From a virus: a stretch of DNA of 64,000 nucleotides. Shown piece by piece: positions 1 through 64,000 of this stretch. The position numbers were made by a program, and so were the translations under genes. Where the stretch lies: positions 32,001 to 96,000 of IMG/VR virus record IMGVR_UViG_3300036715_002842; one strand, written 5' to 3'. How positions within the stretch are numbered: the stretch's first letter is position 1; each line of letters starts with the position of its first letter. The notes beneath the pieces are model-generated. The model was not told the DNA's origin and did not search any database. It was given only the letters and a program-made list of their open reading frames with translations.

Positions 1-51
1 CGGGTATGTAGTTTACCTCGTTTGTCATAGCATTTACCTCGGTTCTGGAAA

Positions 52-126
52 TGGTGCCCCCGGTGGGGTTCGAACCCACGACCTGAAGATTATGAGCCAT
101 CTGCTCTGCCGCTGAGCTACAGGGGT
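52..126 (-). tRNA. tRNA with CAU anticodon (Met or Ile2)
   Basis: Reverse complement folds as a cloverleaf with anticodon loop CTCATAA, T-loop TTCGAAC and encoded CCA. A1-C72 mismatch; Met versus Ile2 cannot be resolved. Confidence 0.85.
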
Positions 127-168
127 ATTGGTATATTGGTTTGACTTGAGGAAAGATGGATTTCGGAA

Positions 169-252
169 TGGTACCCCTTCTCGGACTCGAACCGAGACGC
201 TCGAAAGCATAGGACCTAAACCTATTGACTGGACCAATTCGTCTAAAGGGGC
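169..252 (-). tRNA. tRNA-Leu(UAG)
   Basis: Anticodon arm ATAGG-TTTAGGT-CCTAT, long variable arm, A73 and CCA. Confidence 0.9.
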
Positions 253-277
253 ATTTGATCTTCTGTCCTTACTATTG

Positions 278-362
278 TGGAACCCGCAACCGGGTTTGAA
301 CCTTACCACACGCGGATATCAGTTCCGCCACGCTCGCATTGGTTGATGAATTAGGCGGATTC
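278..362 (-). pseudogene. Degenerate tRNA-like sequence
   Basis: Ends in GCGGGTTCCA, has a GGTTCAAACC T-loop-like element and a GCGGA-ACTGATA-TCCGC hairpin, but no normal D arm. Confidence 0.45.
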
Positions 363-515
363 ACCACTGGTCGGTTTTCCCTCCCCATTAAGACCAGTGC
401 GCACCAGCCTTAACTACGGTCGACCTTTACGGTTCTCTGGGGCTAAGCCACTTGAATCCGATAGGTGGTACCCGTTCTCGGAAATGACTTAACGATACGA
501 AGAGCCGTCAAGAAT

Positions 516-591
516 TGGAGCCCACAACCGGGTTCGAACCGATGACCTCCTGATTACAAAGCAGGTGCTCTACCAACTGAGCTATGCAGGC
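516..591 (-). tRNA. tRNA-Thr(UGU)
   Basis: Canonical 76-nt cloverleaf, loop TTTGTAA, CCA end. Confidence 0.95.
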
Positions 592-610
592 AAAGGTGTC
601 GGACTGAAAC

Positions 611-1048
611 TTGAAGGGCCATCCGACTGCCACTCAAAGGTGGGTGCATATATCGCTAGGCCGAAGGTATTTTGGATGCGGTAGATCTAAGAGATCCGAA
701 GTCCTTGACAGTTTTGGAAAGAAGGTTCTTCTTGACTCGACTTACGAATTGGAGGTTTCGGAACTTTTGAATCAGCTTGGAATTCGTTGGATTAGACCCA
801 AACCATTGAGTTGGTATTTGGAGGGCAAGCAGCACCTATACCACCCAGATTTCTTTTTAACGGATTTCAATCTCTATCTGGATCCGAAGAACGACTATCT
901 AGCTCGAATTGATGTAGGGAAAATTTCCCTAGTAAGTTGGCAGAACGCAGTTGTAATTCGAATTCTAACCAAGAAGCAAATTACACTTGAGTATCTGAAA
1001 GGATTGGTAGCCCCGGAGAATTTTGAAATCTCGACCTACCGCGTGTAA
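611..1048 (+). CDS. PD-(D/E)xK endonuclease domain, likely a truncated homing endonuclease
   Basis: DSTYE...HLYHPDFFLTDFNLYLDPKN resembles phage PD-(D/E)xK nuclease domains. Antisense to the tRNA array, 3' end overlaps tRNA-Val, and the start is a weak TTG. Confidence 0.55.
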   Translation: MKGHPTATQRWVHISLGRRYFGCGRSKRSEVLDSFGKKVLLDSTYELEVSELLNQLGIRWIRPKPLSWYLEGKQHLYHPDFFLTDFNLYLDPKNDYLARIDVGKISLVSWQNAVVIRILTKKQITLEYLKGLVAPENFEISTYRV

Positions 1049-1079
1049 GGCGATTGCTCTACCTCTGAGCTACAGGGCT
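1005..1079 (-). tRNA. tRNA-Val(UAC)
   Basis: Cloverleaf with loop CTTACAC, A73 and CCA. Confidence 0.9.
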
Positions 1080-1080
1080 A

Positions 1081-1735
1081 AGGTCGGGGATTCTTCAGCG
1101 GCGCCACCTAGGAGATCCCCTACAATTGCCGCCTGCTGGGGACTAGCATTGCTGCCCCACCCTCACCACCAGGTCTACCGAGTTAGGGCCTGATCCTGGA
1201 TTAAGATCCGGCCCCCTTGACCGGTGCGCACAACTGATCTTGTTCGGGGAACTGGAGTCCCGGCCGGATGACAACTCCAACTCCCCTTCAACCACCGCCC
1301 TCGAGGGGTAACAGTGAACCGAAGTCCACAGTGGTCGATCTAGTTCGGGGACCCACCACCCGCGTGGTTGCAGGTCCCCTTCGGACGCCTGACGGCCAGT
1401 CCGATCTTTAAGATATTCGGGAGTTCACGCCTCACTCCCTAGCGTCCAAGACTTTGCGGCGAAGTGACAATCCTAAGATCGTCTCCGAAGTTGCAGAGCA
1501 TCTTCGTGTAGCGCGTGGATCCTTTTGTAACTTTGACAGTTTCCAACAACCTTTAGAGGGAAGTCTTTCACTATCCTGGAGATTGCGGGAGTAGGTGCTG
1601 TGTCGGGCACCACGACCTTCAGAAGCAAGAAGAGGCTTGAATGACCGTCCAAGTATCTCTCCACCCTCACACGCGGTAGGCGTGGGGCTCGTCCTTCTGT
1701 TCCAGACCGGTTTCTGGCTGTGTACCGGTAAATGC
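1081..1735 (-). ncRNA. Candidate large structured ncRNA A (~650 nt)
   Basis: No credible ORF. Continuous series of GC-rich hairpins and a repeated junction motif, located between two tRNAs of one operon. Confidence 0.55.
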
Positions 1736-1810
1736 TGGTGGACCTGGAGGGAATTGAACCCCCGACATCTGCCTTGCAAAGGCAGCGTTCTCCCGCTGAA
1801 CTACAGGCCC
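1736..1810 (-). tRNA. tRNA-Ala(UGC)
   Basis: GGGCCTG acceptor strand with G3-U70, loop TTTGCAA, CCA. Confidence 0.95.
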
Positions 1811-1846
1811 GTGCTGTCAAACAACTTAATCTTTAACCTACTTTGT

Positions 1847-1921
1847 TGGTACTCCCAGTTGGAATCGAACCAACGTCTAGAGCTTAGAAGGCTCTTGCTA
1901 AATCCCCTCAGCTATGGGAGC
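1847..1921 (-). tRNA. tRNA-Arg(UCU)
   Basis: Anticodon arm AGAGC-CTTCTAA-GCTCT, CCA end. Confidence 0.9.
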
Positions 1922-1924
1922 GAA

Positions 1925-2007
1925 TGGAGGCCCGGTGGAGAGTCGAACTCCTAACCTTTCGGACGAGGGTTGCAATCTCGCGCCAGTCCACACCAGCTTC
2001 CCGAGCC
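1925..2007 (-). tRNA. tRNA-Cys(GCA) with tRNA-Sec-like (selC*-like) fold
   Basis: GCA anticodon and U73-CCA. Also a 6-bp D stem with 4-nt loop, extended anticodon stem, CC-GAAA-GG variable hairpin and 4-bp T stem. Confidence 0.8.
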
Positions 2008-2025
2008 TAGGTCTTGCATCTTGAA

Positions 2026-2102
2026 TGGTAGCCCAGGTGGGAGTCGAACCCACAGAACCCAGATTTTGAATCTGGTACCTATACCAATTCGGTTACTGAG
2101 CC
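2026..2102 (-). tRNA. tRNA-Leu(CAA) lacking the long variable arm
   Basis: CCAGA-TTCAAAA-TCTGG anticodon arm, 5-nt variable loop, A73 and CCA. Confidence 0.88.
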
Positions 2103-2291
2103 ATTGAGTACGTGGCGGACCCTTTCATAGTTTCCACCCTTTGGAGTCAATCCAACTTGTAGTAGGATTTGACGAATGTTTTTGCAAGTTTTAGACGCTT
2201 CTGAAATTTGCTCATCTGTTACTTTTGTCTTGCAGTTGATGTTTCTTCCTCGGTACGTTTCAGTTTGGCTATGACAGTTTGGACATAGAAG
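2103..2291 (-). pseudogene. HNH homing endonuclease C-terminal remnant
   Basis: Manual translation LLCPNCHSQTETYRGRN...NIRQILLQVGLTPKGGNYERVRH matches the end of the HNH motif typical of phage tRNA-region endonucleases. No start or N-terminal half. Confidence 0.75.
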
Positions 2292-2305
2292 AGAATTTTA
2301 AGGAT

Positions 2306-2587
2306 TGGTGCGCCCGGCCGGAATCGAACCGGCACGCTCTTACGAACAACAGATTTTCATCCTACTTCATGTTGCCATGACCGTTTCCGTTGTAGGCTGG
2401 ACTATCCCTTGACCTTATCCGAGGACTTAGGCCCCCACCGTCTAGTCTCTACACCTTCCTATTTCTAGGCTTGGCTCGGGATTGTCCTAAGGAGTTTCCC
2501 CGAATTTGATGGGATTCACGCTGGAGGTTTCCGACCCAGGTGCTCAAATCATAAGTCTGTGGCGTCTACCAGTTCCGCCACGGGCGC
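2306..2587 (-). tRNA. tRNA-Leu(UAA), split by a group I intron (exons 2553-2587 and 2306-2357)
   Basis: Joining ...CAGACTT to AAAATCTG... restores the loop CT-TAA-AA. Long variable arm and CCA. Confidence 0.92.
2358..2552 (-). mobile_element. Group I self-splicing intron (IC3-like, 195 nt, no ORF)
   Basis: Starts after U and ends in G. Core motifs CAAATTCGGGGAAAC, GTAGAGACTAGACGG and AAGGGATAGTCC. Inserted U^AA in the anticodon, as in cyanobacterial and plastid tRNA-Leu introns. Confidence 0.92.
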
Positions 2588-2716
2588 AAAAGTTAGGGCT
2601 CGCTACGACACTTCCCACCTATCGATGGATCAACATGCCACCGGGTCTTACGGCCACACCTAACACAACCTCCGATTTACCCAAGATAATCGGTTTAAAA
2701 TACTGCTTGGGGCAGT

Positions 2717-2804
2717 TGGAGCGGGAGATGGGACTTGAACCCACGATGGACTTTCGTCACGTCAGCTTGGAAGGCTGATGCCTTAACCACTAGGCTACAC
2801 CCGC
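2717..2804 (-). tRNA. tRNA-Gly(UCC) with an atypical long variable arm
   Basis: GCGGG acceptor, TCAGC-CTTCCAA-GCTGA, U73-CCA and a 17-nt variable region containing GAC-GAAA-GTC. Confidence 0.88.
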
Positions 2805-2939
2805 TTTGGAGAAACCTGGAAAATTTCATCCAGATTTCAAGGTAGAAGGAAAATTTGTGGCAACGTGATGACATTCGCTACTACGTATCCCCAAGCCTAA
2901 CACTCTAGGTAGCTTGGTTTATGTCAAGAGGACTTTTAT

Positions 2940-3308
2940 TGGTGGAGGTGGGGGAAATCGAATCCCCGTCCGAAAAGCTTCAGAAGGTAATTCATTCACA
3001 GGCTTAGTTCGAATCTAGTGACCTCTGTGGAGGATCGAACAACTCCAATCGAGGACTTGTTCCTTTGTCTCAACTGGAAGCCAGGAACACTCTTCCAATC
3101 CAGTTTATCTCTTCACCTCAGCAGGACGAATCCACCCTCGGATCTGATGCAACTAGGCTACTAAACGATCACCTAGAGGTTGCTGCTTACGCAGCCTGGA
3201 GAAAACGATCGTTTTCGGCAGTTGTGTTTGTTGGGCTTTTTAGGAGGCCAGCCCACCTCCGCCTGCACTACACTCCGGATTAGCCATCCGTCGAAACCTG
3301 GCACCCCC
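2940..3308 (-). ncRNA. ssrA: tmRNA, tag peptide (A)AENDRFLQAA* at 3187-3219
   Basis: 5' GGGGGTG...TTCGAC and 3' GGACGGGGATTCGATTTCCCCCACCTCCACCA with G3-U70. Internal resume frame ends Ala-Ala-TAA. Confidence 0.96.
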
Positions 3309-3441
3309 AAGAGTTGGATTGGCTTGTAGGACCAATCCTGAGAGATCGTTACATTTGGTTTGCACCTACTAACGATTCACACCTTAGCACCGGTTCACCT
3401 TCCACCGAAAGGTTCCCCAAGTTGCTTAGACCTGGGAATTG

Positions 3442-3512
3442 TAGGTCCAGAGGGTATCGAACCCTCTTCCTCGCCTTAAAAGGGCGATGCTTCACCTTAA
3501 AGCTTTGGACCC
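3442..3512 (-). tRNA. tRNA-Lys(UUU), CCA not encoded
   Basis: TCGCC-CTTTTAA-GGCGA anticodon arm and GGGTCCA/TGGACCT acceptor. Confidence 0.88.
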
Positions 3513-3604
3513 GTTTGATGGGGATAGGAGGCAATGACCCATTCGGAGCCGCCTACCGTTAACCCATGCTGGACCCCACGGTCAGACCAGCATGCCCAAG
3601 ATTC

Positions 3605-3680
3605 AGACCAAAGAGTGGGTTCGAACCACTGTCCTCCCCAGACGTGCTGGGCGCTCTGACCGGCTGAGCTACCTTGGTCC
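3605..3680 (-). tRNA. Atypical tRNA-like RNA (ACG in a 5-nt loop, no U33, no CCA)
   Basis: Canonical D and T arms and acceptor stem, but the anticodon arm is CCCAG-CACGT-CTGGG. Confidence 0.6.
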
Positions 3681-3684
3681 TTTC

Positions 3685-4524
3685 CAGCTAGTGCACTAGC
3701 GTCAACAAGCCCGGATGTGGGTCTAGAACTCCACGGGGCTTGCAGGGAACTGATTGGTGGTAGCCCGATCCTCTGCTACTGAGCAAGTTGACCGGCACCT
3801 CATCGGGATGACGACCAACTGGCACCGAAGTGCACCACGGGGCTTGCAGGGAACTGATTGGTGGTAGCCCGATCCTCTGCTACTGAGCAAGTTGACCGGC
3901 ACCTCATCGGGATGACGACCAACTGGCACCGAAGTGCACCAAAGAACTACTTCACTCCCTCCTTTCTCCGGAGCAGCTCGAACTTCGCTGCCGCGGCCAG
4001 AAGGGATCCTGACTGAACCACCGCCTGCAACTGCGAGACGGTCATCCTACGCACGCTCTCTGCGTGCTTGCTTGATTGTGCCATGGGGCACCTCCTTCCA
4101 ACAAGTTGTTGGAAGGTCTTACGTGTCTGCGTACCTCATCGTTGCTCCTTTTGGAAAAGTGGAAGGATCGGGTTCGGTGTTATTTCACCCTCCAGGTCGT
4201 GTAACGTCCTAGGGAAGTCCCACCCGATTTCTTGAAGATATTTGGTTGGGGATTGGTGGCCACCGCACCCCAACCTACCTGTCGGTCCTATTGCCGTGGA
4301 TCGTTCATTCCCAACCTCCACGAGGAGTAGGTCCTTTTCGTCCCTGTTGGCAGCGACCGGTCTGTGCCGGGCTCACCGCTAGTTCTGTGGAGTCAGGGCT
4401 CCAGACATCCCGAGGGGAATTTGCACGGGACGATCTTGTGTTACAGAAAGGTACGAGTAGGAGTTCGCAAAGCTCCATTCTCCACTCATTGCGGAGATCC
4501 TGCACTTGGAGGTGATACTCGTAA
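3685..4524 (-). ncRNA. Candidate large structured ncRNA B (~730-840 nt)
   Basis: No credible ORF. Many perfect helices, e.g. 4452-4459/4516-4523, 4094-4103/4107-4116 and 4051-4067. Lies inside the tRNA operon. Confidence 0.55.
3731..3941. repeat. Exact tandem duplication of a 104-bp unit
   Basis: 3731-3834 is identical to 3835-3938. Confidence 0.95.
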
Positions 4525-4601
4525 TGGTCGGCTATGAGTGATTCGAACACTCGACCTTCGCGACCCAAACGCGACGCGCTACCAGGCTGCGCTAATAGCC
4601 G
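4525..4601 (-). tRNA. tRNA-Pro(UGG)
   Basis: C1-G72, loop TTTGGGT, A73 and CCA. Confidence 0.95.
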
Positions 4602-4798
4602 GGAGGACTCGGTTTTAGTGGAGTTGACTGGAACCCGACCCCGAGTCACCCAGTTGCGCTGCTCCGCTGGGATGCCGGAGGTATTCACCGCTTTCGCGGG
4701 GCGCTGGAGGTCCCCTCAGTCAGTGGGAACCGGGGTCTAACACCTGATGCGCTTTTCGCTCTTGGGCCGCTTTTCATGACCGTTCAGGCAGTTACCTT

Positions 4799-4872
4799 TG
4801 GTTAGGGTGGTAGGATTCGAACCTACGAGGGGAGCGTCAAAGACTCCTGGTTTACCGCTAGCCTACACCCCA
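4799..4872 (-). tRNA. tRNA-Gln(UUG)
   Basis: U1-A72, GGAGT-CTTTGAC-GCTCC, CCA. Confidence 0.92.
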
Positions 4873-4953
4873 ATGGTTGGTGACTTTAGGAAAGCCACCA
4901 GAACCCTCAAAGGATGCCCTGAAGCATCGTTTGGATGGTAAATGCATTATTCG

Positions 4954-4966
4954 GTTGTCAGAGATC
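4954..4966 (-). promoter_or_regulatory. boxA-like antitermination element in the tRNA operon leader
   Basis: GATCTCTGACAAC resembles rrn boxA (TGCTCTTTAACAA) and lies just downstream of the promoter. Confidence 0.45.
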
Positions 4967-4999
4967 TGTTACTTGACCGAAGTCAAACTCAACTCATAA

Positions 5000-5028
5000 A
5001 GGATAGGGTTGAGGGTAAAAATTGTCAA
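5000..5028 (-). promoter_or_regulatory. Sigma70-type promoter of the tRNA/tmRNA operon
   Basis: TTGACA-N17-TATCCT upstream of the first tRNA. Confidence 0.75.
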
Positions 5029-5225
5029 GGCTGAAAAATTGCGGTCCCACAAAATTAAACCCCGGTTTTGCCGAGGTCCGTGGGAAAGATCAGAATGCCT
5101 TTACCAGGACCCGGGAGACCCTTTTGTTAATCTTCCTTGTGGTAGACATACGAACATGGATTACCTCTTCTTAAAAAGTATAACCGTCTTTTTGAAAAAT
5201 GCAAGGGAAATCTTTACCTCAACTT

Positions 5226-5537
5226 TTACCGACGGAAATAGTTCTCGTCCTTCAGCAGAGAATGCTCTCCACCATCAGGTCCGATTGCGAAGACGCCATC
5301 AAGAGGGGCGCCACCAGTCAGGACCTGAACATTCCCGAAGGTCTGTCCAGCAGGTGCCTTGACCGCGTACTTCCGTCCATTGAGAACAATGGAAACGATC
5401 CGGTTACCATCCACATCCTTCGACTTCTTCAGGTGCTCTTCGAAGTGAGTGAGGTACTTGTCGGAGATATAGACATGGGAGACTGGGTATCCCTGGCCTT
5501 CGTATTCCTTGAGAGCTAAGCTAATCTGCTGAAGCAT
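5226..5537 (-). CDS. Hypothetical protein
   Basis: ORF with GGAGG RBS at the end of the minus-strand gene run. Confidence 0.65.
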   Translation of the reverse strand: MLQQISLALKEYEGQGYPVSHVYISDKYLTHFEEHLKKSKDVDGNRIVSIVLNGRKYAVKAPAGQTFGNVQVLTGGAPLDGVFAIGPDGGEHSLLKDENYFRR

Positions 5538-5563
5538 GTGGCCTCCAGATTAGATAACCGTAT

Positions 5564-6097
5564 TTACACGTTCTCGATTTTACGAAGATGTTGGATGGTC
5601 TTCTGAAGATCCCCTTTGCCCCACTCACGCATCGCATCAATTCCATGATCACGATCTGATGGTGTTCTTAGGGTTTTCAAGAAGGAGTCAAATTCATTGT
5701 ACATCTTCTCGTAGTGCGGATCTGTAATGCCAATCACTTCGTTTGATTTTGACCATAGATCGTAGCTGTTCAGATCGGTGATGAGCTTGTCTATGGCACT
5801 AGACTGAGTTCGGAAACCAGCGGTTTTACCAATGGATCGAACTATTTGATCATACTTGTAATCGTATAGAAATTCTGGATCGTTGAGGCGTTTACGTACC
5901 ACTTCCTTGAATTCTGGTTTTTCTTTCCACTCAGTCCAGGCTTTACCATTCTCCGGCGTTACAATGCTGAAACCTTCCCGACTGGAGTCCCCCTCCGCAT
6001 CGGTGACCTTGAATGCCTTGCCGTAAAGCTTATCGAAGTCAAGATGTACACGGTTCCCAGACTGAGTTCGGAAACCAGCTACAATCCGCAGCTTCAT
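5564..6097 (-). CDS. Hypothetical protein, probable internal head protein (MKLRIVA N-terminus)
   Basis: Start overlaps the upstream stop. Shares an N-terminal motif with neighbours, and AGFRTQS occurs twice. Confidence 0.65.
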   Translation of the reverse strand: MKLRIVAGFRTQSGNRVHLDFDKLYGKAFKVTDAEGDSSREGFSIVTPENGKAWTEWKEKPEFKEVVRKRLNDPEFLYDYKYDQIVRSIGKTAGFRTQSSAIDKLITDLNSYDLWSKSNEVIGITDPHYEKMYNEFDSFLKTLRTPSDRDHGIDAMREWGKGDLQKTIQHLRKIENV

Positions 6098-6423
6098 CAC
6101 TGCACCGTTGGAGATTTGATGGTGTAACCATCTCGATGCGAATCCACTTCCCAACCCAGATTCTTGAAGTAATCCAGGACAGCAGGGTCCTCATTCGTAT
6201 CAAAGAAGATCACGAACTTCCCACCCTCAAGATGGGCCGAGGTCGTCACCGGACGTAGATACTCAATCTCAACCGTTGTCTGCGTTCCCAGTCCAAAGTT
6301 CAGTTTCTCGATCTTAGGTGGCAGATGCATCTCGATTGGCATGGGGCAGTGGGACAGAATATCTTTGATGGTCCCAAAGGTGAGGGACTTAGGACGATCA
6401 GCTGCCACAATCTTGAACTTCAC
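6097..6423 (-). CDS. Hypothetical protein (MKFKIVA N-terminus)
   Basis: GTG start with GAGGAG RBS. Confidence 0.65.
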   Translation of the reverse strand: MKFKIVAADRPKSLTFGTIKDILSHCPMPIEMHLPPKIEKLNFGLGTQTTVEIEYLRPVTTSAHLEGGKFVIFFDTNEDPAVLDYFKNLGWEVDSHRDGYTIKSPTVQ

Positions 6424-6443
6424 TTGCTCTCCTCTTGGAGTCA

Positions 6444-6695
6444 TTATTGTAAGAAAACTTGATTCCCAAATAGGATAGCAGTAATGCCTTCTTTGAATGT
6501 TACTAAGCTCATATATTGATTGGGTGACGAGCTCTCTCTAGGACTACGGACTTGAGTAAACACTTCGATAGTTTCTATCGTTACATCTTGTTGAGTTCCA
6601 CCTTTAGTGAAGATACGGATTGAATCTCCGATGACAAAATTCTTATTTTGATATCGTAGATGCTCGCTTGTTTTCGCAACAATCTTCAGTTTCAT
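6444..6695 (-). CDS. Hypothetical protein (MKLKIVA N-terminus)
   Basis: ATG with GAGGAGAAGG RBS. Confidence 0.6.
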   Translation of the reverse strand: MKLKIVAKTSEHLRYQNKNFVIGDSIRIFTKGGTQQDVTIETIEVFTQVRSPRESSSPNQYMSLVTFKEGITAILFGNQVFLQ

Positions 6696-6706
6696 ACCTT
6701 CTCCTC

Positions 6707-7144
6707 TCACTTGCTTTCCTCTTGAAGCTGTAGAATCTGCTCTTCAGAGTAAGGGATTGCAACTACAGAATAGCCTTTTTCCTTGTCACCCAAGAACTTC
6801 ATCTTGATGGACTTGGGCACTGCGTAAGGTTTCAGGGGTGTACCAGATTTCAGATTCAGGTGGACCCAGTGCCCCTTGATCTCAGTGGTGAACATCCCGG
6901 GTAGAAGGGAGGTAGTCATCACCTGGAACATTGGCTCACATACGATCACTCCCTTGTGAATGGTGTAGGTCTCTGCGAGGAGCCTTACCGCCCAGAAGGT
7001 GTTGTTGTGGGACTTGGGGTCCAGTACCTTACTGTTACGATCCGGGAGAACTACCTTACCAAGAGTCCGAGAAATCAACGGAAAGGAGTTTGGATTAGTC
7101 GAATCGTACTTGTTGTTCTCAATGAACTTTATGATTGTGTACAT
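6707..7144 (-). CDS. Hypothetical protein
   Basis: Translationally coupled to the upstream gene. Confidence 0.65.
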   Translation of the reverse strand: MYTIIKFIENNKYDSTNPNSFPLISRTLGKVVLPDRNSKVLDPKSHNNTFWAVRLLAETYTIHKGVIVCEPMFQVMTTSLLPGMFTTEIKGHWVHLNLKSGTPLKPYAVPKSIKMKFLGDKEKGYSVVAIPYSEEQILQLQEESK

Positions 7145-7968
7145 CAGAAGAGCCTGGTCCGGTCGATAGCAATCTCGGAGATGTTTACTGCTGGAACTCC
7201 GGAGACTTGTAATTTGAGGATGTCACTGAAAGAGTAAGCCCTGAAGGGATACACCAGTGTTTGGGTTGTGTAACTTGTTGCGGAGAAGCTCATGTTGGTC
7301 TTGATGGTTGTTGAATTTCCATTCTCAAAGGTCTTGAGAGCTTCTACGCTCAGAACCGCTGGCGCATCCCCACGTGCAGTGATTCGAATGCTTGAGATGT
7401 AACGATCTTTGTTCTCTGGAATTTTCAGGTAGAAGGCGCTGTCCGTATTCTTGAAGTTACGGAATAGAATCCCATCAGTGTAGCTGAGATCCACGATGGG
7501 AGTATAGATCTGTGGGAAAGGTGGTACCAAGATTTCTGGAGCGTCTAGGGACCTCTGACCCAAGTCCACTACTGTGAAGATGTTACCGACCTTCTGAATC
7601 CACGCAAGAGGCATGCGAACCAGATTGGTGATGTTCGTTAGTGCATCCGCGGCAACCTTGTTCTGAACAACTTCGTATCTAACCTCGTCGTTCATCATCC
7701 CAGGCTCAATCAGCCGGGTAGCGATCAGGGTTGCCCAGTAATCTCCAGTTCCAGGTTCTACGAGCTGGATCTTGACTGGTTCTGTCTCACCGATGACCAT
7801 TCCATCTGGCAGGATCATGTAGCCTGGAGCGATGGTCAAGGTCATGTCTGTGGTATTCAGATAAGTAGTGAGCCCGTACTTAACCCCAGGCTCGGAGTTC
7901 GCCTTCACCATAAAGAGAAGGTTTTCCTGCGTTAAATCGTCTTGAAAACCAATGAAGCGCTTTTGCAT
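7144..7968 (-). CDS. Putative virion structural (baseplate/tail) protein
   Basis: LTIAPGYMILPDGMVIGETEP segment resembles phage baseplate/tail-fibre N-terminal domains; structural-gene context. Confidence 0.55.
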   Translation of the reverse strand: MQKRFIGFQDDLTQENLLFMVKANSEPGVKYGLTTYLNTTDMTLTIAPGYMILPDGMVIGETEPVKIQLVEPGTGDYWATLIATRLIEPGMMNDEVRYEVVQNKVAADALTNITNLVRMPLAWIQKVGNIFTVVDLGQRSLDAPEILVPPFPQIYTPIVDLSYTDGILFRNFKNTDSAFYLKIPENKDRYISSIRITARGDAPAVLSVEALKTFENGNSTTIKTNMSFSATSYTTQTLVYPFRAYSFSDILKLQVSGVPAVNISEIAIDRTRLF

Positions 7969-7969
7969 G

Positions 7970-8383
7970 TTACTCTTCTAGGAGAAGTTTAGAATTGATG
8001 GCGGCGCTAGAAAGGGCTTTCCGAAGACTGTCTACTACCTTGGGATCCCCGGTTACCTGCTGGGCCAGAGTCATGCACTCCTTCAACTTGAAGTTGAGTT
8101 GGATTGCTCTTTGATCCAGTCGGATGGCAGCGATCTTGGTGGATTCGATTTCTGAGAGAAAGTCACTCAGCCACTGATGAACCCGATCCGATAGGGCTCT
8201 GGATGGGGTGGAAGAATGAAGATCAATTTCCAGATCGGACTGCACATCATAGAGATGCTCCAGTCGCTTTCCATTGGCTGGAGTCTCTTCCGAACTCTCG
8301 ATACGCTTGATCTCTTTCCGGATGTAGGAAAGAACCTTGCGAACCTCGGATTTGTCCGAACCAGCCTTGATCCGAAACTTCAT
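7970..8383 (-). CDS. Hypothetical protein (MKFRIKA N-terminus)
   Basis: ATG overlaps the stop of 8383-8766. The longer 210-aa track ORF is an upstream extension overlapping the neighbour. Confidence 0.65.
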   Translation of the reverse strand: MKFRIKAGSDKSEVRKVLSYIRKEIKRIESSEETPANGKRLEHLYDVQSDLEIDLHSSTPSRALSDRVHQWLSDFLSEIESTKIAAIRLDQRAIQLNFKLKECMTLAQQVTGDPKVVDSLRKALSSAAINSKLLLEE

Positions 8384-8766
8384 TACAGCACCGTGTCGTA
8401 GTTGGTGGCGTACATGTCCGACAAGCCCTTCCACTGGGAAACCGCTTCTGTCAGCTTGACCAGATTTACATCGCAGAATGTCTTGGCGGCAAGAGCGGGA
8501 TCCGGGGTTTCCGCGGTTACCTTGAACACTCTCATATAGGTAACCTCGGTCGAGTTGGAAGGATCGATCACGAGATTGATGGGTTCTAGGCTGAAGTTGC
8601 AAGCCGGGGCGCCACCGCCAGCATCGGCAGCAAAAGCGCCACCAAAGTTGACGGTCATGGAACCGTACTTGGTAGCCTGTACCTTTTCACTGGACGAGAA
8701 GTTGTTGATCTCGACATTGGCCTTGACTGCTCCGCCCTCGACCGATGTCCAAAGTTTCACTCGCAT
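8383..8766 (-). CDS. Putative virion protein
   Basis: GAGGTG RBS, codon style like the other structural genes. Confidence 0.6.
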   Translation of the reverse strand: MRVKLWTSVEGGAVKANVEINNFSSSEKVQATKYGSMTVNFGGAFAADAGGGAPACNFSLEPINLVIDPSNSTEVTYMRVFKVTAETPDPALAAKTFCDVNLVKLTEAVSQWKGLSDMYATNYDTVL

Positions 8767-8819
8767 GAGCCACCTCTTTTAATATTCTGGGAGAAAATCA
8801 CTCTTTTGTTGAATTTGAG

Positions 8820-11800
8820 CTACACGGGATTCGCTACGATGGTGAAGGTCGAGATCTTCACGAAGTTCTCTTGCGAGGTGATCTGGAGCTTGATGTTGTA
8901 AGTTCCGCCACTGGTAACGGTTCCACCAATGGTGAAGGAGTTCATGGAAACGTTGGAATCGTATACAATCGTCGGAACTGGCAGGTCCGCAATTCCGGTG
9001 AGCATGACATCGATTGTGTAGGGTCCAGTACCACCCAGAATCTCAAAGGGTCCAATGTCGGTCAGAACGTGAGCGCCTGGGGTGTTGGGATAGGCGGCTA
9101 CCATGTCTGCTGGAGGTAGGATCAGGAGGTTCTGCACTGGCGGGATCACAATGGAGATTGGAATTTCCGAGCTAACGCCATTGCTATCTGCAACGAATAC
9201 GTGGAGCAGGCCATTCAAGCCGCTTGTTGGAATGTCATGGATTGTGAAAGAGTTTCCGGTATTGACTGCGTTGGAGGCAAGTCCACCGGGCATGGTTGTG
9301 TAGGTGTAGGTTCCCACCCCGTTCACCCCATTGAGAAGGAAGGAGAACGTTGAGGACCACACAGGGCTTGAAACATAGAGTGGGGTAATTCCGATGGTGT
9401 AATTTGCTGCTGGAACTGTGATGTCTAGCAGGTAGATGTTCGACAGACCATTGAAGTCCGTCACCTTGACATTAACGGTTCCCTGAAGCCCTGTGTTGTG
9501 GATGTTCGATATCACCAACTGGTAGGTGTTCATCGCACAATCGCTATACGGAATTGTGCCACCACTCAGAACTGCAATCGAGTACGGAGAAGTTCCACCG
9601 GTCGGCTGGAGATTGAAGGTTGCGGTGCTGGTGTAAGATGGGGCAACGAAGGTGGTTGTCAGTAAGCTACCACTACCAGATCCGCCTGCCTTCGCGGGAA
9701 TCGTTACGGGAATGATGCGTGTAGCAGACTGACTCATCGGAAGACTGCTATCCACTACTCGAACCTCTACTATACCGTTGAGGCCGGAAGCTGGAACGCT
9801 TGGAACCGAGATGATCTCTCCATTCAGTACCGCGTTTGTGATGTCAGAGTTTAGCAGGGTGTAAGTGTAGGGTCCCATACCGCCAGAGACTGAAAGGTTG
9901 AAGTTGAAGAAGTCCACGTTCAGTGGGTAGGTAACCTCTTCCGGTCCGATCGTAAGTGGAAGGGGAACGCTACCAGATGGTGGGGGTGCTGGTAGTGGGG
10001 TATCGGTCATGAAGTTGATTGCGACGGAAGCAAGACGGTTTCCGGAATCCGGTGGGCTGGAAATCTGGAGGAACTGGTACTTGTTGTTTGGAACCTCGAA
10101 CCGATAGAGCATCTTCGAATAGTTGTTGTCGAATGTGAGTGGTGTAAGGGTCAGGGTCCCAGCGCTATCGTACTGAGAGATTGAAACATCTGGTGGATTG
10201 GTGGAGTCCAGAGTGTTGAAGTTTACTTCCATCAGGTAGGAACCCTTCAGGAAGTAGATTGGTCTCGACTGATAGATACTGCTGTAGATGCCTTCGAGTA
10301 CAGTGAACGTTGAAGTCTCTGGATTGAAGGATACAGGGTTCGTAAAGTCTTCGTAGAACAGATCCTTTGAAACTTTCTGAACCCCGATTTTCTGAATTCT
10401 GGTATCGTACACCTTGCTCGTTGTGCCGCGGTTGGTTACCAGGATGGTTGCCAGCTGAATGAGATTTGCCTTGTTCGCAAGACTCTGGGTCATCAGAATT
10501 GTGGTATCCGTTGGCATGTTCGAAGAGGAAGAGTCGATTGAGATCTTCGTTATCGAGGTGTAGGACTTGACAGTTGGTACCCACTGCCCAGGGTAACGGG
10601 TAGTCTGTAGAGCCTTGAGATCCGTTGTGACCGGAACGGTAAAGTTGGCACCTGTACCGGTGTTTATGACGGTCAGGTTCTCCGTAACGGTCTCAGTTCC
10701 ATTCTTGCCCTCGATCTTGAGGACCACGGACATGGAGGCTGGTACTACGAAGTTTCCAAGCGCAAGATTCAAGGTGCCAGTCTGAGGAAGGAAGACCTCA
10801 CTGAACGCATTGTTGCTGAGCTTGTAGAAGTTGGTCTGGAAGACTGGGATCGGATCCAGGACCAGGACTCCGTAGGTATCGGAGTACATGTCGTACCGAT
10901 TCGATACCCCGGAGAGTGCCTGAGTGTTGAATTCCTGGGACTGAAAGCTAGGAAGAACACCAGAATCCGTCACGAAGTACTCAAAGTCGATGGCACCCTC
11001 AATCTGGAGGATGAACTCGTTCCCCTGCTGGAGTGTAACGGTTCCGGCATGAATGACCAGGCACTTGACGGTGAGGGGTTCTGCGATGATCGCGTTGGAG
11101 TAAACGGTCACTACGCGATTGATTCGATCGTACTTGAAGTTATGGAAGGTTCCAGATCCTTCTCTAACGCTCAGTACGTGGGCAGCACCATTCGTGATTG
11201 TGAAGGTTGCCGGGGCATTCCCACCTACGTTCGTATCGATGGAAAGAGGTGGAATGGAAATCTCCACCAGATCCCCGTAGTGGTTTGAGTTCTGGTAGGT
11301 CGAAACAACACCCACGAGACCATTCTGGGTCCAGTACGAAAGGCCCGGAAGGGTTTCCAGGTCCATCATACTCATTCCGTGTGGGTTGTTCGTGCTGGCT
11401 CTTCCAGTTCCTAAGAGGGATCGATGGGTTACATCTTCCCAGGTGAACCAAGGCCTCGTAGTAATCGGAGAAGTGGATTCGATGTATGATGGAGTGATGT
11501 CGGTCTGCTTTGTGAACTCACCCAGTACGATGGTGTAATCCAGATCTGTGTTGGAAAGGAACTGGTATTCGTTCATTGCCAGAAGCTGGATCTCGAAAGC
11601 CATCCCCAACTCAATCGGCTCTACAATTTCTGTTGCCACATTGTAGCGGGTTTCCATCGTAACGTTCGGAATCATTCTCACTACCAGAACGTAGGAGAGA
11701 TCCAGCTCATCCACATTCACAGCGAAAGCGATCTGTGTAGCGGTAAGCAATTCGAAAACGTAACCACTACGGAAGATTGCTTTGCCAGGTTCGATCTGGA

Positions 11801-12017
11801 ACGTGGTGGAATCCGAAAGGGAAACGGACAAGGGACCAGCATTTGAAACTGGATTTGTGGTCGAGAAGATTCCTGGGGTGATGCAGGCTTCGAAGATCTT
11901 GTCGAACTTCGATTTATAGATATCCTGAACAGTGTTCAAGTCTTCCGGGTAGAGGTTGCCCTCGTGGAAGACTCGGTCAGTTAGAATCTGGGTGTTGGTG
12001 AGTCTGACTGCTTGCAT
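8820..12017 (-). CDS. Large virion structural protein with C-terminal Ig-like repeats
   Basis: 1065 aa, rich in Thr/Ser/Gly. Four GGx(G/S)PY(T/S)-type repeat units in the C-terminal third; baseplate-like N-terminus (IEPGKAIFRSG, NNPHGM). Confidence 0.75.
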   Translation of the reverse strand: MQAVRLTNTQILTDRVFHEGNLYPEDLNTVQDIYKSKFDKIFEACITPGIFSTTNPVSNAGPLSVSLSDSTTFQIEPGKAIFRSGYVFELLTATQIAFAVNVDELDLSYVLVVRMIPNVTMETRYNVATEIVEPIELGMAFEIQLLAMNEYQFLSNTDLDYTIVLGEFTKQTDITPSYIESTSPITTRPWFTWEDVTHRSLLGTGRASTNNPHGMSMMDLETLPGLSYWTQNGLVGVVSTYQNSNHYGDLVEISIPPLSIDTNVGGNAPATFTITNGAAHVLSVREGSGTFHNFKYDRINRVVTVYSNAIIAEPLTVKCLVIHAGTVTLQQGNEFILQIEGAIDFEYFVTDSGVLPSFQSQEFNTQALSGVSNRYDMYSDTYGVLVLDPIPVFQTNFYKLSNNAFSEVFLPQTGTLNLALGNFVVPASMSVVLKIEGKNGTETVTENLTVINTGTGANFTVPVTTDLKALQTTRYPGQWVPTVKSYTSITKISIDSSSSNMPTDTTILMTQSLANKANLIQLATILVTNRGTTSKVYDTRIQKIGVQKVSKDLFYEDFTNPVSFNPETSTFTVLEGIYSSIYQSRPIYFLKGSYLMEVNFNTLDSTNPPDVSISQYDSAGTLTLTPLTFDNNYSKMLYRFEVPNNKYQFLQISSPPDSGNRLASVAINFMTDTPLPAPPPSGSVPLPLTIGPEEVTYPLNVDFFNFNLSVSGGMGPYTYTLLNSDITNAVLNGEIISVPSVPASGLNGIVEVRVVDSSLPMSQSATRIIPVTIPAKAGGSGSGSLLTTTFVAPSYTSTATFNLQPTGGTSPYSIAVLSGGTIPYSDCAMNTYQLVISNIHNTGLQGTVNVKVTDFNGLSNIYLLDITVPAANYTIGITPLYVSSPVWSSTFSFLLNGVNGVGTYTYTTMPGGLASNAVNTGNSFTIHDIPTSGLNGLLHVFVADSNGVSSEIPISIVIPPVQNLLILPPADMVAAYPNTPGAHVLTDIGPFEILGGTGPYTIDVMLTGIADLPVPTIVYDSNVSMNSFTIGGTVTSGGTYNIKLQITSQENFVKISTFTIVANPV

Positions 12018-12026
12018 CGGTTATCC

Positions 12027-13163
12027 CTAGAAGTCTACTTTGTGGTCCGACTGCTTTACGTTCTTGAGATGCTGATCTTGTAGTTTCAAGGAGAAGGCTC
12101 CAATTCGAAGAGCCTTCCCTTGATAGATTCTATCCCCGTCTCCCTCACCATGAGGACCTGACAACTGAAGAATCTGGAAAATCTCTGGTCTGGAACTGTA
12201 TAGCTTCACGCCCAGAAGATTCGTCTTGATCGTGATGATGTAGTTCTGACCCATGTGAACTACCATTGGAAGATCGTGGGCCAAGATCATCTTACCTGGG
12301 GTGTTGGAGATCTGGAGCTTCTCGTAACCTGGGATGAATCTGATGGACTCGTACTCAACCTCAAAGCTGAGGGTGTACCGATAAGCACGTTCAACGTTCG
12401 AATCCTGCTGGAAGTCCCTTGAAAGGACTTCTGATTGGGTGTATTCTTGTGGGAGAATGATTTGGCTGTTGCTCGCATCTCCGTAGATCACGTTCTGGTA
12501 ATACTCTGGGAGATGTTGGAGGAAAATCTCATTCAACAGTTTCGCGAGCTTGTTGGTCGACTGCTCCTGCGAGGTCTCTGCCGTGAGGGTAACGGAGTAC
12601 TTTCCAATGTTCCTCTTCTGCAAGCAGTTCGACTGATTACCCGCGACGGAGTGCTCAACTGCGATACCCAAACCAGTCTTGATCACCCTAGGACTTCCAA
12701 CCTGGATAATAATGGCCGGCTCTCTGCGGAAGACGTAGGTCGAGAGATTGTAGATATTGATTTTCTGTTGCTTGGTATTGACCGGATCGATAGCGTATCC
12801 ATCTGCGAATGGAGACTGCTCAGTGAACAGGTTGCGATGCTTTCCATTTACGCTGAAGAACCAGGTCAGAACCTCTTTAAGAACCAGCGTAAGTACGGAA
12901 GATTCCTCTTCGACCGGCTGAGTCGCTTTGCTCTCTACGTTACTTCTTGGGACGGATGAGAATGGAGATGCCAAGTGTACCTCCCCATTATTGTAACCGA
13001 AACCCCTGAATTCTCCTCTTTTGAAAACTAAACGAACCTGGTGGACTAGGTTATCTCTTTTAGGAGTAGTTCTATGGATCAAGACTACTTGGACCAGTTC
13101 GGGACACTGTTGAAAGAGGCCGGTACCCCTCTCGGCAAGATGAAGGTTCTCCAAGAATTTCAT
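12027..13163 (-). CDS. Putative tail completion/neck protein
   Basis: PAIII...SVTLTAET...NKLAKLL pattern loosely like tail-terminator folds; heads the structural run. Confidence 0.45.
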   Translation of the reverse strand: MKFLENLHLAERGTGLFQQCPELVQVVLIHRTTPKRDNLVHQVRLVFKRGEFRGFGYNNGEVHLASPFSSVPRSNVESKATQPVEEESSVLTLVLKEVLTWFFSVNGKHRNLFTEQSPFADGYAIDPVNTKQQKINIYNLSTYVFRREPAIIIQVGSPRVIKTGLGIAVEHSVAGNQSNCLQKRNIGKYSVTLTAETSQEQSTNKLAKLLNEIFLQHLPEYYQNVIYGDASNSQIILPQEYTQSEVLSRDFQQDSNVERAYRYTLSFEVEYESIRFIPGYEKLQISNTPGKMILAHDLPMVVHMGQNYIITIKTNLLGVKLYSSRPEIFQILQLSGPHGEGDGDRIYQGKALRIGAFSLKLQDQHLKNVKQSDHKVDF

Positions 13164-13178
13164 CTCTACAGAGCAAAC

Positions 13179-13559
13179 ATGATGAAGATGGAGAAATATG
13201 CCAAACGGGCCAGACCCCTAACTCAGAAGATTCCGGAACCAGAGGATTTGGTTGGGATCAAGTTCGATGAGCAATCACATATTCGAGAACAGAATTTTGC
13301 GAAATTAAAGCTGCCTGACCAGTACCCTTACGTGATGGACCAGATCTGGAAGATTTCAAAGAATGGTTACATGAGGGTAGTGGTGATGCAAGATCACGAT
13401 TACGCAGAGATCACCTTTCACAAGTGGAACGATGTAGTACTGAAATACCTACCATACGAGAGAAAGAAAACCATTCATCCCCGGACCGCAGAAGCTCTTA
13501 CAGAGAAGTTCTCCAAGCTGGGTGCCCTCCTAATTTATAGTCAATCAATCGAGAGCTGA
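13179..13559 (+). CDS. Hypothetical protein
   Basis: Coupled to the RuvC gene (TGATG). Start uncertain and moved downstream to avoid overlap with the divergent gene. Confidence 0.5.
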   Translation: MMKMEKYAKRARPLTQKIPEPEDLVGIKFDEQSHIREQNFAKLKLPDQYPYVMDQIWKISKNGYMRVVVMQDHDYAEITFHKWNDVVLKYLPYERKKTIHPRTAEALTEKFSKLGALLIYSQSIES

Positions 13560-14095
13560 TGAGAATTCTTGGGCTGGATCCTGGATCTGTGAACTTTGGG
13601 TACGCAGTAGTAGACGTTGACGATGAATACTCCTATCTGAAGGACACCTACGTAGAAGTACCAACGGTCCTTGAACATGGACTACTCAAGAACATCCCCG
13701 GGTACTTTGCGAATAACGATCTGGATTCCGCACTCCTTCGTATCTGCGTTCAGGAGCTTCAAGAGATCTGCCTTCGTCATTCTGTTGATCGGATCGCAAT
13801 CGAACGTTGGATGGGTCGAGGTACGTTCATGCCGGGTTGGGTTGAGCGCCTGAACCATATTATTGGAGCCATGCTCTATTCGAGCCCCATCCCGATCAAG
13901 GCTATTACCGCGGCTTCGTGGAAAACTAGAATTTTAAAGCGTTATGGAATTAAGTCCACCAAGACACTGGTTGGATCCGTCAAGTCCGAGCATGCGGGAG
14001 ATGCGGTCATGCAGGCCACCTATCTCCACGAGCTGGAACTGGAAGCCCTTCTGAAAAGCCGAAAGGCTGCGGCTCGAAAATCTAAGAAGAAGTGA
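13559..14095 (+). CDS. ruvC: RuvC-like Holliday junction resolvase
   Basis: ILGLDPGSVNFGYAVV, IAIE and HAGDA catalytic motifs. Confidence 0.85.
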   Translation: MRILGLDPGSVNFGYAVVDVDDEYSYLKDTYVEVPTVLEHGLLKNIPGYFANNDLDSALLRICVQELQEICLRHSVDRIAIERWMGRGTFMPGWVERLNHIIGAMLYSSPIPIKAITAASWKTRILKRYGIKSTKTLVGSVKSEHAGDAVMQATYLHELELEALLKSRKAAARKSKKK

Positions 14096-14129
14096 GAAAT
14101 CGAAGGTTACAATTGAGGAGACCCACACC

Positions 14130-14897
14130 ATGAACTACCCAATTACTGAAATCTTCCACTCTATTCAGGGAGAAGGCGCTAATGCAGGTCGTAGCGCAAC
14201 CTTTATTCGTCTTGCAGGTTGCAACTTAGCCTGCACAGTGACAATTGAAGGGAAAGAGTATCCTTGCGATGAACCGCTTCACGACGATGCCAACGCCAAG
14301 AAACAGATGAGCGTTGCAGATATTCTAGAGCAGGTGAATGCCTTTGGTCCGGTAGAGGTAATTGTTATTACTGGTGGTGAGCCCACTCTCTACGATCTCA
14401 AACCCCTAACGGACGCGCTTAACAGTGATCAGGTCACCTGGCGTCATGAAGTTAATCGTCTCCACCCTCTCACTGGTTATGTTCGTGCCAGGGGCATTGC
14501 AGGTCTTCTTGGCGGTGTTGCGAATGGCCCACTGATTTGCATGGAGACCAATGGGACCTTGAAGCTCCGAGGTGACATCGACTTCATTAGCCTTTCTCCC
14601 AAGCCTGCGCGCTTCGGTAAAGGTGGAAAGAGGATTCCGGTCCTTGATGAGATGATCGAGAAGGCTGGGGAGATCCGAATCGTAGCCGGATGGGATACCG
14701 CGGATGAGGTCCAGTCCAAGATTGAAGACTACTTCTTCAAGACCAGCGGCCAGATTTTCATCAGTCCACTAACGAAATTCCCTGGTAATCTTTTGATCCA
14801 GGAGACTGCTGAGATGGCAGTTGAGCTGGTAAAATCAAATGCCAGAAAGGGAATTCGCTTGAGTCTTCAGACGCATAAGTGGATGCAAATTCGGTAA
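14130..14897 (+). CDS. queE: 7-carboxy-7-deazaguanine synthase (radical SAM)
   Basis: EIFHSIQGEG, FIRLAGCNLAC...CD, ITGGEP, ETNGT, SLSPK and LSLQTHK. Confidence 0.93.
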   Translation: MNYPITEIFHSIQGEGANAGRSATFIRLAGCNLACTVTIEGKEYPCDEPLHDDANAKKQMSVADILEQVNAFGPVEVIVITGGEPTLYDLKPLTDALNSDQVTWRHEVNRLHPLTGYVRARGIAGLLGGVANGPLICMETNGTLKLRGDIDFISLSPKPARFGKGGKRIPVLDEMIEKAGEIRIVAGWDTADEVQSKIEDYFFKTSGQIFISPLTKFPGNLLIQETAEMAVELVKSNARKGIRLSLQTHKWMQIR

Positions 14898-15153
14898 AAG
14901 ATTTCTCTACCCCCTCTGGGCTATTTGCCCGGATAATTGAGTCCAAGATCCATCAAGGATGACTCGATGCTGGTCACCACCTTAGGCACTTTCAGAAACC
15001 CGTGTAAAATAACGGAGATTCGAGGTACCACGGGTCAAATGGTGGTTGGTATTCTATCCGTTAAGAGTATTACTTTCTACCATTTGAGGAAAGTTCTAAA
15101 GGGCAATTTTCTGGGTGACTTTGCATTTTCAAAGTTCCTCAAAAAATTGAGCC

Positions 15154-15181
15154 TTGATTTTTCTTCGAGACCCGGTAAATT
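15154..15181 (+). promoter_or_regulatory. Sigma70-like promoter
   Basis: TTGATT-N16-TAAATT upstream of 15252. Confidence 0.5.
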
Positions 15182-15251
15182 AGTAGTATATGTTCCCCAG
15201 AGGCCCCGGCTCCCCCACCTTCTCTACTGCCCCACTTTCTAGAGGTGCTTA

Positions 15252-16343
15252 ATGCGCTTGCTGATGTTCCGGTCTCAACTCACACCTCAGGGGATAACAT
15301 TCGTACCTCGTGAGGGTGAGCCGGCGCGATATAGCATCTTCCAGGACATCCACGACTACATCAAGATGAGCACTGAGAGTCTTCTCCATCCTCAGGCGGC
15401 GGTCGATCTGGTCATGGACAGCATCGCTCTACGTATCCTGCACCTGCCTCAGGCTCCGGACCACAAGGAGATCTACAGCAGTCAGTGCACCATCCGTAAG
15501 ACCAATGCGGATACCGGGAACGAGTGGTATGAGAAGACCCGGGACTTCAAAAACAAGTTTATGTATTGCATCAACTTCAACCGTATATCTCGTGCAGCGG
15601 AAGAAGCGATTGACAATCCGAAGAAGACCCTCATCTCTATTGCCAGCTTCTGGGATGTTTCCGAATACGAACTGGAACAGATTCTGAACTGGTATTACGA
15701 AACCGGACAGCAGCTCTACGGTGCCAAGGACCAGCGCCCTGAGTGGTGGGGGCAGCGCATTGATGAGGTTGCCCGCTACAAGGCTCTGGAATTTGAGTTC
15801 GTCAAGCAGGTGAACAAGAAACTGGCTACCCCGGCCTTCAGCTACCTCGTGGACTTCTACGAGTCCAGAGAATCCATCGTCCAGGACTTGATGCGAGAAG
15901 CCTGGCGCGCAGTTCTGGATACTTCCCACAAGCCGGAGCTTGATACCCTTCGCATGGGTAAGACCTACATCAATACGGTCATCCATCACGTGGCCCAGAG
16001 CTACACCAAGCACCATGGGAAGCAGGCTTACAACAAGCAGAACGATACTTACGAGACCATCGAGTTCTCTCTTCTGAGTGAACCGGACATGGATGAGTCC
16101 AAGCACTTCTTCCTGGCCCACGAGGTAAGTGAGTATCACGAAATGGAAGTCTTCCATACCCTCGACAAGGTTCTGGCTGACAATGAGATGACCCTGGTGC
16201 GGGTCCTCACTGGTGATCTGGAGAGTCCGGAATTCGAGAGTTACGCCTCGGGAATGTCCAGTCGTAGGATTGCGGCCTTCACCTTCTTCAAGGTGGACGC
16301 TGAGAACCTGCGGGACAAGTTCGGATACCTGTTCCACAGCTAA
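15252..16343 (+). CDS. Putative divergent sigma-factor-like protein
   Basis: ESIVQDLMREAWRAV resembles sigma region 2 and TLDKVLADNEMTLVRVL resembles the start of region 4. Confidence 0.45.
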   Translation: MRLLMFRSQLTPQGITFVPREGEPARYSIFQDIHDYIKMSTESLLHPQAAVDLVMDSIALRILHLPQAPDHKEIYSSQCTIRKTNADTGNEWYEKTRDFKNKFMYCINFNRISRAAEEAIDNPKKTLISIASFWDVSEYELEQILNWYYETGQQLYGAKDQRPEWWGQRIDEVARYKALEFEFVKQVNKKLATPAFSYLVDFYESRESIVQDLMREAWRAVLDTSHKPELDTLRMGKTYINTVIHHVAQSYTKHHGKQAYNKQNDTYETIEFSLLSEPDMDESKHFFLAHEVSEYHEMEVFHTLDKVLADNEMTLVRVLTGDLESPEFESYASGMSSRRIAAFTFFKVDAENLRDKFGYLFHS

Positions 16344-16391
16344 GTTCAAAAACCTCCAACCTTCTACTAAAATAGGTGGAAGGAGGTTTTC

Positions 16392-16769
16392 ATGGTCTGG
16401 TTTAAAAAACCTTCACCAGTTGGAGTTAAGAAAGAGCACTCCAAAAACGTGGAAACTCTACTTTCGATGGTTCCGCACCCAATTCGTGCCCTCAAAGAAC
16501 TCATTAGTCCCGGCGGTCCAAGTGTGGCCACTCTGGTTACCCTCACGACTTGCATGTGCTTGAACGTTGAGTGCCTGATACTTGTGTGGTTCCGCGCCAA
16601 GTGGAACCAGCCAGTGACTGCGGAGCTTACGATCATAGCCGGTATGCTAAGCGCGCTCATTGGCTACGTGTACCATCGCTACAAGTCCTCGGAAGAGAGA
16701 ACCGCGGCTCACAAGCCGAAAAGATCAACGGATAAGAACCCTCTTACGCGTGCAGAGGATAAGGGTTAG
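16392..16769 (+). CDS. Small membrane protein (holin-like)
   Basis: Two hydrophobic segments, basic C-terminus and strong AGGAGG RBS. Confidence 0.5.
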   Translation: MVWFKKPSPVGVKKEHSKNVETLLSMVPHPIRALKELISPGGPSVATLVTLTTCMCLNVECLILVWFRAKWNQPVTAELTIIAGMLSALIGYVYHRYKSSEERTAAHKPKRSTDKNPLTRAEDKG

Positions 16770-16826
16770 AGTTACTCGAAGGAGCGCTCTACCCCGTTAA
16801 TCTCGGCAGCAATCACCGTTTGGCCT

Positions 16827-17105
16827 CTAACTAGCGAGCGGCAGCTTTTCAATTTCTGCCATGAATGAAGGTGGGGTTGTGAAAGCTGCCGCTCGAGGTA
16901 TCTTAAAGTACGGATCGGTAAATCCGATGGCACCTTCAGAGATGGCATCCTTAATAAGGAACCGTGGAGTGTCCAGGATGACCAGAGTTTCGTTCTTCCA
17001 CTCTTCCGGATACTCTAGAACGAACTGAGCAATAGCGTGCCCAGCTTGAGACATCTTTTGTCCGAAAGAAAGTTTTTCGTCGATCAGAATGTAGAGCTTA
17101 GTCAT
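16827..17105 (-). CDS. Pth2-like peptidyl-tRNA hydrolase
   Basis: KLYILIDEKLSFGQKMSQAGHA, WKNETLVIL, FTDP and C-terminal KLPL match the phage Pth2-type pattern. GAGG RBS before ATG 17105. Confidence 0.75.
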   Translation of the reverse strand: MTKLYILIDEKLSFGQKMSQAGHAIAQFVLEYPEEWKNETLVILDTPRFLIKDAISEGAIGFTDPYFKIPRAAAFTTPPSFMAEIEKLPLAS

Positions 17106-17409
17106 CGCTTTCCTCGTCTTCATCGTTCTTCTTGATGAGATAGGGTTTGAGAGGGTCCATATAAATGACCCCATCCTTCTTGAACGCTTCCTCGATTGCA
17201 GACATGGGAAACTTGAAAGTGTAATAGTTGTCGTTACAACTGTAAGAACAACGGCAAGGATTCACTTCCCGAATATTCGCGATAAGATGGTCACCCTCCA
17301 TTCGAAATCCCTGCAACCTAAAGTTGCTGAAGAGCTTGGAGTGATAGAAGGCGTCCTTGAGCTTCTGTTCAAACTTCTTCGTGGCTTGAAGGGTTTCGGT
17401 GTAAGACAT
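17098..17409 (-). CDS. Hypothetical protein
   Basis: GGAG RBS before ATG 17409; overlaps the Pth2-like start. Confidence 0.65.
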   Translation of the reverse strand: MSYTETLQATKKFEQKLKDAFYHSKLFSNFRLQGFRMEGDHLIANIREVNPCRCSYSCNDNYYTFKFPMSAIEEAFKKDGVIYMDPLKPYLIKKNDEDEESDD

Positions 17410-17499
17410 TGGAATTCTCCACAAGTTGTAAAAGTTGATTGACAAACCGGATATGCAGCTCCGTTAACATCCTCTTCAAAGGCTTGCTGTCTAACCTCT

Positions 17500-17673
17500 T
17501 CAGATTGTGGGATGGTAATCCTTTCCAGCAATCTTTACCCAGTTTGACATTCCAATCAAGAGGTGACCGTGCTGAGAAGGGGAGAAGGGGACTAGCCCCT
17601 TCCCATCACAGTGCAGACTTGGCTTAGACGATTCGAAGACCGTCCGGCAACCAAGACAGATCCACTCTTTCAT
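17500..17673 (-). CDS. Small Cys-containing protein (57 aa, not in the ORF track)
   Basis: TGATG coupling to the upstream gene; MKEWICLGCRTVFESSKPSLHCDGKG... Confidence 0.5.
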   Translation of the reverse strand: MKEWICLGCRTVFESSKPSLHCDGKGLVPFSPSQHGHLLIGMSNWVKIAGKDYHPTI

Positions 17674-18119
17674 CACTTCCCCTCTTGCATGTCGAGGAGG
17701 ATCTGCGTACTCAGACCCTGCTGGAAGTCCAGAGTCTCCTTACGGAAACGCTTCTTCTCTTCCCAAGCGGCGATGTCCTCAGCAATCATTTCCTTCCATT
17801 CCGCGAGCTGGCGCTGAGAATAGTGGTCGGCTTGCTTGTGGAAGTAAGAACGGCTGGGATTCCGGTTGGGCTCGATCTGCTCGAGGGTACGTCCACGGAG
17901 AAGGCAGTAAGCGATGTGCTTCGCTCTCCAATTCTGATCGTCGCAGCTGTAGAAGTTCTCGGGCTTGATTGCCAGGAGCTTGGCGCGAAGTTCTTCCTGT
18001 TGCTCCCCGGGAATGGAAGGCTTGAAGGTGGCATCGTAACGCCGTTCCCAATGCCTGCAAGCCACTTCGTGCTTGAGCTCTGCCTTGATGGTTGCGATCA
18101 GTTCTTTGTAAGTGGTCAT
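17673..18119 (-). CDS. Phage protein of unknown function (RAKHIAYCLLRGRTLEQIE motif)
   Basis: GGAG RBS. I recall this motif from phage proteins found near Pth2-like genes, but that recollection is unverified. Confidence 0.75.
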   Translation of the reverse strand: MTTYKELIATIKAELKHEVACRHWERRYDATFKPSIPGEQQEELRAKLLAIKPENFYSCDDQNWRAKHIAYCLLRGRTLEQIEPNRNPSRSYFHKQADHYSQRQLAEWKEMIAEDIAAWEEKKRFRKETLDFQQGLSTQILLDMQEGK

Positions 18120-18121
18120 TA

Positions 18122-18173
18122 GATTCTCCGAAATTTGAAAAGTTTGAGAAAAGGTTTTCGAATTTGGAGAATC
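18122..18173 (-). promoter_or_regulatory. RBS-sequestering hairpin
   Basis: GATTCTCC (18166-18173) pairs with GGAGAATC (18122-18129), which contains the RBS of the 148-aa gene. Further pairing is possible inside the loop region. Confidence 0.7.
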
Positions 18174-18198
18174 ACTAAGGTGGGCGGTTCTACGTCAT
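18172..18198 (-). other. Leader minigene 2: ATG ACG TAG (readthrough MT*NRPP then TAG TGA)
   Basis: AAGGAG RBS 6 nt upstream of the ATG. Confidence 0.7.
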
Positions 18199-18219
18199 CG
18201 TAGGCTCCTTTACGAACAG

Positions 18220-18260
18220 AAAAAACCCAACAGAGGCTGCTGGGCAGCTGATCCGTTGGG
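18220..18260 (-). terminator. Intrinsic terminator/attenuator in the leader
   Basis: CCCAACGGA/TCTGTTGGG stem with an inner GCTGC/GCAGC hairpin, followed by T6. Confidence 0.75.
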
Positions 18261-18320
18261 GAGGAAGTGTTCTTGCGAACACAGATTTTTGTGGTGTGGC
18301 AAAACTTTGGAGCCGCGAAT

Positions 18321-18329
18321 CTACTTCAT
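18321..18329 (-). other. Leader minigene 1: ATG AAG TAG (readthrough open to TAA at 18210-18212)
   Basis: GAGGGA RBS 7 nt upstream; 36 further sense codons span the terminator. Confidence 0.65.
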
Positions 18330-18342
18330 GGTCTTGTCCCTC

Positions 18343-18380
18343 AAATGGTTGGTACTACCCAAAATGGTTGGTACTACCCA
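18343..18380. repeat. Two tandem copies of AAATGGTTGGTACTACCCA (19 bp)
   Basis: Seen directly, immediately downstream of the predicted transcription start. Confidence 0.85.
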
Positions 18381-18387
18381 AAGACTA

Positions 18388-18416
18388 ATTATAACCCCGG
18401 ATCTTTCGTTTGCCAA
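18388..18416 (-). promoter_or_regulatory. Sigma70-type promoter of the Pth2 operon
   Basis: TTGGCA-N17-TATAAT. Confidence 0.75.
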
Positions 18417-18480
18417 GGTTTGACGGAAAAATTATTTTACCCTTGGCTTCATGGTTACATATCAGTGACGATCTTGATGG

Positions 18481-19518
18481 TCATGGCTGACTCCCAGAAG
18501 TAAGGACGTTTCGTTCCATGGGCTGACCGTGCATCCAGTGTTTCACGGTCTGGACATGGGAGGCCCGGACGAACTTCCCAACCTTGACCCGAAACTCAGA
18601 GAAGGGGAATGCCTCGGCCACCCGGACCACATAGCCCTCCTGGCGATCCCATTTGCGCTTGTCCCACAAGGCGCGGATGGCCTTTTCGTCATAGATTCCG
18701 TCGTAGAGTACGGGAACAGGAGTAATCCCCAACAGGGCAAACCATTCCAGCGTCTCGTCCCAGGGGAGGCAGATGTTCCGGTCATCCCAGATGGAGAACC
18801 CAAGCAGGTAGCTGGGAAGGCCGTCGTAGCCGATGGAATGCTTGGCGTAGAGGTTTTCGCCGCACACTCGCCATCCTTCCGGGATGTCCATACGGATCTG
18901 GGACCAGAATTGCTTGACCCAGTTCCGGCTGGGGTGACTGCGCCCATCCAGGCTCCGAGCGTGGATGTGATCCTGGTAGAGGGACGTGTTTTCTCCGTCC
19001 ATTTTCTCGGTAACGATCACCCGCTTCCCTGCGAGGGCTGCGGTGGAATCCATCATTCGGTCGTCGTCGTTCATTCCCTCCGACCATGGCAGATGGTGGG
19101 TCCTGGGATACTTGACCCAGTGGGTGAATAGGCTAAGAACGCCGCCAATGGCGAGCACCTTCTGAACGCTCTCGTCATGGAACAACTCCCCCTTGAGGCG
19201 CTGGCCATTGGGGAGGATGGGATTCCCCCACTTGTCATAAGGCTGGTCCGCGTAGAGATGTGGTGGGAGCAAAGATTTGGTGATCCCGCAGGCGTTACGA
19301 ACATCCTCGGTGGAGATCTCTGTGGTTTCGCACCGCATGTGGTGATCGCCACAAACGGAAGCGCCGTTGTCGAGGTAGTAGCCTCCGTCCGGCCACAGTC
19401 TGCGTTCCAGGATGTGGTGGGCGTCCGCAGCAGGTTCCCCGCAGAAGACACAGCGGCCCTTGGCGCGAGCAAACACGGCCTCGCGGAAAGCGTCTCTGGT
19501 TAGCAGCAGGGCGTTCAT
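18481..19518 (-). CDS. HNH domain fused to an ATP-dependent RNA ligase (Rnl2-like)
   Basis: N-terminal CVFC...DAHHI...NGASVCGDHH HNH motif. KYPRTHHLPWS, TEKMDGEN (motif I), GENLYAKHSI, EGYVVR and KFVR ligase motifs. Confidence 0.88.
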   Translation of the reverse strand: MNALLLTRDAFREAVFARAKGRCVFCGEPAADAHHILERRLWPDGGYYLDNGASVCGDHHMRCETTEISTEDVRNACGITKSLLPPHLYADQPYDKWGNPILPNGQRLKGELFHDESVQKVLAIGGVLSLFTHWVKYPRTHHLPWSEGMNDDDRMMDSTAALAGKRVIVTEKMDGENTSLYQDHIHARSLDGRSHPSRNWVKQFWSQIRMDIPEGWRVCGENLYAKHSIGYDGLPSYLLGFSIWDDRNICLPWDETLEWFALLGITPVPVLYDGIYDEKAIRALWDKRKWDRQEGYVVRVAEAFPFSEFRVKVGKFVRASHVQTVKHWMHGQPMERNVLTSGSQP

Positions 19519-19639
19519 TGGGTGGTTCCTTTCGAGTTGGATTCATTACATTTCAGACGCTACCGTATGGCGTACCTGTGGGTGTATCCCCTTGAATTCT
19601 GGCTCGTAGTGTTTCAAAGCGGTTTCACTCTTAAAAAAG

Positions 19640-19711
19640 TCCCCACGGTGGTAGTCGAAACCACGACACAGTGTTTTAGAAGCACCTGCTCTACCGTTGA
19701 GCTACGTGGGG
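19640..19711 (-). tRNA. Amber-suppressor tRNA (anticodon CUA), CCA not encoded
   Basis: CCCCACG TA GCTC AACGGTA GAGC A GGTGC TTCTAAA ACACT GTGTC GTGGT TTCGACT ACCAC CGTGGGG A. Canonical spacing places CUA at 34-36. Confidence 0.85.
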
Positions 19712-19730
19712 AAAGATCTGCTACCTAGAA

Positions 19731-19758
19731 AGAATAACCTTGAATTTTGAATTGTCAA
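19731..19758 (-). promoter_or_regulatory. Sigma70-type promoter of the suppressor tRNA
   Basis: TTGACA-N16-TATTCT, about 20 nt upstream of the tRNA. Confidence 0.75.
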
Positions 19759-19770
19759 TCCGAAATTATG

Positions 19771-19797
19771 AAAAAGCGACCAGTTCTCTGGTCGCTC
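19771..19797 (-). terminator. Intrinsic terminator after the actin-like gene
   Basis: AGCGACCAG-AGAA-CTGGTCGCT followed by a T-run. Confidence 0.7.
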
Positions 19798-19825
19798 TTA
19801 AGAACAGGAAGAAAAGTTAAATTAT

Positions 19826-20815
19826 CTATTCATCTGAGTGCGCCAGGGCAGCGAACAGGCACCCCTTCGCGATAGCCTTCAGAGGATCCTCAGCACGAAC
19901 TACCTTGCCAATCTTGATGGGGAGGTTCTGCGCCTTGAGAGCCTCTTCGAACAGTTCGATGAACCCGCCGGGAAGAGAGGTTCCACCTGCGACTGCGATC
20001 TTGGGCGGCTTCTGGAAGTCTGGTAGCTTCGCCATGCCAAGGAGTTTGTCCTTGATTTGCTTGGCTACGTACTCCAACATCGCCTTGTAGTAGTACGAAA
20101 TGGCTTCCTCGGTCTGATCCTTGGGCTTGCGGAGATCAATGATCCCCTCCTTTGCGAGCATAGCCTTGACCGTGGAGATACCCAGAGAGGTGGAAACGTT
20201 CTTGTCAATGTAGTCACCGGAACGGGCTACGGAGAAGTTGAAGGCTTCCACACTCAATTGTGCGCAGCAGACATTGCACATGCCAGCGCCCCACGAAACA
20301 CCAAAGCCAGAAAGATTGTCCTCGAGGAGTTCACTGTAAATGACCGACAGACCTTCATTGAGTGGTACTGGAGTGTAACCCATGTCGGTTAGGATCTTGT
20401 TGAACACATTCGAGTGGTAAACTGCATTGAACTCCTGATCGACTGGATCCCCTGGGACGGAGTAGACCACCTTTTCTTTCTTGGTGGCAGGAGCCCCAAG
20501 GGACTCTTTGATGATCGCCTGGATGATTGGCAGCGCCTTAATCTCATGGGGATTGAGAACACCTTGCGACATAGGTCGCTTGGGCTCACTGTTGAAAGCG
20601 CTAGCGAGCTCCAGTGCCTGCTGACCTAAAGCAGAAATTTCCCCCTCAAGTTCCACGTAAGGTGCACCCACCTTCTTGAGCATCGATTTTACGAAGGGGG
20701 ATTTCTCTACTGGTACGAAGATATTGCGGAAAGCTTTGTACTCGAAGCTCTCCCCATCTGCACCAACCCTCGCAGCTACGATATTTCCAGTTCCCAAATC
20801 TAGTCCACAGGGCAT
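19826..20815 (-). CDS. Actin-like ATPase (MreB/FtsA/ParM superfamily)
   Basis: GLDLGTGN (phosphate 1), LNEG, SWGAGMCNV (phosphate 2), VAGGTS (adenosine) and DPLKAIAKG. Confidence 0.88.
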   Translation of the reverse strand: MPCGLDLGTGNIVAARVGADGESFEYKAFRNIFVPVEKSPFVKSMLKKVGAPYVELEGEISALGQQALELASAFNSEPKRPMSQGVLNPHEIKALPIIQAIIKESLGAPATKKEKVVYSVPGDPVDQEFNAVYHSNVFNKILTDMGYTPVPLNEGLSVIYSELLEDNLSGFGVSWGAGMCNVCCAQLSVEAFNFSVARSGDYIDKNVSTSLGISTVKAMLAKEGIIDLRKPKDQTEEAISYYYKAMLEYVAKQIKDKLLGMAKLPDFQKPPKIAVAGGTSLPGGFIELFEEALKAQNLPIKIGKVVRAEDPLKAIAKGCLFAALAHSDE

Positions 20816-20880
20816 ACGGACTCCTCTGAATTTTTAACCTTCTTGGCTCTTCTTTTGAATCTCGAATCTTTTATCGCAGA

Positions 20881-21408
20881 TCATTGAGCGGATTTCCTCA
20901 GTTTTGCCTTGAGGTCTGATAAGGACCCGACCTTCGATTTTGATTCTTCCATGGATATCTGAATATCTTCCACACCTTTAATGCTTGGTACGAAAACATC
21001 GATTGGGCTATCTTTCGAGATTTGAGAAGAAGGGGTACCCCCATTAATTACAAGTGCACCAAGTGCTTCGAGAAGATCCGCTTTTGTAAGTCCAGTAGGT
21101 TGAGGTGTCGGCATTTCCCTTGGCAGAGTTGCCAGATGCTCCCCCACGACTTCTTTGAGCATACTTCTCAGATCTTCTCGATCAATGGTAGGTACTACTG
21201 GGGAAGGTGGCACTGGATCTGCTAGATCCAGGAACTCGAAGGAGAAGATGGTTCCCATCGTCTGCCAATCGGGTGGGAGAGATGCGGCCGAGACCACCAC
21301 CCAGGTTCCAGGTTCCAGAAACTTATTGGCTATCCAGGCGCCAATCGAACCAGACTGGCTACGGTGAGAGATGTTGGTGATTTTGACCAATCGTTCCATT
21401 AATGGCAC
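20881..21408 (-). CDS. Hypothetical protein
   Basis: In the operon directly upstream of the actin-like gene. Confidence 0.65.
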   Translation of the reverse strand: MPLMERLVKITNISHRSQSGSIGAWIANKFLEPGTWVVVSAASLPPDWQTMGTIFSFEFLDLADPVPPSPVVPTIDREDLRSMLKEVVGEHLATLPREMPTPQPTGLTKADLLEALGALVINGGTPSSQISKDSPIDVFVPSIKGVEDIQISMEESKSKVGSLSDLKAKLRKSAQ

Positions 21409-21698
21409 TTTTCAAAGATTCGAAGGTCGCCCAGATCGAACGAGACCTGTATTCCGAACGAGTCCTTCGCAGCTTTTTCTAACTTTGCAACCAGAACGTG
21501 AACTGGAGGATCTACGGAGTTGTCACACTCACCCCGCTTTATTTCCAGGATTCTTGAGGACTTGAAGCAAAGATAGAAGGATTCTTCATCAAATTCCATA
21601 TAAAACGGGGAAGTAGCCATTCCCACCCGGTAATTGATATCCGGGGACCATTTGAAATATCTTTGTGAAACGGTTTTCATAAGTTCACGAATTTTCAT
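21399..21698 (-). CDS. Hypothetical protein
   Basis: Overlaps both neighbours on the same strand. Confidence 0.55.
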   Translation of the reverse strand: MKIRELMKTVSQRYFKWSPDINYRVGMATSPFYMEFDEESFYLCFKSSRILEIKRGECDNSVDPPVHVLVAKLEKAAKDSFGIQVSFDLGDLRIFEKCH

Positions 21699-23380
21699 AT
21701 TTTCACCAATTCAAATTTTAATTGTCCGCAATCCCAGATTCGAAGGATTCCCGCTTGATCCATAATTTCTTTCTGCGTTCCAGAAAGGTGTGGAAATCTC
21801 TTTGATAACTTATCGTGTGTGTAGTTCAAACGGTTGATTCTGAAGTCTCTGAAATTTTCAAAACCATGAAAACTGGGCGGAATTTCACCCACAAGACTGA
21901 AACCAGTTTTTAGATACAATTCCCCACGACTCCAACATCCATCAGCAAAGGTGTAAATTCTTTTCCAATTTACCTTTCTTTTGAAGTGTTCGAGAAGTTT
22001 AGAAAATCCACCTACAACACTGCAAGAGGTTGCGTAACGATTGAGATCGTAGGACCCATTTCCCATGGATTTGAGGGTTAACATCGCAACGAGAGCACCC
22101 CCATTCTGAAGCGCGTAGGTTATCGAACCAGCGCCATCCCCTTTGATATGATTTGTCTCATAGAAACTCTTCTTTTGCTGTGAAGTTGGAATTAAGATTG
22201 AACATTTTCTAGCAAAAACTCTTTCTTTTTCTAATCCAACGAAAGCTCGAATTTTCTTTTCAAGTAGGGTTCTCTTAAGTAACCAATCATCCGACCAGAT
22301 ATGAATCAACCTAATTCCCAACCGTTCACATTCGAGGGTCTTTTCGTGGTGGTACTCTGGTTTTTGATGGAGTTCTGAATGCCAGTAAAGACCGTTGTAT
22401 TCAAAAGCTAGTTTGAAATCTGGTAGATAAACATCTATTTCTTTTCTAGATTCAGAAATCTTACCCACCATTTTCGCTAGTTTCTGAAAAGATAACCTTG
22501 CTATCGTTTTCAATTCTAGAGAATCTATGAAGTCAATGAAAGATCTTTCTTCCGCACTACTTCCCTGGTTAGCAAAACCTCTTAACTCCAAATTGGAGTA
22601 TTTCCAGAAGTAATTCGAAGCACCTGCCGCGTTGATTCCAAGTTCAGCTGCAATCTGATCAATACTTCTTTGTTTGTTGCAATACTCTTCTTTCCAGAAT
22701 TCTTCTGAAGTAATTTTTTCGATGATTGCTTGAGGAAGCTTAGGTCTTTGAACAATTCTGCGTCCCCTCGAACTCTGGATAAAATGGGCCACACCATACT
22801 TTCTTAGACTAGTCTCCCTACTTTTCAACTTTATTGATTCAAGTACCGCTGGATTTTCTACCCCATATTTCTGTAAACAGGTGGCTTTCATCTTTAATCT
22901 TATTGATTTTTGTAAGTCAACATTTTTCAATTTCTCCGATATTTTTTCTTTGACTTCCACCGCCTGACTAGCGTTTTCAACTCCAAACCTTTCCAAGTTA
23001 GTTTCTTTCATTCGTTGCTTAACTATATCGGATTGAGCTGGGTGATGAGTTCCATAGTGATTTTGAGAAGTTTCGGCTTTCTTCTTCTTAACTATATCAG
23101 ATTGACTAGCATTTTCAACTCCGAACCGTTCCAAGTTCGTTTCTTTCATTCGTTGCTTAACTATATCAGATTGACTAGCATTTTCAACTCCGAACCGTTC
23201 TAAGTTCGTTTTTCTACACTTGTCAAGAATTTCTTCTTTAGAGGTCTCTAAAATTCGAAGTCTACTTTCACTTTTTCTTTTTCTTGTTGCTGGACAAGAG
23301 TTTGCGGATTTTCCACATCGAGAAGGTTTTTCCGGTGGAAACACCGCAATTAAACCACACCCATACTTACACAACTTCAT
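21695..23380 (-). CDS. Putative free-standing homing endonuclease (Hef-like: 23-aa repeats plus a PD-(D/E)xK/Vsr-like domain)
   Basis: TNLERFGVENASQ repeats (69-bp period, about 22960-23215), EIDVYLPDFKLAFEYNGLYWHS, LIHIWSDDW, RIWDCGQ; AT-rich. Confidence 0.8.
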   Translation of the reverse strand: MKLCKYGCGLIAVFPPEKPSRCGKSANSCPATRKRKSESRLRILETSKEEILDKCRKTNLERFGVENASQSDIVKQRMKETNLERFGVENASQSDIVKKKKAETSQNHYGTHHPAQSDIVKQRMKETNLERFGVENASQAVEVKEKISEKLKNVDLQKSIRLKMKATCLQKYGVENPAVLESIKLKSRETSLRKYGVAHFIQSSRGRRIVQRPKLPQAIIEKITSEEFWKEEYCNKQRSIDQIAAELGINAAGASNYFWKYSNLELRGFANQGSSAEERSFIDFIDSLELKTIARLSFQKLAKMVGKISESRKEIDVYLPDFKLAFEYNGLYWHSELHQKPEYHHEKTLECERLGIRLIHIWSDDWLLKRTLLEKKIRAFVGLEKERVFARKCSILIPTSQQKKSFYETNHIKGDGAGSITYALQNGGALVAMLTLKSMGNGSYDLNRYATSCSVVGGFSKLLEHFKRKVNWKRIYTFADGCWSRGELYLKTGFSLVGEIPPSFHGFENFRDFRINRLNYTHDKLSKRFPHLSGTQKEIMDQAGILRIWDCGQLKFELVKI

Positions 23381-24966
23381 AGTGAAGCCGCCATATCATT
23401 TTCTTTCACTCCACCAGTTAGATCCGTCACCTGGTAGTTAAGAACGTTCGTGCAGACCTTCTTGAACTTCGCAGCACACCCATATAATATCCCAGTACCG
23501 GAATCCGCCCAGTAATAGGTTCGTGGCAAGAACTTGCGTGCGTAGAAGCGCTGCACTCGACCAATTACCTGCTCAATGAATACCTCGTTCGCGGTTGGGC
23601 AAACGATGTGTAAGGTATCAATGCAGGGGATATCAGTTCCCTCGGAGAACAGTTGCTTGGTTGCCACGAGGACATCAATCTTGTTGTTGTAGATTATATT
23701 GATCTGCGCACGCATGTCGGCGTTCAAATCCAATTTCTTTACCTCTTCGAGGAACTGTGGCCAAGTGAGGATTGGATCCCAGTCGATCTCATTCGCTGCG
23801 GCAAGAGAAGAGGTTACGTAGTCAATTGCTTTCTCAAGACCTGTGATCCGGTCAACCAGACTATCTCGATCGGCCTTCTTCATTGGCCCAGTGACACAGG
23901 CGGCGCTGATGCCAGAACTTATGAGCATCGCAGCCAGATTTTCAGCGTGGGCGACTCGCTCGGTAATCACCAGAATACGCCTATTTTCAGCCTGATTCTG
24001 AATTACCTTTTGGACTATCTTCTCATTGCGCGCCTTGTTTTTCACCACGACCGACATGACGGAAACCCAGTTCATGTTCTGCGGCAAAGGGAAGTGGCAG
24101 CCCTTGAGAATCTCGATCTCGCAGTTGTTCTTTACCTTACTCTCATACCGAACGGGTCCGAGAAGATCTGGAAGGAGAAGATGGTAGTTGTCCTTCCGCT
24201 TGGGAGTTGCGGAAACCCCCACAAAGATCTGCGGGTTCATGTACTTCAGGATCTTTGTCAAACTAGCGGCAGGAGCGCGATGGCACTCATCCACCATCAC
24301 TAATCCGAAAAGATTTTGGATTTTCTTCAGTCGATTCACTACATCGTAGTTCACTAGCTGGTAAGTCGAAACTGTAATGGGATAATAGACCGGTTCCCCG
24401 TTCTTGTCGAATTCGAGCTCCCCAACCAACTTTCTGCCAGTTTGAGCTTCAAGTTCGTTGATGTTGGTGTAATCTCGCAACCTAGTAACGAATTGGTCCT
24501 TCAAGTCTACCTTGTTCACTAGGAGAAGGATCTTTTGTTGCTGGAGAGTGATGAACGCAGTCATCACTACAGTCTTACCATAAGCCGGTGGAGCCTGGAA
24601 GATACCACCAATGTTCGGGGTAATGAATGCTTTGATTCCGGCTTTCTGATCATCCTTCAACTTACCGGTGAACTGTAAATCTAATCCAAGGGGGGCATTG
24701 GTTCTACGATCATCAAACTCGAAGTCTTTGAAGAGGTATTGGATCTTGTTAACATCCCCACGGCAGAAAGCGATGTACTCCCCAACCGGACGGTACATAC
24801 GTACATACTCTTCGAGGACTGGGTTGTCCTCATAGTTGTCGTACCCGAAGTCAACCTTCTGTTCGAACCGGTATGTGAAGGACTGCAGAATCGAGGGATT
24901 CTGTTCGACCCACACCCTTGGCACGTAGAGTGCATCTGCGAGAATTGCTTTCACGGCACACCTCAA
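23377..24966 (-). CDS. SF2 DNA helicase (UvsW/XPB-like)
   Basis: APPAYGKT, VDECH, SATPKRKD, SEGTDIP and QVIGRVQR. Confidence 0.9.
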   Translation of the reverse strand: MRCAVKAILADALYVPRVWVEQNPSILQSFTYRFEQKVDFGYDNYEDNPVLEEYVRMYRPVGEYIAFCRGDVNKIQYLFKDFEFDDRRTNAPLGLDLQFTGKLKDDQKAGIKAFITPNIGGIFQAPPAYGKTVVMTAFITLQQQKILLLVNKVDLKDQFVTRLRDYTNINELEAQTGRKLVGELEFDKNGEPVYYPITVSTYQLVNYDVVNRLKKIQNLFGLVMVDECHRAPAASLTKILKYMNPQIFVGVSATPKRKDNYHLLLPDLLGPVRYESKVKNNCEIEILKGCHFPLPQNMNWVSVMSVVVKNKARNEKIVQKVIQNQAENRRILVITERVAHAENLAAMLISSGISAACVTGPMKKADRDSLVDRITGLEKAIDYVTSSLAAANEIDWDPILTWPQFLEEVKKLDLNADMRAQINIIYNNKIDVLVATKQLFSEGTDIPCIDTLHIVCPTANEVFIEQVIGRVQRFYARKFLPRTYYWADSGTGILYGCAAKFKKVCTNVLNYQVTDLTGGVKENDMAASL

Positions 24967-25293
24967 TACGATTAACCATAATTTTAAGGGAAAGAGCGGA
25001 CTTAGTCGACCCTTTGCTTAGTGCCGTTTTCCTTTGCTTTCCGTTTCTGAACTTTCTTCGTGAGCAATCTTGGTGCTGGGTACCCTGGCCAGAGGTGTGT
25101 CGTGAGTGACTTCTTTTCATCGAAAAAGCCCCGCTAAATCCTGCTAGTTTAAAACAGAAATTTTCTTGGAAAAAGAACTTAATTGAGGAACTCGAAAAAC
25201 GGTTCGAGAAAAAGAACTCATAAAAATATCCTCTACAAATATATGGGGATTTCTGTACCACTTCACATTATCCAATTTATAAGCCTATATAAA

Positions 25294-26424
25294 TTATCTT
25301 GGCCCCAATTTGCGACTCCAGGAAACTGCTTGATTCCATCTGTCTTTTTTCTCAATCCCAGGTATCCTCTTACAGTACTCCAAATAGTCTTCTTCGGACT
25401 GGAATCTGTACACTAGTTTTCCTAACTCATCGTGCCACCGACCATTTTTGATTTTCATCTTCTCAGGTGCTGACAACAGTTCGGTCTTGGGGAGGTTTCT
25501 CAGAATCTCGCCAAACTCTCTTATTGCTCTGTAGGTCTTTGCTTTGTTCAAGGTGCTTTTCTCAATACACTGGATCTGATGGTACTTTCTCAATAATCGT
25601 ATCGCGTCGCTCACATAGGGTTGATGGCTCACTTCATTGGGGAACACTCTCTTAAAGGTCTTCACCATATAGTCTTGAGGAAGATCTGCTCCCTTCAGAA
25701 AATTCGAGCTTCCCAACATAAAAAGGCAGACCTTCACCATCTCTCTTCTTTGCTTTGGAGTGGCTTCAAATGTCTCCATCAAGGAATCAAGTTCCTTATA
25801 TTCTGTTGGCATCGACCATTCATGCTCTAGACGGCTAGTAGGAATGTTTTTATAGAACAGGAATGTCTTGGGTATCACTCTTGGAGGATTCTCAAAGGTC
25901 TCTTTAGACAGGAAGAAGACGGTCATAGCAGACAATCTACTATCGAACTTGCACTCAAATCTACACTTCTTCAGGATCAACTTCAGGTACTCTTCCAGAT
26001 CCTTCGCTCTCTTAGGACCATGAATCTGAACGTGGAACAGCGCTTTCTTCTTACCACTTGGGGTAGTAACGAGAACAGCGCTAGAAGCGAGCTCCTCTAT
26101 TCTCGAAGTATCTTCTACATCCCAGTCGAGGACGAGAAAATTCGAAAGGTTGGCTTGAATAATAGGGTGGAAATCCTTACCCTTTGTCGCGGCCAGCTCC
26201 ATCTCACGAGTCAGATCTTCTTTATATTCACCAACTTTACGTAGGAACTTGGTCGGCTCCTTCACCTTTCTCCATAGGAAAGAGTCGAAGTTCAGCACTC
26301 TTGGGGCACTCATCTCAATAAGAGTGGTTTTGAATGCCTCCGGTTTCGGGAGGGGAACGTCCCAAGTCTGAAGATCTTCTAGGGAAGGTAGCTCATCCAA
26401 GTTCGAAATCAGGGTTGCAGTCAT
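25294..26424 (-). CDS. Putative primase-polymerase-like protein
   Basis: FLVLDWD...VLVTTPSGK resembles AEP/Prim-Pol motifs I and II, but the motif II His is not evident. Confidence 0.4.
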   Translation of the reverse strand: MTATLISNLDELPSLEDLQTWDVPLPKPEAFKTTLIEMSAPRVLNFDSFLWRKVKEPTKFLRKVGEYKEDLTREMELAATKGKDFHPIIQANLSNFLVLDWDVEDTSRIEELASSAVLVTTPSGKKKALFHVQIHGPKRAKDLEEYLKLILKKCRFECKFDSRLSAMTVFFLSKETFENPPRVIPKTFLFYKNIPTSRLEHEWSMPTEYKELDSLMETFEATPKQRREMVKVCLFMLGSSNFLKGADLPQDYMVKTFKRVFPNEVSHQPYVSDAIRLLRKYHQIQCIEKSTLNKAKTYRAIREFGEILRNLPKTELLSAPEKMKIKNGRWHDELGKLVYRFQSEEDYLEYCKRIPGIEKKDRWNQAVSWSRKLGPR

Positions 26425-26513
26425 ATGAGTAGTTAACGCATAATTTCGGGGGATTAGGAATGTCCCTCATATTTTGTGCTCTCAGGTTACTTATTTCTAT
26501 TCGAGGAGTGAAC

Positions 26514-27440
26514 GTGTCCCTACTTCAAGGATCCTTCAACTGGACAGTCTTCGAGACCTTCGGAGAAAACCCTAAGGATGCCGACCTGTTTGATCTGATG
26601 ACCACTCGTGCCCTTTTCAAAGAGGGGTTCCCCGGAGACTACCACTCTATCGGCTTCTGCCACTGGAACGATCCAGGTTCCGTCCCTGTCCTAGATCAGA
26701 CTTTCCTCGCTGATGGTTGGGTCCTGATGGGCATTCGGAAGGATAGCAAGAGGGTTCCCAAGGCCCTAGTGAATATGGAATTCCGTGCATACCTCAAGGG
26801 ACTCTCTGCGGATCAAAAGAAGGGCCTCAATAAGAAGATGATCCTTCAGGACATCACAGACAAGCTTCTGCCAACCATCCCCTTTACCCCTTCCATCCAA
26901 GTCGCCGCATGGCATCGGCCCTCCAAGCGCCTCTACTGCGAGGGAATGGGGCTCTATGACTGGCTCGTGGGCCACCTCGGTACCTTGGGCGTGAAGATTA
27001 CCCCTGCGACCTTCCTGGACCAGCACGGCAAGGCATTTGAGATGATCCGGAGCATGACCTTCGATGCCATCCAGTGCCCTGGAGCACCCTCCCTTGTACC
27101 CAGTCAGGTTTCTTACGCACCCACCCCGGATCTTACCATCCAGCTTGAGGACCAAAAGATCTCTTTTCTGGGAGATGGGGACGATGATGCCGCGAAAGCC
27201 GAGTGCGATTCCCTTCTGACTAAGGGTGGAAAAATTGTCAAGATGAAAGTCCTCACCAATCTTGAGGATGACAACTACGTTCTTCAGCTCAACAGTAGCA
27301 ACCCAAACGTTCTTAAGTTCAATCCTGGCAATATTAGGGGTTCGATCTACGACAAACTTTTCCACCGCCTTGAAAAGGCGGTCGCTATCACCTATACTCT
27401 AGAGAATGTCGTACGCAACGGAGCCAACGCAAAGGTTTAA
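26514..27440 (+). CDS. rdgC: RdgC-like recombination-associated protein
   Basis: SIGFCHW, MGIRKDSKRVPKALV and ITDKLLPTIPFTPS match the RdgC N-terminal pattern. GTG start with GAGGAG RBS. Confidence 0.65.
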   Translation: MSLLQGSFNWTVFETFGENPKDADLFDLMTTRALFKEGFPGDYHSIGFCHWNDPGSVPVLDQTFLADGWVLMGIRKDSKRVPKALVNMEFRAYLKGLSADQKKGLNKKMILQDITDKLLPTIPFTPSIQVAAWHRPSKRLYCEGMGLYDWLVGHLGTLGVKITPATFLDQHGKAFEMIRSMTFDAIQCPGAPSLVPSQVSYAPTPDLTIQLEDQKISFLGDGDDDAAKAECDSLLTKGGKIVKMKVLTNLEDDNYVLQLNSSNPNVLKFNPGNIRGSIYDKLFHRLEKAVAITYTLENVVRNGANAKV

Positions 27441-27448
27441 TACTCACC

Positions 27449-27476
27449 TTGACAATTTTTCAAAACGGGTTAATCT
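27449..27476 (+). promoter_or_regulatory. Sigma70-type promoter
   Basis: TTGACA-N16-TAATCT. Confidence 0.65.
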
Positions 27477-27507
27477 CTACATAGGGACCTAGTGTCCAGG
27501 AGATAAG

Positions 27508-28050
27508 ATGAAAGAGAAACTCCCATCCGGCCGTCTTCGAGTTTATCAACTCCAGCACGTGATGAATCCTGAGAGTTGGTTCAAGAATCACTCCAGACAT
27601 AATTGGGAATTTCACCTGACGAACTTGAAGAGGCTTCAAGAGCTTCTTCCGGGAAGTTGCTACGAGCATCGGGATCCCCACCAGAACCTCCTCTGTCAGG
27701 TCGAGGACTTCCAGTTGATTGGGGATCTGGTCGTCACCAAGACCAAGGTGCTCTCCGCGGACAACATCCTCTTCGATATTGAAGAGGGGAAGATCCGGGC
27801 AACCGTCGAGGGTGAGGATGAGGTCCAGGAAGTTTTCTACTACTCCGCGCTGGATAGTTCCTGGAAGAACCGTCTACCTGCCCCTCGACAGAATGGTGGC
27901 ACGCAGGTCGAGGTCCTCAAGTTCCAGACCAAGCTGATGAAGCAGAATAATGAGGCCGATGAGTGGCTCCGAGAGAGCGCCCGGCGCCGCGAGCAGTTCA
28001 AGAACTACGAACCGGAAGAGGTTGAAGTTCGCGAGCAGAACCATGATTGA
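27508..28050 (+). CDS. Hypothetical protein
   Basis: AGGAG RBS, downstream of a promoter. Confidence 0.7.
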   Translation: MKEKLPSGRLRVYQLQHVMNPESWFKNHSRHNWEFHLTNLKRLQELLPGSCYEHRDPHQNLLCQVEDFQLIGDLVVTKTKVLSADNILFDIEEGKIRATVEGEDEVQEVFYYSALDSSWKNRLPAPRQNGGTQVEVLKFQTKLMKQNNEADEWLRESARRREQFKNYEPEEVEVREQNHD

Positions 28051-28543
28051 GGTTGTAGTCCATTTAGTTCTCTATCGGAACGTTACAGAAGAAAAGCCAA
28101 ACCGGTCTAAGATGGTGCCACTCTCTTGCTACACCAAGAGAGTGACCTTACCTTTCGCACCAGCTATCGGAATGACTCTCAGGTTGAAAGATCTCACAAA
28201 GTTCCATGGAAACAACCGGTTCTATGAAATTCAGTCAATCCAGCTTTTCGATGACCGGGAATTGGCTTCCGTTTACGTGGAAGAGAAGTTCAAGCCCCTG
28301 GAGAAGTACAAGGATCAGGATCCCAGATTCGAGAAGTTTATAAAGTATCTACTTGGTAGCGGCTGGGAAGTTTGCACACCCTCCAGGAAAATCGTCAAGG
28401 GTATATTTAAAGCTGGAGGATGTCATGGCAAAGCGCCGAAAAGGACCATTTCTTGGCAGGTATTTCCTGTCTCGGAAGCAGATGGTCGAAGCCAAAGTCA
28501 TCCAGGACCAGAACAATGGCAGGATGAAACGGGGAGAAATTAA
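28043..28543 (+). CDS. Hypothetical protein
   Basis: ATG overlaps the upstream stop. Confidence 0.5.
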   Translation: MIEVVVHLVLYRNVTEEKPNRSKMVPLSCYTKRVTLPFAPAIGMTLRLKDLTKFHGNNRFYEIQSIQLFDDRELASVYVEEKFKPLEKYKDQDPRFEKFIKYLLGSGWEVCTPSRKIVKGIFKAGGCHGKAPKRTISWQVFPVSEADGRSQSHPGPEQWQDETGRN

Positions 28544-28602
28544 GAATTTCACCCTTGTAACCTGTGGCTGTGTGGTTGTGGCGTCTTCGTTTCCGAGAAG
28601 AA

Positions 28603-29154
28603 ATGAACATCTTTTGCATCGAAGGTGAAGGTGAGATTATTGATTGGGTAAAAAGTGCCCAGTCTCTTGACAATTACCGCGTGGTAAAGATGCTTGTGGA
28701 GACCACCCAGCTTCTTTGCTGCGCGCTGAATGAGCAGGGGATTGAGACTCCTTACAAGACTAGGCACCATAATCCGCAGGCAGTTTCCGCTTGGGTGATG
28801 GCCTCCTCCGCGAATTGGATGAATCTCTACTACCATGCGATTGCAATGCTCGCGGAGTATCGAAGGCGGTTCGGACCCAAGCCTTTCCGGAGTGACGAGG
28901 TTCTCCATACGGTCTTCCAGTTGTTCGATCCCAAGCGGTTCCCATCGCAGAAACCTACCCCAGTGATGCTGGCAATGCCGGACGAGTTCAAGGACCCCAA
29001 GAACCCTGTTCAAAGTTACCGGCGGTTCTACGCAACCAAACCCAACATGAGATACCCTGCTGACAAGATCCCTTCGTGGTTCCTTGAGCTCCGTGGGGAT
29101 ATCCCCTTCGAGGTGGTGAATGACAACGTTCGTAATCGGCCAGTTCTTTCGTGA
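28603..29154 (+). CDS. Pyrimidine-dimer DNA glycosylase/endonuclease V family-like protein
   Basis: MNIF...VVKMLVETTQLL, YKTRHHNP, EYRRRFG and LAMPDEFK...VQSYRRFY. Confidence 0.8.
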   Translation: MNIFCIEGEGEIIDWVKSAQSLDNYRVVKMLVETTQLLCCALNEQGIETPYKTRHHNPQAVSAWVMASSANWMNLYYHAIAMLAEYRRRFGPKPFRSDEVLHTVFQLFDPKRFPSQKPTPVMLAMPDEFKDPKNPVQSYRRFYATKPNMRYPADKIPSWFLELRGDIPFEVVNDNVRNRPVLS

Positions 29155-29671
29155 TGCCCGCAAGCCCGCTGGGTACGAAAAGAGCTACAACGAAGATTCT
29201 CTTCTGAAGGCTGTGGAGTGTAACTTCGCAACTGCCATTCCAGGCTACCGTGATGGTGTGGTCCTGGTCCGAATCCTTCCCAAGTACCTTCGTTCTTCTG
29301 TCGTGGAGTTGACACCGGACCTGAAGATTGTAACCACGTTCGAGAGTCGAGTCCCAGGGGAAACCCCGAGAAAAAGAACTTTCGCCGTAGTGGATGAGCT
29401 CCCTGAAGCTGGAAGTGCCAGTGTGGTTTTGTACCGTGCGGATGTTCTGGCCGAGGATAACGATCGGTCTTCAGATGCTGACTGGGAGGTTGTTACCGTT
29501 CTGGCTCACTGCGATCGGGAGCCAGAACCTATGAACCCTGGTACCCTGATGGCGAACCACTTCAAGGCCGATGGTGGAACTTCCACTTTGATGAACGCGG
29601 AACAGTTCGAGGCAGCTCTTCGTGAGAGCTACAACTTCTGGAAGACCCGCATCCTCGCGGAAGTTCGTTAA
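29120..29671 (+). CDS. Conserved hypothetical protein (DUF3228-like)
   Basis: PGYRDGVVLV, VVLYRADVLAE, DWEV and PMNPGTLMANHF...GGT. Confidence 0.65.
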   Translation: MTTFVIGQFFRDARKPAGYEKSYNEDSLLKAVECNFATAIPGYRDGVVLVRILPKYLRSSVVELTPDLKIVTTFESRVPGETPRKRTFAVVDELPEAGSASVVLYRADVLAEDNDRSSDADWEVVTVLAHCDREPEPMNPGTLMANHFKADGGTSTLMNAEQFEAALRESYNFWKTRILAEVR

Positions 29672-29734
29672 GCCGAGTTCCTAAAACAGTCATATCCCTC
29701 TCCCCGGTTATAATTGGGAGAGGGAGAATTCTGG

Positions 29735-31153
29735 ATGCCACTACTACAGACCTTCATTGCTGCCGACGCCAAGCCCACTGTAGACAATTACAACAACCTG
29801 AACCTCGGAATTCTGCCGAAGGGCATCTATTCTGGTGGAGCAGTCTCGCAGGGTCCGGGTCGTCAGGTGACGGTAGAGGCTTTCCACGCTAAGGCTTACG
29901 ATGGATTCACAATCGTAGGCGAGACTCAGAATATCAACATTCCACCTGCCCCGAAACAGGGCTGGGCGTTGGTACTCTACGCGAAGAGCTGGGTACCTGG
30001 GGACGCACCCCCAAAGAGTCATAAGGTAGAGTTCCGGGTCATTCCTTGGGTTGGCACTGATGCGATCAAAGGTTATACCGATGTCGATCCGGGACCGGAT
30101 TACCCGTACTACATCCTCTTTGCGAAGATCGACGCTCTGAGTAATGAGGTTCGAATTCTTCCTACAGAGATCAATACTTCGTTCTCGGATCGAGTTAATC
30201 TTCTGAACCTCTCATCCACCCAGCTTATGATCGGATCCTCGAACTTTAACGGTCCTATAGGCACCGCCGTTTATCATCACCTGGGCCATACAATGTACAA
30301 GGTTCAGGTCACTCCAACCGAGGCACCTAACGTTGGCATTGGTGACATCTGGGTAGTGAAGGATAGTAAATTCTTCACCGTATTCTCTAACGGCTCGGTC
30401 ACCACCAAATTCGATTGGGCAGTTTCAACCTCTCAGGCCAGTCTGGGGGTAGATGCACAATCCGCCTTTGGTAGTCGATTCGGAAAAGCACTCTTGAAGG
30501 ATCCGGTTCCTATCGTTCACAACGAAGGAGCATCCAACTATGTGCTTCTTGCAGCAGTACTGGGCATGCAGGAGCCCCTATCCCAGTTACCCTACGTGGT
30601 CCAGACCGATACTGTAGGCACCATTACTGGGGATTCTACCGTAACCACTCCCATCTGCTGGCAACTCGTTTCTGGTTCGACGCACCAGAACATGTTGTTC
30701 GATTCCTTCATCATGGGTAATAGCACGTTCGAAGATACCTACGACCAAAACGTAGATGCTAGATCTCTTCGGGTCTTCATTTACCCTGAAGTTTCTCACA
30801 CGAATCCGGTCGTTACAGTAACAAATTACGAGACAACTCAGGGGGATCCGACTACCAATCGGGTGAAGATCAAGTTTGATTGTATCGTTCCAGACGGAAC
30901 TAAATGTCGAAGAGTGATCTTCAAGAATCCTGGTTCTTACCCAAGTGGTACAACGACCGGCATGGGAACTATCGAGATTCTTCACAACCTAGACCTGGAC
31001 ATGTACGTCCCATTCATTTCCTTCACCAACGTTACCGGGGGTTCTTTGACTGGGTATAATGTGGAGATAGGACGTAAGTCCTTCAAGGTTGTAGTACCGA
31101 CTGGGGTTTCTGTTTCCTTTGATTGGCTGCTTGTGCCGAGTTTCACTTCATGA
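29735..31153 (+). CDS. Putative virion structural protein (tail fibre/baseplate associated)
   Basis: Beta-rich. LPKGIYSGG N-terminal motif and repeated H(H/N)(L/E)G...F.V...FDW modules typical of fibre domains. Confidence 0.6.
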   Translation: MPLLQTFIAADAKPTVDNYNNLNLGILPKGIYSGGAVSQGPGRQVTVEAFHAKAYDGFTIVGETQNINIPPAPKQGWALVLYAKSWVPGDAPPKSHKVEFRVIPWVGTDAIKGYTDVDPGPDYPYYILFAKIDALSNEVRILPTEINTSFSDRVNLLNLSSTQLMIGSSNFNGPIGTAVYHHLGHTMYKVQVTPTEAPNVGIGDIWVVKDSKFFTVFSNGSVTTKFDWAVSTSQASLGVDAQSAFGSRFGKALLKDPVPIVHNEGASNYVLLAAVLGMQEPLSQLPYVVQTDTVGTITGDSTVTTPICWQLVSGSTHQNMLFDSFIMGNSTFEDTYDQNVDARSLRVFIYPEVSHTNPVVTVTNYETTQGDPTTNRVKIKFDCIVPDGTKCRRVIFKNPGSYPSGTTTGMGTIEILHNLDLDMYVPFISFTNVTGGSLTGYNVEIGRKSFKVVVPTGVSVSFDWLLVPSFTS

Positions 31154-31160
31154 GGTCTGC

Positions 31161-31478
31161 GTGAGTAAGGTACGACACGTCTACGGCACCTCAGTTGATG
31201 ACCGTAAAAGGGCAATCGCTAACCTTCAGTTTGCCCTGGAGGATAAGGCTCTCTGGTACATGAATTGTAAGTATCGTCCAAACAAAACCGCGATTGCAAA
31301 GGGAAAATTTTGTAATTGGATCACAAAGGACACCTTTGATCTAGCTTGTAAAGCGATTATCAATGCAACGGACCCCATCTATTTCTACACGTTCGGAGAC
31401 ATGGTAGAGTTGGATGGGCAGAAGATCACTGAGTTCGCAAACTGGGACTCAATGGACCTTCGTAAGATATCTGGTTAG
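31161..31478 (+). CDS. Hypothetical protein
   Basis: GTG start after a GAGG RBS. Confidence 0.55.
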   Translation: MSKVRHVYGTSVDDRKRAIANLQFALEDKALWYMNCKYRPNKTAIAKGKFCNWITKDTFDLACKAIINATDPIYFYTFGDMVELDGQKITEFANWDSMDLRKISG

Positions 31479-31485
31479 ATTGATC

Positions 31486-33303
31486 ATGAATACCTGGTAC
31501 AAGAGATATCTTGACTTAATTGGATTGAAGTATCCGGGTGACAGTATTTTTATCAAGAAGAACCCAGAGTTCTGTTCAAGTGTTCTCAATGCAACTTCTA
31601 AATGTTCTTCAAACCTCCCCATCCTTTCAAGGGTTCTTCTTCTAGATATGGGTTTGGAGATTGAACCTCCATGTATAATTTGTGGTAATAAATCTATTTG
31701 GTGGAAGGATCCACACAATCCTTCCAGCGGTTGGAAGGATCACACCTGTTCTGCCTCTTGTAGTCGAAGGGCCGTAAGAGTTCTTCGTGGTGAGACTCTT
31801 ATAGAAAAGCAGAAACAAACGGTTAGGAATCGTTATGGTGTTGAGAATGTTGCGACGCTGAAAGAAGTTCAAGAGACTATTAAGAAAACCAACTTGGAGA
31901 GGTTTGGAACCGAAGCCTCTTCGAGGTCCTTGGTTGTACAAGAAAAGAAACTTAGAACTATTCGAGAACGTTATGGTGTTGATAACGTTATGCAGGTAGA
32001 TAATATTAGAGAGAAAGTAGAGAAGACTTGCCTTGAGAAATTTGGTTTCAAGCATGCTGCTAGTTCTGAAACCGTGAAAGATGCAACAAAGAAGACTAAC
32101 TTGGATCTGTATGGTTGCCCTTACCCAATGCAGAATATAGATGTTAAAAGGAAGAGACTCGAAACTTTTCGAGAGAGATTCAGTGTAGATCATCCAATGC
32201 AGACTGAAGAATATAAGGTCAAGCTCAAATCAACTTTGAAGGTATTATATGGAACCAGAAAAATCGGTTGGCGCTATAAATGCCCAACCGATGTGGCAAT
32301 AGAAAAGTTGAAATCCCGTGAATTTTGGAATTCTGAACATGTTCAGAATAAGAAGAGTCTTCATCAAATAGCGAGAGAACTTAACACTACCAGTTCGACC
32401 GTAGCAATTTATTTCTTCAAATACAGCGGTTTACCCAAAATTCTAATTCGATCTGGCGTTTCTTCCGAGGAACAGAACTTCTTTTCCTTCTTGGAATCAA
32501 AAATAAGTGGGATTCTTCAATCTATTCCTTTAAGTTCCCTCGGTGGGAAGAGTAAAAGATCCTTGGATGCCTACATTCCACAGCTAAATTTAGCATTTGA
32601 ATACAATGGGGTATATTGGCATTCAGAAAAATTTCGTTCTTCTAGGGAGCACTTAGAGAAGACCTTAGAGTGTGAAAAACTTGGCATACGGCTTATCCAC
32701 GTGTGGTCGGACGATTGGATATTCAAACAAGAACTCGTGAAGAAAAAGATTTGTTCGTTACTGGGTTTAGAATTCCAAAAGGTATATGCGAGGAAGTGTG
32801 CCATCGTTTCTGTAGATAGTAAGAAGAAGAAGAATTTTTACAGCACGAACCATATCAAGGGAGATGGTGTTGGCTCAATAAGTTATGGTCTCCAATACGG
32901 TGGGCAACTTGTAGCACTTATCACTTTCAAAAATATTGGGAAGGGAATTTACGATCTCAATCGTTACGCAACCTCTTGCAGTGTTGTAGGTGGATTCAGC
33001 AAATTACTCAGTCATTTCAAGAAAAATACTAATTGGTCAAAAATCTATACCTACGCAGATCGAAGTTGGAGTCGTGGGGATGTGTATCTTAAAACTGGAT
33101 TTACCTTCCTGTCGGAAATTCCACCCTCTTTTCATGGTCTAGAAAAAGACCGAAGAGTTAACCGCTTGAATTATACCCACAAAAAACTATCCCGTAGGTT
33201 CCCAACTGCGGTTGGAACCCAGGATCAGATCATGAGTAGTGCCGGTATACTTAGAATCTGGGATTGTGGGCAGTTGAAGTTCGGAGTGACTAACCATGGC
33301 TGA
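31486..33303 (+). CDS. Putative free-standing homing endonuclease, paralogue of 21695-23380
   Basis: RYGVENV/TNLERFG repeats, AFEYNGVYWHS, LIHVWSDDW, and YDLNRYATSCSVVGGFSKLL identical to the paralogue; AT-rich. Confidence 0.8.
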   Translation: MNTWYKRYLDLIGLKYPGDSIFIKKNPEFCSSVLNATSKCSSNLPILSRVLLLDMGLEIEPPCIICGNKSIWWKDPHNPSSGWKDHTCSASCSRRAVRVLRGETLIEKQKQTVRNRYGVENVATLKEVQETIKKTNLERFGTEASSRSLVVQEKKLRTIRERYGVDNVMQVDNIREKVEKTCLEKFGFKHAASSETVKDATKKTNLDLYGCPYPMQNIDVKRKRLETFRERFSVDHPMQTEEYKVKLKSTLKVLYGTRKIGWRYKCPTDVAIEKLKSREFWNSEHVQNKKSLHQIARELNTTSSTVAIYFFKYSGLPKILIRSGVSSEEQNFFSFLESKISGILQSIPLSSLGGKSKRSLDAYIPQLNLAFEYNGVYWHSEKFRSSREHLEKTLECEKLGIRLIHVWSDDWIFKQELVKKKICSLLGLEFQKVYARKCAIVSVDSKKKKNFYSTNHIKGDGVGSISYGLQYGGQLVALITFKNIGKGIYDLNRYATSCSVVGGFSKLLSHFKKNTNWSKIYTYADRSWSRGDVYLKTGFTFLSEIPPSFHGLEKDRRVNRLNYTHKKLSRRFPTAVGTQDQIMSSAGILRIWDCGQLKFGVTNHG

Positions 33304-34162
33304 ACCTAAGTTAGGTGGGAAGGGACCCCAACTCGGAAACCAAAGTTTTCATCACTACGCATCGAACGAAGGAATACCCCTTCCGGCAACCCATAACTTC
33401 AACAAGGCAGCGCGGGTAAGTCTCTACGACCTCATTCGCTATACCCCCATGAATATCCGCGAAAACAGGCGGAAGGGTTGCCGCACCTTCTTTTATGGTA
33501 CCCAATACTTCAAACGACCAGGCAAGCGTGGAATCCGCATTTTTGCCTACAAAACTGGCTGCGAGAAGAGCACCTATGTTACGCAGATCGGGTTCGTTGA
33601 TTGGAGAAAAGGACTAAAGAGCTCTATCTGGGTTCACTGTACCTGCGATTATTTCAAATATAACGTGGAATACGTTCTAGCTCAGTTGGGTGCTTCTGAG
33701 TTGGTTTTCTCTTGGAACCAACCACCTAATATTCGAAACCCAAAGCATATTCCTCACGCCTGCAAGCATATTCTACTCATCGTTGATGATGCCCTCGGCC
33801 GAGCCAAGCAGTTCGGTAAGAAGGATCTAGAAATGGAATTGCAGGATGTAGATATTGATGAGATCGAACTCACCCCATTTGAGAAAAAGAAATTAGAAGA
33901 TAAGAAACGTTTCGATCAACTCAAGGAAAAAGAGAAACTTCAGAAGCCCAGTAATTTCCGTCCATACTCTCAGCAACCGAAAGAAGAAATTAACGAACCA
34001 GCGGCAAAACCAACCGGAACTCGACCATATACCCAGAATCCGGGTACCGGAATCCATCCTTATACCCAGAATCCAGGTAATCAAGGTACCGGAAGATCCA
34101 CACCAGAGAACCCTGTGAACTCCCCCTTCAGCTCGGTTCCAAGGACTAAGCCTGGTGAGTAA
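33296..34162 (+). CDS. SWIM-type zinc-finger protein
   Basis: VHCTCDYF...PPNIRNP...ACKH (CxCx(n)CxH) and a low-complexity tail with PY(S/T)Q repeats. Confidence 0.7.
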   Translation: MAEPKLGGKGPQLGNQSFHHYASNEGIPLPATHNFNKAARVSLYDLIRYTPMNIRENRRKGCRTFFYGTQYFKRPGKRGIRIFAYKTGCEKSTYVTQIGFVDWRKGLKSSIWVHCTCDYFKYNVEYVLAQLGASELVFSWNQPPNIRNPKHIPHACKHILLIVDDALGRAKQFGKKDLEMELQDVDIDEIELTPFEKKKLEDKKRFDQLKEKEKLQKPSNFRPYSQQPKEEINEPAAKPTGTRPYTQNPGTGIHPYTQNPGNQGTGRSTPENPVNSPFSSVPRTKPGE

Positions 34163-34284
34163 TCTCACGAGACCGTTTGGATCGAGGAAGACTGAAAGTG
34201 TTTAATATCTTTAGTTTAAATCTTAAGGTTTCAAAATCGGATCCTTTAAAATTCGCCCTTAAAATAGAATGAAGGAGTTCAACC

Positions 34285-36894
34285 ATGGCGACCAGACAAA
34301 AGTTGACCGTAACCCGTTACATTCTTCCTGGAACGTATGTGGGGCAAGTTTATCGCCCTAAGGTAGTGAATGTAGGGTTGTTCCCACGTATTCCCTGCTA
34401 CATCGGAAAGGGCCTTCCCTACCTGACAGCAGAGAACATCCCTCTCGTACGTTCCTTCGTCTACAAGGAAAAGTGCGATTTCCCAACCTCCGCTCCCTAT
34501 CTCTCCACACTGAACTATCCTTCCAACGGTAGCCAGCTTGCAGCGTACAGCCAGGCACCCATCCGCCTTTACAATACCAATGGCGAGGAAGTACCCACTC
34601 GCTTCTGGAAGTTCACCAAGGCAACCCCCTCTGGTCCGTATGACACCGTTGAGGTGTTCAGCGAAGCCTACAACCCCAACGATACCTACTACATCGACTA
34701 CCAGTCGACTTCCGATTCGATCCTGGATCCTCTGCCGCTAACCGGAGTCCGCCAGATCAACATGGTAGGCGATCAGCCCCACGAAGCGCTCTACCAGGAG
34801 CACACCGACTGGGAGAGCTACACCAGCACAACTGGACCGGTTCCCGATCAGGCAAACGTGGGTCTGGTGGGCATCATCAATCAGAACTTAGCCTCCAAGT
34901 ACAATGGTCCCGACCGTAAGTACTACCTGACGGTAGAGGGCAACGATCTGACCAGCTATCCAACGTTCGCAGTGACCAAGACCAGCGCCGGCACCATGGC
35001 AATCAACGAAGCCGCCATGACCCTTTCTGGTGGTGGAAGCTCCTACACTGGCGCCAACCCAGCAACCTACGATATGACCGTGGCCAATTATACCGTGGCC
35101 GGTTCCACCACCAGCTTCGATCTGAACTGGAGCGATGGATCCGCTACTGGCGTGGTCCATGTCAGCACCACCCTGGCAGCAGTAACGGCACAGCCCGTGA
35201 TGAACGGCATCCTGGTGGATATCGGAAACATCAATGGCATCACCAACGCCGACACCTTCCACATCGCCGCAGCTCAGACCCACCGCGTTCGGATCAGCTG
35301 GTACTCGGATGACTACCAGAGCACAGGCGCTGTCTTTGTCTTCCTGTCCAATGGTGACAAGCTGAACCAGGCAATGGAAGCCGGGGTAACCCTGGACTTC
35401 CTGAGCCTACCCTCTTTCGTAGTAGGGGACAAGTTCCTTCTGACCGCAAACAACACCGACACGATTAACTGGAACTTCACCCGTCAGGTCAGTCAGGACT
35501 TCACCCCTTCGGACATCTACTACGATGCAATGGGTCTTGTGACCGGTACCCCACGTACATACTACATCACCTTGAACAATACCCCGGTGGAACAGGTTCT
35601 TCCTGCTGAGACCGTGACCCTGGTGCGAATCGACAACAACGTGGTGATTCCACACACTAACATTCCTGGAACTCCCTACGTCAAGCTGAACATCCAGACG
35701 CCCTTGCTGGTGAACTTCCGTGCAACGTATCACTATCACAATGCACCTCACGCAGGTCAACAGTACTACGTGACAGCAACGTACACCCGTCCAGAGAGCC
35801 AGTTTAATGCGGTCAGCATCTACAGCGGTTACGCAGATGCCCTTCTTGAGCGTGGGTACCCCTCGGCCGACAACCACATCGGTGTAATGTTGGACTACGC
35901 CTTCAATGTGGCGGCTTGCGACTTCGTCGCCTGCGTCCAAGTGTTCGATGCCGACCACGATAGTGTTTACAACACCGCCGACTACCGCACGGCACTACAG
36001 GCAACCGAGAAGAACAAGGAAATCACCGACATCGTTGTGCTCAGCAAGTTCGATACCCTGGCCGACCAGATGTATCAGTCTCAGGTGAGCAACGATCCCA
36101 TCGTGGGCGCCCTCCGGCTCTACTGGATTGGTTACCCCATCGGTTACCAGGTGGGAACTCCTGGAACTAGTGGAACGATCAGCAATACTTCCCAGAACGT
36201 TCTTCAGGTATCCGGTTCCAACGCAGCACATGGAACCTTCATCAGCTGCGCAAATGACTTGGTGAAGAGAACCGTAACCCTCCAAACTGGCAAGGCACTT
36301 CAGCTGACCCTAGATGGTTCCTTCTTCGCTGGAATGCTCTGCGCCATCAATGATGCGTACCGCGATCCCAACACCCTACTCAACAATCAGGTTGTTCCAG
36401 GAATCGACGACATTCGCACCTACACCGATACGCAGATGGAGATCCTTGGATCCTCCAGCAACACCTTCGCCAGCCTCCCGAAGAACTCCACGGTGGTCAA
36501 GGTTATCGATGCGGTCACCACGGACATCAGCGCCGACGACTATCACGAGATCAATGTGATGTGCGTCAAGCAGCTCGTTTCCAAGAGAGTCATTCGTGCG
36601 GGTAACGCAGGTGTAATCGGATACGTTCCCCGGAATGTGGACGATGGCGTCTCCTTCGTGCGTTCCGTCATCTCCCGCGAGCTCACCGCCTGCGTGGGTG
36701 AAGGACTCATCGCTGACTACACTGACGCAAGCGGTCGCCCACGCGATCTGAAGCCCGAGCAGGATGTGGATGTATGGCGGGACGAAGAGAAGACCCGCTA
36801 CAACTTCACCTTCTGGTTCAATGGCCGTTACGGCATCAAGCGCCTGACCGGTCTGTACAGTGTGGATGAGAACGTCTTCAAAACAAATGCCTAA
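34285..36894 (+). CDS. Contractile tail sheath protein
   Basis: N-terminal YILPGTY, sheath-like C-terminal domain (YHEINV...DVDVWRDEEKTRYNFTFWF), 869 aa, close to a tube-sized gene. Confidence 0.8.
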   Translation: MATRQKLTVTRYILPGTYVGQVYRPKVVNVGLFPRIPCYIGKGLPYLTAENIPLVRSFVYKEKCDFPTSAPYLSTLNYPSNGSQLAAYSQAPIRLYNTNGEEVPTRFWKFTKATPSGPYDTVEVFSEAYNPNDTYYIDYQSTSDSILDPLPLTGVRQINMVGDQPHEALYQEHTDWESYTSTTGPVPDQANVGLVGIINQNLASKYNGPDRKYYLTVEGNDLTSYPTFAVTKTSAGTMAINEAAMTLSGGGSSYTGANPATYDMTVANYTVAGSTTSFDLNWSDGSATGVVHVSTTLAAVTAQPVMNGILVDIGNINGITNADTFHIAAAQTHRVRISWYSDDYQSTGAVFVFLSNGDKLNQAMEAGVTLDFLSLPSFVVGDKFLLTANNTDTINWNFTRQVSQDFTPSDIYYDAMGLVTGTPRTYYITLNNTPVEQVLPAETVTLVRIDNNVVIPHTNIPGTPYVKLNIQTPLLVNFRATYHYHNAPHAGQQYYVTATYTRPESQFNAVSIYSGYADALLERGYPSADNHIGVMLDYAFNVAACDFVACVQVFDADHDSVYNTADYRTALQATEKNKEITDIVVLSKFDTLADQMYQSQVSNDPIVGALRLYWIGYPIGYQVGTPGTSGTISNTSQNVLQVSGSNAAHGTFISCANDLVKRTVTLQTGKALQLTLDGSFFAGMLCAINDAYRDPNTLLNNQVVPGIDDIRTYTDTQMEILGSSSNTFASLPKNSTVVKVIDAVTTDISADDYHEINVMCVKQLVSKRVIRAGNAGVIGYVPRNVDDGVSFVRSVISRELTACVGEGLIADYTDASGRPRDLKPEQDVDVWRDEEKTRYNFTFWFNGRYGIKRLTGLYSVDENVFKTNA

Positions 36895-36904
36895 CGTAGA
36901 ATCA

Positions 36905-36937
36905 GGGGTGGGCGGGTAAACTGCCCACCCCGATTTT
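36905..36937 (+). terminator. Intrinsic terminator
   Basis: GGGGTGGGCGG-GTAAA-CTGCCCACCCC followed by GATTTT. Confidence 0.75.
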
Positions 36938-36951
36938 ATCGAAAGAGACTC

Positions 36952-37407
36952 ATGTCGCTCAAGTTAACATTCGTCACGGGATTTGATACAGCCATTCGCA
37001 AGAAACGGCTGGCAGGTCTTCTTGACATCAAAGCATTTCTGGATGACTTTGATGTTGCAGGCTACCAGGACAATCTTCCTATCCTGGAAGCAATCGGTAA
37101 CGAGTTGGCATCTTTCTACGCAACAACCAGCACCAATCCCTATGTCATGGACAGCTTGACCAAGCAGTTTCTGGCGAGCTTAGAAGTCCTCAAAGAGAAG
37201 CATCACAAGGGGTCCTTCAATTCCTTGACAAAGTGTGTCGCTCAATTGAAGCCTGAACTTTCAAAAATTGTCTCCGATGAGCTCTCGAAATTGGAGAGCC
37301 CTCACACCACAATTACCGTTACAGGGACGAAAAAGTCCGAAGACAGTGCTTCAACCGAGCAACCAGCACCTGAAGGTAAATTGATCATCCAACGAAAGTC
37401 CCTGTAA
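36952..37407 (+). CDS. Hypothetical protein
   Basis: ORF between the sheath and tube genes. Confidence 0.65.
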   Translation: MSLKLTFVTGFDTAIRKKRLAGLLDIKAFLDDFDVAGYQDNLPILEAIGNELASFYATTSTNPYVMDSLTKQFLASLEVLKEKHHKGSFNSLTKCVAQLKPELSKIVSDELSKLESPHTTITVTGTKKSEDSASTEQPAPEGKLIIQRKSL

Positions 37408-37427
37408 AATTGGGATAGGAGGACCTC

Positions 37428-37940
37428 ATGCCAGCAAGAAATGACTTTGGCGTCACAGTTCCGGCTGTAGCGCTTAACATCACCAAGACCTATCACGGGC
37501 TCACCATCATCAGTGAAACTGGACAGATCGTCGGCCGCGTGCAGACTTACACTCCCAAGTTCGCTGAGCGCGATGTAACCCTGGTGTACGAGCTGAACGC
37601 TTACACCTGGGGACGCCCGATCGACAACGTGCCCGGCGTGGAAAAGGGTCGTACCCTCTCCGTGCATCGGATCGAAGTCTGGGACGAAGAGATGGAACTG
37701 GCCTTCGGTGGCGCAGAAGACAACTCTCGTAACGGCGGCGTCGAGTGGATCGACCTGTGCGAACAGACACAGCCCTTCATCTTCCAGGAAGCCATCTTCC
37801 GTGGTAACTCCCGCTACCGTTCGTGGGAATACCTCGGATGCTGGTTCACGAGCAAGGACATTGATGCCTACAACGCAACCGGAGACGCAAAGATCATCGC
37901 GACTTCGAACATGTCCTACGTGATTCGTCGTTCTCTGTAA
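37428..37940 (+). CDS. Tail tube protein
   Basis: 170 aa, IVGRVQ...YEL...IDNVPG and WEYLGCWFTS...YNATGD pattern typical of myovirus tube proteins. Confidence 0.7.
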   Translation: MPARNDFGVTVPAVALNITKTYHGLTIISETGQIVGRVQTYTPKFAERDVTLVYELNAYTWGRPIDNVPGVEKGRTLSVHRIEVWDEEMELAFGGAEDNSRNGGVEWIDLCEQTQPFIFQEAIFRGNSRYRSWEYLGCWFTSKDIDAYNATGDAKIIATSNMSYVIRRSL

Positions 37941-37951
37941 AGGATCTCGCC

Positions 37952-39313
37952 GTGGTACAACAGCTGTTCGCAGGTAAGCCTCCCAAGCAGGTCGTCAAGA
38001 GGACGGCTAGCACTTACTGGGATCAGGTTGGTAAGTACCAGGACCTATACAATGAGCTCTTCCAACAACTCGTTCCTTCCGCTGGCAAGTGTGCAACGGT
38101 TGAAGGGGAGCTCCTTCGTGCGGCAAGCAAGATCTACTACGACTACTACAACAACGGATTCGGCAACAACTGGTCTGGTCCGTGGCGGTTCCTTGAGACT
38201 TTCGCCGGAAAGCTGGATCTTTACAAGGAACTGGAAACCCTGAAGCCGTACGCTCATGGTCGCATGACCCAGAACCGGGCGGTAGATTCCGCTTTGGATT
38301 CTCTGGTCGACAAGGTGATGGAGTACCTACAGAGCAAGAACGGAGAATTCTCTCCAAACTCTTCCGACATGTGGGATCTTCAGGAACGAGAGGATGTCGG
38401 AGAACCGGAATTCCTTGACGATGATAAGGACTACGAAGCTACCGCCCGTAAGATCCTTACCGCGTCTTACAAGTTCAAGCTTCGGAAGGCAGATGACCTT
38501 TCTTGGGGTGAGAAAGACAAGATCGAAGCCTATGGCGTCAAAGGCATGAAGTCTACCCCCTGGCGTAAGGTTTTCAAGAATCAGAAAGAGTTCGAAAAGT
38601 GGCTGGACAAGAACGAGGGAAACGTTGAGGTCCAGGGAACCCGAAAGTACCTGGGCGCCATCGGGATGCCAACCGATTTTTCTGACCGACATCCACTGGA
38701 GACTTCCAAAACTGAGAGATGTAGTAAAGAAGATCTTTATAAAGTAGTACAATTACTGAATAAAAATGGTTTCCAAGCTGAACTAGATATTCGGATAGAT
38801 AGAGGCGAAGAAGATGTAATATCTATGAAATCTGATAAAACCAAGATTCCATTAGAAGCATTCCAGCTTTTAATAAAAAATGGCTATTCTCCTTCGGCAG
38901 CAACCTACAGTAAGCGAAAAGAAGGCTATAAAATCAAGTTTTTAGTTTGGAACATGAAACCTCACCCCGCAGAGAAGCGGAAAGCTGCGAATTGGATCTA
39001 CACCATCGATCTCTCCAGACCCTGGGAAGTACTGGACATGCTCCAGGAAGAGGATGCACCGGCCGAGTCCAAGATCAAAGCCGAGTTCCGAAACATCGCA
39101 GACATTCTTGACAAGGTACCCGACGCTCTGAGAGTTCCTGGTCGTGGGTTACTAAATCTACACGACGATGTTGCGGATCTAGTTGAGACCCTGAGAGGGC
39201 TTGCTGAGGGTGACAGTTCCTCTGATGAGCTGTTGGAAGAAGGAAACCGGATTCTTCAGGAATTGTACGACTGGGCGGATTTGGTAAAGGTCTGGATCAA
39301 AACAACCATCTGA
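37952..39313 (+). CDS. Multi-module hypothetical protein, probable internal head polyprotein
   Basis: Four apparently unrelated modules separated by KRTA, ILTA/RKA and RKAA linkers; base composition shifts within the gene. Confidence 0.65.
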   Translation: MVQQLFAGKPPKQVVKRTASTYWDQVGKYQDLYNELFQQLVPSAGKCATVEGELLRAASKIYYDYYNNGFGNNWSGPWRFLETFAGKLDLYKELETLKPYAHGRMTQNRAVDSALDSLVDKVMEYLQSKNGEFSPNSSDMWDLQEREDVGEPEFLDDDKDYEATARKILTASYKFKLRKADDLSWGEKDKIEAYGVKGMKSTPWRKVFKNQKEFEKWLDKNEGNVEVQGTRKYLGAIGMPTDFSDRHPLETSKTERCSKEDLYKVVQLLNKNGFQAELDIRIDRGEEDVISMKSDKTKIPLEAFQLLIKNGYSPSAATYSKRKEGYKIKFLVWNMKPHPAEKRKAANWIYTIDLSRPWEVLDMLQEEDAPAESKIKAEFRNIADILDKVPDALRVPGRGLLNLHDDVADLVETLRGLAEGDSSSDELLEEGNRILQELYDWADLVKVWIKTTI

Positions 39314-39322
39314 GGTGAGTCT

Positions 39323-40405
39323 ATGCCTTGGTCAGAAAACGATTACCCAGACTCAATGAAGAACCTCAGTCCAGCGGTTCGGAAAGACGCAATTGAAATC
39401 GCTAACGCAATTCTGAAAGACGGTGGGGATGATGGAGTAGCAATCGCCACTGGTATCAAACAAGCGAAAAAGAAACATCACACTTCAGGGGTGCCAATGT
39501 ATTACGACATGAGAAAGAAAGCCGCAGAAAAGTGCGAGAACGACAAGTCCTTAGCCAAAGAAACCCCACTCGATGGTGGCAAGGTCGTGGATAATCCCGC
39601 GAAAATCAAGGACCTGAAGGATATTCCAATCGAGAAAGTTGGTGGGGAGACTAAGGTCTGCCCGAACTGTGGTGGTAAGGGATGCGAAGTCTGTGAAGCT
39701 GAAGGTGGCAAGTTTAAGAAGGGGGATGGCGCAGTTGTAGCCGACTCGGAAGGTTCCGAGGGTCCTGGCCTCCAGAGCTTCAACAACAGCTTAACCAACG
39801 GTGGACCTGCTGGAAGCCCCAACGCAAACCAACTAGCACCAGTTCTTGGCCCGAAGGTTTCTTACTACGATGTGCGCAAGACTGCTGGAGATCGAGATCT
39901 GGCTTTTGATAAAGGTTTCATTAACTGGTGGATTAAAACTCATGGAGAAACTTTTAAAGAGATGTCAGGTGCAACCGAAGTAAACTATGAAATTGCCCAG
40001 AATTTCCTTAACTCCGGAACCGACGAGAGGCATTATAAGGAACTGGTGAAGGAATATAACAGAAAGTCAAAAGCTTCCGTTTCTTATTATGACCTGCGCC
40101 CCAAGAAGGCCACAGTGGAGACGGTTGCAGGTGAGAGTCCTCTTCGTCAGGTTCGTCAGATGCTGACCCAGGCCGCTAGCCGGATTGAGCAGCTCCGCAA
40201 TAGTCCAGAAGCCAAGTTCGAAGAAGGTGAAGCTGCCGCTCTTGCAAAGGCAGAAGATCTAGTCGAGAAGGCACGTAAGATTCTCTTCGATGCACAGATC
40301 GATCCACCCGCACGTAAGATCAACGAAGAAGCACCCATCACTGAAACTGCTGTCGAACCCCCAGTTGCTGAGCCAGCACTAGTGGCAGAACCCTCAAAGG
40401 TGTAA
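39323..40405 (+). CDS. YdaT/ChaB-like N-terminal domain protein with repeated YYD.R linkers
   Basis: MPWSENDYPDSMKNL...AIEIANAIL...AIATGIKQAK and three YYD(M/V/L)R...A motifs. Confidence 0.7.
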   Translation: MPWSENDYPDSMKNLSPAVRKDAIEIANAILKDGGDDGVAIATGIKQAKKKHHTSGVPMYYDMRKKAAEKCENDKSLAKETPLDGGKVVDNPAKIKDLKDIPIEKVGGETKVCPNCGGKGCEVCEAEGGKFKKGDGAVVADSEGSEGPGLQSFNNSLTNGGPAGSPNANQLAPVLGPKVSYYDVRKTAGDRDLAFDKGFINWWIKTHGETFKEMSGATEVNYEIAQNFLNSGTDERHYKELVKEYNRKSKASVSYYDLRPKKATVETVAGESPLRQVRQMLTQAASRIEQLRNSPEAKFEEGEAAALAKAEDLVEKARKILFDAQIDPPARKINEEAPITETAVEPPVAEPALVAEPSKV

Positions 40406-40406
40406 C

Positions 40407-40658
40407 ATGAAGCTCCACATCAAAGCTGGGCTGAAAAAGAAATCCAACATGGATATCGGTCGTCTGGAAGAGATTCGGGACGAAGTGATCGAACTGATGG
40501 ATGAAGCCCGGCGTCTGATCCGTGGAACAGATGAAGAGGGCAGATTCAAGGGTTACGTGTATGGTCACGTTCTGAGCGCTATGGGGCACGAGTCCTACCC
40601 AGAGCATTCCCCAACCCTCGAACGCATCATTCAAGCCCTGGAGCACCCAGAGGAGTAG
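40407..40658 (+). CDS. Hypothetical protein (MKLHIKA N-terminus)
   Basis: Shares the N-terminal motif with genes at 5.5-8.4 kb. Confidence 0.65.
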   Translation: MKLHIKAGLKKKSNMDIGRLEEIRDEVIELMDEARRLIRGTDEEGRFKGYVYGHVLSAMGHESYPEHSPTLERIIQALEHPEE

Positions 40659-40661
40659 TAG

Positions 40662-41060
40662 TTGGCCTTCGCCTACAAGAACCTCGTCAAAACGCCCATC
40701 TCAAAACTGAAGGTGGGCGATTTGATTTTCGGCTCTGGTGGCATGGGTCAAGACAGTTTCGATGATGTCAAGATCGAACGTGCAGAAGATGAACATGGAG
40801 CCTCTTTTCAGCTTCTTCTGAGATTCTACCGAATTCTCAAGATCAATCCTTCTAGCTTCTGGATTCTTGATGTACTAGAGCGCAAGCGTTACAAGATGGC
40901 TCGATGGTACTGGGATGGTTCCGGAGAAATGGTTGTTCGAAAGGTTCCCGAAAAATACAAAAAAGAGGTTGAATCCGAGCTGGTTGACTCGGCTTTACAA
41001 TACCGGTTGGAGAATAATTTAACAAAACCGGTTGCATCTGTCCGGATTTCCATACGTTGA
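40662..41060 (+). CDS. Hypothetical protein
   Basis: TTG start with AGGAG RBS; in frame with the upstream gene across TAG TAG. Confidence 0.55.
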   Translation: MAFAYKNLVKTPISKLKVGDLIFGSGGMGQDSFDDVKIERAEDEHGASFQLLLRFYRILKINPSSFWILDVLERKRYKMARWYWDGSGEMVVRKVPEKYKKEVESELVDSALQYRLENNLTKPVASVRISIR

Positions 41061-41085
41061 CTACTTTTCACGTGGTTAACAATCC

Positions 41086-44000
41086 ATGATGGATCTCGTA
41101 ACGCTTACACAACAACGTTTGGACTACCTCCAAGCCTACATCGATCTCGTGCCAGAAGAGTTCAAGAGTAAGGACTTTGAGTACGACTACACCCGAGGGT
41201 ACGACTGCCTAGTTTCCCTTGACATGCCTCTTGCAAACGTTCCAGAGTGGGCCGGTGCATGGATAAACCTCGCAAGGTGGAACTGTGGGGTCTTACCGGG
41301 TGTTCAGCAACTCCAGACTCCAGAACAGAAGACCCAGTTCAATAAACTTCGTAAGACAGTCCTTTCCATCCTCAGTTATATTCTGAACGACACGAACTTT
41401 CCAGCGATCACAACCATCCTGGATCGTATTCCACGAGCGATGGGCAGAAATCAGTGGATTACAGATTTTCTCCGAGAGGATCAGATTGTGGTGGTGAATC
41501 AGGCTAGGCAGTATCTGGCCTACAATGCCGCCTCCTACACCCAGACCTTCTATCAGACCAAAGAAGAATTTTCGAGGATTTACCCGAATCTAAAATCTTT
41601 TCTGAACACACCGGTTTTGATGCAAGATCTCAACAACGTGAATCTTGTTGAGGCTCCGACGGGTACAGGCAAGACGAGGATCAGCATCGTCGCCAACATG
41701 AACCGGTTCAGCTGGACTAACGATCTGGCAGTGAATACCGTTGCATCCGACCAACTGTTAGTGTTTGTTAGAACTCGAAGCCAGACCCAGTCCTTTATCA
41801 AGGAGTCCAACCGGCTTGGACTTACCGTGGCATGCCCCATTTCACAGGGTTTGGGTTGCGATGCTCACAATACCACAAACCGCCTACTGTTAGCGAACCT
41901 CGAGAACATTATCTACCGAACTTCGAACAAGCACAGCTACGCAGAGATCTGGGTTCCAAGAGCAGTTCCGATTGAGCTTTACGATTACAACTTGAATCAG
42001 GAATCTACCGAGACTTCTTCGTTTGGTAGGATGCTTCGGAAGGTCATTGAGATTGGTCTGAACCATACGGACCTGAAACCTTTTCTGGCTGAAGTGAAGA
42101 AAGCCGGAATCGGTAACGCTCTGATGGAGTGCTTCCGGAACAAGGACTTGAAGAAGGACATGCAAGAATATTTGTCCAGCACCACCCAGAAGTGTGCCTC
42201 TTGCAAGGCAGGTCAGCTCAGCATCGAGAAGGATGTGAAGAAACACGATCTCCAGGATCTCCCCTACTTCCCACAACTGAAGTCCGATTTCTTCGATTTC
42301 AGCAAAGCGGGCAAGAATGTGGATATCAACTTCCTGGCTCACTTCTACCAGAATGAACGTGGATGGTGTGGTCGTAAGGAGAGTCAGGAGAACCTGGACA
42401 AGAAGGATGTGCTGATTCTGACCTACAATTGGTTGACCGATGTTGATCTGTCGGCTCAGCTTATTAAGAGGTTCGAGAAGGTATACCTTGATGACGACAA
42501 TCCTGACCATGACTTCCAAATCCTTGAAAAAGCGGTAATTTGCGATGAGGCTCATACCCTCTACAACTACAACTATACCTTCTCGTTTGGTTTCTCAAAC
42601 CTTATTCAGACGGTTGTAGATCTCCAACGCCTGAAATTGCTCCTGAGCTATCCCTCTTTCAAGTTGAAAGGGATGGACATGATGGTAGCAAATCCTTACT
42701 TCAGCAAACACTTCAAGCCCCTAAGACTTGAAGTTCCGGTGAATGGCAAGGAGAAGTTCATTGTTGATGATGTCGAGGGTTACTACGCAGGTATCTGGCA
42801 TACCCTGCACAGCATCAACGAGGGCATCTACCAGGTCTTGAACCAGCTCAACTTCACCAAGAACGATCGTCCAATGATCGCAAACCTCTATCAAGCGCTG
42901 ATAGGTGGTGGCTACGGTCTACCCTGGAAGATCTACAGTTGTTTTGACGACCCGGTCTCCACATTCAAGATGGATTACGAGATGGGTGACCACGCGGCCA
43001 AGGTGATGGCATGCTATACCCAGATGAATGAGGTCTACACCCAACTGGACTATCTCACAACCACTCTGGAATTGGATAAGAAGACCCGTGAGGCCGACAT
43101 CCAAACACTCCTGAAAGAGGAATCCGTCGCTGGTGGACCTTGGGTTCGGGATTACCGAAAAGCCTGGCAAACTTTCCCAGATCGGGATAAGGTGACCATT
43201 CGGAAGTACGTGAATCACCTGGAGCATCTCTACGTAGATCCCATTAGAGATCTTGCGAAGATTGCTGCGGAAACTCGCGATTTCTTGTTACTGTCACTTG
43301 AGGTCCTTTACAGTGGTTCTGGAGACAAGACCAGAATCCTCGCGGTAGGTTCGGAAGACGATGACAAGAACGGTCTGGACTACAGACCATTCGATAAGTT
43401 CAGGCTAGTTGGGCTCGAATCTCCCATGGAAATGAACCCAGCGTTCATCGAGGCAACTTTCAAGTCATACAAGTTCTACGATCTGTACAATACCAAGGGA
43501 AACATCTACATCGACTCCTGCCGTTTCCGTGGTTACTACAAGAAGGTTAGTTGTAGCCTGAAGGTAAATCGACCTGCAATCCAGTGGGCGCTCCGGCCTT
43601 ACTCCTACGTGACATTCCTGACTGGAACCGCTCCAGCGCCTACTATCTGGAAGAGTAAGTCTGGATTCAATCAATTCAACGTTAGCACCTACCCAGTTCA
43701 GAAAAATCCCTTCGAATACGAGTTCGTTGCGGATGTCACCCTTACTTACGCCAATAGATCAAGGGACAACTATAAGAAGCTGGCTACGAATATTTTTAAG
43801 CGAACCCAGGCAAAGCAGACTTTGGTGTGCTATCCTAGTGGAAAGGTCCTCGAGGATATTCGGAAGATCTACGAAGAGGATTGCACGGAGTTTCCGGGCT
43901 ACTTAGATGCAAATCTCTTCGAAACCAAGGGGGCGAAACTTTCCTTGGATGACATCCAAAAGTATGTAGAAGGCCAGAAAGATGGAGCAGTTCACGTAGT

Positions 44001-44319
44001 TATGGGTGGAAAATACGTGGAAGGTATCGAGTTTACGGACGATACAGGGAGCAGTTTGATCAAGCAGGTTATCATTGTAGGAGTTCCATTTAATCCTCCC
44101 TCTGAAGAGCTTACCCAGGTGGAAGAATACTATCAGAAGGTGTTCGGTTGGAACCCTTGGGATTGCCGTGCTGCTTTCTGGTATGGTCCGGTCAAAGAGA
44201 AGGTTTTGCAGGCAAGAGGCCGTTCTGTCCGAAATCTTACAGATAGAGCGAAAATTGTCTTCATGGATAGTAGATATGTTACAGACAATACACTAAGAAC
44301 CGCGTTAAACCTTCTCTAA
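41086..44319 (+). CDS. Rad3/XPD/DinG-family helicase
   Basis: EAPTGTGKT, VRTRSQ, candidate Fe-S cysteines, CDEAH, GGKYVEGIEF, IIVGVPF and QARGRSVR. Confidence 0.88.
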   Translation: MMDLVTLTQQRLDYLQAYIDLVPEEFKSKDFEYDYTRGYDCLVSLDMPLANVPEWAGAWINLARWNCGVLPGVQQLQTPEQKTQFNKLRKTVLSILSYILNDTNFPAITTILDRIPRAMGRNQWITDFLREDQIVVVNQARQYLAYNAASYTQTFYQTKEEFSRIYPNLKSFLNTPVLMQDLNNVNLVEAPTGTGKTRISIVANMNRFSWTNDLAVNTVASDQLLVFVRTRSQTQSFIKESNRLGLTVACPISQGLGCDAHNTTNRLLLANLENIIYRTSNKHSYAEIWVPRAVPIELYDYNLNQESTETSSFGRMLRKVIEIGLNHTDLKPFLAEVKKAGIGNALMECFRNKDLKKDMQEYLSSTTQKCASCKAGQLSIEKDVKKHDLQDLPYFPQLKSDFFDFSKAGKNVDINFLAHFYQNERGWCGRKESQENLDKKDVLILTYNWLTDVDLSAQLIKRFEKVYLDDDNPDHDFQILEKAVICDEAHTLYNYNYTFSFGFSNLIQTVVDLQRLKLLLSYPSFKLKGMDMMVANPYFSKHFKPLRLEVPVNGKEKFIVDDVEGYYAGIWHTLHSINEGIYQVLNQLNFTKNDRPMIANLYQALIGGGYGLPWKIYSCFDDPVSTFKMDYEMGDHAAKVMACYTQMNEVYTQLDYLTTTLELDKKTREADIQTLLKEESVAGGPWVRDYRKAWQTFPDRDKVTIRKYVNHLEHLYVDPIRDLAKIAAETRDFLLLSLEVLYSGSGDKTRILAVGSEDDDKNGLDYRPFDKFRLVGLESPMEMNPAFIEATFKSYKFYDLYNTKGNIYIDSCRFRGYYKKVSCSLKVNRPAIQWALRPYSYVTFLTGTAPAPTIWKSKSGFNQFNVSTYPVQKNPFEYEFVADVTLTYANRSRDNYKKLATNIFKRTQAKQTLVCYPSGKVLEDIRKIYEEDCTEFPGYLDANLFETKGAKLSLDDIQKYVEGQKDGAVHVVMGGKYVEGIEFTDDTGSSLIKQVIIVGVPFNPPSEELTQVEEYYQKVFGWNPWDCRAAFWYGPVKEKVLQARGRSVRNLTDRAKIVFMDSRYVTDNTLRTALNLL

Positions 44320-44329
44320 GAGGTAATCC

Positions 44330-44500
44330 ATGGCTGTACTGTGTCAAGTGATTGGTCCTGAGGATCTGGATGTCCAGGTCTCCTTCGAACTTCCTCCGCT
44401 AGCAGGGGATGAGGTTCAGATTACGGAAAAGGTCTTTAAAGTTCTTCGTCGTCGCTGGATTCTCGGTCAAGAGCCCAGCCTCATCCTCACTGTGGAGTAA
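44330..44500 (+). CDS. Small hypothetical protein (56 aa, not in the ORF track)
   Basis: GAGGT RBS; fills the gap between the helicase and folE. Confidence 0.55.
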   Translation: MAVLCQVIGPEDLDVQVSFELPPLAGDEVQITEKVFKVLRRRWILGQEPSLILTVE

Positions 44501-44503
44501 TAC

Positions 44504-45154
44504 ATGTCAACAGACCAAACTGTCGTGGTAGCCTTGAATGGCACCAAGAGCACCCTCTCCAACAGAATTTCCAAGATCAAGCTGAAAGCGGCCACGAAAG
44601 GCATTCGTGCTCTTCTGGAAGTGATTGGAGAGAACCCAGATCGTGAAGGTCTCTTGAAGACTCCACATCGCGTTGTAAAGGCTCTCCTCGAACAGACTGA
44701 GGGCTTGACCATGGACCCGATCTCAGCTCTGGGTACGGTCTTCAAGGAAGACATTCACTACGACGAGATCATCCTGAAGAAGAACATCGAGTTCAATAGC
44801 CTCTGCGAACACCACCTGCTGAACTTCACCGGGCATGTGGACATCGCATACATTCCCAACCAGGAAATCGGTGTGGTGGGTCTTTCCAAGCTGAGCCGTG
44901 TGGTGGATGTCTTCGCCAAGCGCCCTCAGGTACAGGAACGTATGACAGTCCAGATCGCGGATGCAATCGAGCAAGCTCTGAAGCCCGCTGGCGTAGCAGT
45001 TCGTGTAACTGCCATGCATAGCTGCGTTCGTTGCCGTGGGGTCCAGAAGCAGAACACCGAGATGGTTACCCAGGTCCTTCGCGGGGAATTCCGTGAGAAG
45101 GCTGAGGTCCGTCAGGAGTTCAGCGATCTACTTCAAAACGGTGGAAATAAGTAA
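44504..45154 (+). CDS. folE: GTP cyclohydrolase I
   Basis: REGLLKTPHRV, SLCEHHL, GLSKLSR, QVQERMT and HSCVRCRGV. Confidence 0.96.
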   Translation: MSTDQTVVVALNGTKSTLSNRISKIKLKAATKGIRALLEVIGENPDREGLLKTPHRVVKALLEQTEGLTMDPISALGTVFKEDIHYDEIILKKNIEFNSLCEHHLLNFTGHVDIAYIPNQEIGVVGLSKLSRVVDVFAKRPQVQERMTVQIADAIEQALKPAGVAVRVTAMHSCVRCRGVQKQNTEMVTQVLRGEFREKAEVRQEFSDLLQNGGNK

Positions 45155-45163
45155 GGGGCACCA

Positions 45164-45532
45164 ATGGGTGGAATCGCCGCAGGAAACCGCTTTCATCTAA
45201 AAGATGAAACTGGTAGGGTCCTGCACAAGACGGGGAACCTCGTTACCCTGAACAAGCTGGACCTTCACTACAAGAAGCTGGGCCAGAAGATCACGATGTG
45301 GGATTCCAAGTCCAACAGTGAAGCCTTCATCCCGGATAGCATTAAAAAAGGGGAACGGAAAGTAACCCTACCCCAAGCCGAAGTAGACTTTCAGATCTTT
45401 CCGGATTTCGTTATGATGCGAGTCAGCGATGGACCCTGGTGTACCCTGAGAGAAGACGATGCCAAAGTTTTTCGTATGGTTTCTAACCGTTTGAGCGCCT
45501 TGGCATTGGCAAAGCAAATCCTCGAGAAGTAA
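45164..45532 (+). CDS. Hypothetical protein
   Basis: AAGGGG RBS, follows folE. Confidence 0.6.
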   Translation: MGGIAAGNRFHLKDETGRVLHKTGNLVTLNKLDLHYKKLGQKITMWDSKSNSEAFIPDSIKKGERKVTLPQAEVDFQIFPDFVMMRVSDGPWCTLREDDAKVFRMVSNRLSALALAKQILEK

Positions 45533-45546
45533 AACTTGATTCCTCA

Positions 45547-45585
45547 AAATATGCCCTTGACAATTTAATGGTCAAGGGCATATTT
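45547..45585 (+). promoter_or_regulatory. Promoter embedded in a perfect 15-bp inverted repeat
   Basis: AAATATGCCCTTGAC-N9-GTCAAGGGCATATTT, containing TTGACA-N16-CATATT. Confidence 0.7.
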
Positions 45586-45604
45586 ATTAGTGGGAGGAAA
45601 GTCC

Positions 45605-47869
45605 ATGAAGCTTGAAGTAGATAGCTCCGAGATCCTGAAGTCGGACCTTGGTGTCCAGCAGGCGTTCACGATCAAGGCGACCGCGAAAGCCTTCTCCATT
45701 CTGAGCTCCGGCCTTTATTCAGACAAGATCTGGGCCATTCTCCGGGAACTGTGTGCCAACGCCCAGGATTCCCACATCGAAGCCAAGAAGAGTCACGTAC
45801 CCTTTGAGATCCATCTCCCAGATCACTGGGACAGCCATTTCTGGGTCGAGGATTTCGGTATGGGCCTCTCCCACGAGGATGTGCTTCATCTCTATACCAC
45901 CTACTTCGAGAGCACCCGGAACAAGTCGAACGATTTCACTGGCGCCCTGGGCCTCGGCAGTAAGAGCCCTTTCAGCTATACCGACTGCTTCAGCGTTACC
46001 AGCACTTACGAAGGTGTGGTGCGCAACTATTCTGCGTACCTGGATGAAACCGGTTGTCCCAACATCACGCTGATGTCCGAACAACCTGCCGAGACCGGCA
46101 AGGTGAATGGCGTCAAGGTTGCCTTCGTCACTCGGCAAGGGGATCAGGATTCCTTCCGCACCAAGATCTGTGGTGTGCTGGAGTTCTTCGACAACTACAA
46201 GATCATCAACCCTCAGCCCCCTCAGATCTGGCGTCAGAGTTACGGCTTCATCAATACCAACTGGGCTCTGCGGGAGCGCGATCGGGTGAAGAACTATTCC
46301 GGCGCCCGCATCATCCAGGGTCCCATCGCCTATCCCCTGAACATCAAGAACTGCACCGATCCGGTTTACAAGGTTCTCTCCCAGCTCCCGATCGACATCT
46401 TCGTCAACATTGGTGACCTGGACATCGCGGCTTCCCGCGAAGAACTCTCCTACACCAAGGGGACCATCGACAAGATCCTTGTTCTCCTGGCCGAGATCAA
46501 GGATGTGATCGTTGCCGAGCTGGAATCCAGCCTGACTCCCTGCAAGACTGACTGGGAGCGCGTGCAGCAGGTGGTTCGCACCAAGTTCCGCAACCAGGTT
46601 TACCAGCGCGTTTACGAGAACTTCAGCTCCGACATCTTCAAGGGTGGATTCCGGTTCGCCAGCGGTGAACTGAAGGTCAATCTGAACTCCTACGATTTCC
46701 TGACCGTTCGAGGCATCACTTCGCAGGAACGGAAGTTCGTCTCCTACACCAAGAACAACTCCAAGGCAACCATCAAGATCAATACCAACAGTGAAGTCCT
46801 CTTCATCTACAACGATGTCAAGGTCAACGGTGAGCAGATCCTCAAGGATTTCCTGAAGACCAAGCGCGGCACGATGATCTACTTCGCTTCTCCCAGCGGT
46901 CTGTGGACCTGGGAAGAGATCAAGACCCCGAAGCCGACCATTGAGAACCCCAAGGCAGTGGTGGTCACTCGCAAACGGGTTGCTCTTGGAACCCCCGATG
47001 ATTCCTATAAGCAGTTCGAAGAGTTCATCGATGCCTGCGGCAACCCAGAGTTCATCAAGCTGTCCTCCATCCTGGCTGGCGTGCCAAAGGCCGTGGTGGT
47101 TCGCGAGAAGATCAATGCCTACCTGTTCAACAAGCACGGTTACGGCACTGCCGATCGTTGGAAGGAAAAGCAGGACTTCGACATCGCGGTCCCCAAGTAT
47201 TACGTGGAAATGTCCTACTTCCGCCCGATCAAGCTCGGTGCCAGTTCCAGTGACGATACCTACACCATGGATCAGTTCGTGGAACACCGGAAGCTCCTGA
47301 TCGACCTGGGCCTAATCACTTCCGACACCGAGATCTATGGTATTCCCCGCTCGACCATGAAGAAGTCCATCGAGAAGGATCCGAACTGGATCCCCTTCTT
47401 CCCTGCCATGAAGGACAAGGCGATCAAGACCTTCGAGCCTCTGGAACAGGATTGGCATCTGGCGATCCTCGTCAGCAATGTCGAGGATTTCTACAAGAAC
47501 TACGCGCAGGACAAGAGCCTCGAGAATATGGTTCCATGCGCTTTCAAGACCTACCTCGAGACCATCAAGACCCACCTGAAGGTCAAGGCGCCGAAGCACA
47601 ACTGGAACACCGTACTGCGCTTCTACGATTACCAGTTCAAGCCTTCCGTACACAAGGATCTGAAGACTCCCCAGTTCGTCAAGCTCTATCCCCTGTTCTA
47701 CTGTAACATCAACAGCTACAACACCACGGACACTTACCGGAACCTGACTCACTACGTGAACCTGATCGAAGCCGAGAACGAAGTCAAGCGCGCCGAAGAA
47801 GAGATCACCAAGATGTTCAAGATTCCGGTTATTCCTGCTGACGGCGTAAATTCCACCTTGACAGTTTAA
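45605..47869 (+). CDS. rIIA: rIIA-like protein (GHKL/Hsp90-type ATPase N-terminus)
   Basis: KAFSILSSGLYSDKI.AILRELCANAQDSH, DFGMGLS, GALGLGSKSPFSY and SREELSY. Confidence 0.92.
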   Translation: MKLEVDSSEILKSDLGVQQAFTIKATAKAFSILSSGLYSDKIWAILRELCANAQDSHIEAKKSHVPFEIHLPDHWDSHFWVEDFGMGLSHEDVLHLYTTYFESTRNKSNDFTGALGLGSKSPFSYTDCFSVTSTYEGVVRNYSAYLDETGCPNITLMSEQPAETGKVNGVKVAFVTRQGDQDSFRTKICGVLEFFDNYKIINPQPPQIWRQSYGFINTNWALRERDRVKNYSGARIIQGPIAYPLNIKNCTDPVYKVLSQLPIDIFVNIGDLDIAASREELSYTKGTIDKILVLLAEIKDVIVAELESSLTPCKTDWERVQQVVRTKFRNQVYQRVYENFSSDIFKGGFRFASGELKVNLNSYDFLTVRGITSQERKFVSYTKNNSKATIKINTNSEVLFIYNDVKVNGEQILKDFLKTKRGTMIYFASPSGLWTWEEIKTPKPTIENPKAVVVTRKRVALGTPDDSYKQFEEFIDACGNPEFIKLSSILAGVPKAVVVREKINAYLFNKHGYGTADRWKEKQDFDIAVPKYYVEMSYFRPIKLGASSSDDTYTMDQFVEHRKLLIDLGLITSDTEIYGIPRSTMKKSIEKDPNWIPFFPAMKDKAIKTFEPLEQDWHLAILVSNVEDFYKNYAQDKSLENMVPCAFKTYLETIKTHLKVKAPKHNWNTVLRFYDYQFKPSVHKDLKTPQFVKLYPLFYCNINSYNTTDTYRNLTHYVNLIEAENEVKRAEEEITKMFKIPVIPADGVNSTLTV

Positions 47870-47885
47870 TTGTCAAGGGTATATT
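47856..47885 (+). promoter_or_regulatory. Promoter with CCTTGACA-N7-TGTCAAGG palindrome
   Basis: TTGACA-N16-TATATT; same palindrome geometry as at 45547. Confidence 0.7.
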
Positions 47886-47925
47886 TAAAAGTCTCAGAGC
47901 AGTTCACCCTTCAAAGGAGCCACAC

Positions 47926-48927
47926 ATGGCTGAAACGTATCCGTTCATTATCCACCGCAACTTCCTGAACGTTGTCATCGGTGGCACGCCTTACACCCTC
48001 GACGCCAGTCACCAGGCGTTCGACGCCTGCGTGGAGGCAGTCAAGAAGGGTGACTGGGGCAAGGTCCAGACCCTGGTGAGCAAGGAGAAGATGATCAATG
48101 CGACCGGTGAGGGTCTGGTCACCTTCGCCAAGGGTCTGGTCTACTTCAAGGGGGAACCTGTTCACTCCACGCTGACGGTGCACATGCTGCGCCTGATGGA
48201 AGAGGGCAAGAACATCAAGCCGATGATCAAGTTCCTCGAGAACCTGATGTCGAACCCTTCCGTCACCGCCGTGACCGAGCTCTACAGCTTCCTGGAGAAG
48301 GGTGATCTGCCTCTGACCGAGGATGGTCACTTCCTGGCCTACAAGCGCATCAAGGGCAACTGGCGCGACATCCACAGCGGCACTGTCGATCACTCCATCG
48401 GCGCCAAGCCCTACATGGAGCGCGATCAGGTGGACTGGAACCGGAACAACACCTGCTCGACCGGCTTCCACTTCTGCAGCTTCAAGTATCTCTCCAGCTT
48501 CGCCTCCAAGGATCCCAGCTCGGATCGGATCGTGGTGGTCAAGATCAATCCCCGCGATGTGGTGAGCATCCCTGCTGACTATAACGACACCAAGGGTCGC
48601 GCCTGCACCTACGAGGTCTTCGCGGAAATCCAGGGTGCCAACAAGCTGGAAGTTCCTGCCTTCGATTCCTCCCTGGTGGTCACCACCCGGACCAAGTCCA
48701 AGGCCAAGAAGCGGAGCCGCGTCAAGGTCGAGGGTCGCACCCCGGCCGAGAAGAAGAAGAACGCCACGCGGGTCAAGAAGGCCAAGAAGGACGCGGTCAA
48801 GGAAGTCACCCGCAAGAGCCGCGCCAAGAAGAAGACCCCTGGCGCCATCTCGGCTGGCCCCGCCCGCGATGCCAACGGCCGCTTCATCAGCAACTCGGCC
48901 AAGAAGGCGCGTAGCCGCAAGCGGTAG
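47926..48927 (+). CDS. rIIB: rIIB-like protein with a Lys/Arg-rich tail
   Basis: FLENLMSNPS, ELYSFLE, LTEDGHFLAYK, CSTGFHFC, VKINPRDVVSIPADYN..KGRACTYEV. Confidence 0.92.
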   Translation: MAETYPFIIHRNFLNVVIGGTPYTLDASHQAFDACVEAVKKGDWGKVQTLVSKEKMINATGEGLVTFAKGLVYFKGEPVHSTLTVHMLRLMEEGKNIKPMIKFLENLMSNPSVTAVTELYSFLEKGDLPLTEDGHFLAYKRIKGNWRDIHSGTVDHSIGAKPYMERDQVDWNRNNTCSTGFHFCSFKYLSSFASKDPSSDRIVVVKINPRDVVSIPADYNDTKGRACTYEVFAEIQGANKLEVPAFDSSLVVTTRTKSKAKKRSRVKVEGRTPAEKKKNATRVKKAKKDAVKEVTRKSRAKKKTPGAISAGPARDANGRFISNSAKKARSRKR

Positions 48928-48935
48928 TCCAAACT

Positions 48936-48962
48936 GGTGGGGATCCTTCGGGTCCCCACCTT
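48936..48962 (+). terminator. Terminator-like hairpin with a UUCG loop
   Basis: GGTGGGGATCC TTCG GGTCCCCACC TT. Confidence 0.6.
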
Positions 48963-49008
48963 AGTTCTGTAACCCACGCCCATCAAGGGGCACTCATGAG
49001 GTACTACA

Positions 49009-49668
49009 ATGGAATGGATCAAAGCTCACAAGGGTCTGGTGTGGTTCATCGGCATCCCCCTGTTTGTCATCTTCAGCGGTCTGAGCTGCGTGGGCTCCTA
49101 CAACGGCCTCTACGAGACGGGCATCAAGATCGCTACCACCACGGATGAGCGCCTGAGCAACCTGGACGAGGCCTACCGTCACCGCGCAGACATCATTCCT
49201 AACATGGTCGAAACGGTCATGTCCGAGGTGGGCGCCGAGACCAAGCTGGATGTGGAATACGCCGAAGCTCGAGCCAAGATGGGTGGTCAGATCAAGCTGA
49301 CTCCTGAGGCCCTGAAGGATCCCAAGGCCATGGAAGCCTTCAAGACCCAGCAGGGAACTCTGGGCAACTTCCTGAGCCGGATCATGTCCGTGGCTGAGAA
49401 GATCCCAAATCCCAACTTCTCCAAAGCGTACGCGGATCTTCGTCGTACCCTGGATGGGGAGAACAATCGGATCGGAATCGCGATCAAGGACTATAATGCC
49501 GCCGCGAAGAAGAACAATGAGTGGATCCAGGCGCCACTCATCAGCGTGCGACGGTTCGTGGTCAGTGGAAGCACCGACAAGTTCTACAAGCGCGATTACT
49601 ACAAGGTCGAGGAGGAGAAGAAGGCCAATCCGAACCTCAAGGACCTGAACATGAGGACCAAGTCCTAA
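49009..49668 (+). CDS. lemA: LemA family membrane protein
   Basis: N-terminal TM then SYNGL, YRHRADIIPNMVETV and LDGENNRI...DYNAA. Confidence 0.85.
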   Translation: MEWIKAHKGLVWFIGIPLFVIFSGLSCVGSYNGLYETGIKIATTTDERLSNLDEAYRHRADIIPNMVETVMSEVGAETKLDVEYAEARAKMGGQIKLTPEALKDPKAMEAFKTQQGTLGNFLSRIMSVAEKIPNPNFSKAYADLRRTLDGENNRIGIAIKDYNAAAKKNNEWIQAPLISVRRFVVSGSTDKFYKRDYYKVEEEKKANPNLKDLNMRTKS

Positions 49669-49669
49669 C

Positions 49670-50410
49670 ATGCGCAACTTCCTTCTCACTCTTCTGGCTC
49701 TGGTAGGGCTTACGCTCCACGCAGAGTTCACCCCACCGCCGGCTCCTAAGGCTTGGGTGACGGATCAACCCAACGTGTTGAACAAGCAGACCAAGTCTGC
49801 CCTCACGCAGGAACTGATCGGGCTGGAAAAGAAGAACTCCTGCCAGGTGATCGTCTACATCACCAAGACCCATGGAGAAGTGCCCCTTCGGGAATGGACC
49901 CATGCGTGTGCTAGGGCTTGGGGAGTGGGGCAGAAGGATCTGGACAACGGTGCAATCCTTTTCGTATTCACTCATGATCATGAGATCCGTTTGGAGATGG
50001 GAACCCGACTCGAGGGTATCTTCCCAGATCTGATCTGCGGAGACATCACCAGCAAGCTCAAAGAGAAGCTGGACGCTCGGAAGGTCAATGAGGGTTTCTC
50101 CGAAGCGGTGACCACCATAGTCAATCGTGCCACAGCAGAATACAAAGCACCTGAAGGTTGGAAAGGCCCGGATCGAAGTTCATTCGGTACGGTGAACTAC
50201 AAGAACTACATCGCAATCGGCCTTGCCATCCTTGCCTTCATCCTCATCCTCGCAATTCTCAATGGTGTCGGATTCATCGACTTCGACATCCTCTCTTTCC
50301 TTTTCGGATTCATCTTTGGTCAGCTCCTGGGCGGTTCCTCTTCATCCTCAAGCGGTAGTAGCTTTGGCGGTGGTGGGGGAGACTTCTCCGGCGGCGGATC
50401 TGACGACTAA
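49670..50410 (+). CDS. TPM-domain (YgcG-like) membrane protein
   Basis: Signal peptide, VTDQPNVL, WGVGQKDLDNGAILFV, IRLEMG..LEG, TM segment and a GGGGDFSGGG tail. Confidence 0.88.
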   Translation: MRNFLLTLLALVGLTLHAEFTPPPAPKAWVTDQPNVLNKQTKSALTQELIGLEKKNSCQVIVYITKTHGEVPLREWTHACARAWGVGQKDLDNGAILFVFTHDHEIRLEMGTRLEGIFPDLICGDITSKLKEKLDARKVNEGFSEAVTTIVNRATAEYKAPEGWKGPDRSSFGTVNYKNYIAIGLAILAFILILAILNGVGFIDFDILSFLFGFIFGQLLGGSSSSSSGSSFGGGGGDFSGGGSDD

Positions 50411-50422
50411 CCAGGAGACCCC

Positions 50423-50974
50423 ATGAAGACCCTTCATGAACTTTTCAACTACCTCCACGAACACGTGGAAGCCTTCTTCAAGCACGACTCTGCGACCAAT
50501 ACCTACACAGTCCATCAGTCGATGAGCCATCCCATCGCCGTGGCTCGTGTGACACCTCGGGTCATCCAGGACATGGAGCGCGACAACATGCTGGAGCGCT
50601 ACGCAACCGGCTACAAGGTTCGCCAGCAACGTGTTCGCGAGATCTATACCCCGCGCCGGGAAGACTCCTCTTCCTCGCTGGGCTCTACGGCCTTGGGCGC
50701 CGGATTCGGTATCGCTGCAGGACTGGCCCTCAGCAACCTCTTCGATGGAGATGACCACAGCAGCTCCATCAGCCATCACGACGATGACTCCTTCACCGGT
50801 GGCGGGGGTGGGTTCTCCGGTGGCGGTTCTTCCGAATCCCCTTCGTACGATCCTCCCTCCCACTCGGATTCCAGCTCGAGCGACTGGGGTTCCTCGTCCA
50901 GCGATTCCAGTTCTTCGGATTCCAGTTCTTCGGATTCCAGTTCTTCGGATTCCAGTTCTTCGGATTCCGACTAA
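50423..50974 (+). CDS. Hypothetical protein with a Gly/Ser/Asp low-complexity tail
   Basis: AGGAG RBS, FTGGGGGFSGGGSS motif and DSSSS repeats. Confidence 0.7.
   Translation: MKTLHELFNYLHEHVEAFFKHDSATNTYTVHQSMSHPIAVARVTPRVIQDMERDNMLERYATGYKVRQQRVREIYTPRREDSSSSLGSTALGAGFGIAAGLALSNLFDGDDHSSSISHHDDDSFTGGGGGFSGGGSSESPSYDPPSHSDSSSSDWGSSSSDSSSSDSSSSDSSSSDSSSSDSD
50903..50968 (+). repeat. 15-bp tandem repeat GATTCCAGTTCTTCG x4.4 (encodes DSSSS)
   Basis: Seen directly. Confidence 0.9.
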
Positions 50975-51054
50975 AAAGGTCTGGAGCGCCGGGAGCTGAT
51001 GAAGGTGGGTCGAGTCCGTCTTCTGGACTAGAATTAGGCCCACCCTCCAACATT

Positions 51055-51084
51055 AGGGACCCGAAAGGGTCCCTTTTCCTGTTT
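51055..51084 (+). terminator. Intrinsic terminator
   Basis: AGGGACCC-GAAA-GGGTCCCT followed by a T-rich run. Confidence 0.8.
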
Positions 51085-51118
51085 TATGATGGTTAGAATA
51101 GACGAGGGAGACTCTACT

Positions 51119-52708
51119 ATGTCGTTTTTCTGGTTACCGAGTGGAATGCTTAAATCGTACATGCATTTCAACATGTGGGTGAAACCAAAGGCACAATCGA
51201 AGCAATTCGCAAACTTGGACTTCAGTGTAACTGAGTTCGAGGAACCTAGTCCAACCAAGCCAGACAAGATGCAGACCACGAAGATCATGCATGCCCCACA
51301 TGCGGATTTCATCTTCGACAACCAGAACCGAACTGCCAAGGATCGTACCCAAGATGGTTGGTACAAATGCTCCATTGGGCCTTACGCCGAAGGGAGCGTA
51401 CTACAGCCGAAGCTAGACTGGGTAATGGTCTCTGCCCACTACTTGAAGCCAGAAGAAGGCAACTTCGCAAAACCCTTTGGTATGCGGATTGCCTGTGACT
51501 CCGGCGGCGCCCAGATGAAGTTCGGGACTGCCCGTTACGTGGATCCTCACCACGTGATTGAGGTCTATAACAAGTGCGCAGATTTCGGTATGGCCCTGGA
51601 CGTTCCTCCAAAGGCTGGCATCGATGGTTTCAATACCAAGGCGCTGAGAATCCTCGCTCGCATTCAGAAGAAGAACAATGAGATCTTCAAGGCCAAGCGG
51701 CGCCCAGATCTGGGCCTGTTGAACGTTGTGCATGGCATGAAGGGTGACGATATTCGGCGCTGGATTGACGATGTGATCGATCCGGAATTCCAGGGTTGGG
51801 CATCTGCGTGGGACGATCTGAGCCAGATCGAAAGCATCTATCGTACGACTGCAATTCTCTACCGGGAATACGGCCTCAAGGACAATACCCAGTGGGTCCA
51901 CCTGTTCGGCGCCTCCGGTCCCAAGACCATTCCGGTCATGGCGTGGATGGGTAAGTACATCCCGTTTCTAACAGCCGACTCCAGTTCGTTCCTAGAGGGG
52001 GCTAAGCGCCGAACGTACTTCGCGGACCATGGTGGCTCGCTCAAAGTGATCTCCTGCACTAATCACGGCAAGGGGAAGTCCTTTGCCGAGTCTGGGTTCC
52101 ATGAGAGCTCCATCCTGCCATGCTGCTGCGAAATCTGCTCTCTGGTCAAGTACTTTGGTGTGCTGAGCCGGAACGTAGAGTACACGCAGAGCTATCCTGC
52201 CATCGTGGCCCACAATCTCATGATGATCAAGCAGGCGGCAGATGAGTGGAACACCCTGGCCGCTAAGAGCACCCTCGAGGAGTACGTTTCCCTGGTAGCG
52301 AAGAACATTGGTAAAGATTCCGCCATGTTCGTACGTTACGCGGATGCCTGCTTCACCGATGGACCAGATTATGCTGACAAGCACTTCAGCAACTTCCTGG
52401 TGAATGGAAGTGCCTCGATGGATGCTACTTCCGTCGACATGCGTACCAAGATGCAGATGACCCGCGTTCCCATGTTCAGCTCGACCAAGGGTAATGGAAC
52501 CGACAACATTCAGGGTCTGGGAGTCGCTGGTTCGAACCTTGAGCTGATTGGTGGTTACCTGACTCCAGAGGAAGTGCACTCCACCCTGAAGGAGTTTGGA
52601 TTCGATCAGGCCCTTGAGAAGCTGATCCTTGAAAAGCACCTTGAACCCCTACCGGATGCAACAGCAACAGATTTTGAATCCGAGCTTCAGCTTCCTCCTG
52701 AGGAGTAG
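51119..52708 (+). CDS. TGT/DpdA-family guanine transglycosylase
   Basis: DSGGAQ, ALDVPP, NVVHG, VHLFG, ADSSS and CCCEIC...HNL zinc site. GAGGGAG RBS before ATG 51119. Confidence 0.85.
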   Translation: MSFFWLPSGMLKSYMHFNMWVKPKAQSKQFANLDFSVTEFEEPSPTKPDKMQTTKIMHAPHADFIFDNQNRTAKDRTQDGWYKCSIGPYAEGSVLQPKLDWVMVSAHYLKPEEGNFAKPFGMRIACDSGGAQMKFGTARYVDPHHVIEVYNKCADFGMALDVPPKAGIDGFNTKALRILARIQKKNNEIFKAKRRPDLGLLNVVHGMKGDDIRRWIDDVIDPEFQGWASAWDDLSQIESIYRTTAILYREYGLKDNTQWVHLFGASGPKTIPVMAWMGKYIPFLTADSSSFLEGAKRRTYFADHGGSLKVISCTNHGKGKSFAESGFHESSILPCCCEICSLVKYFGVLSRNVEYTQSYPAIVAHNLMMIKQAADEWNTLAAKSTLEEYVSLVAKNIGKDSAMFVRYADACFTDGPDYADKHFSNFLVNGSASMDATSVDMRTKMQMTRVPMFSSTKGNGTDNIQGLGVAGSNLELIGGYLTPEEVHSTLKEFGFDQALEKLILEKHLEPLPDATATDFESELQLPPEE

Positions 52709-52710
52709 CC

Positions 52711-52980
52711 ATGGCAACGAGAATGCCCGATGGAACCTTCGGACCCACCCAACCCTTTCCGGAAGCCCTAGAGACTTTCCTGGATCTGGCTGGAAAGGGT
52801 CTTGCCAAGTCCTTTCACGTGGGCACGCCCCAGCAGATCGAGGCTCAGAAAGAAGAGCTCCAGTCCGCTCAGAATGTGGCAGATCTTGCGAAGAGGGTCG
52901 CTGCTCTCGAGGCAGAGAAAAATAGCCTCATCGTCCGCCCAACTTTCGAAGATGTGGAGAAGTTCGGGGTTACAAAGTAA
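52711..52980 (+). CDS. Hypothetical protein
   Basis: GAGGAG RBS; coupled to the next gene. Confidence 0.65.
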   Translation: MATRMPDGTFGPTQPFPEALETFLDLAGKGLAKSFHVGTPQQIEAQKEELQSAQNVADLAKRVAALEAEKNSLIVRPTFEDVEKFGVTK

Positions 52981-53636
52981 TGCTAGCAATCAACGATGCC
53001 CGAGCCGTGAAGACAGATTACGAGCGCTTTCTGGTGAGGCACGGGATTCCTCGTCACTACTGGAAACTTGGGGTTGAAGAAGCAAAGTTCATCTCCTACA
53101 AGGTCCATCGTACGTTCGAGGGAGCGAAGAACAAGGGTAACCTCGTTCGGGAATGCTCGGATCAGGAACAAGCTGGCTACTGGGTTGGTCTCAATCAGAT
53201 GGTTGAGAACTGGAAACCGGGTCTAGGGCAGAACGCAGAGAACAATCTGATCGTCTTCTGTAGTGAGGATGAAAAGCTAGCCCACTACTGCATGTACACG
53301 CTTGTGCACCGCATGCTGCAGTCTCTGATGAAGGAAAACCAGAAGTCCTACCGACTGCAGACCTACCGCTACTACGAGCTGTGGAAGCTCCTACAGCTAG
53401 ACGATCCTCTCGATTGTCCGAACGTGGTTATAATTCCGTCCGTGATCGATGAGGGGAACTCCAATCAATATACTTCATTTCGTGAACTGTTCACCTCTTC
53501 GTATCAGATTTTCACTAGCACTGCCCTGGGACCTCAGGCATTCTTCAACAAGTATCACGTGGTTCCGGGTTACATGTTTTACGTAGAGAGTTTGGTCAAG
53601 ATGTTCGATGCGACCAAGCTAGCTGAGAGGCGTTAA
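52980..53636 (+). CDS. Degenerate DnaC/IstB-like helicase-loader candidate
   Basis: HGIPRHYW resembles the loader N-terminal motif, directly upstream of dnaB; Walker A absent. Confidence 0.4.
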   Translation: MLAINDARAVKTDYERFLVRHGIPRHYWKLGVEEAKFISYKVHRTFEGAKNKGNLVRECSDQEQAGYWVGLNQMVENWKPGLGQNAENNLIVFCSEDEKLAHYCMYTLVHRMLQSLMKENQKSYRLQTYRYYELWKLLQLDDPLDCPNVVIIPSVIDEGNSNQYTSFRELFTSSYQIFTSTALGPQAFFNKYHVVPGYMFYVESLVKMFDATKLAERR

Positions 53637-55066
53637 TGTCTTACGATCTCCTAGATCAAGAGAAGGTCCTCCTCCATTCCCTTCTGATGGGACGGGATGA
53701 GACGAAGGCGTACATTCTTCGGAAATACCTTCCTGAGCACTTCATCAATCTCATTACGGTTTACAACTACGTAAGAGAGAATATGGGTCTAGGAAACATG
53801 GATATTCTCACCATCGATACTCTAGCCAGCAATGCGATTTTTGAAGGCCCCGTCAGAGGTATCATCGCCAGCCTGAAGTTCAGTACCCTCATTGACGATC
53901 CTGCCCAGTTGGAGGTGATGTGCAAGGGATTGCTGGACCATTATGGAACTGAGTTCCTTCTTGAGACCCTACGGTCACCACTAGAGAAGTTGCAGTCTGG
54001 TGAGGTTGACTATGTAACGGTCTTAAAAACCCTGCAGACGGATCTTGAGGGTGCCAGCGTCAAGCTATTCAAGGACGCGGTGGTGCCCCTCGGTTTGGGT
54101 GTGGGAAGCAACATCGAAGATACCATCCAGCGAGTTACTTCGCAAGAAAACAATATCTTCATTCGAACCGGCTTTTCAAGCATTGACAAGCAGATTGGTG
54201 GATTCTCCAGAGGCGATGTGATCGTCCTCGCGGCTCCATCCAGTCATGGTAAGACCTTGATGATGCTATCATTCGCAGTCAACATGATTTTCAATGCCAA
54301 GCAACCTCTTTCCGTCTTGTTCGTCACGATGGAAGTGAAGGATGTTACGATTGCTCATCGCCTTGTAGCGCAGAAACTTTCCATGCCCTTGAACCAGGTC
54401 AAGGAAATCACCATGCCAGACGAGTTCGTGGTGGAATACCTGGCCCCTGAGATCCGTGAACGGAAACTGTCTGAAATCCAGGCCAATCGTGAGAAGGTCA
54501 TGAAGGCGCTCCGGAAGTTCAACGAAGATCTGCAAGAGAAGGGATCCAAGTTCGATGTCAAGACTTACGGATCTTTCTCACCGGATGACCTGCTTCGTGA
54601 GCTGGCCCTTCATCCCTACGATGTAGTGGTTTTGGATTACTTGAACCTGATGTCCAGTTCTTCTGCATCCGAGGCAGATTGGCTTAGACTTTCGTTGTTA
54701 ACCCGCGAACTCAAGAACATTGCAACTTCCCGGGACATGTGCGTAATCACTGCCCAGCAGCTCGACGAGGTCAAGAAGGAAATTCGTTACTCGATGGCCG
54801 TTAAGGAACATTGCGATATCCTCATCCAATGGGAACTTCCTCCAGAAGTTAGGGAAGCTCAAGGCGGGGTATTGGACATGTACTTCAAGAAGGGTCGTAA
54901 CGTTGGAACCTTCACTTTCAATTTGAATGTGGATCTGGCTTGCCAGAGAGCTTACGAGGCGGATCCAGACAATCCTGGGTTGATCGACAGTCCCCTAGCG
55001 ATGCCTGGTAGTGGTTTTGGATCCGATCTGATGTCAGCAATCAACGTACAGGGGATCCTCGGATGA
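53636..55066 (+). CDS. dnaB: DnaB-like replicative helicase
   Basis: TGFSSIDKQIGGFSRGDVIVLAAPSSHGKT, TMEV, VVLDYLNLM, AQQL and KGRN. Confidence 0.93.
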   Translation: MSYDLLDQEKVLLHSLLMGRDETKAYILRKYLPEHFINLITVYNYVRENMGLGNMDILTIDTLASNAIFEGPVRGIIASLKFSTLIDDPAQLEVMCKGLLDHYGTEFLLETLRSPLEKLQSGEVDYVTVLKTLQTDLEGASVKLFKDAVVPLGLGVGSNIEDTIQRVTSQENNIFIRTGFSSIDKQIGGFSRGDVIVLAAPSSHGKTLMMLSFAVNMIFNAKQPLSVLFVTMEVKDVTIAHRLVAQKLSMPLNQVKEITMPDEFVVEYLAPEIRERKLSEIQANREKVMKALRKFNEDLQEKGSKFDVKTYGSFSPDDLLRELALHPYDVVVLDYLNLMSSSSASEADWLRLSLLTRELKNIATSRDMCVITAQQLDEVKKEIRYSMAVKEHCDILIQWELPPEVREAQGGVLDMYFKKGRNVGTFTFNLNVDLACQRAYEADPDNPGLIDSPLAMPGSGFGSDLMSAINVQGILG

Positions 55067-56061
55067 GCTTTAACCTCTTCAATCCAACTGAACAGGTAAC
55101 TTTGGTAGATTTTTCAGGAATAGTTTACCGCTCTCAGTATTCTCAACAAGCTGCAAGCATTAGCACCTTCGTTGGGGATCAAGCTGCAGGACCTACCGTG
55201 ATTCTTCTAGGTAGTGTTATGAAGCTGGTCAAGGACTTCACGAATCCAATCTTCGTGATTGATGGTTGGCCGAAAGGGAAGTATAAGATCTATCCAAAGT
55301 ATAAATTTTCTCGGAAAGTTGAAAAAGAAAAGGATCCTCAGAACGAGGTGAAGAGAGCGGTTCGTAACTCGTTAAAAAACTCTCTTCTGCAATATATTCC
55401 ATCCGTGAATGCCTATCATCCAGATGAAGAAGCGGACGACAGTATCGCTTCCTTGGCGGTTCAGTTGAAGGCAAAGGGAGTGAAGGTCTGCATCGTCAGT
55501 GCTGACCGAGATCTCTGGCAGCTTCTCGATGATGGAATCCGGATCTTTGCCCCATCGAATGAAGGTGGTTACTTCGAAGTCACCCCTGAAAAGGTCTTAG
55601 ATACCTTCGGATGTCCAAAAGAGAAGATTGCACTCTACAAGACCTGGCTTGGAGATGCCGGAGACGATGTACCCAAGATTTTCCGACTTCCCACGAAGCT
55701 CGCTCTGACTCTGATCAATGCCAGTGATGATGTGGAAGATTCTCTCGTGAAGATTCCATACATCATCAACGATCCCAAACATTCGAAGTGGAAGTCTGCC
55801 ATGCTGGAATTCGCAGATCAGGCACGCATCAACTGGGAATTGGTCAACGCAAAGAGGGATCTTGAGGTGGGCTTCGCTTACTTTCGCTCAGACCCAAACA
55901 TCCTCCAGTCTCTTCTCGATGCTTATCAGGTTCAAGGGTTCACCGCCCAGGAACTTCACCATACAATGATTCCCCATCAAGAGAACGCTCTTCAGATTCT
56001 GAACAAGCACGGTTTCCTTGGTAAGGTCTGGAAGTTCGAAGAAATCTACTCGGCAAGCTAA
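55063..56061 (+). CDS. 5'-3' exonuclease/flap endonuclease (Pol I N-terminal-like)
   Basis: LVDFSGIVYR, YPKYK..R, EADD, SADRDLWQL and LGDAGDDVP. Confidence 0.92.
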   Translation: MSFNLFNPTEQVTLVDFSGIVYRSQYSQQAASISTFVGDQAAGPTVILLGSVMKLVKDFTNPIFVIDGWPKGKYKIYPKYKFSRKVEKEKDPQNEVKRAVRNSLKNSLLQYIPSVNAYHPDEEADDSIASLAVQLKAKGVKVCIVSADRDLWQLLDDGIRIFAPSNEGGYFEVTPEKVLDTFGCPKEKIALYKTWLGDAGDDVPKIFRLPTKLALTLINASDDVEDSLVKIPYIINDPKHSKWKSAMLEFADQARINWELVNAKRDLEVGFAYFRSDPNILQSLLDAYQVQGFTAQELHHTMIPHQENALQILNKHGFLGKVWKFEEIYSAS

Positions 56062-56258
56062 TGCGATCTCAAAAATATCTCAAAGCAAATATGCCGTGCC
56101 CTAAGTGTGGGGAGAACATTGTTTTCCTTGTTTCAGATCATCCAGATTTCAAGGAACCCTTGATTTTAAAACTAGAAAAGGAAGTAGCTACCCTGAAGAA
56201 GAAGTTGAAACAACTTCAGTCTCCGGAAAAAATAACGGTTAACAACAGTAAGAGGTGA
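56061..56258 (+). CDS. Small hypothetical protein
   Basis: Coupled start, CPKC motif and coiled coil. Confidence 0.5.
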   Translation: MRSQKYLKANMPCPKCGENIVFLVSDHPDFKEPLILKLEKEVATLKKKLKQLQSPEKITVNNSKR

Positions 56259-56262
56259 AAAC

Positions 56263-57477
56263 GTGGCAATGCCCATCCAGTTTAGTCTTCCATACGCGTC
56301 TCTACAGAATTACCGTCACTTGATGGCGGTGATCGACAAGACGGATTCGGTCGGTTCTACTTTCGATTTGATGATCACTCCAATCAAAGGGGATGGAACA
56401 AACCCCGATAGCCTGACCTTGGAAGTCTCCCGGGACAAGGCTTACGGTCTGGTTCAGATCACCAAGGACGTAAAGGTCACCGCCGGTTCTGGAGAGACCT
56501 TCCTGCTTTCCACCTCCATCTTTGCTGCCCTTCCGGAGACGGATTCTACTAGTCCGATCGAGTTTACCGTAGATGAAAAGCTGTTCGTGACCTACCCCAA
56601 CACCGCGGACATGCAGGATGTGAAGTTCGACTTCGAGTACAGTGACAATCCGGCCTTATTCCTTCGGAAACCAGTCGTTCAGCCTCAGTATACCTTCAAC
56701 CAGGCAACTTGGAAGGTGCTGGATTCGTTCATCGAGGCGGCTTCGGACTATACCCTGAAGAAGGAAGAGGCCGAGTCCATGTCCACGGTCAAGCTGACCC
56801 TGGATCCCAATGGTTCGGCCGTGATCGAAGCTACCAATGGAACAGATGCCTTCACCTCGGAGATTAAGCTCACGAACGTGGCTTTCACTGGAACAGCGGC
56901 CTTCGAGTGCCTTCTCCATCCTCCCACGTGGACCGCTGCAATGCTGCTGGGTTCCCGTGCATCTGGGGATGTCTACGTTGGAATGGACAAGGACAATATC
57001 ACCTTCGCTTCCGATGGAATGGTGCTGACTCATTCGATCATGAACTACCCAAACTTCCCGACCGTGATGGATGTTATTAAAGAGCACATCCAGAAGCCGA
57101 ACGACACCTTCAGCTCGAAGATCAATCCCATGCTCTTCCATGGAAAGCTGAAGTATCTCGAGAACGTTGGTATGACTGCGAAGACCTGGGAGCCCTTGTT
57201 CATCGTTTCCGACAATGGTGGGGTTCCTCTTGTGAAGCTGAAGGGTTTCCAGTCCAATGGTCAGGCGAAGATCGCGGACAAGGCAATCTTGGATATCACT
57301 TGGAAGCAGACGAAGGATATCCGTATTCCGGCTCGTTTGATGCTTCGCTCACTAGTAATCTGCGATACCCTGGGACTTACGGATCTGTTCGATATCGAAG
57401 GACTGCCGGCGGTCTTCATGTCGAACCCAGAGAGAAGCTGCTTCATTCTTCTCGCACAGGAAGTTTCTGAAGGATAG
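56263..57477 (+). CDS. DNA sliding clamp (DnaN-like)
   Basis: About 400 aa, EATNG and NFPTVMDVI motifs at beta-clamp-like positions, within the replication cluster. Confidence 0.55.
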   Translation: MAMPIQFSLPYASLQNYRHLMAVIDKTDSVGSTFDLMITPIKGDGTNPDSLTLEVSRDKAYGLVQITKDVKVTAGSGETFLLSTSIFAALPETDSTSPIEFTVDEKLFVTYPNTADMQDVKFDFEYSDNPALFLRKPVVQPQYTFNQATWKVLDSFIEAASDYTLKKEEAESMSTVKLTLDPNGSAVIEATNGTDAFTSEIKLTNVAFTGTAAFECLLHPPTWTAAMLLGSRASGDVYVGMDKDNITFASDGMVLTHSIMNYPNFPTVMDVIKEHIQKPNDTFSSKINPMLFHGKLKYLENVGMTAKTWEPLFIVSDNGGVPLVKLKGFQSNGQAKIADKAILDITWKQTKDIRIPARLMLRSLVICDTLGLTDLFDIEGLPAVFMSNPERSCFILLAQEVSEG

Positions 57478-57496
57478 TCAATCTGGTTTAAAATTG

Positions 57497-57523
57497 GGGA
57501 GGGATCTCGGTCCCTCCCTTTTT
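57497..57523 (+). terminator. Intrinsic terminator
   Basis: GGGAGGGATC-TC-GGTCCCTCCC followed by a T-run. Confidence 0.8.
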
Positions 57524-57626
57524 CTTCCCCGTTTAGACGTTGATTCCGCCCTGTTGGGTTACTTCATAGAGGACCGGTTTTTCCAAAACGGGATCCTCTA
57601 CTATAATCAATTGAGGGAGATGTCCT

Positions 57627-58427
57627 ATGCCGGCTCTTTTTTCGAATGACAGGCCCAAGGTTAATTTTCAGCTAGTGACTTTCAAGTACTCCGAAATGTC
57701 CGAGCTGGATGGATCTGCCCGCACAAGAATCTCGAAGCGAATGGATCTTCGGATCCCTTTCAACTCCCCAGAAATTCAGGCACAGGTCAATGTTCTCTAC
57801 TATATCAATCTAGGTACCAATCACCTTCCGGAAGCGGATTTCAGCTTGGCTTTCTGGTACACAGACGAAGCTGTACCAGCAGTCGAAGCCGCGATCCTTT
57901 CCATCAAGAAGAAGAATTCCCAGACCCTCGTGAATGTGTTGGGTGTGGTACGTGGAAAGATGGCCGAGGTCTCCCAGAAGGAGTTCTATCCTGACAAGGA
58001 GATCAATGGCGTCAAGACCCAGCCTACGATCATCACTCCAGAAGTTCTGAAGAACCTGGAAGCCGAGAGAGCTGCAGCGGCTTTTATGATGCGTTCGTAC
58101 CTCGTGAGCGTGGACCTGAGCTTCGACAGTTCCTGGAAGGACCTTGACAAGTCCAAGAAGGATTCAATGCTCAAGGCCCTGATCGGTCATGCAGAGAAGA
58201 CCTTCCCTGGAATCGTTTCTACGGTCCTGGTGGATACCCCCATGTCAACCCACCCACAGACCTTGGTGATCTACGCGGATCATTATACGGACGTACAGTC
58301 CTACATGGCAACCCTGTCAAACCTTTCAATCTACGCTTACATCGAGGACTTCACGAAGGTCCTGATCTGCAACCATACCTCCTGCGCGACATTGGAGTCC
58401 CCAAAGGAAATGGTCCGTCGGAGCTAA
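57627..58427 (+). CDS. Chlorite dismutase/HemQ-like fold protein (divergent)
   Basis: Two-domain pattern. EADFSLAFW and W.DL...K..ML....H..TFPG...LVIYADH..DVQSYM..L align by eye to Cld/HemQ. Confidence 0.45.
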   Translation: MPALFSNDRPKVNFQLVTFKYSEMSELDGSARTRISKRMDLRIPFNSPEIQAQVNVLYYINLGTNHLPEADFSLAFWYTDEAVPAVEAAILSIKKKNSQTLVNVLGVVRGKMAEVSQKEFYPDKEINGVKTQPTIITPEVLKNLEAERAAAAFMMRSYLVSVDLSFDSSWKDLDKSKKDSMLKALIGHAEKTFPGIVSTVLVDTPMSTHPQTLVIYADHYTDVQSYMATLSNLSIYAYIEDFTKVLICNHTSCATLESPKEMVRRS

Positions 58428-58464
58428 CTCTCCATTCTACTTGTCTCAACTTCTCGGAGAAGCC

Positions 58465-58668
58465 ATGGCACAAGAATGGTTTGAAAGACCCCTGATGGAC
58501 CCAGTTGAGTCCTTGTCCCAATTCGAGACAATCAAGCAGCGTTTACGTAGGCTCTCTGAGGATTACGCGTCACACCTAGAGTTCCTTCAACAGCAGCTAC
58601 ACCCAAGCACCATGGTAGAGGGTGTAACGCAATATGACTTCTTCTCTACCTCGGATAAGAAACTCTAG
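58465..58668 (+). CDS. Hypothetical protein
   Basis: GGAG RBS before ATG 58465. Confidence 0.55.
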   Translation: MAQEWFERPLMDPVESLSQFETIKQRLRRLSEDYASHLEFLQQQLHPSTMVEGVTQYDFFSTSDKKL

Positions 58669-58669
58669 T

Positions 58670-59257
58670 ATGACAGCTGACGGTGAAGTTCAGAAACCAG
58701 AAATCGGGGAGCGCCTTGAGTACTTGAAAAAGGCTACCCAGGGTTTCAAGATGGACCTGGAGAGCTCCAACACCAAGTTGGAAGAGGTAAAGGTCTGCCT
58801 CGGAGAAATCACCGACATTCTTGAACTGCTGAGCAAAACCCTCACTATCTCTGATCAGATGGACTTAAGTTATCGGCATCGGATCATCCAGGATCTCGAA
58901 TCTTTCAAGAGCACAAAAGCGCTTCTTGAGAAGCTGACGGAGTCCCTGAGTAAAGACAATCCAGACATTTACAAGAAGATCCTGGACTTCGTTTCCACTA
59001 ACGAGAAGACGATTCTGGACATTGGAACTGCAGTTAGGCAGAACACTGTCGACATGGCAACTTCTCTGAAGTACCTTCGCAAGCTCAACTGCGAGGATGA
59101 GACTGGCAGACCCTTGACTGGATTCGCTTGGCTGGGATACCATCTCATGAAGGGTGCTCAGGGCGCTCTCGCAGGTATCATCATTGCATTGATTTATTGG
59201 TTCCTGAGATACGTACTGCCAGCGATTATGAACTGGGGCTCCAACGTAAAACCGTGA
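58670..59257 (+). CDS. Coiled-coil protein with a C-terminal transmembrane helix
   Basis: Heptad-rich N-terminal region and a ALAGIIIALIYWFL TM segment. Confidence 0.65.
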   Translation: MTADGEVQKPEIGERLEYLKKATQGFKMDLESSNTKLEEVKVCLGEITDILELLSKTLTISDQMDLSYRHRIIQDLESFKSTKALLEKLTESLSKDNPDIYKKILDFVSTNEKTILDIGTAVRQNTVDMATSLKYLRKLNCEDETGRPLTGFAWLGYHLMKGAQGALAGIIIALIYWFLRYVLPAIMNWGSNVKP

Positions 59258-59273
59258 TCTACGTTAAATATAC

Positions 59274-60599
59274 GTGGATACTTCTATTCTGACGGAGCAG
59301 TACCTCCAGGCGCTTTACCGATATCGAAAGAATATCGGTTGGATCTCGAGCATCTATTTCGACGATGCTGTCTCTACCGCTTGCATAGACATCCACAGCA
59401 ATGTCACGATTAGTCCGGCTTTCTGTGAGATTTGGATTACCTGCATTGAAGACTGGGCGTTTCTTCTGGGTCATGAGAATGGACATAAGACTGTTTCAAC
59501 TATCCTCTGTTCGAACTTCGAGTTGAACTGGCGCTATTCACTTCTGAGTGAGCACTTTGGTTCGAACTACATGCAGGATCTTTTCATCAATCAGATGCTC
59601 TTCCATGCAATCCCAAGCACGGTTCCAGAGAGGTACTACGGTAACCAGCCTGCGTGGGATCTGTATCTGTTACAGCGTTCCCCTAAGATCCTGAAGAAGT
59701 GCCCTCAGAATACTCCAGAATTGGAGAACAAGCTCAAGCTGATGCTCCTGGCTTGCAATCGGTGGTACCGCTCAGCAGATTACGCAGATCTGTTTAAGGT
59801 TTTTGAAACCGCTTGCGACTACCTCCTTCTATGCCTGAACTCCGGTCATCGTCCCCAGTCTAAACCTGATCAGATGATGGTTCAGCACGAAGAGGCTGAG
59901 AAGGACTCCGAGAGTACTCTTGATCCGGATGACTGTTCCGTGGATGGAGAAGCAGAGACCACCACGAAGATCAAGTACAAGCTGAATATCCCTTTCGTAA
60001 CAGACTTCTCAGATCTAATGGATTTCGATAACGAGACATACCAAAAGGTCAAATGTATGTCGGATCTGATCGAGGATCAGGTTGCGAAGATTCCGGACAT
60101 GTTCGGAAATAAGTCGTACGTGGGTTACTCGGATCCTCAGGTTGATGAGCTTGTTGCCTGGCAACTTGAACAGTACATTCCTTGGACCGAGAGATTCCAG
60201 TCTTCCCCAGATAGGGAAGTCAAGGTCATTTTCGACGTATCCGGTTCGATGTTCCCTTACCTCACGCTCCTGTCTAAGGTCCGAAGCCTCCTACAGACTT
60301 ACCAGACTGACTACTATGCGTTCAGCACCATTCTGGCGAAAATTGAATTTTTCCAGGACCACGCAGAGACTTACACTGGAGCAGGAACCGACCTGGACCC
60401 CATCCTCGCTCTACTAGATCGAATCGAACCGTGCCTAGCCTTTATTATTACCGACGGTGGTTGGGGACTTCGTAAGAAGAAGCTACCAGATGAGATTCAG
60501 GCTATCTTCGAGAAGCATCGCGTTGTTGTGTTTCAACAGGGAATCGGAAAGATCCCCTATTTACCCTCTTCAGTTGGGGTCCTCCAGATAGGAATATGA
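59274..60599 (+). CDS. Metallopeptidase-like (HExxH) plus vWA domain protein
   Basis: LGHENGH, FDVSGSM (MIDAS), GAGTD and IITDG. Confidence 0.85.
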   Translation: MDTSILTEQYLQALYRYRKNIGWISSIYFDDAVSTACIDIHSNVTISPAFCEIWITCIEDWAFLLGHENGHKTVSTILCSNFELNWRYSLLSEHFGSNYMQDLFINQMLFHAIPSTVPERYYGNQPAWDLYLLQRSPKILKKCPQNTPELENKLKLMLLACNRWYRSADYADLFKVFETACDYLLLCLNSGHRPQSKPDQMMVQHEEAEKDSESTLDPDDCSVDGEAETTTKIKYKLNIPFVTDFSDLMDFDNETYQKVKCMSDLIEDQVAKIPDMFGNKSYVGYSDPQVDELVAWQLEQYIPWTERFQSSPDREVKVIFDVSGSMFPYLTLLSKVRSLLQTYQTDYYAFSTILAKIEFFQDHAETYTGAGTDLDPILALLDRIEPCLAFIITDGGWGLRKKKLPDEIQAIFEKHRVVVFQQGIGKIPYLPSSVGVLQIGI

Positions 60600-60600
60600 C

Positions 60601-61701
60601 ATGGTTTCAAAACTTCAGCGGTTGCCGCAAGACCTTGGAATCCTGGGTTGGGACTCAGTCTCCCCGACCTTTTTCTGTGCCTGGATCTCCAATATCCCTT
60701 GCGTGTTTATTGGAGATCCAGGAGCGGCAAAAACTACCTTTCAGGTTCGTTTTGCTAGAGCTCTTGAATTGAAGCTAGACGTATTAGATTTGCAGTATCT
60801 TTCAACTACTAGACTCTTGGGCATACCAAACCCGGAAAAACTACGTGTTTCAGTTCTTGAGTACGTGGGCGGTCTACTTTCTACAAAACCAGATGTGGTC
60901 ATTCTAGATGAGTTGAATCGTTGTCAAGATCAGGTTCAGGGCATTATTCTAGAGTTTCTTCGTGAAGGTAGATTGAACAACAGCTACCTCAAGTGCAAGA
61001 GAGTAGCAAGTTGTAACCCACCAGCAAACAATCTCGTGGGAGTTCATTACTTAGATTACGCACAGGCCACTCGTCTGATTCATATCTCAATTCCGAATCT
61101 ATCGATCTCCCTGCGCGAACAGTTCATTGATGATTGGAACGTTCAGTTCGTTACAACACCTGAAACGAAGCTTCTTTGTCAGGAACTTAATTCGCTGGAG
61201 CTTCTCAAGCCCAACCCAGCACACGTTAAGTCCATCGCAATCGCCTTGCTCGATTCATTCAACAATATTCCTGTTTCCGGGCGGCAAATTGATCTTCTGT
61301 TGCGACTTCTGTCCGCTAGCTGGACTCTCGAGACCAACGGGTTCCATAGTTTCACTGGTCTGGACATCGCAAGACTTGGCGCTTCAATCGTTCCATTCCA
61401 GTTAACTAGAAACAGCTGGAATATTACTGACGGGGAGCTTTTCGCTACCCAGATGTCCAAGAAACTGCCGGATTTCCCATGGAAGTCAGAAGAAGTAATC
61501 AAAACCCAGAATTTATCAGTTCAAGTTGAACAAACGCAAATGAAGTTTCAAATGATGGAAATCGAATCAATCCTTCCACATTGTAAAGGAACTTCTTTAG
61601 AGAATTTCATTGCGTTTGAGGTCTTTGTTGCGAAGGCAGCGTCCGACCCCAGGTTCCAGGTTGAGTTCGATAACTGGAACCTTCTCGAAAAGTTGAGGTA
61701 A
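60601..61701 (+). CDS. MoxR-type AAA+ ATPase
   Basis: GDPGAAKT, ILDELNR and ASCNP; adjacent to the vWA partner. Confidence 0.85.
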   Translation: MVSKLQRLPQDLGILGWDSVSPTFFCAWISNIPCVFIGDPGAAKTTFQVRFARALELKLDVLDLQYLSTTRLLGIPNPEKLRVSVLEYVGGLLSTKPDVVILDELNRCQDQVQGIILEFLREGRLNNSYLKCKRVASCNPPANNLVGVHYLDYAQATRLIHISIPNLSISLREQFIDDWNVQFVTTPETKLLCQELNSLELLKPNPAHVKSIAIALLDSFNNIPVSGRQIDLLLRLLSASWTLETNGFHSFTGLDIARLGASIVPFQLTRNSWNITDGELFATQMSKKLPDFPWKSEEVIKTQNLSVQVEQTQMKFQMMEIESILPHCKGTSLENFIAFEVFVAKAASDPRFQVEFDNWNLLEKLR

Positions 61702-61762
61702 CGCAAAGGATTCTAGAGCTTATCAATTCCGACTGTATCCCAACGAAGCTCAGAAAGCTAAG

Positions 61763-62032
61763 TTGAAAAAGGATTTTGGTACTTATAGATGGCTTTGGAA
61801 TCAATACACGGCTCGTTGGCAAGGTAAGGTAGTTCTGAAAGTGGATCATTGGTTTCCTTCCAGCCAGCTTTGCCACAAATGTTACAACCAACAGAAATTG
61901 TCGCAGGGCTACTCGGTTACTGCGGATGGAGGCACGGTAAGACCTCGTGGTAGGCGCAAGTCAACTACGAGGCTGGTACTTGTGAAATCCAAAAAACCCC
62001 TAGATTTATATCACAATCCTCAAAATTTATAG
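61763..62032 (+). pseudogene. tnpB: IS200/IS605-family TnpB C-terminal remnant
   Basis: QYTARWQGKVVLKVDHWFPSSQLCHKC and TADGGTVRP. Internally deleted; right-end-like CCCCTAGATTTAT..TCAC. Confidence 0.7.
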
Positions 62033-62142
62033 ACCCTTAATTAAAAGTTGAGGTAACGTAAAAATATAACTTCTGAATCCTCTCTGATTATCAAATGGGA
62101 GGATTCTACTTTCAACCATCCATTTTACCCTAGGAGGTTAGC

Positions 62143-63240
62143 ATGGCAAAGTTCCAAGACCTGCTTCCCACCGGCAAGAAAAATCCTCGTGCTACTTCGG
62201 TCACCGCAAATCGTCGGAAAGCTGACGACGAAATGCCAACCGATTTAGCCGCGCCGGGGGAAACTGAAGCCGTAGAGAACACTGAGGTCCCAGAGGACGC
62301 AGTGGAAATCGATGGCAAGATCTACACAACCGTCGAAGGTGACCTGCTTGTGGTCCCCGACGAGCCCCTAGTTGTTGAGGGCCTCGACGAGCCCCTTCAC
62401 CAGGTTGAGATCTCCCTCGTTTCCGAGGAAGAGGTTGCTCCTGCTGAAGCAGCTCCTGCCGACCTGGCAACTGAGCCCGCGGGTGAGTCCAAGCACGCTG
62501 AGGGGGATGAGGCCGATGAGGATCTGTATGAGAGCATGGTAGCTTTCGACGATCCTTCCACCCACTCCGCTTTCTTCAAGGGCGGATCTGAGGCCAATCC
62601 AACTTGGTACCTCACCTTCAATGGCGACCTGAAGGCCCACGTGGCATTCAGCGACCAGGCCTCCGACGACAAGTTCAAGGAGTTCTTCGCCAGCGACAAC
62701 TTCCCCGCAAAGGTGAAGGACACCGCACGTTCCCTGGGTTGGGGCAAGGTCCTGTCCAGCTTGAAGGCCAAGATCTACTCGGCCAAGAACGTAAAGGCCA
62801 TGCCCGAGAAGATCGACATGGCAGCTCTGCGCGAAGAAGTTCGCACGGAGATCAAGAACAACATCGGCCTGGCATACTCTGCCATGGTTGGTTCGCTCCG
62901 CACCAATCCCATCGCCGCAACCCTCTTCGAGGCAGTGCGCGAGAGCGGAATGGAAGCCCCTGAGGTCTTCACCGCCTCGGTAATCCAGGCATCGGCCGGA
63001 GAGTTTGTCAACTCCCTGCTCGACACCGTGGATGAGGTGGCTGGCATGAGCAAGCAGGTACAGGGCGAGTTCAAGAACCTGATCGCACGGACGATCGTTC
63101 CTGTCGAGTCCCGTCCTACTTACACCCCTGACAAGGCGTTCATGGCTAAGCTCCAGGAGAACAGTGTCCCTGTCGCTCCCGTAGCCTCCACCGACGCGCC
63201 CAAAACCTCAACCCGCCGTTTCGCTGGCATTCTTTCCTAA
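62143..63240 (+). CDS. Putative prohead scaffold/core protein
   Basis: Acidic, low-complexity N-terminal half, strong GGAGGT RBS, host-like codon bias, upstream of head genes. Confidence 0.5.
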   Translation: MAKFQDLLPTGKKNPRATSVTANRRKADDEMPTDLAAPGETEAVENTEVPEDAVEIDGKIYTTVEGDLLVVPDEPLVVEGLDEPLHQVEISLVSEEEVAPAEAAPADLATEPAGESKHAEGDEADEDLYESMVAFDDPSTHSAFFKGGSEANPTWYLTFNGDLKAHVAFSDQASDDKFKEFFASDNFPAKVKDTARSLGWGKVLSSLKAKIYSAKNVKAMPEKIDMAALREEVRTEIKNNIGLAYSAMVGSLRTNPIAATLFEAVRESGMEAPEVFTASVIQASAGEFVNSLLDTVDEVAGMSKQVQGEFKNLIARTIVPVESRPTYTPDKAFMAKLQENSVPVAPVASTDAPKTSTRRFAGILS

Positions 63241-63253
63241 GAGGAGGTAATAC

Positions 63254-63937
63254 ATGTTAGATCTCACCCGTATCCAAGGTGGAACCATGATCCCGGAGAT
63301 CCCTCTGGCTCTTGGCGTCAACCCTGACGAGTCCGGTCTGGCTTTCGTCCGCGTCGCCGATGTACAGGGCAACGAGGCCATCAAGCCATCTACCGGAGCT
63401 GTTGGCGAAATCTTCGTCGGCGTCGCCTATCTGGACAAGCACGCTGCCGCCACTGGCGTTCGTGTGGGCTACCGCGTTCTGGTGCCTGCTTCGAATCCCC
63501 TGAGCGTCACCCTGCCCGATCAGATCGGTATCAGCAACCTGAAGGTCGTCAGCGCCACCGGCGTTGTGGCCCCAGCAGCTGACTACACCCTGGCTGGCAA
63601 TGTGCTGACCTTCGTTGCCGGCTATGCCAGCACCGAGCAGTTCCTTTCCTACAACTACACCCTGAGTCAGTCGCAGCTCACGGCGCTGGGCATTAGCCCC
63701 GTTCCCTCTGCGGCTTCCTTCCTGGGTAAGATGGCCGTCCTGGCTGGCACCGTTCGCGTCTTCGTATCGAACTTCGATGCAAGCGCTGACTTCGCCATCA
63801 CCGGCGCCAACTCCCAGGTGACTCTGGCAGCGGATGGTATGTTCTCTGTCGGTGGCGCAACTGCCATCGGTCACTGCTTCCACGTGCCAACTGCTCAGGA
63901 TCCTTATCTGGGTGTTGAGTTCACGACTGGCAAGTAA
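63254..63937 (+). CDS. Putative head decoration/cement protein
   Basis: GEIFVGVA...GKMAVL...NFD...IGHCFHVPTAQDPYLGVEF pattern of proteins preceding major capsid genes in large phages. Confidence 0.55.
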   Translation: MLDLTRIQGGTMIPEIPLALGVNPDESGLAFVRVADVQGNEAIKPSTGAVGEIFVGVAYLDKHAAATGVRVGYRVLVPASNPLSVTLPDQIGISNLKVVSATGVVAPAADYTLAGNVLTFVAGYASTEQFLSYNYTLSQSQLTALGISPVPSAASFLGKMAVLAGTVRVFVSNFDASADFAITGANSQVTLAADGMFSVGGATAIGHCFHVPTAQDPYLGVEFTTGK

Positions 63938-63967
63938 ACCACAACCCCATCTGAGGAAAGGATCGTC

Positions 63968-64000
63968 ATGCTGAGAACCGCTAAATCCTTAGATGGGCTG
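63968..64000 (+). CDS. 5' end of the next gene (MLRTAKSLDGL...), possibly the major capsid protein
   Basis: RBS and ATG at the window edge; identity inferred from gene order only. Confidence 0.35.
   Translation, partial: MLRTAKSLDGL

Follow-up and report, generated by a model that had tools for sequence, protein, structure and literature searches.

The tRNA/tmRNA operon and its 656-nt gap

The window analysed here is a stretch of 64,000 nt covering bases 32,001-96,000 of the 105,575-bp IMG/VR record IMGVR_UViG_3300036715_002842, which has an estimated completeness of 38%. The source virus is an uncultured jumbo phage with rIIA-like, DnaB-like, and helicase genes, and its rIIA is only 28-36% identical to those of the nearest cultured phages. 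Public runs containing this phage's sequence are sediment and microbial-mat metagenomes, with no RNA runs among them. The window opens with a tRNA/tmRNA operon of approximately 4.9 kb on the minus strand (bases 52-4872). In it, ARAGORN called 12 tRNA genes, accompanied by a tmRNA and an intron-split tRNA-Leu(UAA), giving at least 13 tRNA genes in all. The following features frame the locus:

5000-5028, minus strand: sigma70-like promoter match TTGACA-17-TATCCT, the sole such match upstream of the array
2940-3308, minus strand: phage tmRNA with tag peptide AENDRFLQAA (131.8 bits), within the tRNA array
2306-2587, minus strand: tRNA-Leu(UAA) split by a group I intron of 195 nt (57.5 bits in Rfam; also called by ARAGORN when introns are permitted)
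1736-1810, minus strand: tRNA-Ala(UGC), CCA encoded (69.4 bits)
1005-1079, minus strand: tRNA-Val(UAC), flanking the 3' side of the element
611-1048, plus strand: endonuclease-like ORF of 145 aa (phrog_15137, 7e-11), antisense to the operon and overlapping tRNA-Val

The element under study is the 656-nt gap at 1080-1735, with tRNA-Ala on one side and tRNA-Val on the other. A first-pass annotation of this DNA, made from the sequence alone, had placed it within a tRNA array, and it does sit inside the minus-strand operon between these two genes. It is a non-tRNA segment on the tRNA strand, in the transcription unit and bounded by tRNA processing sites, as are rnaC and rnaD of phage T4. The operon, including the element, is presumed to start at the promoter-like site at 5028-5000. 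There are no real terminator-like sites on the minus strand within the array; one match, at 3630-3614, is a tRNA T-arm. Given a single promoter-like site and no terminator-like site within the array, it is reasonable to infer that the element is released by processing of the flanking tRNAs. Transcription from 5028-5000 would run across the tRNA/tmRNA operon on the minus strand, 3' trimming of tRNA-Ala would set the 5' end of the element, and an RNase P cut at the 5' end of tRNA-Val would set its 3' end at 1080.

Several smaller observations concern the array itself. The 145-aa ORF at 611-1048 matches phage endonuclease and resolvase-like families, and its placement recalls segB of the T4 tRNA cluster. 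The tRNA-Leu(UAA) intron occupies the classic site of the cyanobacterial and plastid intron and is a possible pointer to the host; taken with the mat habitat, it may hint at cyanobacteria. Default ARAGORN overlooked tRNA-like pieces on the minus strand at 278-338, of which 278-302 is a 3' end 88% like that of tRNA-Thr and 312-338 is similar to the 5' portion of the tRNA-Leu that carries the intron. It also overlooked a low-scoring tRNA-Cys-like call at 1925-2007 on the minus strand.

The interval was described as having no credible ORF, and this is borne out: its ORFs reach at most 115 aa, overlap tRNA-Ala or one another, and have no Pfam or PHROG match. The comparison with GOLLD, ROOL, and other families to which the first-pass annotation had pointed gave no Rfam match in the interval, either with 5.2 kb or with a 666-nt interval alone, at the gathering score and at E up to 10. 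The GOLLD (RF01998) covariance model, which covers a conserved 3' domain, was unmatched at either threshold, and so was the ROOL (RF03087) model; the setting, a phage array with 13 or more tRNA genes, is one in which GOLLD RNAs are found (phage or prophage, near tRNA genes). Neither covariance models nor ARAGORN detected a tRNA, tmRNA, or group I intron within 1080-1735. As for hidden tRNA genes, relaxed ARAGORN settings returned just one plus-strand call, with a low score and no assigned type. A group I intron does not fit, as the boundaries are not U...G and no model matches. A TA-duplicating mobile element was considered because TA is present at both ends, but terminal inverted repeats were not seen when the ends were read. 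The YrlA model, representing Y RNAs that act with a Ro60-like protein, was unmatched in the interval, and no TROVE or RtcB gene was matched in the 105 kb, a weak gene test in a record holding about 38% of the genome. No antisense match longer than 14 nt to other parts of the phage was present within the 105 kb.

Relatives of the element were sought in three kinds of collection. When the 5.2 kb were compared by blastn with 50,697 phage records, matches were confined to the tRNAs and the intron. Pattern scans for the modules and the core in viral and metagenome contigs gave isolated hits with no tRNAs nearby, at approximately the number expected by chance (an estimate), and a pattern scan of 185,579 species genomes likewise gave isolated chance hits and no similar sequence. 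Neighbouring genes were also used as anchors. A 1674-aa neighbour led to 80 loci with local repeat matches only and no similarity to the element, a 274-aa neighbour and rIIA led to no relatives, and a 196-aa neighbour belongs to a cluster of three members. Across the phage records, viral and metagenome contigs, and species genomes, no homologues of the modules or core were found beyond the sister strain described below.

Repeated linkers and folding on the minus strand

Read on the minus strand, the element carries the motif AGAUC-hairpin-GAA-GGGGA..UCCCC-GAAC in two full and several degenerate copies. A 15-nt repeat, GATCTnGTTCGGGGA, lies at 1236-1250 and 1337-1351 with a spacing of 101 nt, and an 8-nt repeat, TCCCCTTC, lies at 1282-1289 and 1375-1382; degenerate copies were found at 1403-1423 and 1212-1219. 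The recurrent minus-strand junction reported in the first-pass annotation is thus present as described there, and so is the modular design, with conserved linkers and unlike hairpin interiors. Between copies, the linkers are identical at 14/15 and 8/8 bases, and the hairpin bodies have no residual similarity. We estimate that pairs of 15-mers with at most one mismatch would arise by chance about 0.01 times in 656 nt, not yet counting the second motif at matching spacing. Since 101 nt is not a whole number of codons, the repeats fall in different frames and do not encode a peptide repeat. A CRISPR array or solitary-repeat mimic would have identical 28-37-nt repeats, and here the repeated parts are 15, 8, and 5 nt with differing hairpin bodies. 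A repeat RNA of the type III antitoxin kind would have near-identical repeats of about 34-40 nt, but the copies here recur every 101 nt and have only their linkers in common. A clustering of GATC, as potential Dam sites, was also discarded because GATC is equally dense across the genome (7.5 per kb). The parts of the element, from 5' to 3' on the RNA strand, are these:

1574-1735, minus strand: 5' domain of the core, 162 nt, common to the sister phage
1123-1573, minus strand: strain-specific block, 451 nt, across which the sister contig joins 1122 to 1574
1446-1573, minus strand: leader of the block, 128 nt, 46% G+C, z -0.27, with no folding signal
1419-1439, minus strand: m0, a degenerate unit with a GGGAG..CUCCC hairpin followed by GAAU (z -2.37)
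1343-1407, minus strand: module 1, with AGAUC at 1403-1407, hairpin A1 at 1383-1402, GAA, hairpin B1 at 1347-1379, and GAAC
1242-1341, minus strand: module 2, with AGAUC at 1337-1341, hairpin A2 at 1290-1336, GAA, hairpin B2 at 1246-1286, and GAAC
1185-1240, minus strand: module 3, degenerate, with AGAUC at 1236-1240, a weak A segment, CAA, hairpin B3 at 1185-1216, and AAC
1138-1158, minus strand: m4, a further G4/C4-closed hairpin (z -2.21)
1086-1120, minus strand: m5, the terminal G4/C4-closed hairpin followed by GAC (z -1.0), inside the 41-nt stretch (1082-1122) that the sister retains

The series m0, B1, B2, B3, m4, and m5 shares a hairpin base of the form GGGGR...YCCCC on the minus strand, and successive B-type hairpins are separated by the linker GAAC-N-AGAUC, then hairpin A, then GAA. 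Only two modules are complete, the outer ones being degenerate. Hairpin A1 is 20 nt long; A2 is 47 nt, branched, and has a cUUCGg tetraloop that is correct only when read on the minus strand. In the predicted folds, the pair above the common GGGGA/UCCCC base varies, with C-G in B1, G.U in B2, and U-A in m5. The G4/C4-closed hairpins are clustered, with three distinct ones within 300 nt among the 24-32 raw hits that each strand gives across 105 kb, a raw number that counts shifted versions of one hairpin.

The first-pass annotation had also seen near-continuous GC-rich helices, and all five that it named (1086/1120, 1246/1286, 1347/1379, 1381/1404, and 1419/1439) occur in the minimum-energy fold of the minus strand. 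The continuity, however, is partly an effect of G+C content, since the interval is 58-60% G+C against approximately 47% in coding DNA and three of its four sub-regions fold no better than shuffled sequence. For the whole interval, the minus strand has a z of -1.93, with 0 of 20 shuffles as stable. The modules at 1190-1445 fold at -108.3 kcal/mol on the minus strand (z -2.23; 1/100 shuffles) versus -90.0 kcal/mol on the plus strand (z -0.74). For the 5' domain (1574-1735, z -0.38), the leader, and the 3' end, minus-strand z values lie between -0.4 and +0.4, no better than shuffles, and the corresponding plus-strand values are +0.5, -1.6, and +0.5. Among the single G4/C4-closed hairpins, five of six (m0, B1, B2, B3, and m4) reach minus-strand z values of -2.2 to -3.05, with m5 at only -1.0. 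B1 folds at -22.3 kcal/mol on the minus strand (z -3.05) versus -18.6 on the plus strand, B2 at -21.8 (z -2.83) versus -15.9, and B3 has a minus-strand z of -2.86. The modules-only signal and the greater stability of the minus strand indicate that folding signal is on the RNA strand and confined to the modules. The proposed assignment to the minus strand is therefore supported, and an excess of folding energy over shuffled controls is found for the modules and not for the other three sub-regions.

Comparison with a co-occurring sister phage

Logan contigs from four runs were aligned to the array. They revealed, in the same samples, a sister phage that is approximately 93% identical over 1574-1964 and two to five times as deeply covered as this one (16-32 versus 6-7). 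In runs X1 and X4 the sister contig joins 1122 to 1574, with 41 letters on the short side of the joint; up to about 150 unaligned letters could lie between, so the block is absent wholly or mostly. From this joint it follows that the sister keeps the 5' domain and m5 and lacks all or most of the 451-nt block, in which every module except m5 falls. The number of G4/C4 hairpin units is roughly one in the sister versus four to six in this phage, and the core kept there (1574-1735 plus the hairpin at 1086-1120) amounts to about 200 nt. One uniform RNA of about 650 nt, as first proposed, does not describe this locus, which is instead a composite of the shared core and the block.

Differences between the two phages extend along the array, which has several other large indels in the sister. 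From 1082 the sister contig passes via 10 other letters to 584, in a tRNA that aligns with tRNA-Thr, and it is without the endonuclease-like ORF segment and tRNA-Val. Elsewhere, a 27-nt insertion lies just downstream of the tmRNA on the RNA strand (behind plus-strand base 2915), and a sister-strain contig joins 3314 to 4477, skipping tRNA-Lys, tRNA-Arg, and a second G+C-rich, ORF-poor gap of 845 nt at 3680-4524. Within that gap is an exact 104-nt tandem duplication at 3731-3938, either real or an assembly artefact. Unless it is an artefact, this suggests that duplications of about 100 nt occur in the array.

The shared core allows its substitutions to be read against its predicted fold. At least 16 substitutions, or about 10% of positions, fall in 1574-1735; the fold comparison used 16 listed changes, with about 7 more substitutions and 6 gap positions in 1574-1964 outside the list. 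With these 16 sister changes, the minimum free energy of 1574-1735 goes from -51.7 to -53.0 kcal/mol. When these changes are instead placed at random, the value is -43.9 ± 3.7 kcal/mol, and 0.9% of placements are as stable as the sister. One hairpin stands out:

1630-1663, minus strand: hairpin showing compensatory evolution, with all six of its substitutions at or next to stem positions

The changes in this hairpin convert a G-C pair to A-U, create a new C-G pair, and turn three G.U pairs into Watson-Crick pairs. Its apical loop, CGGUCA, is unaltered, and 0.5% of random placements are as stable. The core hairpin at 1663-1689 loses three pairs in the sister. With pairs gained in one hairpin and lost in the other, the evidence from the core is good for one helix and mixed overall.

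A putative accessory RNA and its alternatives

The interval is a real, modular, non-coding element of the minus strand, and the tRNA operon probably carries it as an accessory structured RNA, which we regard as putative. The reading we prefer, with about an even chance of being correct, is that of a co-transcribed RNA that has grown by duplication of a G4/C4-closed hairpin and whose linkers are selected as binding or tertiary sites. Such an RNA would have two layers. The first would be the core of about 200 nt (1574-1735 and 1086-1120), with a shape held by selection on RNA pairing. The second would be the 451-nt block, its 3' 260 nt built from units of hairpin B, GAAC-N-AGAUC, hairpin A, GAA, and hairpin B. 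The block may have grown by tandem duplication of the terminal G4/C4-closed hairpin unit of the core, and m5 is likely the ancestral unit of the series. The helix bodies have given way to dissimilar but still pairing sequences while the linkers stayed near-identical, so the linkers appear to be the selected part. Set out between stable helices, they would most likely serve a protein as repeated docking points or act as sites of tertiary contact or processing. The close and more abundant relative without all or most of the block indicates that the modules are accessory and dosage-like rather than essential. Its lack of the block also argues against an important function. Further points against the preferred reading are that there are only two full modules and that the core and the 128-nt leader fold like shuffles.

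A more specific proposal, which we consider speculative and improbable, is that the module block is a multi-site RNA of variable copy number in which the GAAC-N-AGAUC and GAA linkers bind or bait a host or phage factor. That factor could be, for example, a defence nuclease, an RNA chaperone, or a processing enzyme, and the dose of sites would differ among co-occurring strains. If true, the proposal would describe a novel type of phage accessory RNA in tRNA operons.

The alternative with the strongest claim, although we still judge it unlikely, is a non-functional spacer with fast turnover. The array would then be a recombination mosaic, possibly driven by the endonuclease, and the hairpins would be tolerated debris of duplication and swapping, with structure serving only transcript stability or the separation of tRNA processing sites. 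The absence of all or most of the block from a close, more abundant strain with other large indels in its array is as expected of such a spacer, as are the adjoining endonuclease-like ORF, the lack of homologues in the collections searched, and z values near 0 in three of four sub-regions. Neutral decay, however, should not leave 14/15 and 8/8 linker identity beside dissimilar bodies, nor helices that are kept with different sequences in a strand-specific manner, and the substitutions in the core preserve structure. Another alternative is an expandable decoy or mimic RNA that titrates a host RNA-binding or RNA-cleaving defence factor in an arms race, with a strain-dependent copy number. The linkers are conserved like would-be recognition sites, the unit number is unequal in co-occurring strains (roughly one versus four to six), and the expansion of pseudo-ToxI repeats in phage PhiTE provides a precedent (PMC3475682). 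We nevertheless rate a decoy as quite improbable. The repeats of type III antitoxins are 34-40 nt and nearly identical, whereas here the units recur about every 101 nt and differ in their bodies; there is no known cognate toxin or host, and the pattern scan of 185,579 species genomes yielded no similar sequence.

Two further explanations place the element at the level of a single fold or of DNA. One ornate RNA of the GOLLD/ROOL kind, with a single 650-nt fold that possibly self-assembles via palindromic GAUC linkers, would suit the size and the tRNA-island setting, and there are several GAUC-containing linkers and loops. It is very unlikely, as neither model is matched even with E allowed up to 10, the sister strain is without two thirds of the RNA, any long-range architecture is no stronger than in shuffles, and GATC is common genome-wide (7.5 per kb). 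The suggestion of one large GOLLD- or ROOL-like RNA also fails on the three of four sub-regions that fold no better than shuffled sequence. Repeated protein-binding sites, an origin, or an endonuclease target would need no RNA at all, and two 15-bp repeats 101 bp apart beside an endonuclease gene could be read in this manner. Folding stability is strand-asymmetric, though, with G.U pairs on the minus strand, only two exact copies exist, GATC is not enriched, and the element is located inside a transcription unit, which leaves a DNA-level role as the least probable of these explanations.

Extra RNAs in phage tRNA clusters have long been known, among them rnaC and rnaD of T4 and, near tRNA islands, GOLLD and ROOL. 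By position, the nearest known counterparts of the element are T4 rnaC and rnaD with segB. In the annotation of the T4 tRNA cluster, rnaC (species 1) is 139 nt, rnaD (species 2) is 119 nt, both are of unknown function, and segB belongs to the same cluster. Like them, the element is a non-tRNA, non-coding segment on the tRNA strand of a phage tRNA operon, beside a homing-endonuclease or homing-endonuclease-like gene. In contrast, it is four to five times longer, is internally repeated, and is only a putative stable RNA. It also lacks the tRNA-like T-arm of rnaC, and its similarity to rnaC or rnaD is limited to chance matches of 7-9 nt. GOLLD (RF01998) and ROOL (RF03087) resemble it in being phage-encoded, several hundred nucleotides long, and often near tRNA islands. 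They have one conserved ornate fold in many genomes, whereas the element is a local chain of hairpins that is mostly strain-specific. CsrB and RsmZ belong to the multi-site, protein-titrating RNAs, in which a short conserved motif is repeated between or on variable hairpins. The element also repeats a short conserved motif among variable hairpins, but without the GGA motif pattern, an Rfam match, or a candidate binding protein. Pseudo-ToxI of PhiTE is likewise a non-coding, tandem-repeat RNA of a phage with an unequal repeat number between close variants (PMC3475682). ToxI units are near-identical 36-nt pseudoknots cut by ToxN (PMC3475682), whereas the bodies of the element differ and it has no known nuclease partner.

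To these systems, the locus adds a natural presence/absence pair, two co-occurring phages of which one lacks all or most of a modular RNA block and whose shared core shows structure-preserving change. If the modules are functional, the sister pair is a ready comparison for finding that function. If they are not, the case shows how fast G+C-rich hairpin chains may be gained and lost in tRNA arrays, and it is a caution for calling large non-coding RNAs from single sequences.

The phage has a few other features of note outside the array. Two large paralogous HNH-type homing endonuclease genes lie at 21695-23380 on the minus strand and 31414-33303 on the plus strand (phrog_3339; E 5e-107 and 6e-115). 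A solitary tRNA with the anticodon CUA, the amber suppressor type, lies 15 kb off the array at 19639-19711 on the minus strand, and the long genes of the phage are open under the standard code.

What the first reader, a model, noticed from the sequence alone, without database searches (positions are those of the whole stretch)
16827..19758. Candidate new system: translation-termination sensing and rescue module (suppressor tRNA, RNA ligase, amber-gated operon, Pth2)
Seen, all on the minus strand and insulated upstream by a terminator (19771-19797): promoter > tRNA(CUA) > HNH-RNA ligase > promoter > two amber minigene attenuators > 148-aa, 57-aa and 103-aa proteins > Pth2-like hydrolase. Known: RNA ligases repair cleaved tRNAs, Pth recycles dropped-off peptidyl-tRNA, and many anti-phage systems attack tRNAs or translation. 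Inference: the phage supplies both an amber-reading tRNA and amber-dependent switches, so the rescue operon responds to the ratio of suppressor tRNA to RF1. This could act as an infection timer or as a sensor of host translational sabotage, using UAG as a regulatory codon without recoding the genome. I know of no description of this circuit but could not search for one.
Basis: partly seen in the sequence, partly recalled or inferred. Interest (0 to 1): 0.85.

Follow-up and report, generated by a model that had tools for sequence, protein, structure and literature searches.

The report
Amber-gated phage operon with suppressor tRNA
A large phage that otherwise uses the normal genetic code carries its own UAG-reading tRNA and puts two tiny UAG-interrupted leader genes in front of a conserved two-gene operon, one gene being a peptidyl-tRNA-hydrolase look-alike, so the operon is probably made only while that stop codon is being read through; I found no published natural switch of this kind.

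Summary
Comparison with about 110 other phage loci shows that the core is not chance.

- **Conserved core.** A helical "HIAY..RGR..EQIE" protein and a Pth2-fold protein form a gene pair, sometimes fused.
- **tRNA link.** A suppressor tRNA lies within 4 kb in 99 of 110 loci. It is the nearest tRNA in 94 of 106 loci; about 27 would be expected.
- **Leader.** About 80-125 nt upstream of the pair, many lineages keep a ribosome-binding site followed by ATG-NNN-TAG. TAG occurs 34 times, TAA 6 and TGA 2, although TAA trinucleotides are three times commoner there.
- **Read-through.** It usually ends in Pro-Pro-stop, on or just before the sequence that hides the next gene's ribosome-binding site.
- **Gate matches tRNA.** Three loci with an opal (UCA) tRNA have TGA in the leader instead.

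The window has two such gates: the first crosses an intrinsic terminator and the second abuts an RBS-hiding hairpin.

The RNA ligase recurs beside the pair in only one other lineage, and the 57- and 103-aa genes are lineage-specific. What the two proteins do is unknown, and nothing here is experimental. This scan has already noted the same design on other DNA. I found no published description of it.

The parts
19772..19799 (-). Hairpin plus T-run ending the upstream actin-like gene's transcript; it insulates the module
   Evidence: Inverted repeat I14, 12-nt arms 92% complementary, followed by TTTTT
19731..19758 (-). Promoter-like site for the tRNA (TTGACA-16-TATTCT)
   Evidence: Consensus scan, 10 of 12 matches; consensus match only
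19639..19711 (-). tRNA with anticodon CUA (amber suppressor); no encoded CCA; T-run follows
   Evidence: ARAGORN; Rfam RF00005 57.7 bits. Its nearest relatives are the CUA tRNAs of other Pth2-linked loci
18481..19518 (-). HNH-RNA ligase, 345 aa; a recurrent but not obligatory neighbour
   Evidence: PF09414 E 3e-32; phrog_24030 E 3e-141; HNH phrogs at residues 5-68. The same fusion lies directly upstream of the amber leader in L099/L101 only
18388..18416 (-). Promoter-like site for the gated operon (TTGGCA-17-TATAAT)
   Evidence: 11 of 12 matches
18343..18380 (-). Two perfect 19-nt tandem repeats at the start of the leader transcript; role unknown, possibly an operator
   Evidence: the repeat finder family D2; unique in the window
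18210..18329 (-). Leader ORF 1: GAGGGA-7 nt-ATG AAG TAG. Read-through gives a 39-codon frame that crosses the terminator and ends at TAA overlapping the RBS of leader 2
   Evidence: Sequence; ORF frame
18220..18260 (-). Intrinsic terminator (hairpin 18226-18260, T6 at 18220-18225) inside leader ORF 1
   Evidence: Terminator scan; RNA fold of the leader, z = -3.5
18172..18198 (-). Leader ORF 2: AAGGAG-6 nt-ATG ACG TAG AAC CGC CCA CCT TAG TGA, i.e. Met-Thr-amber-Asn-Arg-Pro-Pro-amber-opal
   Evidence: Sequence. The same M-x-amber-...-P-P-stop design sits at -78 to -126 in many lineages
18122..18173 (-). Hairpin whose 5' arm GATTCTCC (18166-18173) pairs with GGAGAATC (18122-18129), the ribosome-binding site of the 148-aa gene
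   Evidence: Inverted repeat I1; minimum-energy folds
17673..18119 (-). 148-aa all-helical partner protein (core RAKHIAYCLLRGRTLEQIEPNR), first gene of the conserved pair
   Evidence: Directly upstream of the Pth2-like gene in L001/L002 and most loci; fused to it in P0007, P0055 and others; model pLDDT 87.8 with no fold match
17500..17676 (-). 57/58-aa Cys-rich ORF; lineage-specific insert
   Evidence: No Pfam/PHROG hit; absent from all related loci
17098..17409 (-). 103-aa ORF; lineage-specific insert
   Evidence: No Pfam/PHROG hit; absent from all related loci
16827..17105 (-). 92-aa Pth2-fold protein, second gene of the conserved pair; its ATG overlaps the stop of the 103-aa ORF
   Evidence: Family of about 675 representatives; weak PF01981 hits in relatives; solved Pth2 profile hits; model pLDDT 94.8 with Pth2 top fold hits

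Best explanation
This is a phage 'suppressor-tRNA cassette'. It consists of a UAG-reading tRNA and a two-gene operon (helical partner plus Pth2-fold protein). Expression of the operon is locked behind UAG codons in its own leader.

**Proposed mechanism in the window (inferred from anatomy and comparison):**
1. Transcription starts at the 18416-18388 promoter.
2. A ribosome loads on leader 1 (ATG AAG TAG). If RF1 wins, it leaves, the hairpin at 18226-18260 forms and transcription ends at the T-run. If tRNA(CUA) wins, the ribosome follows the polymerase across the terminator and stops at a TAA that overlaps the ribosome-binding site of leader 2.
3. On leader 2 (ATG ACG TAG AAC CGC CCA CCT TAG TGA), termination at the first TAG leaves the downstream hairpin intact, and the 148-aa gene's ribosome-binding site stays hidden. 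Read-through carries the ribosome to Pro-Pro-stop, a slow-terminating context. There its footprint covers the 5' arm GATTCTCC and frees GGAGAATC, so the operon is translated.

Output therefore reports how well UAG is being read through, that is, charged tRNA(CUA) against RF1, with two or three read-through events in series.

**Proposed function (weaker inference):** the two proteins work as one unit on the acceptor end of a tRNA species tied to suppression. This could be hydrolysis of peptidyl- or aminoacyl-tRNA. The effect could be to clear by-products of read-through or to feed back on suppressor activity.
For: **Shown by comparison**
- The Pth2-like family is tied to suppressor tRNAs. Of 110 unique loci, 99 carry one within 4 kb, 57 of them within 150 nt. 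It is the nearest tRNA in 94 of 106 loci against 27 expected; the maximum in 20,000 simulations was 42. Thirty-nine of 42 clusters at 70% identity have one. Two of three further loci from a separate genome collection also do.
- The partner gene sits directly upstream in nearly all lineages. It is fused to the Pth2 domain in at least 10 representatives, or joined to it through an in-frame TAG.
- Two-codon minigenes within 160 nt upstream of the operon: TAG 34, TAA 6, TGA 2. Background trinucleotide counts there are 286, 868 and 363. This gives p = 5e-18 by locus; by lineage the counts are 14, 5 and 1, p = 9e-7. The position is conserved at -78 to -126.
- Read-through peptides end in Pro-Pro near a stop in 31 TAG leaders, against 1 TAA leader and 0 TGA leaders.
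- The partner's ribosome-binding site is paired in the minimum-energy fold in 11 of 13 leaders, against 16 of 42 other genes of the contig. Its pairing partner lies on or within about 12 nt after the Pro-Pro-stop.
- The three UCA-tRNA loci have leaders MKR[IL]-TGA-TRN[RK]GPDN, while their CUA sister locus has MKH-TAG-INLIPP-stop.
- In six of 110 loci the Pth2-like frame can be reached only through a stop codon, and all six are TAG.
- The window's leader folds better than shuffled sequence, z = -3.5.

**From the literature**
- A C-terminal Pro-Pro motif interferes with termination (PMC3834316).
- RAPP and RGPP peptides arrest ribosomes (PMC10951233, PMC12992588).
- Termination slows and drop-off rises as minigenes shorten to two codons (PMC2490762).
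- Engineered TAG-in-leader switches work (Liu et al. 2011, as described in PMC6412442).
Against: - Nothing is experimental. It is unknown whether the tRNA is made or charged, and with which amino acid.
- TAG ends 30 of 110 ORFs in this contig, including genes of 1565 and 1065 aa. An efficient suppressor should therefore be costly to the phage.
- The window's motif is N-R-P-P, not the characterised R-[AG]-P-P.
- Only about a third of lineages have TAG exactly at codon 3. Others have it at codons 4-6 or show no leader I could recognise.
- Pairing of the ribosome-binding site in a minimum-energy fold discriminates only moderately: 38% of control genes also show it.
- The leader-1 terminator arrangement has a clear counterpart only in L002.
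- Many loci are close relatives, so locus-level counts overstate independence. The lineage-level counts are the safer ones.
- The window protein lacks the canonical Pth2 lysine position (Q16). It has Pro-Arg where most of the family has Glu-Pro-Asp. Hydrolase activity is therefore doubtful for this subgroup.
Confidence: 0.6

Rival explanations
1. The tRNA(CUA) exists for genome-wide TAG recoding (code 15) of late genes. These genes would lie in the unsequenced 60% of the genome. The Pth2-like pair merely sits in the tRNA neighbourhood, and the leaders are incidental.
For: The record is a fragment, with a CheckV completeness estimate of 38%. The same gene pair occurs in Lak megaphages, which are reported to be TAG-recoded (10.1101/2021.08.26.457843). 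Suppressor tRNAs track recoding in that survey.
Against: Across the 105 kb available, which on my reading of the ORF map includes long blocks of large (possibly structural) genes, TAG ends 30 of 110 ORFs. No convincing pair of coding segments is joined by TAG. Recoding would not explain the TAG-specific, position-conserved, Pro-Pro-ended leaders, nor the TGA leaders with UCA tRNAs. The two readings can coexist in recoded phages.
Confidence: 0.12
2. This is a tRNA-repair and ribosome-rescue island, as proposed for jumbo-phage PTH2 and RNA ligases. The ligase reseals cleaved tRNAs and Pth2 frees peptides from damaged peptidyl-tRNA. The CUA tRNA and the minigenes play no regulatory part.
For: PTH2 in jumbo phages is discussed in exactly this RNA-repair context (PMC7824862). 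An HNH-RNA ligase is adjacent here and in L099/L101. The contig also encodes 13 tRNAs and a tmRNA.
Against: The ligase is next to the pair in only one of the 42 lineages apart from the window's own, within 4 kb. The suppressor tRNA is there in 39 of 42. PMC7824862 does not mention suppressors. This rival does not explain the gate codon following the anticodon.
Confidence: 0.1
3. The two-codon minigenes act like the lambda bar minigenes. They shed dipeptidyl-tRNA and so load or probe peptidyl-tRNA hydrolase capacity. The leader would sense drop-off or Pth activity rather than suppression.
For: Drop-off rises and termination slows as minigenes shorten to two codons, and minigene toxicity depends on Pth activity (PMC2490762, which cites the lambda bar work). 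A Pth-like gene lies downstream.
Against: Drop-off should not care which stop codon is used. Yet TAG is enriched about 17-fold over TAA after correcting for composition, and it changes to TGA with a UCA tRNA. The conserved Pro-Pro-stop lies beyond the TAG and would never be translated under this model.
Confidence: 0.06
4. The arrangement is chance: ordinary small genes, a stray tRNA, and random ATG-NNN-TAG strings in a long intergenic region.
For: ATG-NNN-TAG is not enriched contig-wide: 36 occurrences on both strands, against about 50 by my arithmetic.
Against: The statistics across lineages; the conserved position and peptide ending; the natural fusions.
Confidence: 0.02

Closest known systems
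Leader-peptide translational attenuation (ermC, cat, cmlA type) and RAPP/RGPP arrest peptides (ApdA, ApdP; SecM with RAGP): PMC7897499, PMC10951233, PMC12992588
   Same: A short leader ORF has its own ribosome-binding site. A proline-rich C-terminal stall site places the ribosome on the 5' arm of a hairpin that hides the next gene's ribosome-binding site. Many relatives carry literal RGPP or RSPP.
   Different: The stall site is reached only after a stop codon is read through by a phage-encoded tRNA. The input is therefore decoding of UAG, not an antibiotic or secretion activity. The window has R-P-P-stop, so the pause would be at termination rather than the characterised R-A/G-P-P elongation arrest. 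The regulated genes are a Pth2-like pair, not sec/yidC or resistance genes.
Engineered amber-in-leader switches (Liu, Qi, Yanofsky and Arkin 2011, as described in PMC6412442, section 6)
   Same: A TAG placed in a leader peptide makes downstream transcription depend on amber suppression. This is the logic proposed for leader 1 and its terminator.
   Different: Those switches are synthetic, built on tna/trp leaders with orthogonal tRNA/synthetase pairs. The element here is natural, is conserved across many phage lineages, and comes with its own tRNA.
Phage stop-codon recoding and the 'code change module' of suppressor tRNA, aaRS and release factor (10.1101/2021.08.26.457843)
   Same: A phage-encoded suppressor tRNA lies next to translation-related genes, with a proposed role in timing of expression. 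The same Pth2-like pair occurs in Lak megaphages.
   Different: This contig uses TAG as an ordinary stop and encodes no release factor. That paper does not mention a hydrolase or peptidyl-tRNA. Here the TAG-containing targets are regulatory leaders, not structural or lysis genes.
Peptidyl-tRNA hydrolase 2 (PF01981; PDB 2zv3, 1wn2, 1xty, 1q7s), noted in jumbo phages (PMC7824862)
   Same: Same alpha/beta fold, and the same N-terminal signature (hydrophobic strand, D/N-x-L..Q..HA).
   Different: About 20 residues shorter and below the Pfam threshold. The lysine position is Tyr or Gln. It is always paired or fused with a helical partner and linked to a suppressor tRNA.
prfB (RF2) autoregulation through an in-frame UGA
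   Same: A stop codon early in a message reports termination efficiency and sets expression of a translation-termination-related gene.
   Different: prfB uses a +1 frameshift and host RF2. This element uses read-through by a dedicated tRNA together with RNA-structure gates.
Lambda bar minigenes (cited in PMC2490762)
   Same: Two-codon ORFs with Shine-Dalgarno sequences in a phage; genetic interplay with peptidyl-tRNA hydrolase.
   Different: As I recall, the bar minigenes end in UAA or UGA, and their known effect is toxicity in pth-defective hosts. The minigenes here are TAG-specific and continue into a conserved read-through peptide.

Membership tests
Peptidyl-tRNA hydrolase 2 (Pfam PF01981) | Scores above the Pfam gathering threshold | tested here: not met
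   No hit for the window protein at E <= 0.1, and none in the whole contig at E <= 1. Thirteen of 56 relatives hit weakly, best 2e-6.
Peptidyl-tRNA hydrolase 2 (Pfam PF01981) | Pth2 alpha/beta fold | tested here: met
   Model pLDDT 94.8. The top ten Foldseek hits are Pth2 structures or structural-genomics homologues of them (1q7s, 1wn2, 2zv3, 1xty, 1rlk, 3erj), probability 0.98-1.00, TM 0.51-0.65. Profile hits to 2zv3_A (E 4e-4) and 24bt_A.
Peptidyl-tRNA hydrolase 2 (Pfam PF01981) | Catalytic Lys (in G-K-x-x-A-Q) and Asp (in D-A-G-x-T).
   The lysine position aligns to Tyr in the family consensus and to Q16 in the window, with K17 next to it. The Asp region aligns to E-P-D in most of the family, with one residue of register uncertainty, but to I-P-R in the window subgroup.
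Peptidyl-tRNA hydrolase 2 (Pfam PF01981) | Hydrolyses N-blocked aminoacyl-tRNA | not testable with these tools
   Needs an enzyme assay or complementation of pth(ts).
Leader-peptide translational attenuation (erm/cat type) | A short leader ORF with its own ribosome-binding site, upstream of a gene whose ribosome-binding site is sequestered in a hairpin | tested here: met
   AAGGAG-6 nt-ATG leader 2. GGAGAATC pairs with GATTCTCC. The site is paired in 11 of 13 related leaders against 16 of 42 control genes.
Leader-peptide translational attenuation (erm/cat type) | The stalled ribosome's footprint covers the 5' arm of the hairpin | tested here: met
   By geometry only. The second TAG and the TGA (18177-18172) abut or overlap the arm at 18173-18166. 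The first TAG (18192-18190) lies 17 nt upstream of the arm. Spacing is similar in L001, L151, L092 and L107.
RAPP/RGPP arrest peptides | An R-[A/G]-P-P motif at the arrest point | tested here: not met
   The window and L001 have N-R-P-P followed by a stop. Relatives have RGPP (L091, L092, L103, L132), RSPP (L095, L098, L115), or K/I-P-P.
RAPP/RGPP arrest peptides | Demonstrated ribosome arrest | not testable with these tools
   Needs toeprinting or reporter assays.
Transcription attenuation by a leader ORF over an intrinsic terminator | The leader ORF overlaps a hairpin-plus-T-run terminator, so that a translating ribosome prevents its formation | tested here: met
   The read-through frame of leader 1 (18329-18210) spans the hairpin at 18226-18260 and the T6. 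In L002 the read-through stop lies in the 5' arm of a terminator. No alternative antiterminator helix was looked for.
Stop-codon-recoded phage (code 15) with a code-change module | In-frame TAG codons inside conserved protein genes | tested here: not met
   TAG ends 30 of 110 ORFs. There are no credible TAG-joined coding segments in 105 kb. The record is only about 38% complete.
Stop-codon-recoded phage (code 15) with a code-change module | Suppressor tRNA together with a release factor or aaRS | tested here: not met
   The tRNA(CUA) is present. There is no RF-1 domain in the contig. An aaRS was not searched for.
RNA ligase (PF09414) with N-terminal HNH | Nucleotidyltransferase domain above the Pfam threshold, plus an HNH module | tested here: met
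   112.5 bits against a cut-off of 27. phrog_24030 E 3e-141 over the full length, with HNH phrogs at residues 5-68. Relatives in Caulobacter, Ralstonia and Salicola jumbo phages.

The most novel reading that the evidence does not exclude
The cassette is a self-contained controller of the genetic code inside an infected cell. The leader measures how well a stop codon is being read as sense. In response it makes a two-protein unit that acts back on the suppressor tRNA or on its competition with the release factor. The loop would either lock the cell into the new code (positive feedback, a sharp switch) or hold read-through at a tolerable level (negative feedback). In standard-code phages such as this one, the same circuit would serve as a timer or as a sensor of host interference with translation. 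This would explain why such phages keep an otherwise costly suppressor tRNA.
Probability: 0.25. Interest if true: 0.9.

Novelty: new variant of a known kind. Interest (0 to 1): 0.8.

Why it matters
Phage suppressor tRNAs are usually explained by wholesale stop-codon recoding. How the code switch is triggered, and why some standard-code phages carry such tRNAs, remain open questions.

This cassette gives the tRNA a concrete and conserved client. That client is a leader whose stop codon matches the tRNA's anticodon and whose read-through should uncover a hidden ribosome-binding site.

If the model is right, this is a natural version of the amber-controlled leader switches that synthetic biologists built in 2011. 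It also adds a new input, decoding of a stop codon, to the arrest-peptide class of regulators.

The cassette also marks a helical protein and a Pth2-fold protein, always paired, as candidate missing parts of the code-change machinery.

All parts are small and portable, so the model can be tested directly with reporters in laboratory strains.

Tried and rejected
**Searches that found nothing**
- The 148-aa protein alone found nothing by tblastn in GenBank phages or by pattern scan of IMG/VR. Its relatives appeared only through their position next to the Pth2-like gene.
- The partner has no hit in Pfam, in solved-structure sequences, in Foldseek against the PDB, in PADLOC or in the ESM Atlas.
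- The full 56-row alignment was too diverse for a pattern scan, so I used sub-alignments.
- A scan of prokaryote genomes with the window's subgroup found nothing. The broader subgroup gave three contigs in metagenome bins, two of them over 400 kb and perhaps mis-binned phages.
- Rfam finds only the tRNA in 16000-20500. The 19-nt tandem repeat occurs nowhere else in the window.
- A paper checked for Pth2 catalytic residues did not give them, so those residues are cited from memory.

- Complex prediction on partner plus Pth2-like returned 'no answer'. It is not used as evidence in either direction.

**Ideas rejected**
- The TAG-joined frame at 14937-16343 looked at first like a second amber-gated gene. 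I dropped it because the 101-aa upstream segment looks non-coding.
- ATG GGT TAG near window position -8848 is only upstream sequence, in frame with a normal start.

Full report
**Setting.** The window is bases 32001-96000 of a single 105,575-bp IMG/VR virus record. The record is linear and CheckV estimates it as 38% complete. GC content is 50%. It carries 13 tRNAs plus a tmRNA in an array at window 52-4872. The genes next to the module include a volactin-like actin and a helicase. The RNA ligase has relatives in Caulobacter, Ralstonia and Salicola jumbo phages. The contig is read in the standard code: a greedy ORF map covers 91% of it, and TAG ends 30 of 110 ORFs, including genes of 1565 and 1065 aa. 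I found no convincing pair of coding segments joined by an in-frame TAG.

All elements lie on the minus strand:
- a hairpin plus T-run at 19772-19799;
- TTGACA-16-TATTCT at 19758-19731;
- tRNA(CUA) at 19639-19711;
- a 345-aa HNH-RNA ligase at 18481-19518 (PF09414, E 3e-32);
- TTGGCA-17-TATAAT at 18416-18388;
- two perfect 19-nt tandem repeats at 18343-18380;
- GAGGGA-7 nt-ATG AAG TAG at 18329-18321;
- an intrinsic terminator, hairpin 18226-18260 with T6 at 18220-18225;
- AAGGAG-6 nt-ATG ACG TAG at 18198-18190;
- a hairpin at 18122-18173 whose 3' arm is the ribosome-binding site of the 148-aa gene;
- genes of 148, 57/58, 103 and 92 aa.

The leader RNA folds better than shuffled sequence (z = -3.5).

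**Read-through frames.** Past the first TAG, leader 1 stays open for 39 codons in all. It crosses the whole terminator and ends at a TAA that overlaps the AAGGAG of leader 2. Leader 2 reads Met-Thr-amber-Asn-Arg-Pro-Pro-amber-opal, and the final TGA overlaps the 5' arm of the RBS-hiding hairpin.

**The last gene is Pth2-like by fold, not by Pfam.**
- Pfam gives nothing for the window protein.
- A profile of five relatives finds 675 representatives at E <= 0.001 among 1.8 billion proteins, mostly 90-105 aa.
- Thirteen of 56 members hit PF01981 weakly.
- Family profiles hit solved Pth2 proteins: 24bt_A at E 8e-4 and 2zv3_A at E 4e-4, the latter over nearly its full length.
- The AlphaFold model (pLDDT 94.8) has Pth2 structures or their structural-genomics homologues as its top ten Foldseek matches (probability 0.98-1.00, TM 0.51-0.65).
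- The only invariant residue is the His of Q-x-G-H-A.
- The lysine that I recall as catalytic in Pth2 aligns to Tyr in the family and to Q16 here. The window's subgroup has I-P-R where most members have E-P-D. Fold membership is therefore supported, but enzymatic equivalence is not.

**Relatives show a conserved cassette.**
- Two 65%-identical homologues exist. A metagenome scan gave L001-L003.
- In L001 and L002 the homologue of the 148-aa protein sits directly before the Pth2-like gene, and a tRNA(CUA) lies upstream.
- In L003 and L004 a tRNA(CUA) follows the pair directly. In L005 the tRNA is UCA.
- IMG/VR scans with sub-alignments gave 160 loci, of which 110 are unique.
- Of these, 99 carry a suppressor tRNA within 4 kb (96 CUA, 3 UCA), and 57 of them have it within 150 nt.
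- The suppressor is the nearest tRNA in 94 of 106 loci. If the nearest tRNA were drawn at random from each locus's tRNAs, 27 would be expected, and 20,000 simulations never exceeded 42.
- At 70% identity, 39 of 42 lineages have a suppressor tRNA.
- Two of three further loci from metagenome-assembled genome bins also do.
- The only other gene family shared across lineages is the partner. It has a basic N-terminal helix and a core like (Y/F)RHxHIAYCxLRGRTxEQIE, or YVAYYI(L/F)KH in the low-GC phages.
- Partner and Pth2 domain are fused in at least ten representatives, for example P0007 and P0055. Some of these 'fusions' may be TAG read as Gln by the gene caller.
- The window's tRNA is most similar to the CUA tRNAs of other cassettes.

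**The leaders are conserved and specific for the matching stop codon.**
- In the 160 nt before the operon, two-codon minigenes end in TAG 34 times, TAA 6 times and TGA 2 times. TAA trinucleotides are three times commoner there than TAG (868 against 286). This gives p = 5e-18 by locus. By lineage the counts are 14, 5 and 1, p = 9e-7.
- They sit at -78 to -126 from the partner's ATG in many divergent loci.
- When TAG is read as sense, the peptides end in Pro-Pro close to a stop. Examples are MTxNRPP (window), MLxNRPP (L001), MYxISKPP, MKxIKIPP and MRxITYKPP. After a second TAG come ..IRPP..RGPP and ..RSPP.
- Such endings occur in 31 TAG leaders, 1 TAA leader and no TGA leader.
- The CCNCC of the proline codons, or a stretch up to 12 nt after the stop, pairs with the partner's GGAG. 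That site is paired in 11 of 13 leaders, against 16 of 42 other genes in this contig.
- The three UCA-tRNA loci carry MKR[IL]-TGA-TRN[RK]GPDN, while a sister CUA locus has MKH-TAG-INLIPP-stop. This is probably a single evolutionary switch, so it counts as one event, but it goes in the predicted direction.
- In six loci the Pth2-like frame can be entered only through a stop codon, and all six are TAG.
- A second leader ending, N-T-S-stop, recurs in L002, L086 and L097. L002 and L097 use different serine codons.

**Mechanism proposed.**
- A ribosome that terminates at the first TAG of leader 2 sits 17 nt short of the hairpin arm. A ribosome that reads through reaches Pro-Pro-stop, and its footprint covers GATTCTCC.
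- C-terminal Pro-Pro slows termination (PMC3834316). R-A/G-P-P peptides arrest ribosomes (PMC10951233, PMC12992588). This is the logic of erm/cat attenuation with a new trigger.
- Placing the gate at codon 3 may itself matter. Termination is slow on two-codon minigenes (PMC2490762), and that should favour the tRNA over RF1. This point is my inference.
- Leader 1 adds a transcriptional gate, which L002 mirrors.
- An engineered counterpart exists: TAG placed in tna/trp leaders (Liu et al. 2011, described in PMC6412442).

**What is not supported.**
- The HNH-RNA ligase recurs directly before the amber leader in only one other lineage, L099/L101, at 53-54% identity.
- The 57- and 103-aa ORFs have no relatives in any locus.
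- 'Rescue' is a guess. Iyer et al. proposed ribosome rescue for jumbo-phage PTH2 (PMC7824862) but did not mention suppressors.

**Literature and earlier scan notes.**
- The recoding survey (10.1101/2021.08.26.457843) does not mention a hydrolase or peptidyl-tRNA, and the theta-ribozyme paper (PMC10879173) does not mention a hydrolase or Pth.
- My searches found no natural amber-gated leader.
- This scan's own notes describe the same design on other DNA many times.
- I re-derived the association and the leader statistics independently. I took from the notes the leads to look for TAG-gated Pth2 starts, for gate/anticodon matching, and for the RAPP literature, and I checked each of these myself.

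**Verdict.** My confidence in the gating model is about 0.6. The function of the two proteins remains open.

Noticed in passing
window 2940-3308 (-), within the tRNA array at 52-4872: The phage encodes a tmRNA (tag peptide AENDRFLQAA) among 13 tRNA genes. L174, a 410-kb contig carrying the same Pth2-like family, also has a tmRNA. A link between read-through and non-stop ribosome rescue is conceivable.
   Followed up: no
window 19826-20815 (-): A 329-aa actin-fold protein matches Pfam Volactin (PF25216) at E 2e-79 over its full length. That is unexpected in a phage contig. L092 has a weak relative.
   Followed up: no
window 18343-18380: Two perfect 19-nt tandem copies (TTTGGGTAGTACCAACCAT-like) lie immediately after the -10 of the operon promoter. 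Each holds a small GGTA-N-TACC palindrome. The sequence is unique in the window and could be an operator.
   Followed up: partly
L002 1054-1130; L086; L097: A second class of amber leaders ends in Asn-Thr-Ser-stop. L002 (AGC) and L097 (TCC) use different Ser codons, which suggests selection on the peptide. In L002 the stop lies in the 5' arm of a terminator.
   Followed up: partly
L005, L035, L038 (about 100 nt before the partner gene): Loci whose linked tRNA is UCA (opal suppressor) have the leader MKR[IL]-TGA-TRN[RK]GPDN in place of a TAG leader.
   Followed up: yes
L043, L063, L107; proteins P0007, P0049, P0055, P0081 and others: The partner and the Pth2-like domain are joined through a single in-frame TAG in three loci. 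They appear as one polypeptide in at least ten database representatives.
   Followed up: partly
L004 4250-4550: A direct repeat of about 150 nt duplicates the region upstream of the partner gene, including a truncated copy of its first 18 codons that ends in TAG.
   Followed up: no
window 21695-23380 (-): A 561-aa protein has internal repeats (..NLERFGVENASQSDIVK..), a DUF7487 domain (E 2e-31) and a weak REase-like match. It is followed by a ResIII/SNF2-type helicase at 23377-24966.
   Followed up: no
L001 2005-2331; L003 1956-2288; L045 2560-2883: A small protein with a G-x-S-M-x-P motif, as in S24/LexA-type peptidases, lies near the Pth2-like gene in four lineages.
   Followed up: no
L172 (427-kb contig labelled Thermoplasmatota MAG), L174 (410-kb contig labelled Firmicutes): Cassette-bearing contigs of megaphage size sit inside metagenome-assembled 'genomes'. 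They are probably mis-binned phages.
   Followed up: no

What the first reader, a model, noticed from the sequence alone, without database searches (positions are those of the whole stretch)
18120..18210. Second amber gate: Met-Thr-UAG minigene whose readthrough ends in RPP-stop on an RBS-sequestering hairpin
Seen: AAGGAG-N6-ATG ACG TAG AAC CGC CCA CCT TAG TGA. The final TGA overlaps GATTCTCC, the 5' arm of a long hairpin whose 3' arm GGAGAATC holds the RBS of the 148-aa gene. Known: Pro-Pro before a stop slows termination and stalls ribosomes, and leader-peptide stalling that frees an RBS is classic translational attenuation (ermC, cat). Inference: a ribosome terminating at codon 3 leaves the hairpin intact, whereas one reading through parks at Pro-Pro-UAG, melts the hairpin and activates translation.
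Basis: partly seen in the sequence, partly recalled or inferred. Interest (0 to 1): 0.85.

Follow-up and report, generated by a model that had tools for sequence, protein, structure and literature searches.

The report
Stop-codon-gated leader sensing phage suppressor tRNA
A large phage puts a tiny leader gene with a UAG stop at its third codon in front of an operon, and comparison with about 40 other phages suggests the operon is translated only when the phage's own UAG-reading tRNA overrides that stop, which would give such puzzling phage "suppressor" tRNAs a concrete target.

Summary
A 52-nt hairpin follows (18173-18122); its 3' arm holds the Shine-Dalgarno (SD) sequence of the 148-aa gene.

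Taken alone, the minigene could be chance. Comparison shows it is not.
- A distant jumbo phage (L043) has M-K-K-amber-T-R-A-T-Q-P-P-stop upstream of a distant homologue of the gated gene.
- An IMG/VR pattern scan gave about 40 credible distinct leaders of the same design; 61 of 80 listed loci were in frame.
- A control scan with TGA in place of TAG gave 6 of 29.
- 45 of 63 leader loci carry a tRNA(CUA), always on the same strand.
- In 33 of 43 leaders the sequence just after the Pro-Pro stop pairs with the next gene's SD or AUG. The arm sequences differ between phages; 0 of 20,000 permutations matched the cognate pairing energy.
- In two pairs of closely homologous loci the sensor codon and the neighbouring tRNA anticodon switch together (UAG/CUA versus UGA/UCA).

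The gated proteins are an unannotated all-helical family, sometimes fused to a PTH2-like hydrolase.

I found no published description. This scan has already noted the same leader class in at least eight other genomes.

The parts
19639..19711 (-). Lone tRNA with anticodon CUA (amber suppressor), 1.5 kb upstream of the leader on the same strand
   Evidence: ARAGORN; Rfam tRNA model, 57.7 bits
18481..19518 (-). RNA ligase gene lying between the tRNA(CUA) and the leader (context)
   Evidence: Pfam PF09414, E 3e-32; 68% nucleotide identity to the RNA ligase of Caulobacter jumbo phages
18388..18416 (-). Sigma-70-like promoter TTGGCA-N17-TATAAT, putative start of the leader transcript
   Evidence: 11 of 12 consensus positions matched. 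It resembles the recurrent CCCTTGACAATT motif of this genome's intergenic regions.
18343..18380 (-). Two exact tandem copies of a 19-bp unit just after the promoter; role unknown
   Evidence: the repeat finder family D1
18210..18329 (-). First amber minigene, ATG AAG TAG (18329-18321). Its read-through frame stays open for 36 codons, crosses the terminator, and ends at a TAA (18212-18210) that overlaps the SD of the second minigene.
   Evidence: Translation MK*IRGSK...FFCS*. It was the only second upstream amber minigene among the 43 leaders.
18220..18260 (-). Intrinsic-terminator-like stem (18260-18226) followed by a run of six T
   Evidence: Terminator scan and fold
18205..18210 (-). Shine-Dalgarno AAGGAG of the leader minigene
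   Evidence: Read from the sequence; 6-nt spacer to the ATG
18172..18198 (-). Leader minigene: ATG ACG TAG AAC CGC CCA CCT TAG TGA = M-T-amber-N-R-P-P-amber-opal
   Evidence: Translation. The same design recurs in L043 and in about 40 IMG/VR leaders.
18122..18173 (-). Hairpin. The 5' arm starts inside the TGA that ends the leader. The 3' arm contains the SD GGAG (18129-18126) of the 148-aa gene.
   Evidence: Folds (z -4.3) and inverted repeat I1. In the family, 33 of 43 leaders pair the post-stop segment with the SD/AUG zone.
17673..18119 (-). Gated gene: 148-aa all-helical protein with the motif R..HIAYC.LRGRT..QIEP; no annotated family
   Evidence: Homologues P0002-P0009; alignments A1 and A6; AlphaFold2 pLDDT 94; no Pfam or PHROG hit
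17500..17676 (-). 58-aa ORF containing a CxxC motif, overlapping the end of the 148-aa gene by 4 nt (same operon)
   Evidence: ORF list; no family hit
17098..17445 (-). 115-aa ORF of unknown function in the same operon
   Evidence: ORF list; no significant family hit
16827..17174 (-). Short PTH2-like (peptidyl-tRNA-hydrolase-like) ORF, last gene of the operon
   Evidence: phrog_1866, E 2.2e-5 over residues 18-70. The L043 PTH2 protein (Pfam PF01981, E 3.4e-14) hits the same PHROG.

Best explanation
The element is a leader-peptide translational attenuator whose input is read-through of a stop codon.

Proposed off state: the leader (18210-18172, minus strand) has its own strong SD and is translated. 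If release factor 1 wins at the UAG in codon 3, the ribosome leaves 18 nt before the hairpin. The SD of the 148-aa gene then stays paired and the operon is not translated.

Proposed on state: if the phage's tRNA(CUA), encoded 1.5 kb upstream on the same strand, decodes that UAG, the ribosome goes on through Asn-Arg-Pro-Pro. It reaches the second stop (UAG, backed by UGA), which abuts the 5' arm of the hairpin. Termination after a C-terminal proline is slow, so the ribosome lingers and holds the arm single-stranded. That frees GGAG and the AUG for a second ribosome. The operon encodes the 148-aa protein, two small ORFs and a PTH2-like hydrolase.

The operon would therefore report whether amber suppression is working.

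Shown here:
- the anatomy of the element
- its conservation in many unrelated phages
- covariation of the two hairpin arms
- linkage to suppressor tRNA genes
- co-switching of the sensor codon with the tRNA anticodon

Inferred, not shown:
- stalling at Pro-Pro-stop
- unmasking of the SD by the parked ribosome
- the sign of the regulation
- what the gated proteins do. My guess is that they deal with consequences of read-through, such as peptidyl-tRNA or ribosome rescue, or that they tune suppression.
For: 1. The anatomy matches the description.

2. A locus found without any leader constraint shows the same design. L043 was found through its RNA ligase. It has SD-ATG AAG AAG TAG ... CCG CCC TAA upstream of a distant homologue of the gated gene. 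The homology rests on hhalign E 2e-4 at only 46% probability over a 23-residue motif, plus a shared N-terminal pattern in alignment A2. A PTH2 gene and a tRNA(CUA) follow. The Pro codons differ from those in the window (CCG CCC versus CCA CCT).

3. In 1.86 Mb of jumbo-phage DNA the design occurs only at these two places. It never occurs with TAA or TGA as the first stop.

4. The IMG/VR scan gave 85 stretches, and 61 of the 80 listed loci are in frame with Pro-Pro directly before the stop. The TGA control gave 29 stretches, 6 of them in frame.

5. 45 of 63 leader loci hold a tRNA(CUA). All 43 such tRNAs counted are on the leader's strand, and 14 lie within 150 nt after the gated gene. Among 54 RNA-ligase loci only one has a tRNA(CUA), and that one is the locus with the leader.

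6. In 33 of 43 leaders the SD/AUG zone pairs with the first 28 nt after the second stop. Cognate arm duplexes average -8.66 kcal/mol against -5.47 for non-cognate pairs, and 0 of 20,000 permutations reach the cognate mean. GC content of the loci runs from 22 to 58%.

7. Unforced features fit the model. The base after the amber is a purine in 39 of 43. The second stop is TAA in 40 of 43 although TAG was allowed. There are never fewer than 4 codons between the two stops although 2 was allowed.

8. The sensor codon and the tRNA anticodon switch together in closely homologous loci. L195 (UGA leader, tRNA UCA) pairs with L096 (UAG, CUA); their gated proteins are 62% identical. L199 pairs with L140 at 56% identity.

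9. The gated domain is fused to a PTH2-like domain in L111 and L123.

10. Proline at the C-terminus can stall termination, and peptide release after proline is inefficient for both RF1 and RF2. This is as cited in PMC7246954 (Hayes 2002; Pierson 2016).
Against: - There is no experiment. Translation of the leader, stalling, and hairpin melting are all inferred.
- My scan pattern forced AAGGAG, a TAG at codon 3 and Pro-Pro-stop. The scan hits therefore cannot show that those features are conserved.
- Of the three huge-phage loci found by protein homology, one keeps the amber but lacks Pro-Pro (L202) and one has no leader at all (L201).
- Ten of the 43 leaders show no clear pairing with the SD.
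- The window's hairpin is AU-rich and only moderately stable: -15 kcal/mol, rank 35 of 106 for upstream folding energy among this genome's gene starts.
- In the window the second stop is itself UAG. The parking site under suppression may therefore be the UGA 3 nt further on, after a Pro-Pro-X peptide.
- I could not fetch the contigs of the close homologues P0002-P0008, so the leader's conservation among near relatives is untested.
Confidence: 0.78

Rival explanations
1. The anatomy is the same, but the quantity sensed is release factor 1 activity at UAG rather than the suppressor tRNA. For example, RF1 might be depleted or inhibited during infection, and the tRNA would be only one contributor.
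For: Read-through depends on the ratio of tRNA to RF1, so the sequence data cannot separate the two. Code-switching phages are thought to manipulate release factors (Borges preprint).
Against: The tight, same-strand linkage to tRNA(CUA). The UAG/CUA versus UGA/UCA co-switching also points to the neighbouring tRNA as the partner. An RF1 sensor would not need a tRNA next to it.
Confidence: 0.08
2. The Met-Thr-UAG unit works as a lambda bar-type minigene. Its two-codon product would drop off as peptidyl-tRNA and load the cell's peptidyl-tRNA hydrolase. The phage PTH2-like gene in the operon would deal with that. The codons after the UAG would not be translated.
For: It is a very short ORF with a strong SD in an operon ending in a PTH2-like gene. 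The behaviour of bar minigenes is from my own knowledge.
Against: This does not explain the in-frame Pro-Pro-stop kept with different Pro codons. It does not explain the preference for TAA as the second stop, the pairing of the post-stop segment with the next SD, or the switch of stop codon together with the tRNA anticodon.
Confidence: 0.04
3. The polarity is reversed. A ribosome parked at Pro-Pro-stop, or read-through itself, represses the operon, so the genes are made only before the suppressor becomes active.
For: The sign of regulation was not measured. A stalled ribosome can also recruit nucleases or tmRNA, and this phage encodes a tmRNA.
Against: The downstream SD lies 44-60 nt beyond the second stop in most leaders, which is too far for steric blocking. 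It is paired with the very segment a parked ribosome would cover. That is the layout of known activating attenuators.
Confidence: 0.06
4. The minigene is a chance SD-ATG-stop, and the hairpin is an ordinary stem that occludes the ribosome-binding site, or a protein-binding palindrome, unrelated to amber suppression.
For: Within this genome alone the minigene is within chance expectation and the hairpin energy is unremarkable.
Against: The recurrence in L043 and in about 40 other phages, the TGA control scan, the tRNA linkage, the arm covariation and the codon/anticodon co-switching.
Confidence: 0.02

Closest known systems
Leader-peptide translational attenuation (ermC/ErmCL, cat and cmlA leaders; SecM-secA)
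   Same: A short leader ORF with its own SD. A ribosome held near the end of the leader. A hairpin whose 5' arm lies at the holding site and whose 3' arm sequesters the SD of the regulated gene.
   Different: The input is not an antibiotic or a secretion defect. It is whether an in-frame stop codon at codon 3 is read through by a suppressor tRNA. The holding site is a Pro-Pro-stop at termination, not an arrest in mid-ORF.
prfB (RF2) autoregulation through an early in-frame UGA
   Same: An early in-frame stop codon serves as a sensor of decoding or termination capacity at that codon.
   Different: prfB uses a +1 frameshift within the gene itself. Here there is plain read-through of a separate leader plus unmasking of an RBS, and the partner is a tRNA rather than a release factor.
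Engineered switches with TAG placed in a leader peptide (unnatural-amino-acid transcriptional switch; PMC6412442, section 6)
   Same: Translation of a leader beyond an inserted UAG, dependent on a charged tRNA(CUA), turns on downstream genes.
   Different: Those are synthetic, built on the tna/trp leaders, and act on transcription. This one is natural, widespread in phages, and acts, at gate 2, on translation initiation.
Phage lambda bar minigenes
   Same: Two- to three-codon ORFs with an SD in a phage, functionally tied to peptidyl-tRNA hydrolase.
   Different: bar minigenes have no conserved in-frame continuation, no RBS hairpin and no suppressor tRNA partner.
RAPP/RAGP-type arrest peptides (ApdA, ApdP, SecM)
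   Same: A basic residue followed by Pro-Pro at the stall point of a regulatory leader that unmasks a downstream RBS.
   Different: The window has N-R-P-P and the family mostly has K-P-P, directly before a stop codon. The peptides are only 7-12 residues long. Arrest activity is untested.

Membership tests
Leader-peptide translational attenuators (ermC/cat type) | Short leader ORF with its own ribosome-binding site upstream of the regulated gene | tested here: met
   AAGGAG-N6-ATG at 18210-18196
Leader-peptide translational attenuators (ermC/cat type) | SD of the regulated gene sequestered in a helix whose 5' arm lies at or in the end of the leader ORF | tested here: met
   Hairpin 18173-18122. 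33 of 43 family leaders show the same pairing, and 0 of 20,000 permutations match it.
Leader-peptide translational attenuators (ermC/cat type) | Ribosome stalling in the leader, demonstrated experimentally | not testable with these tools
   Only the Pro-Pro-stop motif is seen. Slow termination after proline is taken from the literature.
Leader-peptide translational attenuators (ermC/cat type) | Inducer is a ribosome-bound small molecule (antibiotic) | tested here: not met
   The conserved variable element is an in-frame stop codon matched to a neighbouring suppressor tRNA.
Amber-gated leaders next to phage suppressor tRNAs (class defined by this scan, unpublished) | In-frame UAG at codon 3-4 of a leader with an SD, followed by 4-7 codons ending in Pro-Pro-stop | tested here: met
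   MT*NRPP*; family statistics
Amber-gated leaders next to phage suppressor tRNAs (class defined by this scan, unpublished) | tRNA(CUA) gene on the same strand nearby | tested here: met
   tRNA(CUA) at 19639-19711, 1.5 kb upstream on the same strand. This is farther than in most members.
Amber-gated leaders next to phage suppressor tRNAs (class defined by this scan, unpublished) | Gated gene belongs to the HIAYC-RG-QIEP helical family and/or is PTH2-like | tested here: met
   Alignment A6; a PTH2-like ORF ends the operon
Lambda bar-type minigenes | Toxicity through peptidyl-tRNA drop-off in hosts limited for Pth | not testable with these tools
   No assay possible. The conserved in-frame continuation argues against this reading.
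RAPP/RGPP arrest peptides | R-A/G-P-P core motif | tested here: not met
   The window reads N-R-P-P. The residue before Pro-Pro in the family is K in 20 and R in 6 of 43.
PTH2 (PF01981), for the last gene of the operon | Match to the family profile above its threshold | tested here: inconclusive
   No Pfam hit even at E 10. It hits phrog_1866 at E 2.2e-5 over the N-terminal half, the same PHROG as the true PTH2 of L043.

The most novel reading that the evidence does not exclude
Phage suppressor tRNAs come with a dedicated cis-acting read-through sensor. The sensor turns on a small module (a helical protein plus a PTH2-like hydrolase) only when the stop codon is being overridden. The sensor codon co-evolves with the tRNA anticodon (UAG/CUA or UGA/UCA). 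In this phage two such gates would act in series: a transcriptional gate, where read-through of the first minigene carries a ribosome across an intrinsic terminator, and then the translational gate. That would give a steep, roughly squared or higher-order response to suppression. It would be a natural genetic circuit that measures the state of the genetic code inside the infected cell.
Probability: 0.45. Interest if true: 0.9.

Novelty: new variant of a known kind. Interest (0 to 1): 0.8.

Why it matters
Many phages that use the standard genetic code carry amber or opal suppressor tRNAs with no known target. Recoded phages must somehow time their switch of code. A conserved leader that can be completed only when the stop is read through gives these tRNAs a defined natural substrate. 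It also points to a set of genes (the helical family and the PTH2-like hydrolase) whose expression is tied to suppression. It makes the question "how does a phage sense and respond to its own code change?" testable with simple reporters. It is also a ready-made natural part for amber-suppression-dependent gene control.

Tried and rejected
I therefore could not fetch the contigs of the close homologues P0002-P0008.
- The search for related loci and the DNA search with the 148-aa family found no relative in any collection tried: viral contigs, metagenome contigs (both scans used) and genome contigs.

**Searches that found nothing useful**
- tblastn of the 148-aa protein and of the L111 fusion protein against the cultured and GenBank phages gave nothing.
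- Synteny around the RNA ligase in Caulobacter phage CcrSC and in RsoM2USA showed no leader module.
- Rfam found no family in the leader region.
- A first leader scan over-fitted to TAGANNCGC gave only out-of-frame gene starts plus L043 itself.

**Function of the gated protein**
- There is no Pfam or PHROG family.
- The only sequence hit to a solved structure is marginal: HisE, E 0.007.
- Foldseek gave nothing with E below 1, VIA-align gave a best Z of 5.5, and the protein Atlas gave nothing usable.
- I considered a LuxR or sigma region 4 type helix-turn-helix because of the RGRT..QIE motif. Only weak rows support it (DosR, SigA; probability below 0.2), so I do not claim it.

**Other checks**
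- Local coding-density comparison could not tell which of the other phages are TAG-recoded.
- A check for back-up stops after TAG-terminated genes in this genome showed nothing.
- I considered a T4-style rival, with a late promoter inside the hairpin giving a transcript that lacks the 5' arm. I found no recurrent promoter motif in the loop; the genome's recurrent motif is CCCTTGACAATT.

Full report
**Setting.** The window is part of a 105,575-bp virus contig. Its RNA ligase is 68% identical at the nucleotide level to that of the Caulobacter jumbo phages CcrSC and CcrBL9. The window carries 12 tRNA genes and a tmRNA at 52-4872, plus a lone tRNA with anticodon CUA at 19639-19711 on the minus strand. 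The contig uses the standard code. ORFs of 100 aa or more cover 89% of it, and TAG ends 22 of 88 ORFs of 150 aa or more.

**Observation.** The feature is on the minus strand. Reading 5' to 3', the layout is:
- the end of the RNA ligase gene (18481)
- a sigma-70-like promoter, TTGGCA-N17-TATAAT (18416-18388)
- two exact 19-bp tandem repeats
- a first minigene, ATG AAG TAG (18329-18321)
- a terminator-like stem with a T run (18260-18220)
- AAGGAG (18210-18205)
- ATG ACG TAG AAC CGC CCA CCT TAG TGA (18198-18172), translated as MT*NRPP**
- a hairpin at 18173-18122, whose 3' arm GGAGAATC holds the SD of the 148-aa gene (ATG at 18119)

The leader folds with z = -4.3, and the hairpin sequence is unique in the window.

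**Is it more than chance within this genome?** Not on that evidence alone. AAGGAG-N4-9-ATG occurs 11 times on the contig, and only 5 of those start long ORFs. One such site followed by a two-codon ORF is about what chance gives, by my own estimate. The hairpin's energy ranks only 35th of 106 among the regions upstream of this genome's gene starts. The test had to be comparative.

**Finding relatives.** The 148-aa protein has no Pfam or PHROG family. It has eight metagenomic homologues, all with the invariant start MTTYKE.

I therefore fetched 54 jumbo-phage loci through the RNA ligase. Only one of them, L043, carries a tRNA(CUA), and it is also the only one with a weak match to the 148-aa family.

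In L043 a 170-aa protein shares the motif ARAFNIIYGMVRGKTYRQIE with WRAKHIAYCLLRGRTLEQIE. The hhalign E-value is 2e-4 at 46% probability over 23 residues; the alignment is. A true PTH2 gene (PF01981, E 3.4e-14) and the tRNA(CUA) follow it.

Upstream of that gene L043 reads AAGGAG-N8-ATG AAG AAG TAG ACT CGC GCC ACT CAG CCG CCC TAA, which is M-K-K-amber-T-R-A-T-Q-P-P-stop. In the predicted fold, the bases from the stop onwards pair with the AGG of the SD and with the AUG region of the gene, although that fold is not significant on its own (z -0.9). The Pro codons are different from those in the window.

**How common is the design, and how specific?** I took 1.86 Mb of sequence: the RNA-ligase loci plus the whole contig, both strands. 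In it, the pattern SD core, ATG, 1-2 codons, stop, then 2-9 codons ending in Pro-Pro, then stop, occurs only at the window's leader and at L043. It never occurs with TAA or TGA as the first stop.

A scan of IMG/VR with AAGGAG-N5-9-ATG-NNN-TAG-N6-24-CCN-CCN-TAR returned 85 stretches. In 61 of the 80 listed loci the Pro-Pro-stop is in frame with no intervening stop. Together with the window and L043 these make 53 distinct leaders, about 40 of them credible.

The same scan with TGA in place of TAG returned 29 stretches, of which 6 were in frame. That is roughly the chance background.

**Linkage to suppressor tRNAs.** ARAGORN finds a tRNA(CUA) in 45 of the 63 loci that carry the leader. All 43 such tRNAs counted are on the leader's strand. 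Fourteen lie within 150 nt after the gated gene, and four lie about 100 nt before the leader. The loci without a suppressor are mostly evident chance hits or loci cut short by a contig end.

**The hairpin is conserved as a structure, not as a sequence.** In 33 of 43 leaders the minimum-energy fold pairs at least 5 nt of the SD/AUG zone with the first 28 nt after the second stop. In 31 of those 33 the 5' arm starts 0-11 nt from the first base of that stop.

Duplex energies between each leader's own two arms average -8.66 kcal/mol, against -5.47 for arms taken from different leaders. None of 20,000 random re-pairings reached the cognate mean, and 15 of 43 cognate partners rank first. The loci span 22-58% GC.

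**Features that my pattern did not force also fit the model.**
- The base after the amber is A in 27 and G in 12 of 43. To my knowledge a purine there favours suppression over release; I did not check this in the literature.
- The second stop is TAA in 40 of 43, although TAG was equally allowed. TAA cannot be read by a tRNA(CUA).
- The two stops are never fewer than 4 codons apart, although 2 was allowed. This keeps a ribosome sitting at the amber clear of the helix.
- Eleven different Pro-Pro codon pairs are used.

**Loci found by protein homology alone.** These come from huge-phage records and give a mixed but consistent picture.
- L200 has MS*SRPP* and two tRNA(CUA) genes.
- L202 keeps M-K-amber-I-K and a tRNA(CUA) but lacks Pro-Pro.
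- L201 has neither a leader nor a tRNA(CUA).

**Codon and anticodon switch together.** Two of the TGA-scan hits are real and are opal versions of the leader.
- L195 has ATG TTG TGA ... CCA CCT TAA directly behind a tRNA(UCA). Its 11-bp helix CCUUAAUAUAU/AUAUAUUAAGG covers the SD.
- L199 has ATG AAG TGA ... CCA CCG TAG, with a tRNA(UCA) right after the gated gene.

Their gated proteins are close homologues of those in amber-gated loci that carry a tRNA(CUA). L195 matches L096 at 62% identity (E 3e-53), and L199 matches L140 at 56% identity (E 2e-37). The sensor stop codon thus changes with the anticodon of the neighbouring tRNA. This is the strongest comparative evidence that the tRNA decodes the leader's stop.

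**The gated genes.** The downstream proteins share R..H[IV]AYC.LRG[RK]T..QIEP with the window's protein. In L111 and L123 this domain is fused to a PTH2-like domain, and in L129 the leader directly precedes a PTH2-like ORF.

In the window the operon ends with a short PTH2-like ORF at 16827-17174 (phrog_1866, E 2.2e-5). AlphaFold2 gives a confident six-helix model of the 148-aa protein (pLDDT 94) with no convincing structural relative. Its function remains unknown.

**Mechanism.** Release at the UAG in codon 3 leaves the hairpin closed. Read-through takes the ribosome to Pro-Pro-stop at the foot of the helix, where slow termination keeps the 5' arm unpaired and frees the SD. Stalling of termination after a C-terminal proline is documented in the literature, cited through PMC7246954. 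Stalling, melting of the hairpin and the sign of regulation are inferred here.

In this window the second stop is UAG followed at once by UGA. That is a minority form (3 of 43), so under suppression the ribosome may park one codon further on.

**Peculiar to this phage.** It has a second, upstream amber minigene, ATG AAG TAG ATT. It uses the commonest family residues, K at position 2 and I after the amber. Its read-through frame runs 36 codons across the terminator and ends at a TAA overlapping the second leader's SD. No other leader in my set has this. It may be a transcriptional gate in series with the translational one, but I have no comparative support for that.

**Literature and earlier notes.** I found no description of such a leader in any of these:
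- the stop-codon-recoding papers
- the theta-ribozyme paper on phage suppressor tRNAs
- the jumbo-phage genomics overview, which notes PTH2 but does not mention suppressors
- papers that mention both suppressor tRNA and peptidyl-tRNA hydrolase

Engineered switches that place a TAG in a leader peptide do exist (PMC6412442).

After I had reached these results, I looked in this scan's own notes. They show that other agents reported the same leader class in at least eight other genomes and also found no publication. Those are unchecked AI notes. My results agree with them, but I do not count them as evidence.

**Verdict.** It is a new variant of leader-peptide attenuation whose input is stop-codon read-through by a phage suppressor tRNA.

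Noticed in passing
window 18210-18416 (-): This is the first gate. It runs from the promoter through two exact 19-bp tandem repeats to ATG AAG TAG. The read-through frame (36 codons) crosses an intrinsic terminator and ends at a TAA overlapping the SD of the second leader. Among the 43 leaders compared, only this phage has such a second upstream amber minigene.
   Followed up: partly
L195:817-1410 and L199:9439-9950: These are opal versions of the leader (ATG x TGA ... Pro-Pro-stop) next to tRNA(UCA) genes. They gate close homologues (62% and 56% identity) of proteins that are amber-gated next to tRNA(CUA) in L096 and L140.
   Followed up: yes
L111:4131-4685 (-) and L123:2409-3074 (-): The helical HIAYC-RG-QIEP domain is fused to a PTH2-like C-terminal domain. 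This argues that the 148-aa family and the PTH2-like hydrolase work together.
   Followed up: partly
L086:3985-4050 (+): This leader has two ambers and two Pro-Pro motifs in one frame (MW*VKTSPP*GNSRSPP-TAA). The hairpin arm starts at the second Pro-Pro.
   Followed up: no
L202:1042-1090 (+), record LR756500: A variant leader, M-K-amber-I-K-I-T-I-R-G-P-T-Y-L-F-stop, sits next to a tRNA(CUA). The amber is kept but there is no Pro-Pro, so Pro-Pro is common in the family but not universal.
   Followed up: no
window 2377-2562 (-): A group I intron match (Rfam RF00028, 57.5 bits) lies inside the tRNA array. A phage-encoded tmRNA is nearby at 2940-3308.
   Followed up: no
window 19826-20815 (-): An actin-like Volactin family gene (PF25216, E 2e-79) lies just upstream of the tRNA(CUA).
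   Followed up: no
whole contig (G000), intergenic regions: A recurrent extended -35 motif, ATACCCTTGACAATT, occurs in several intergenic regions. It is probably this phage's early promoter class.
   Followed up: no
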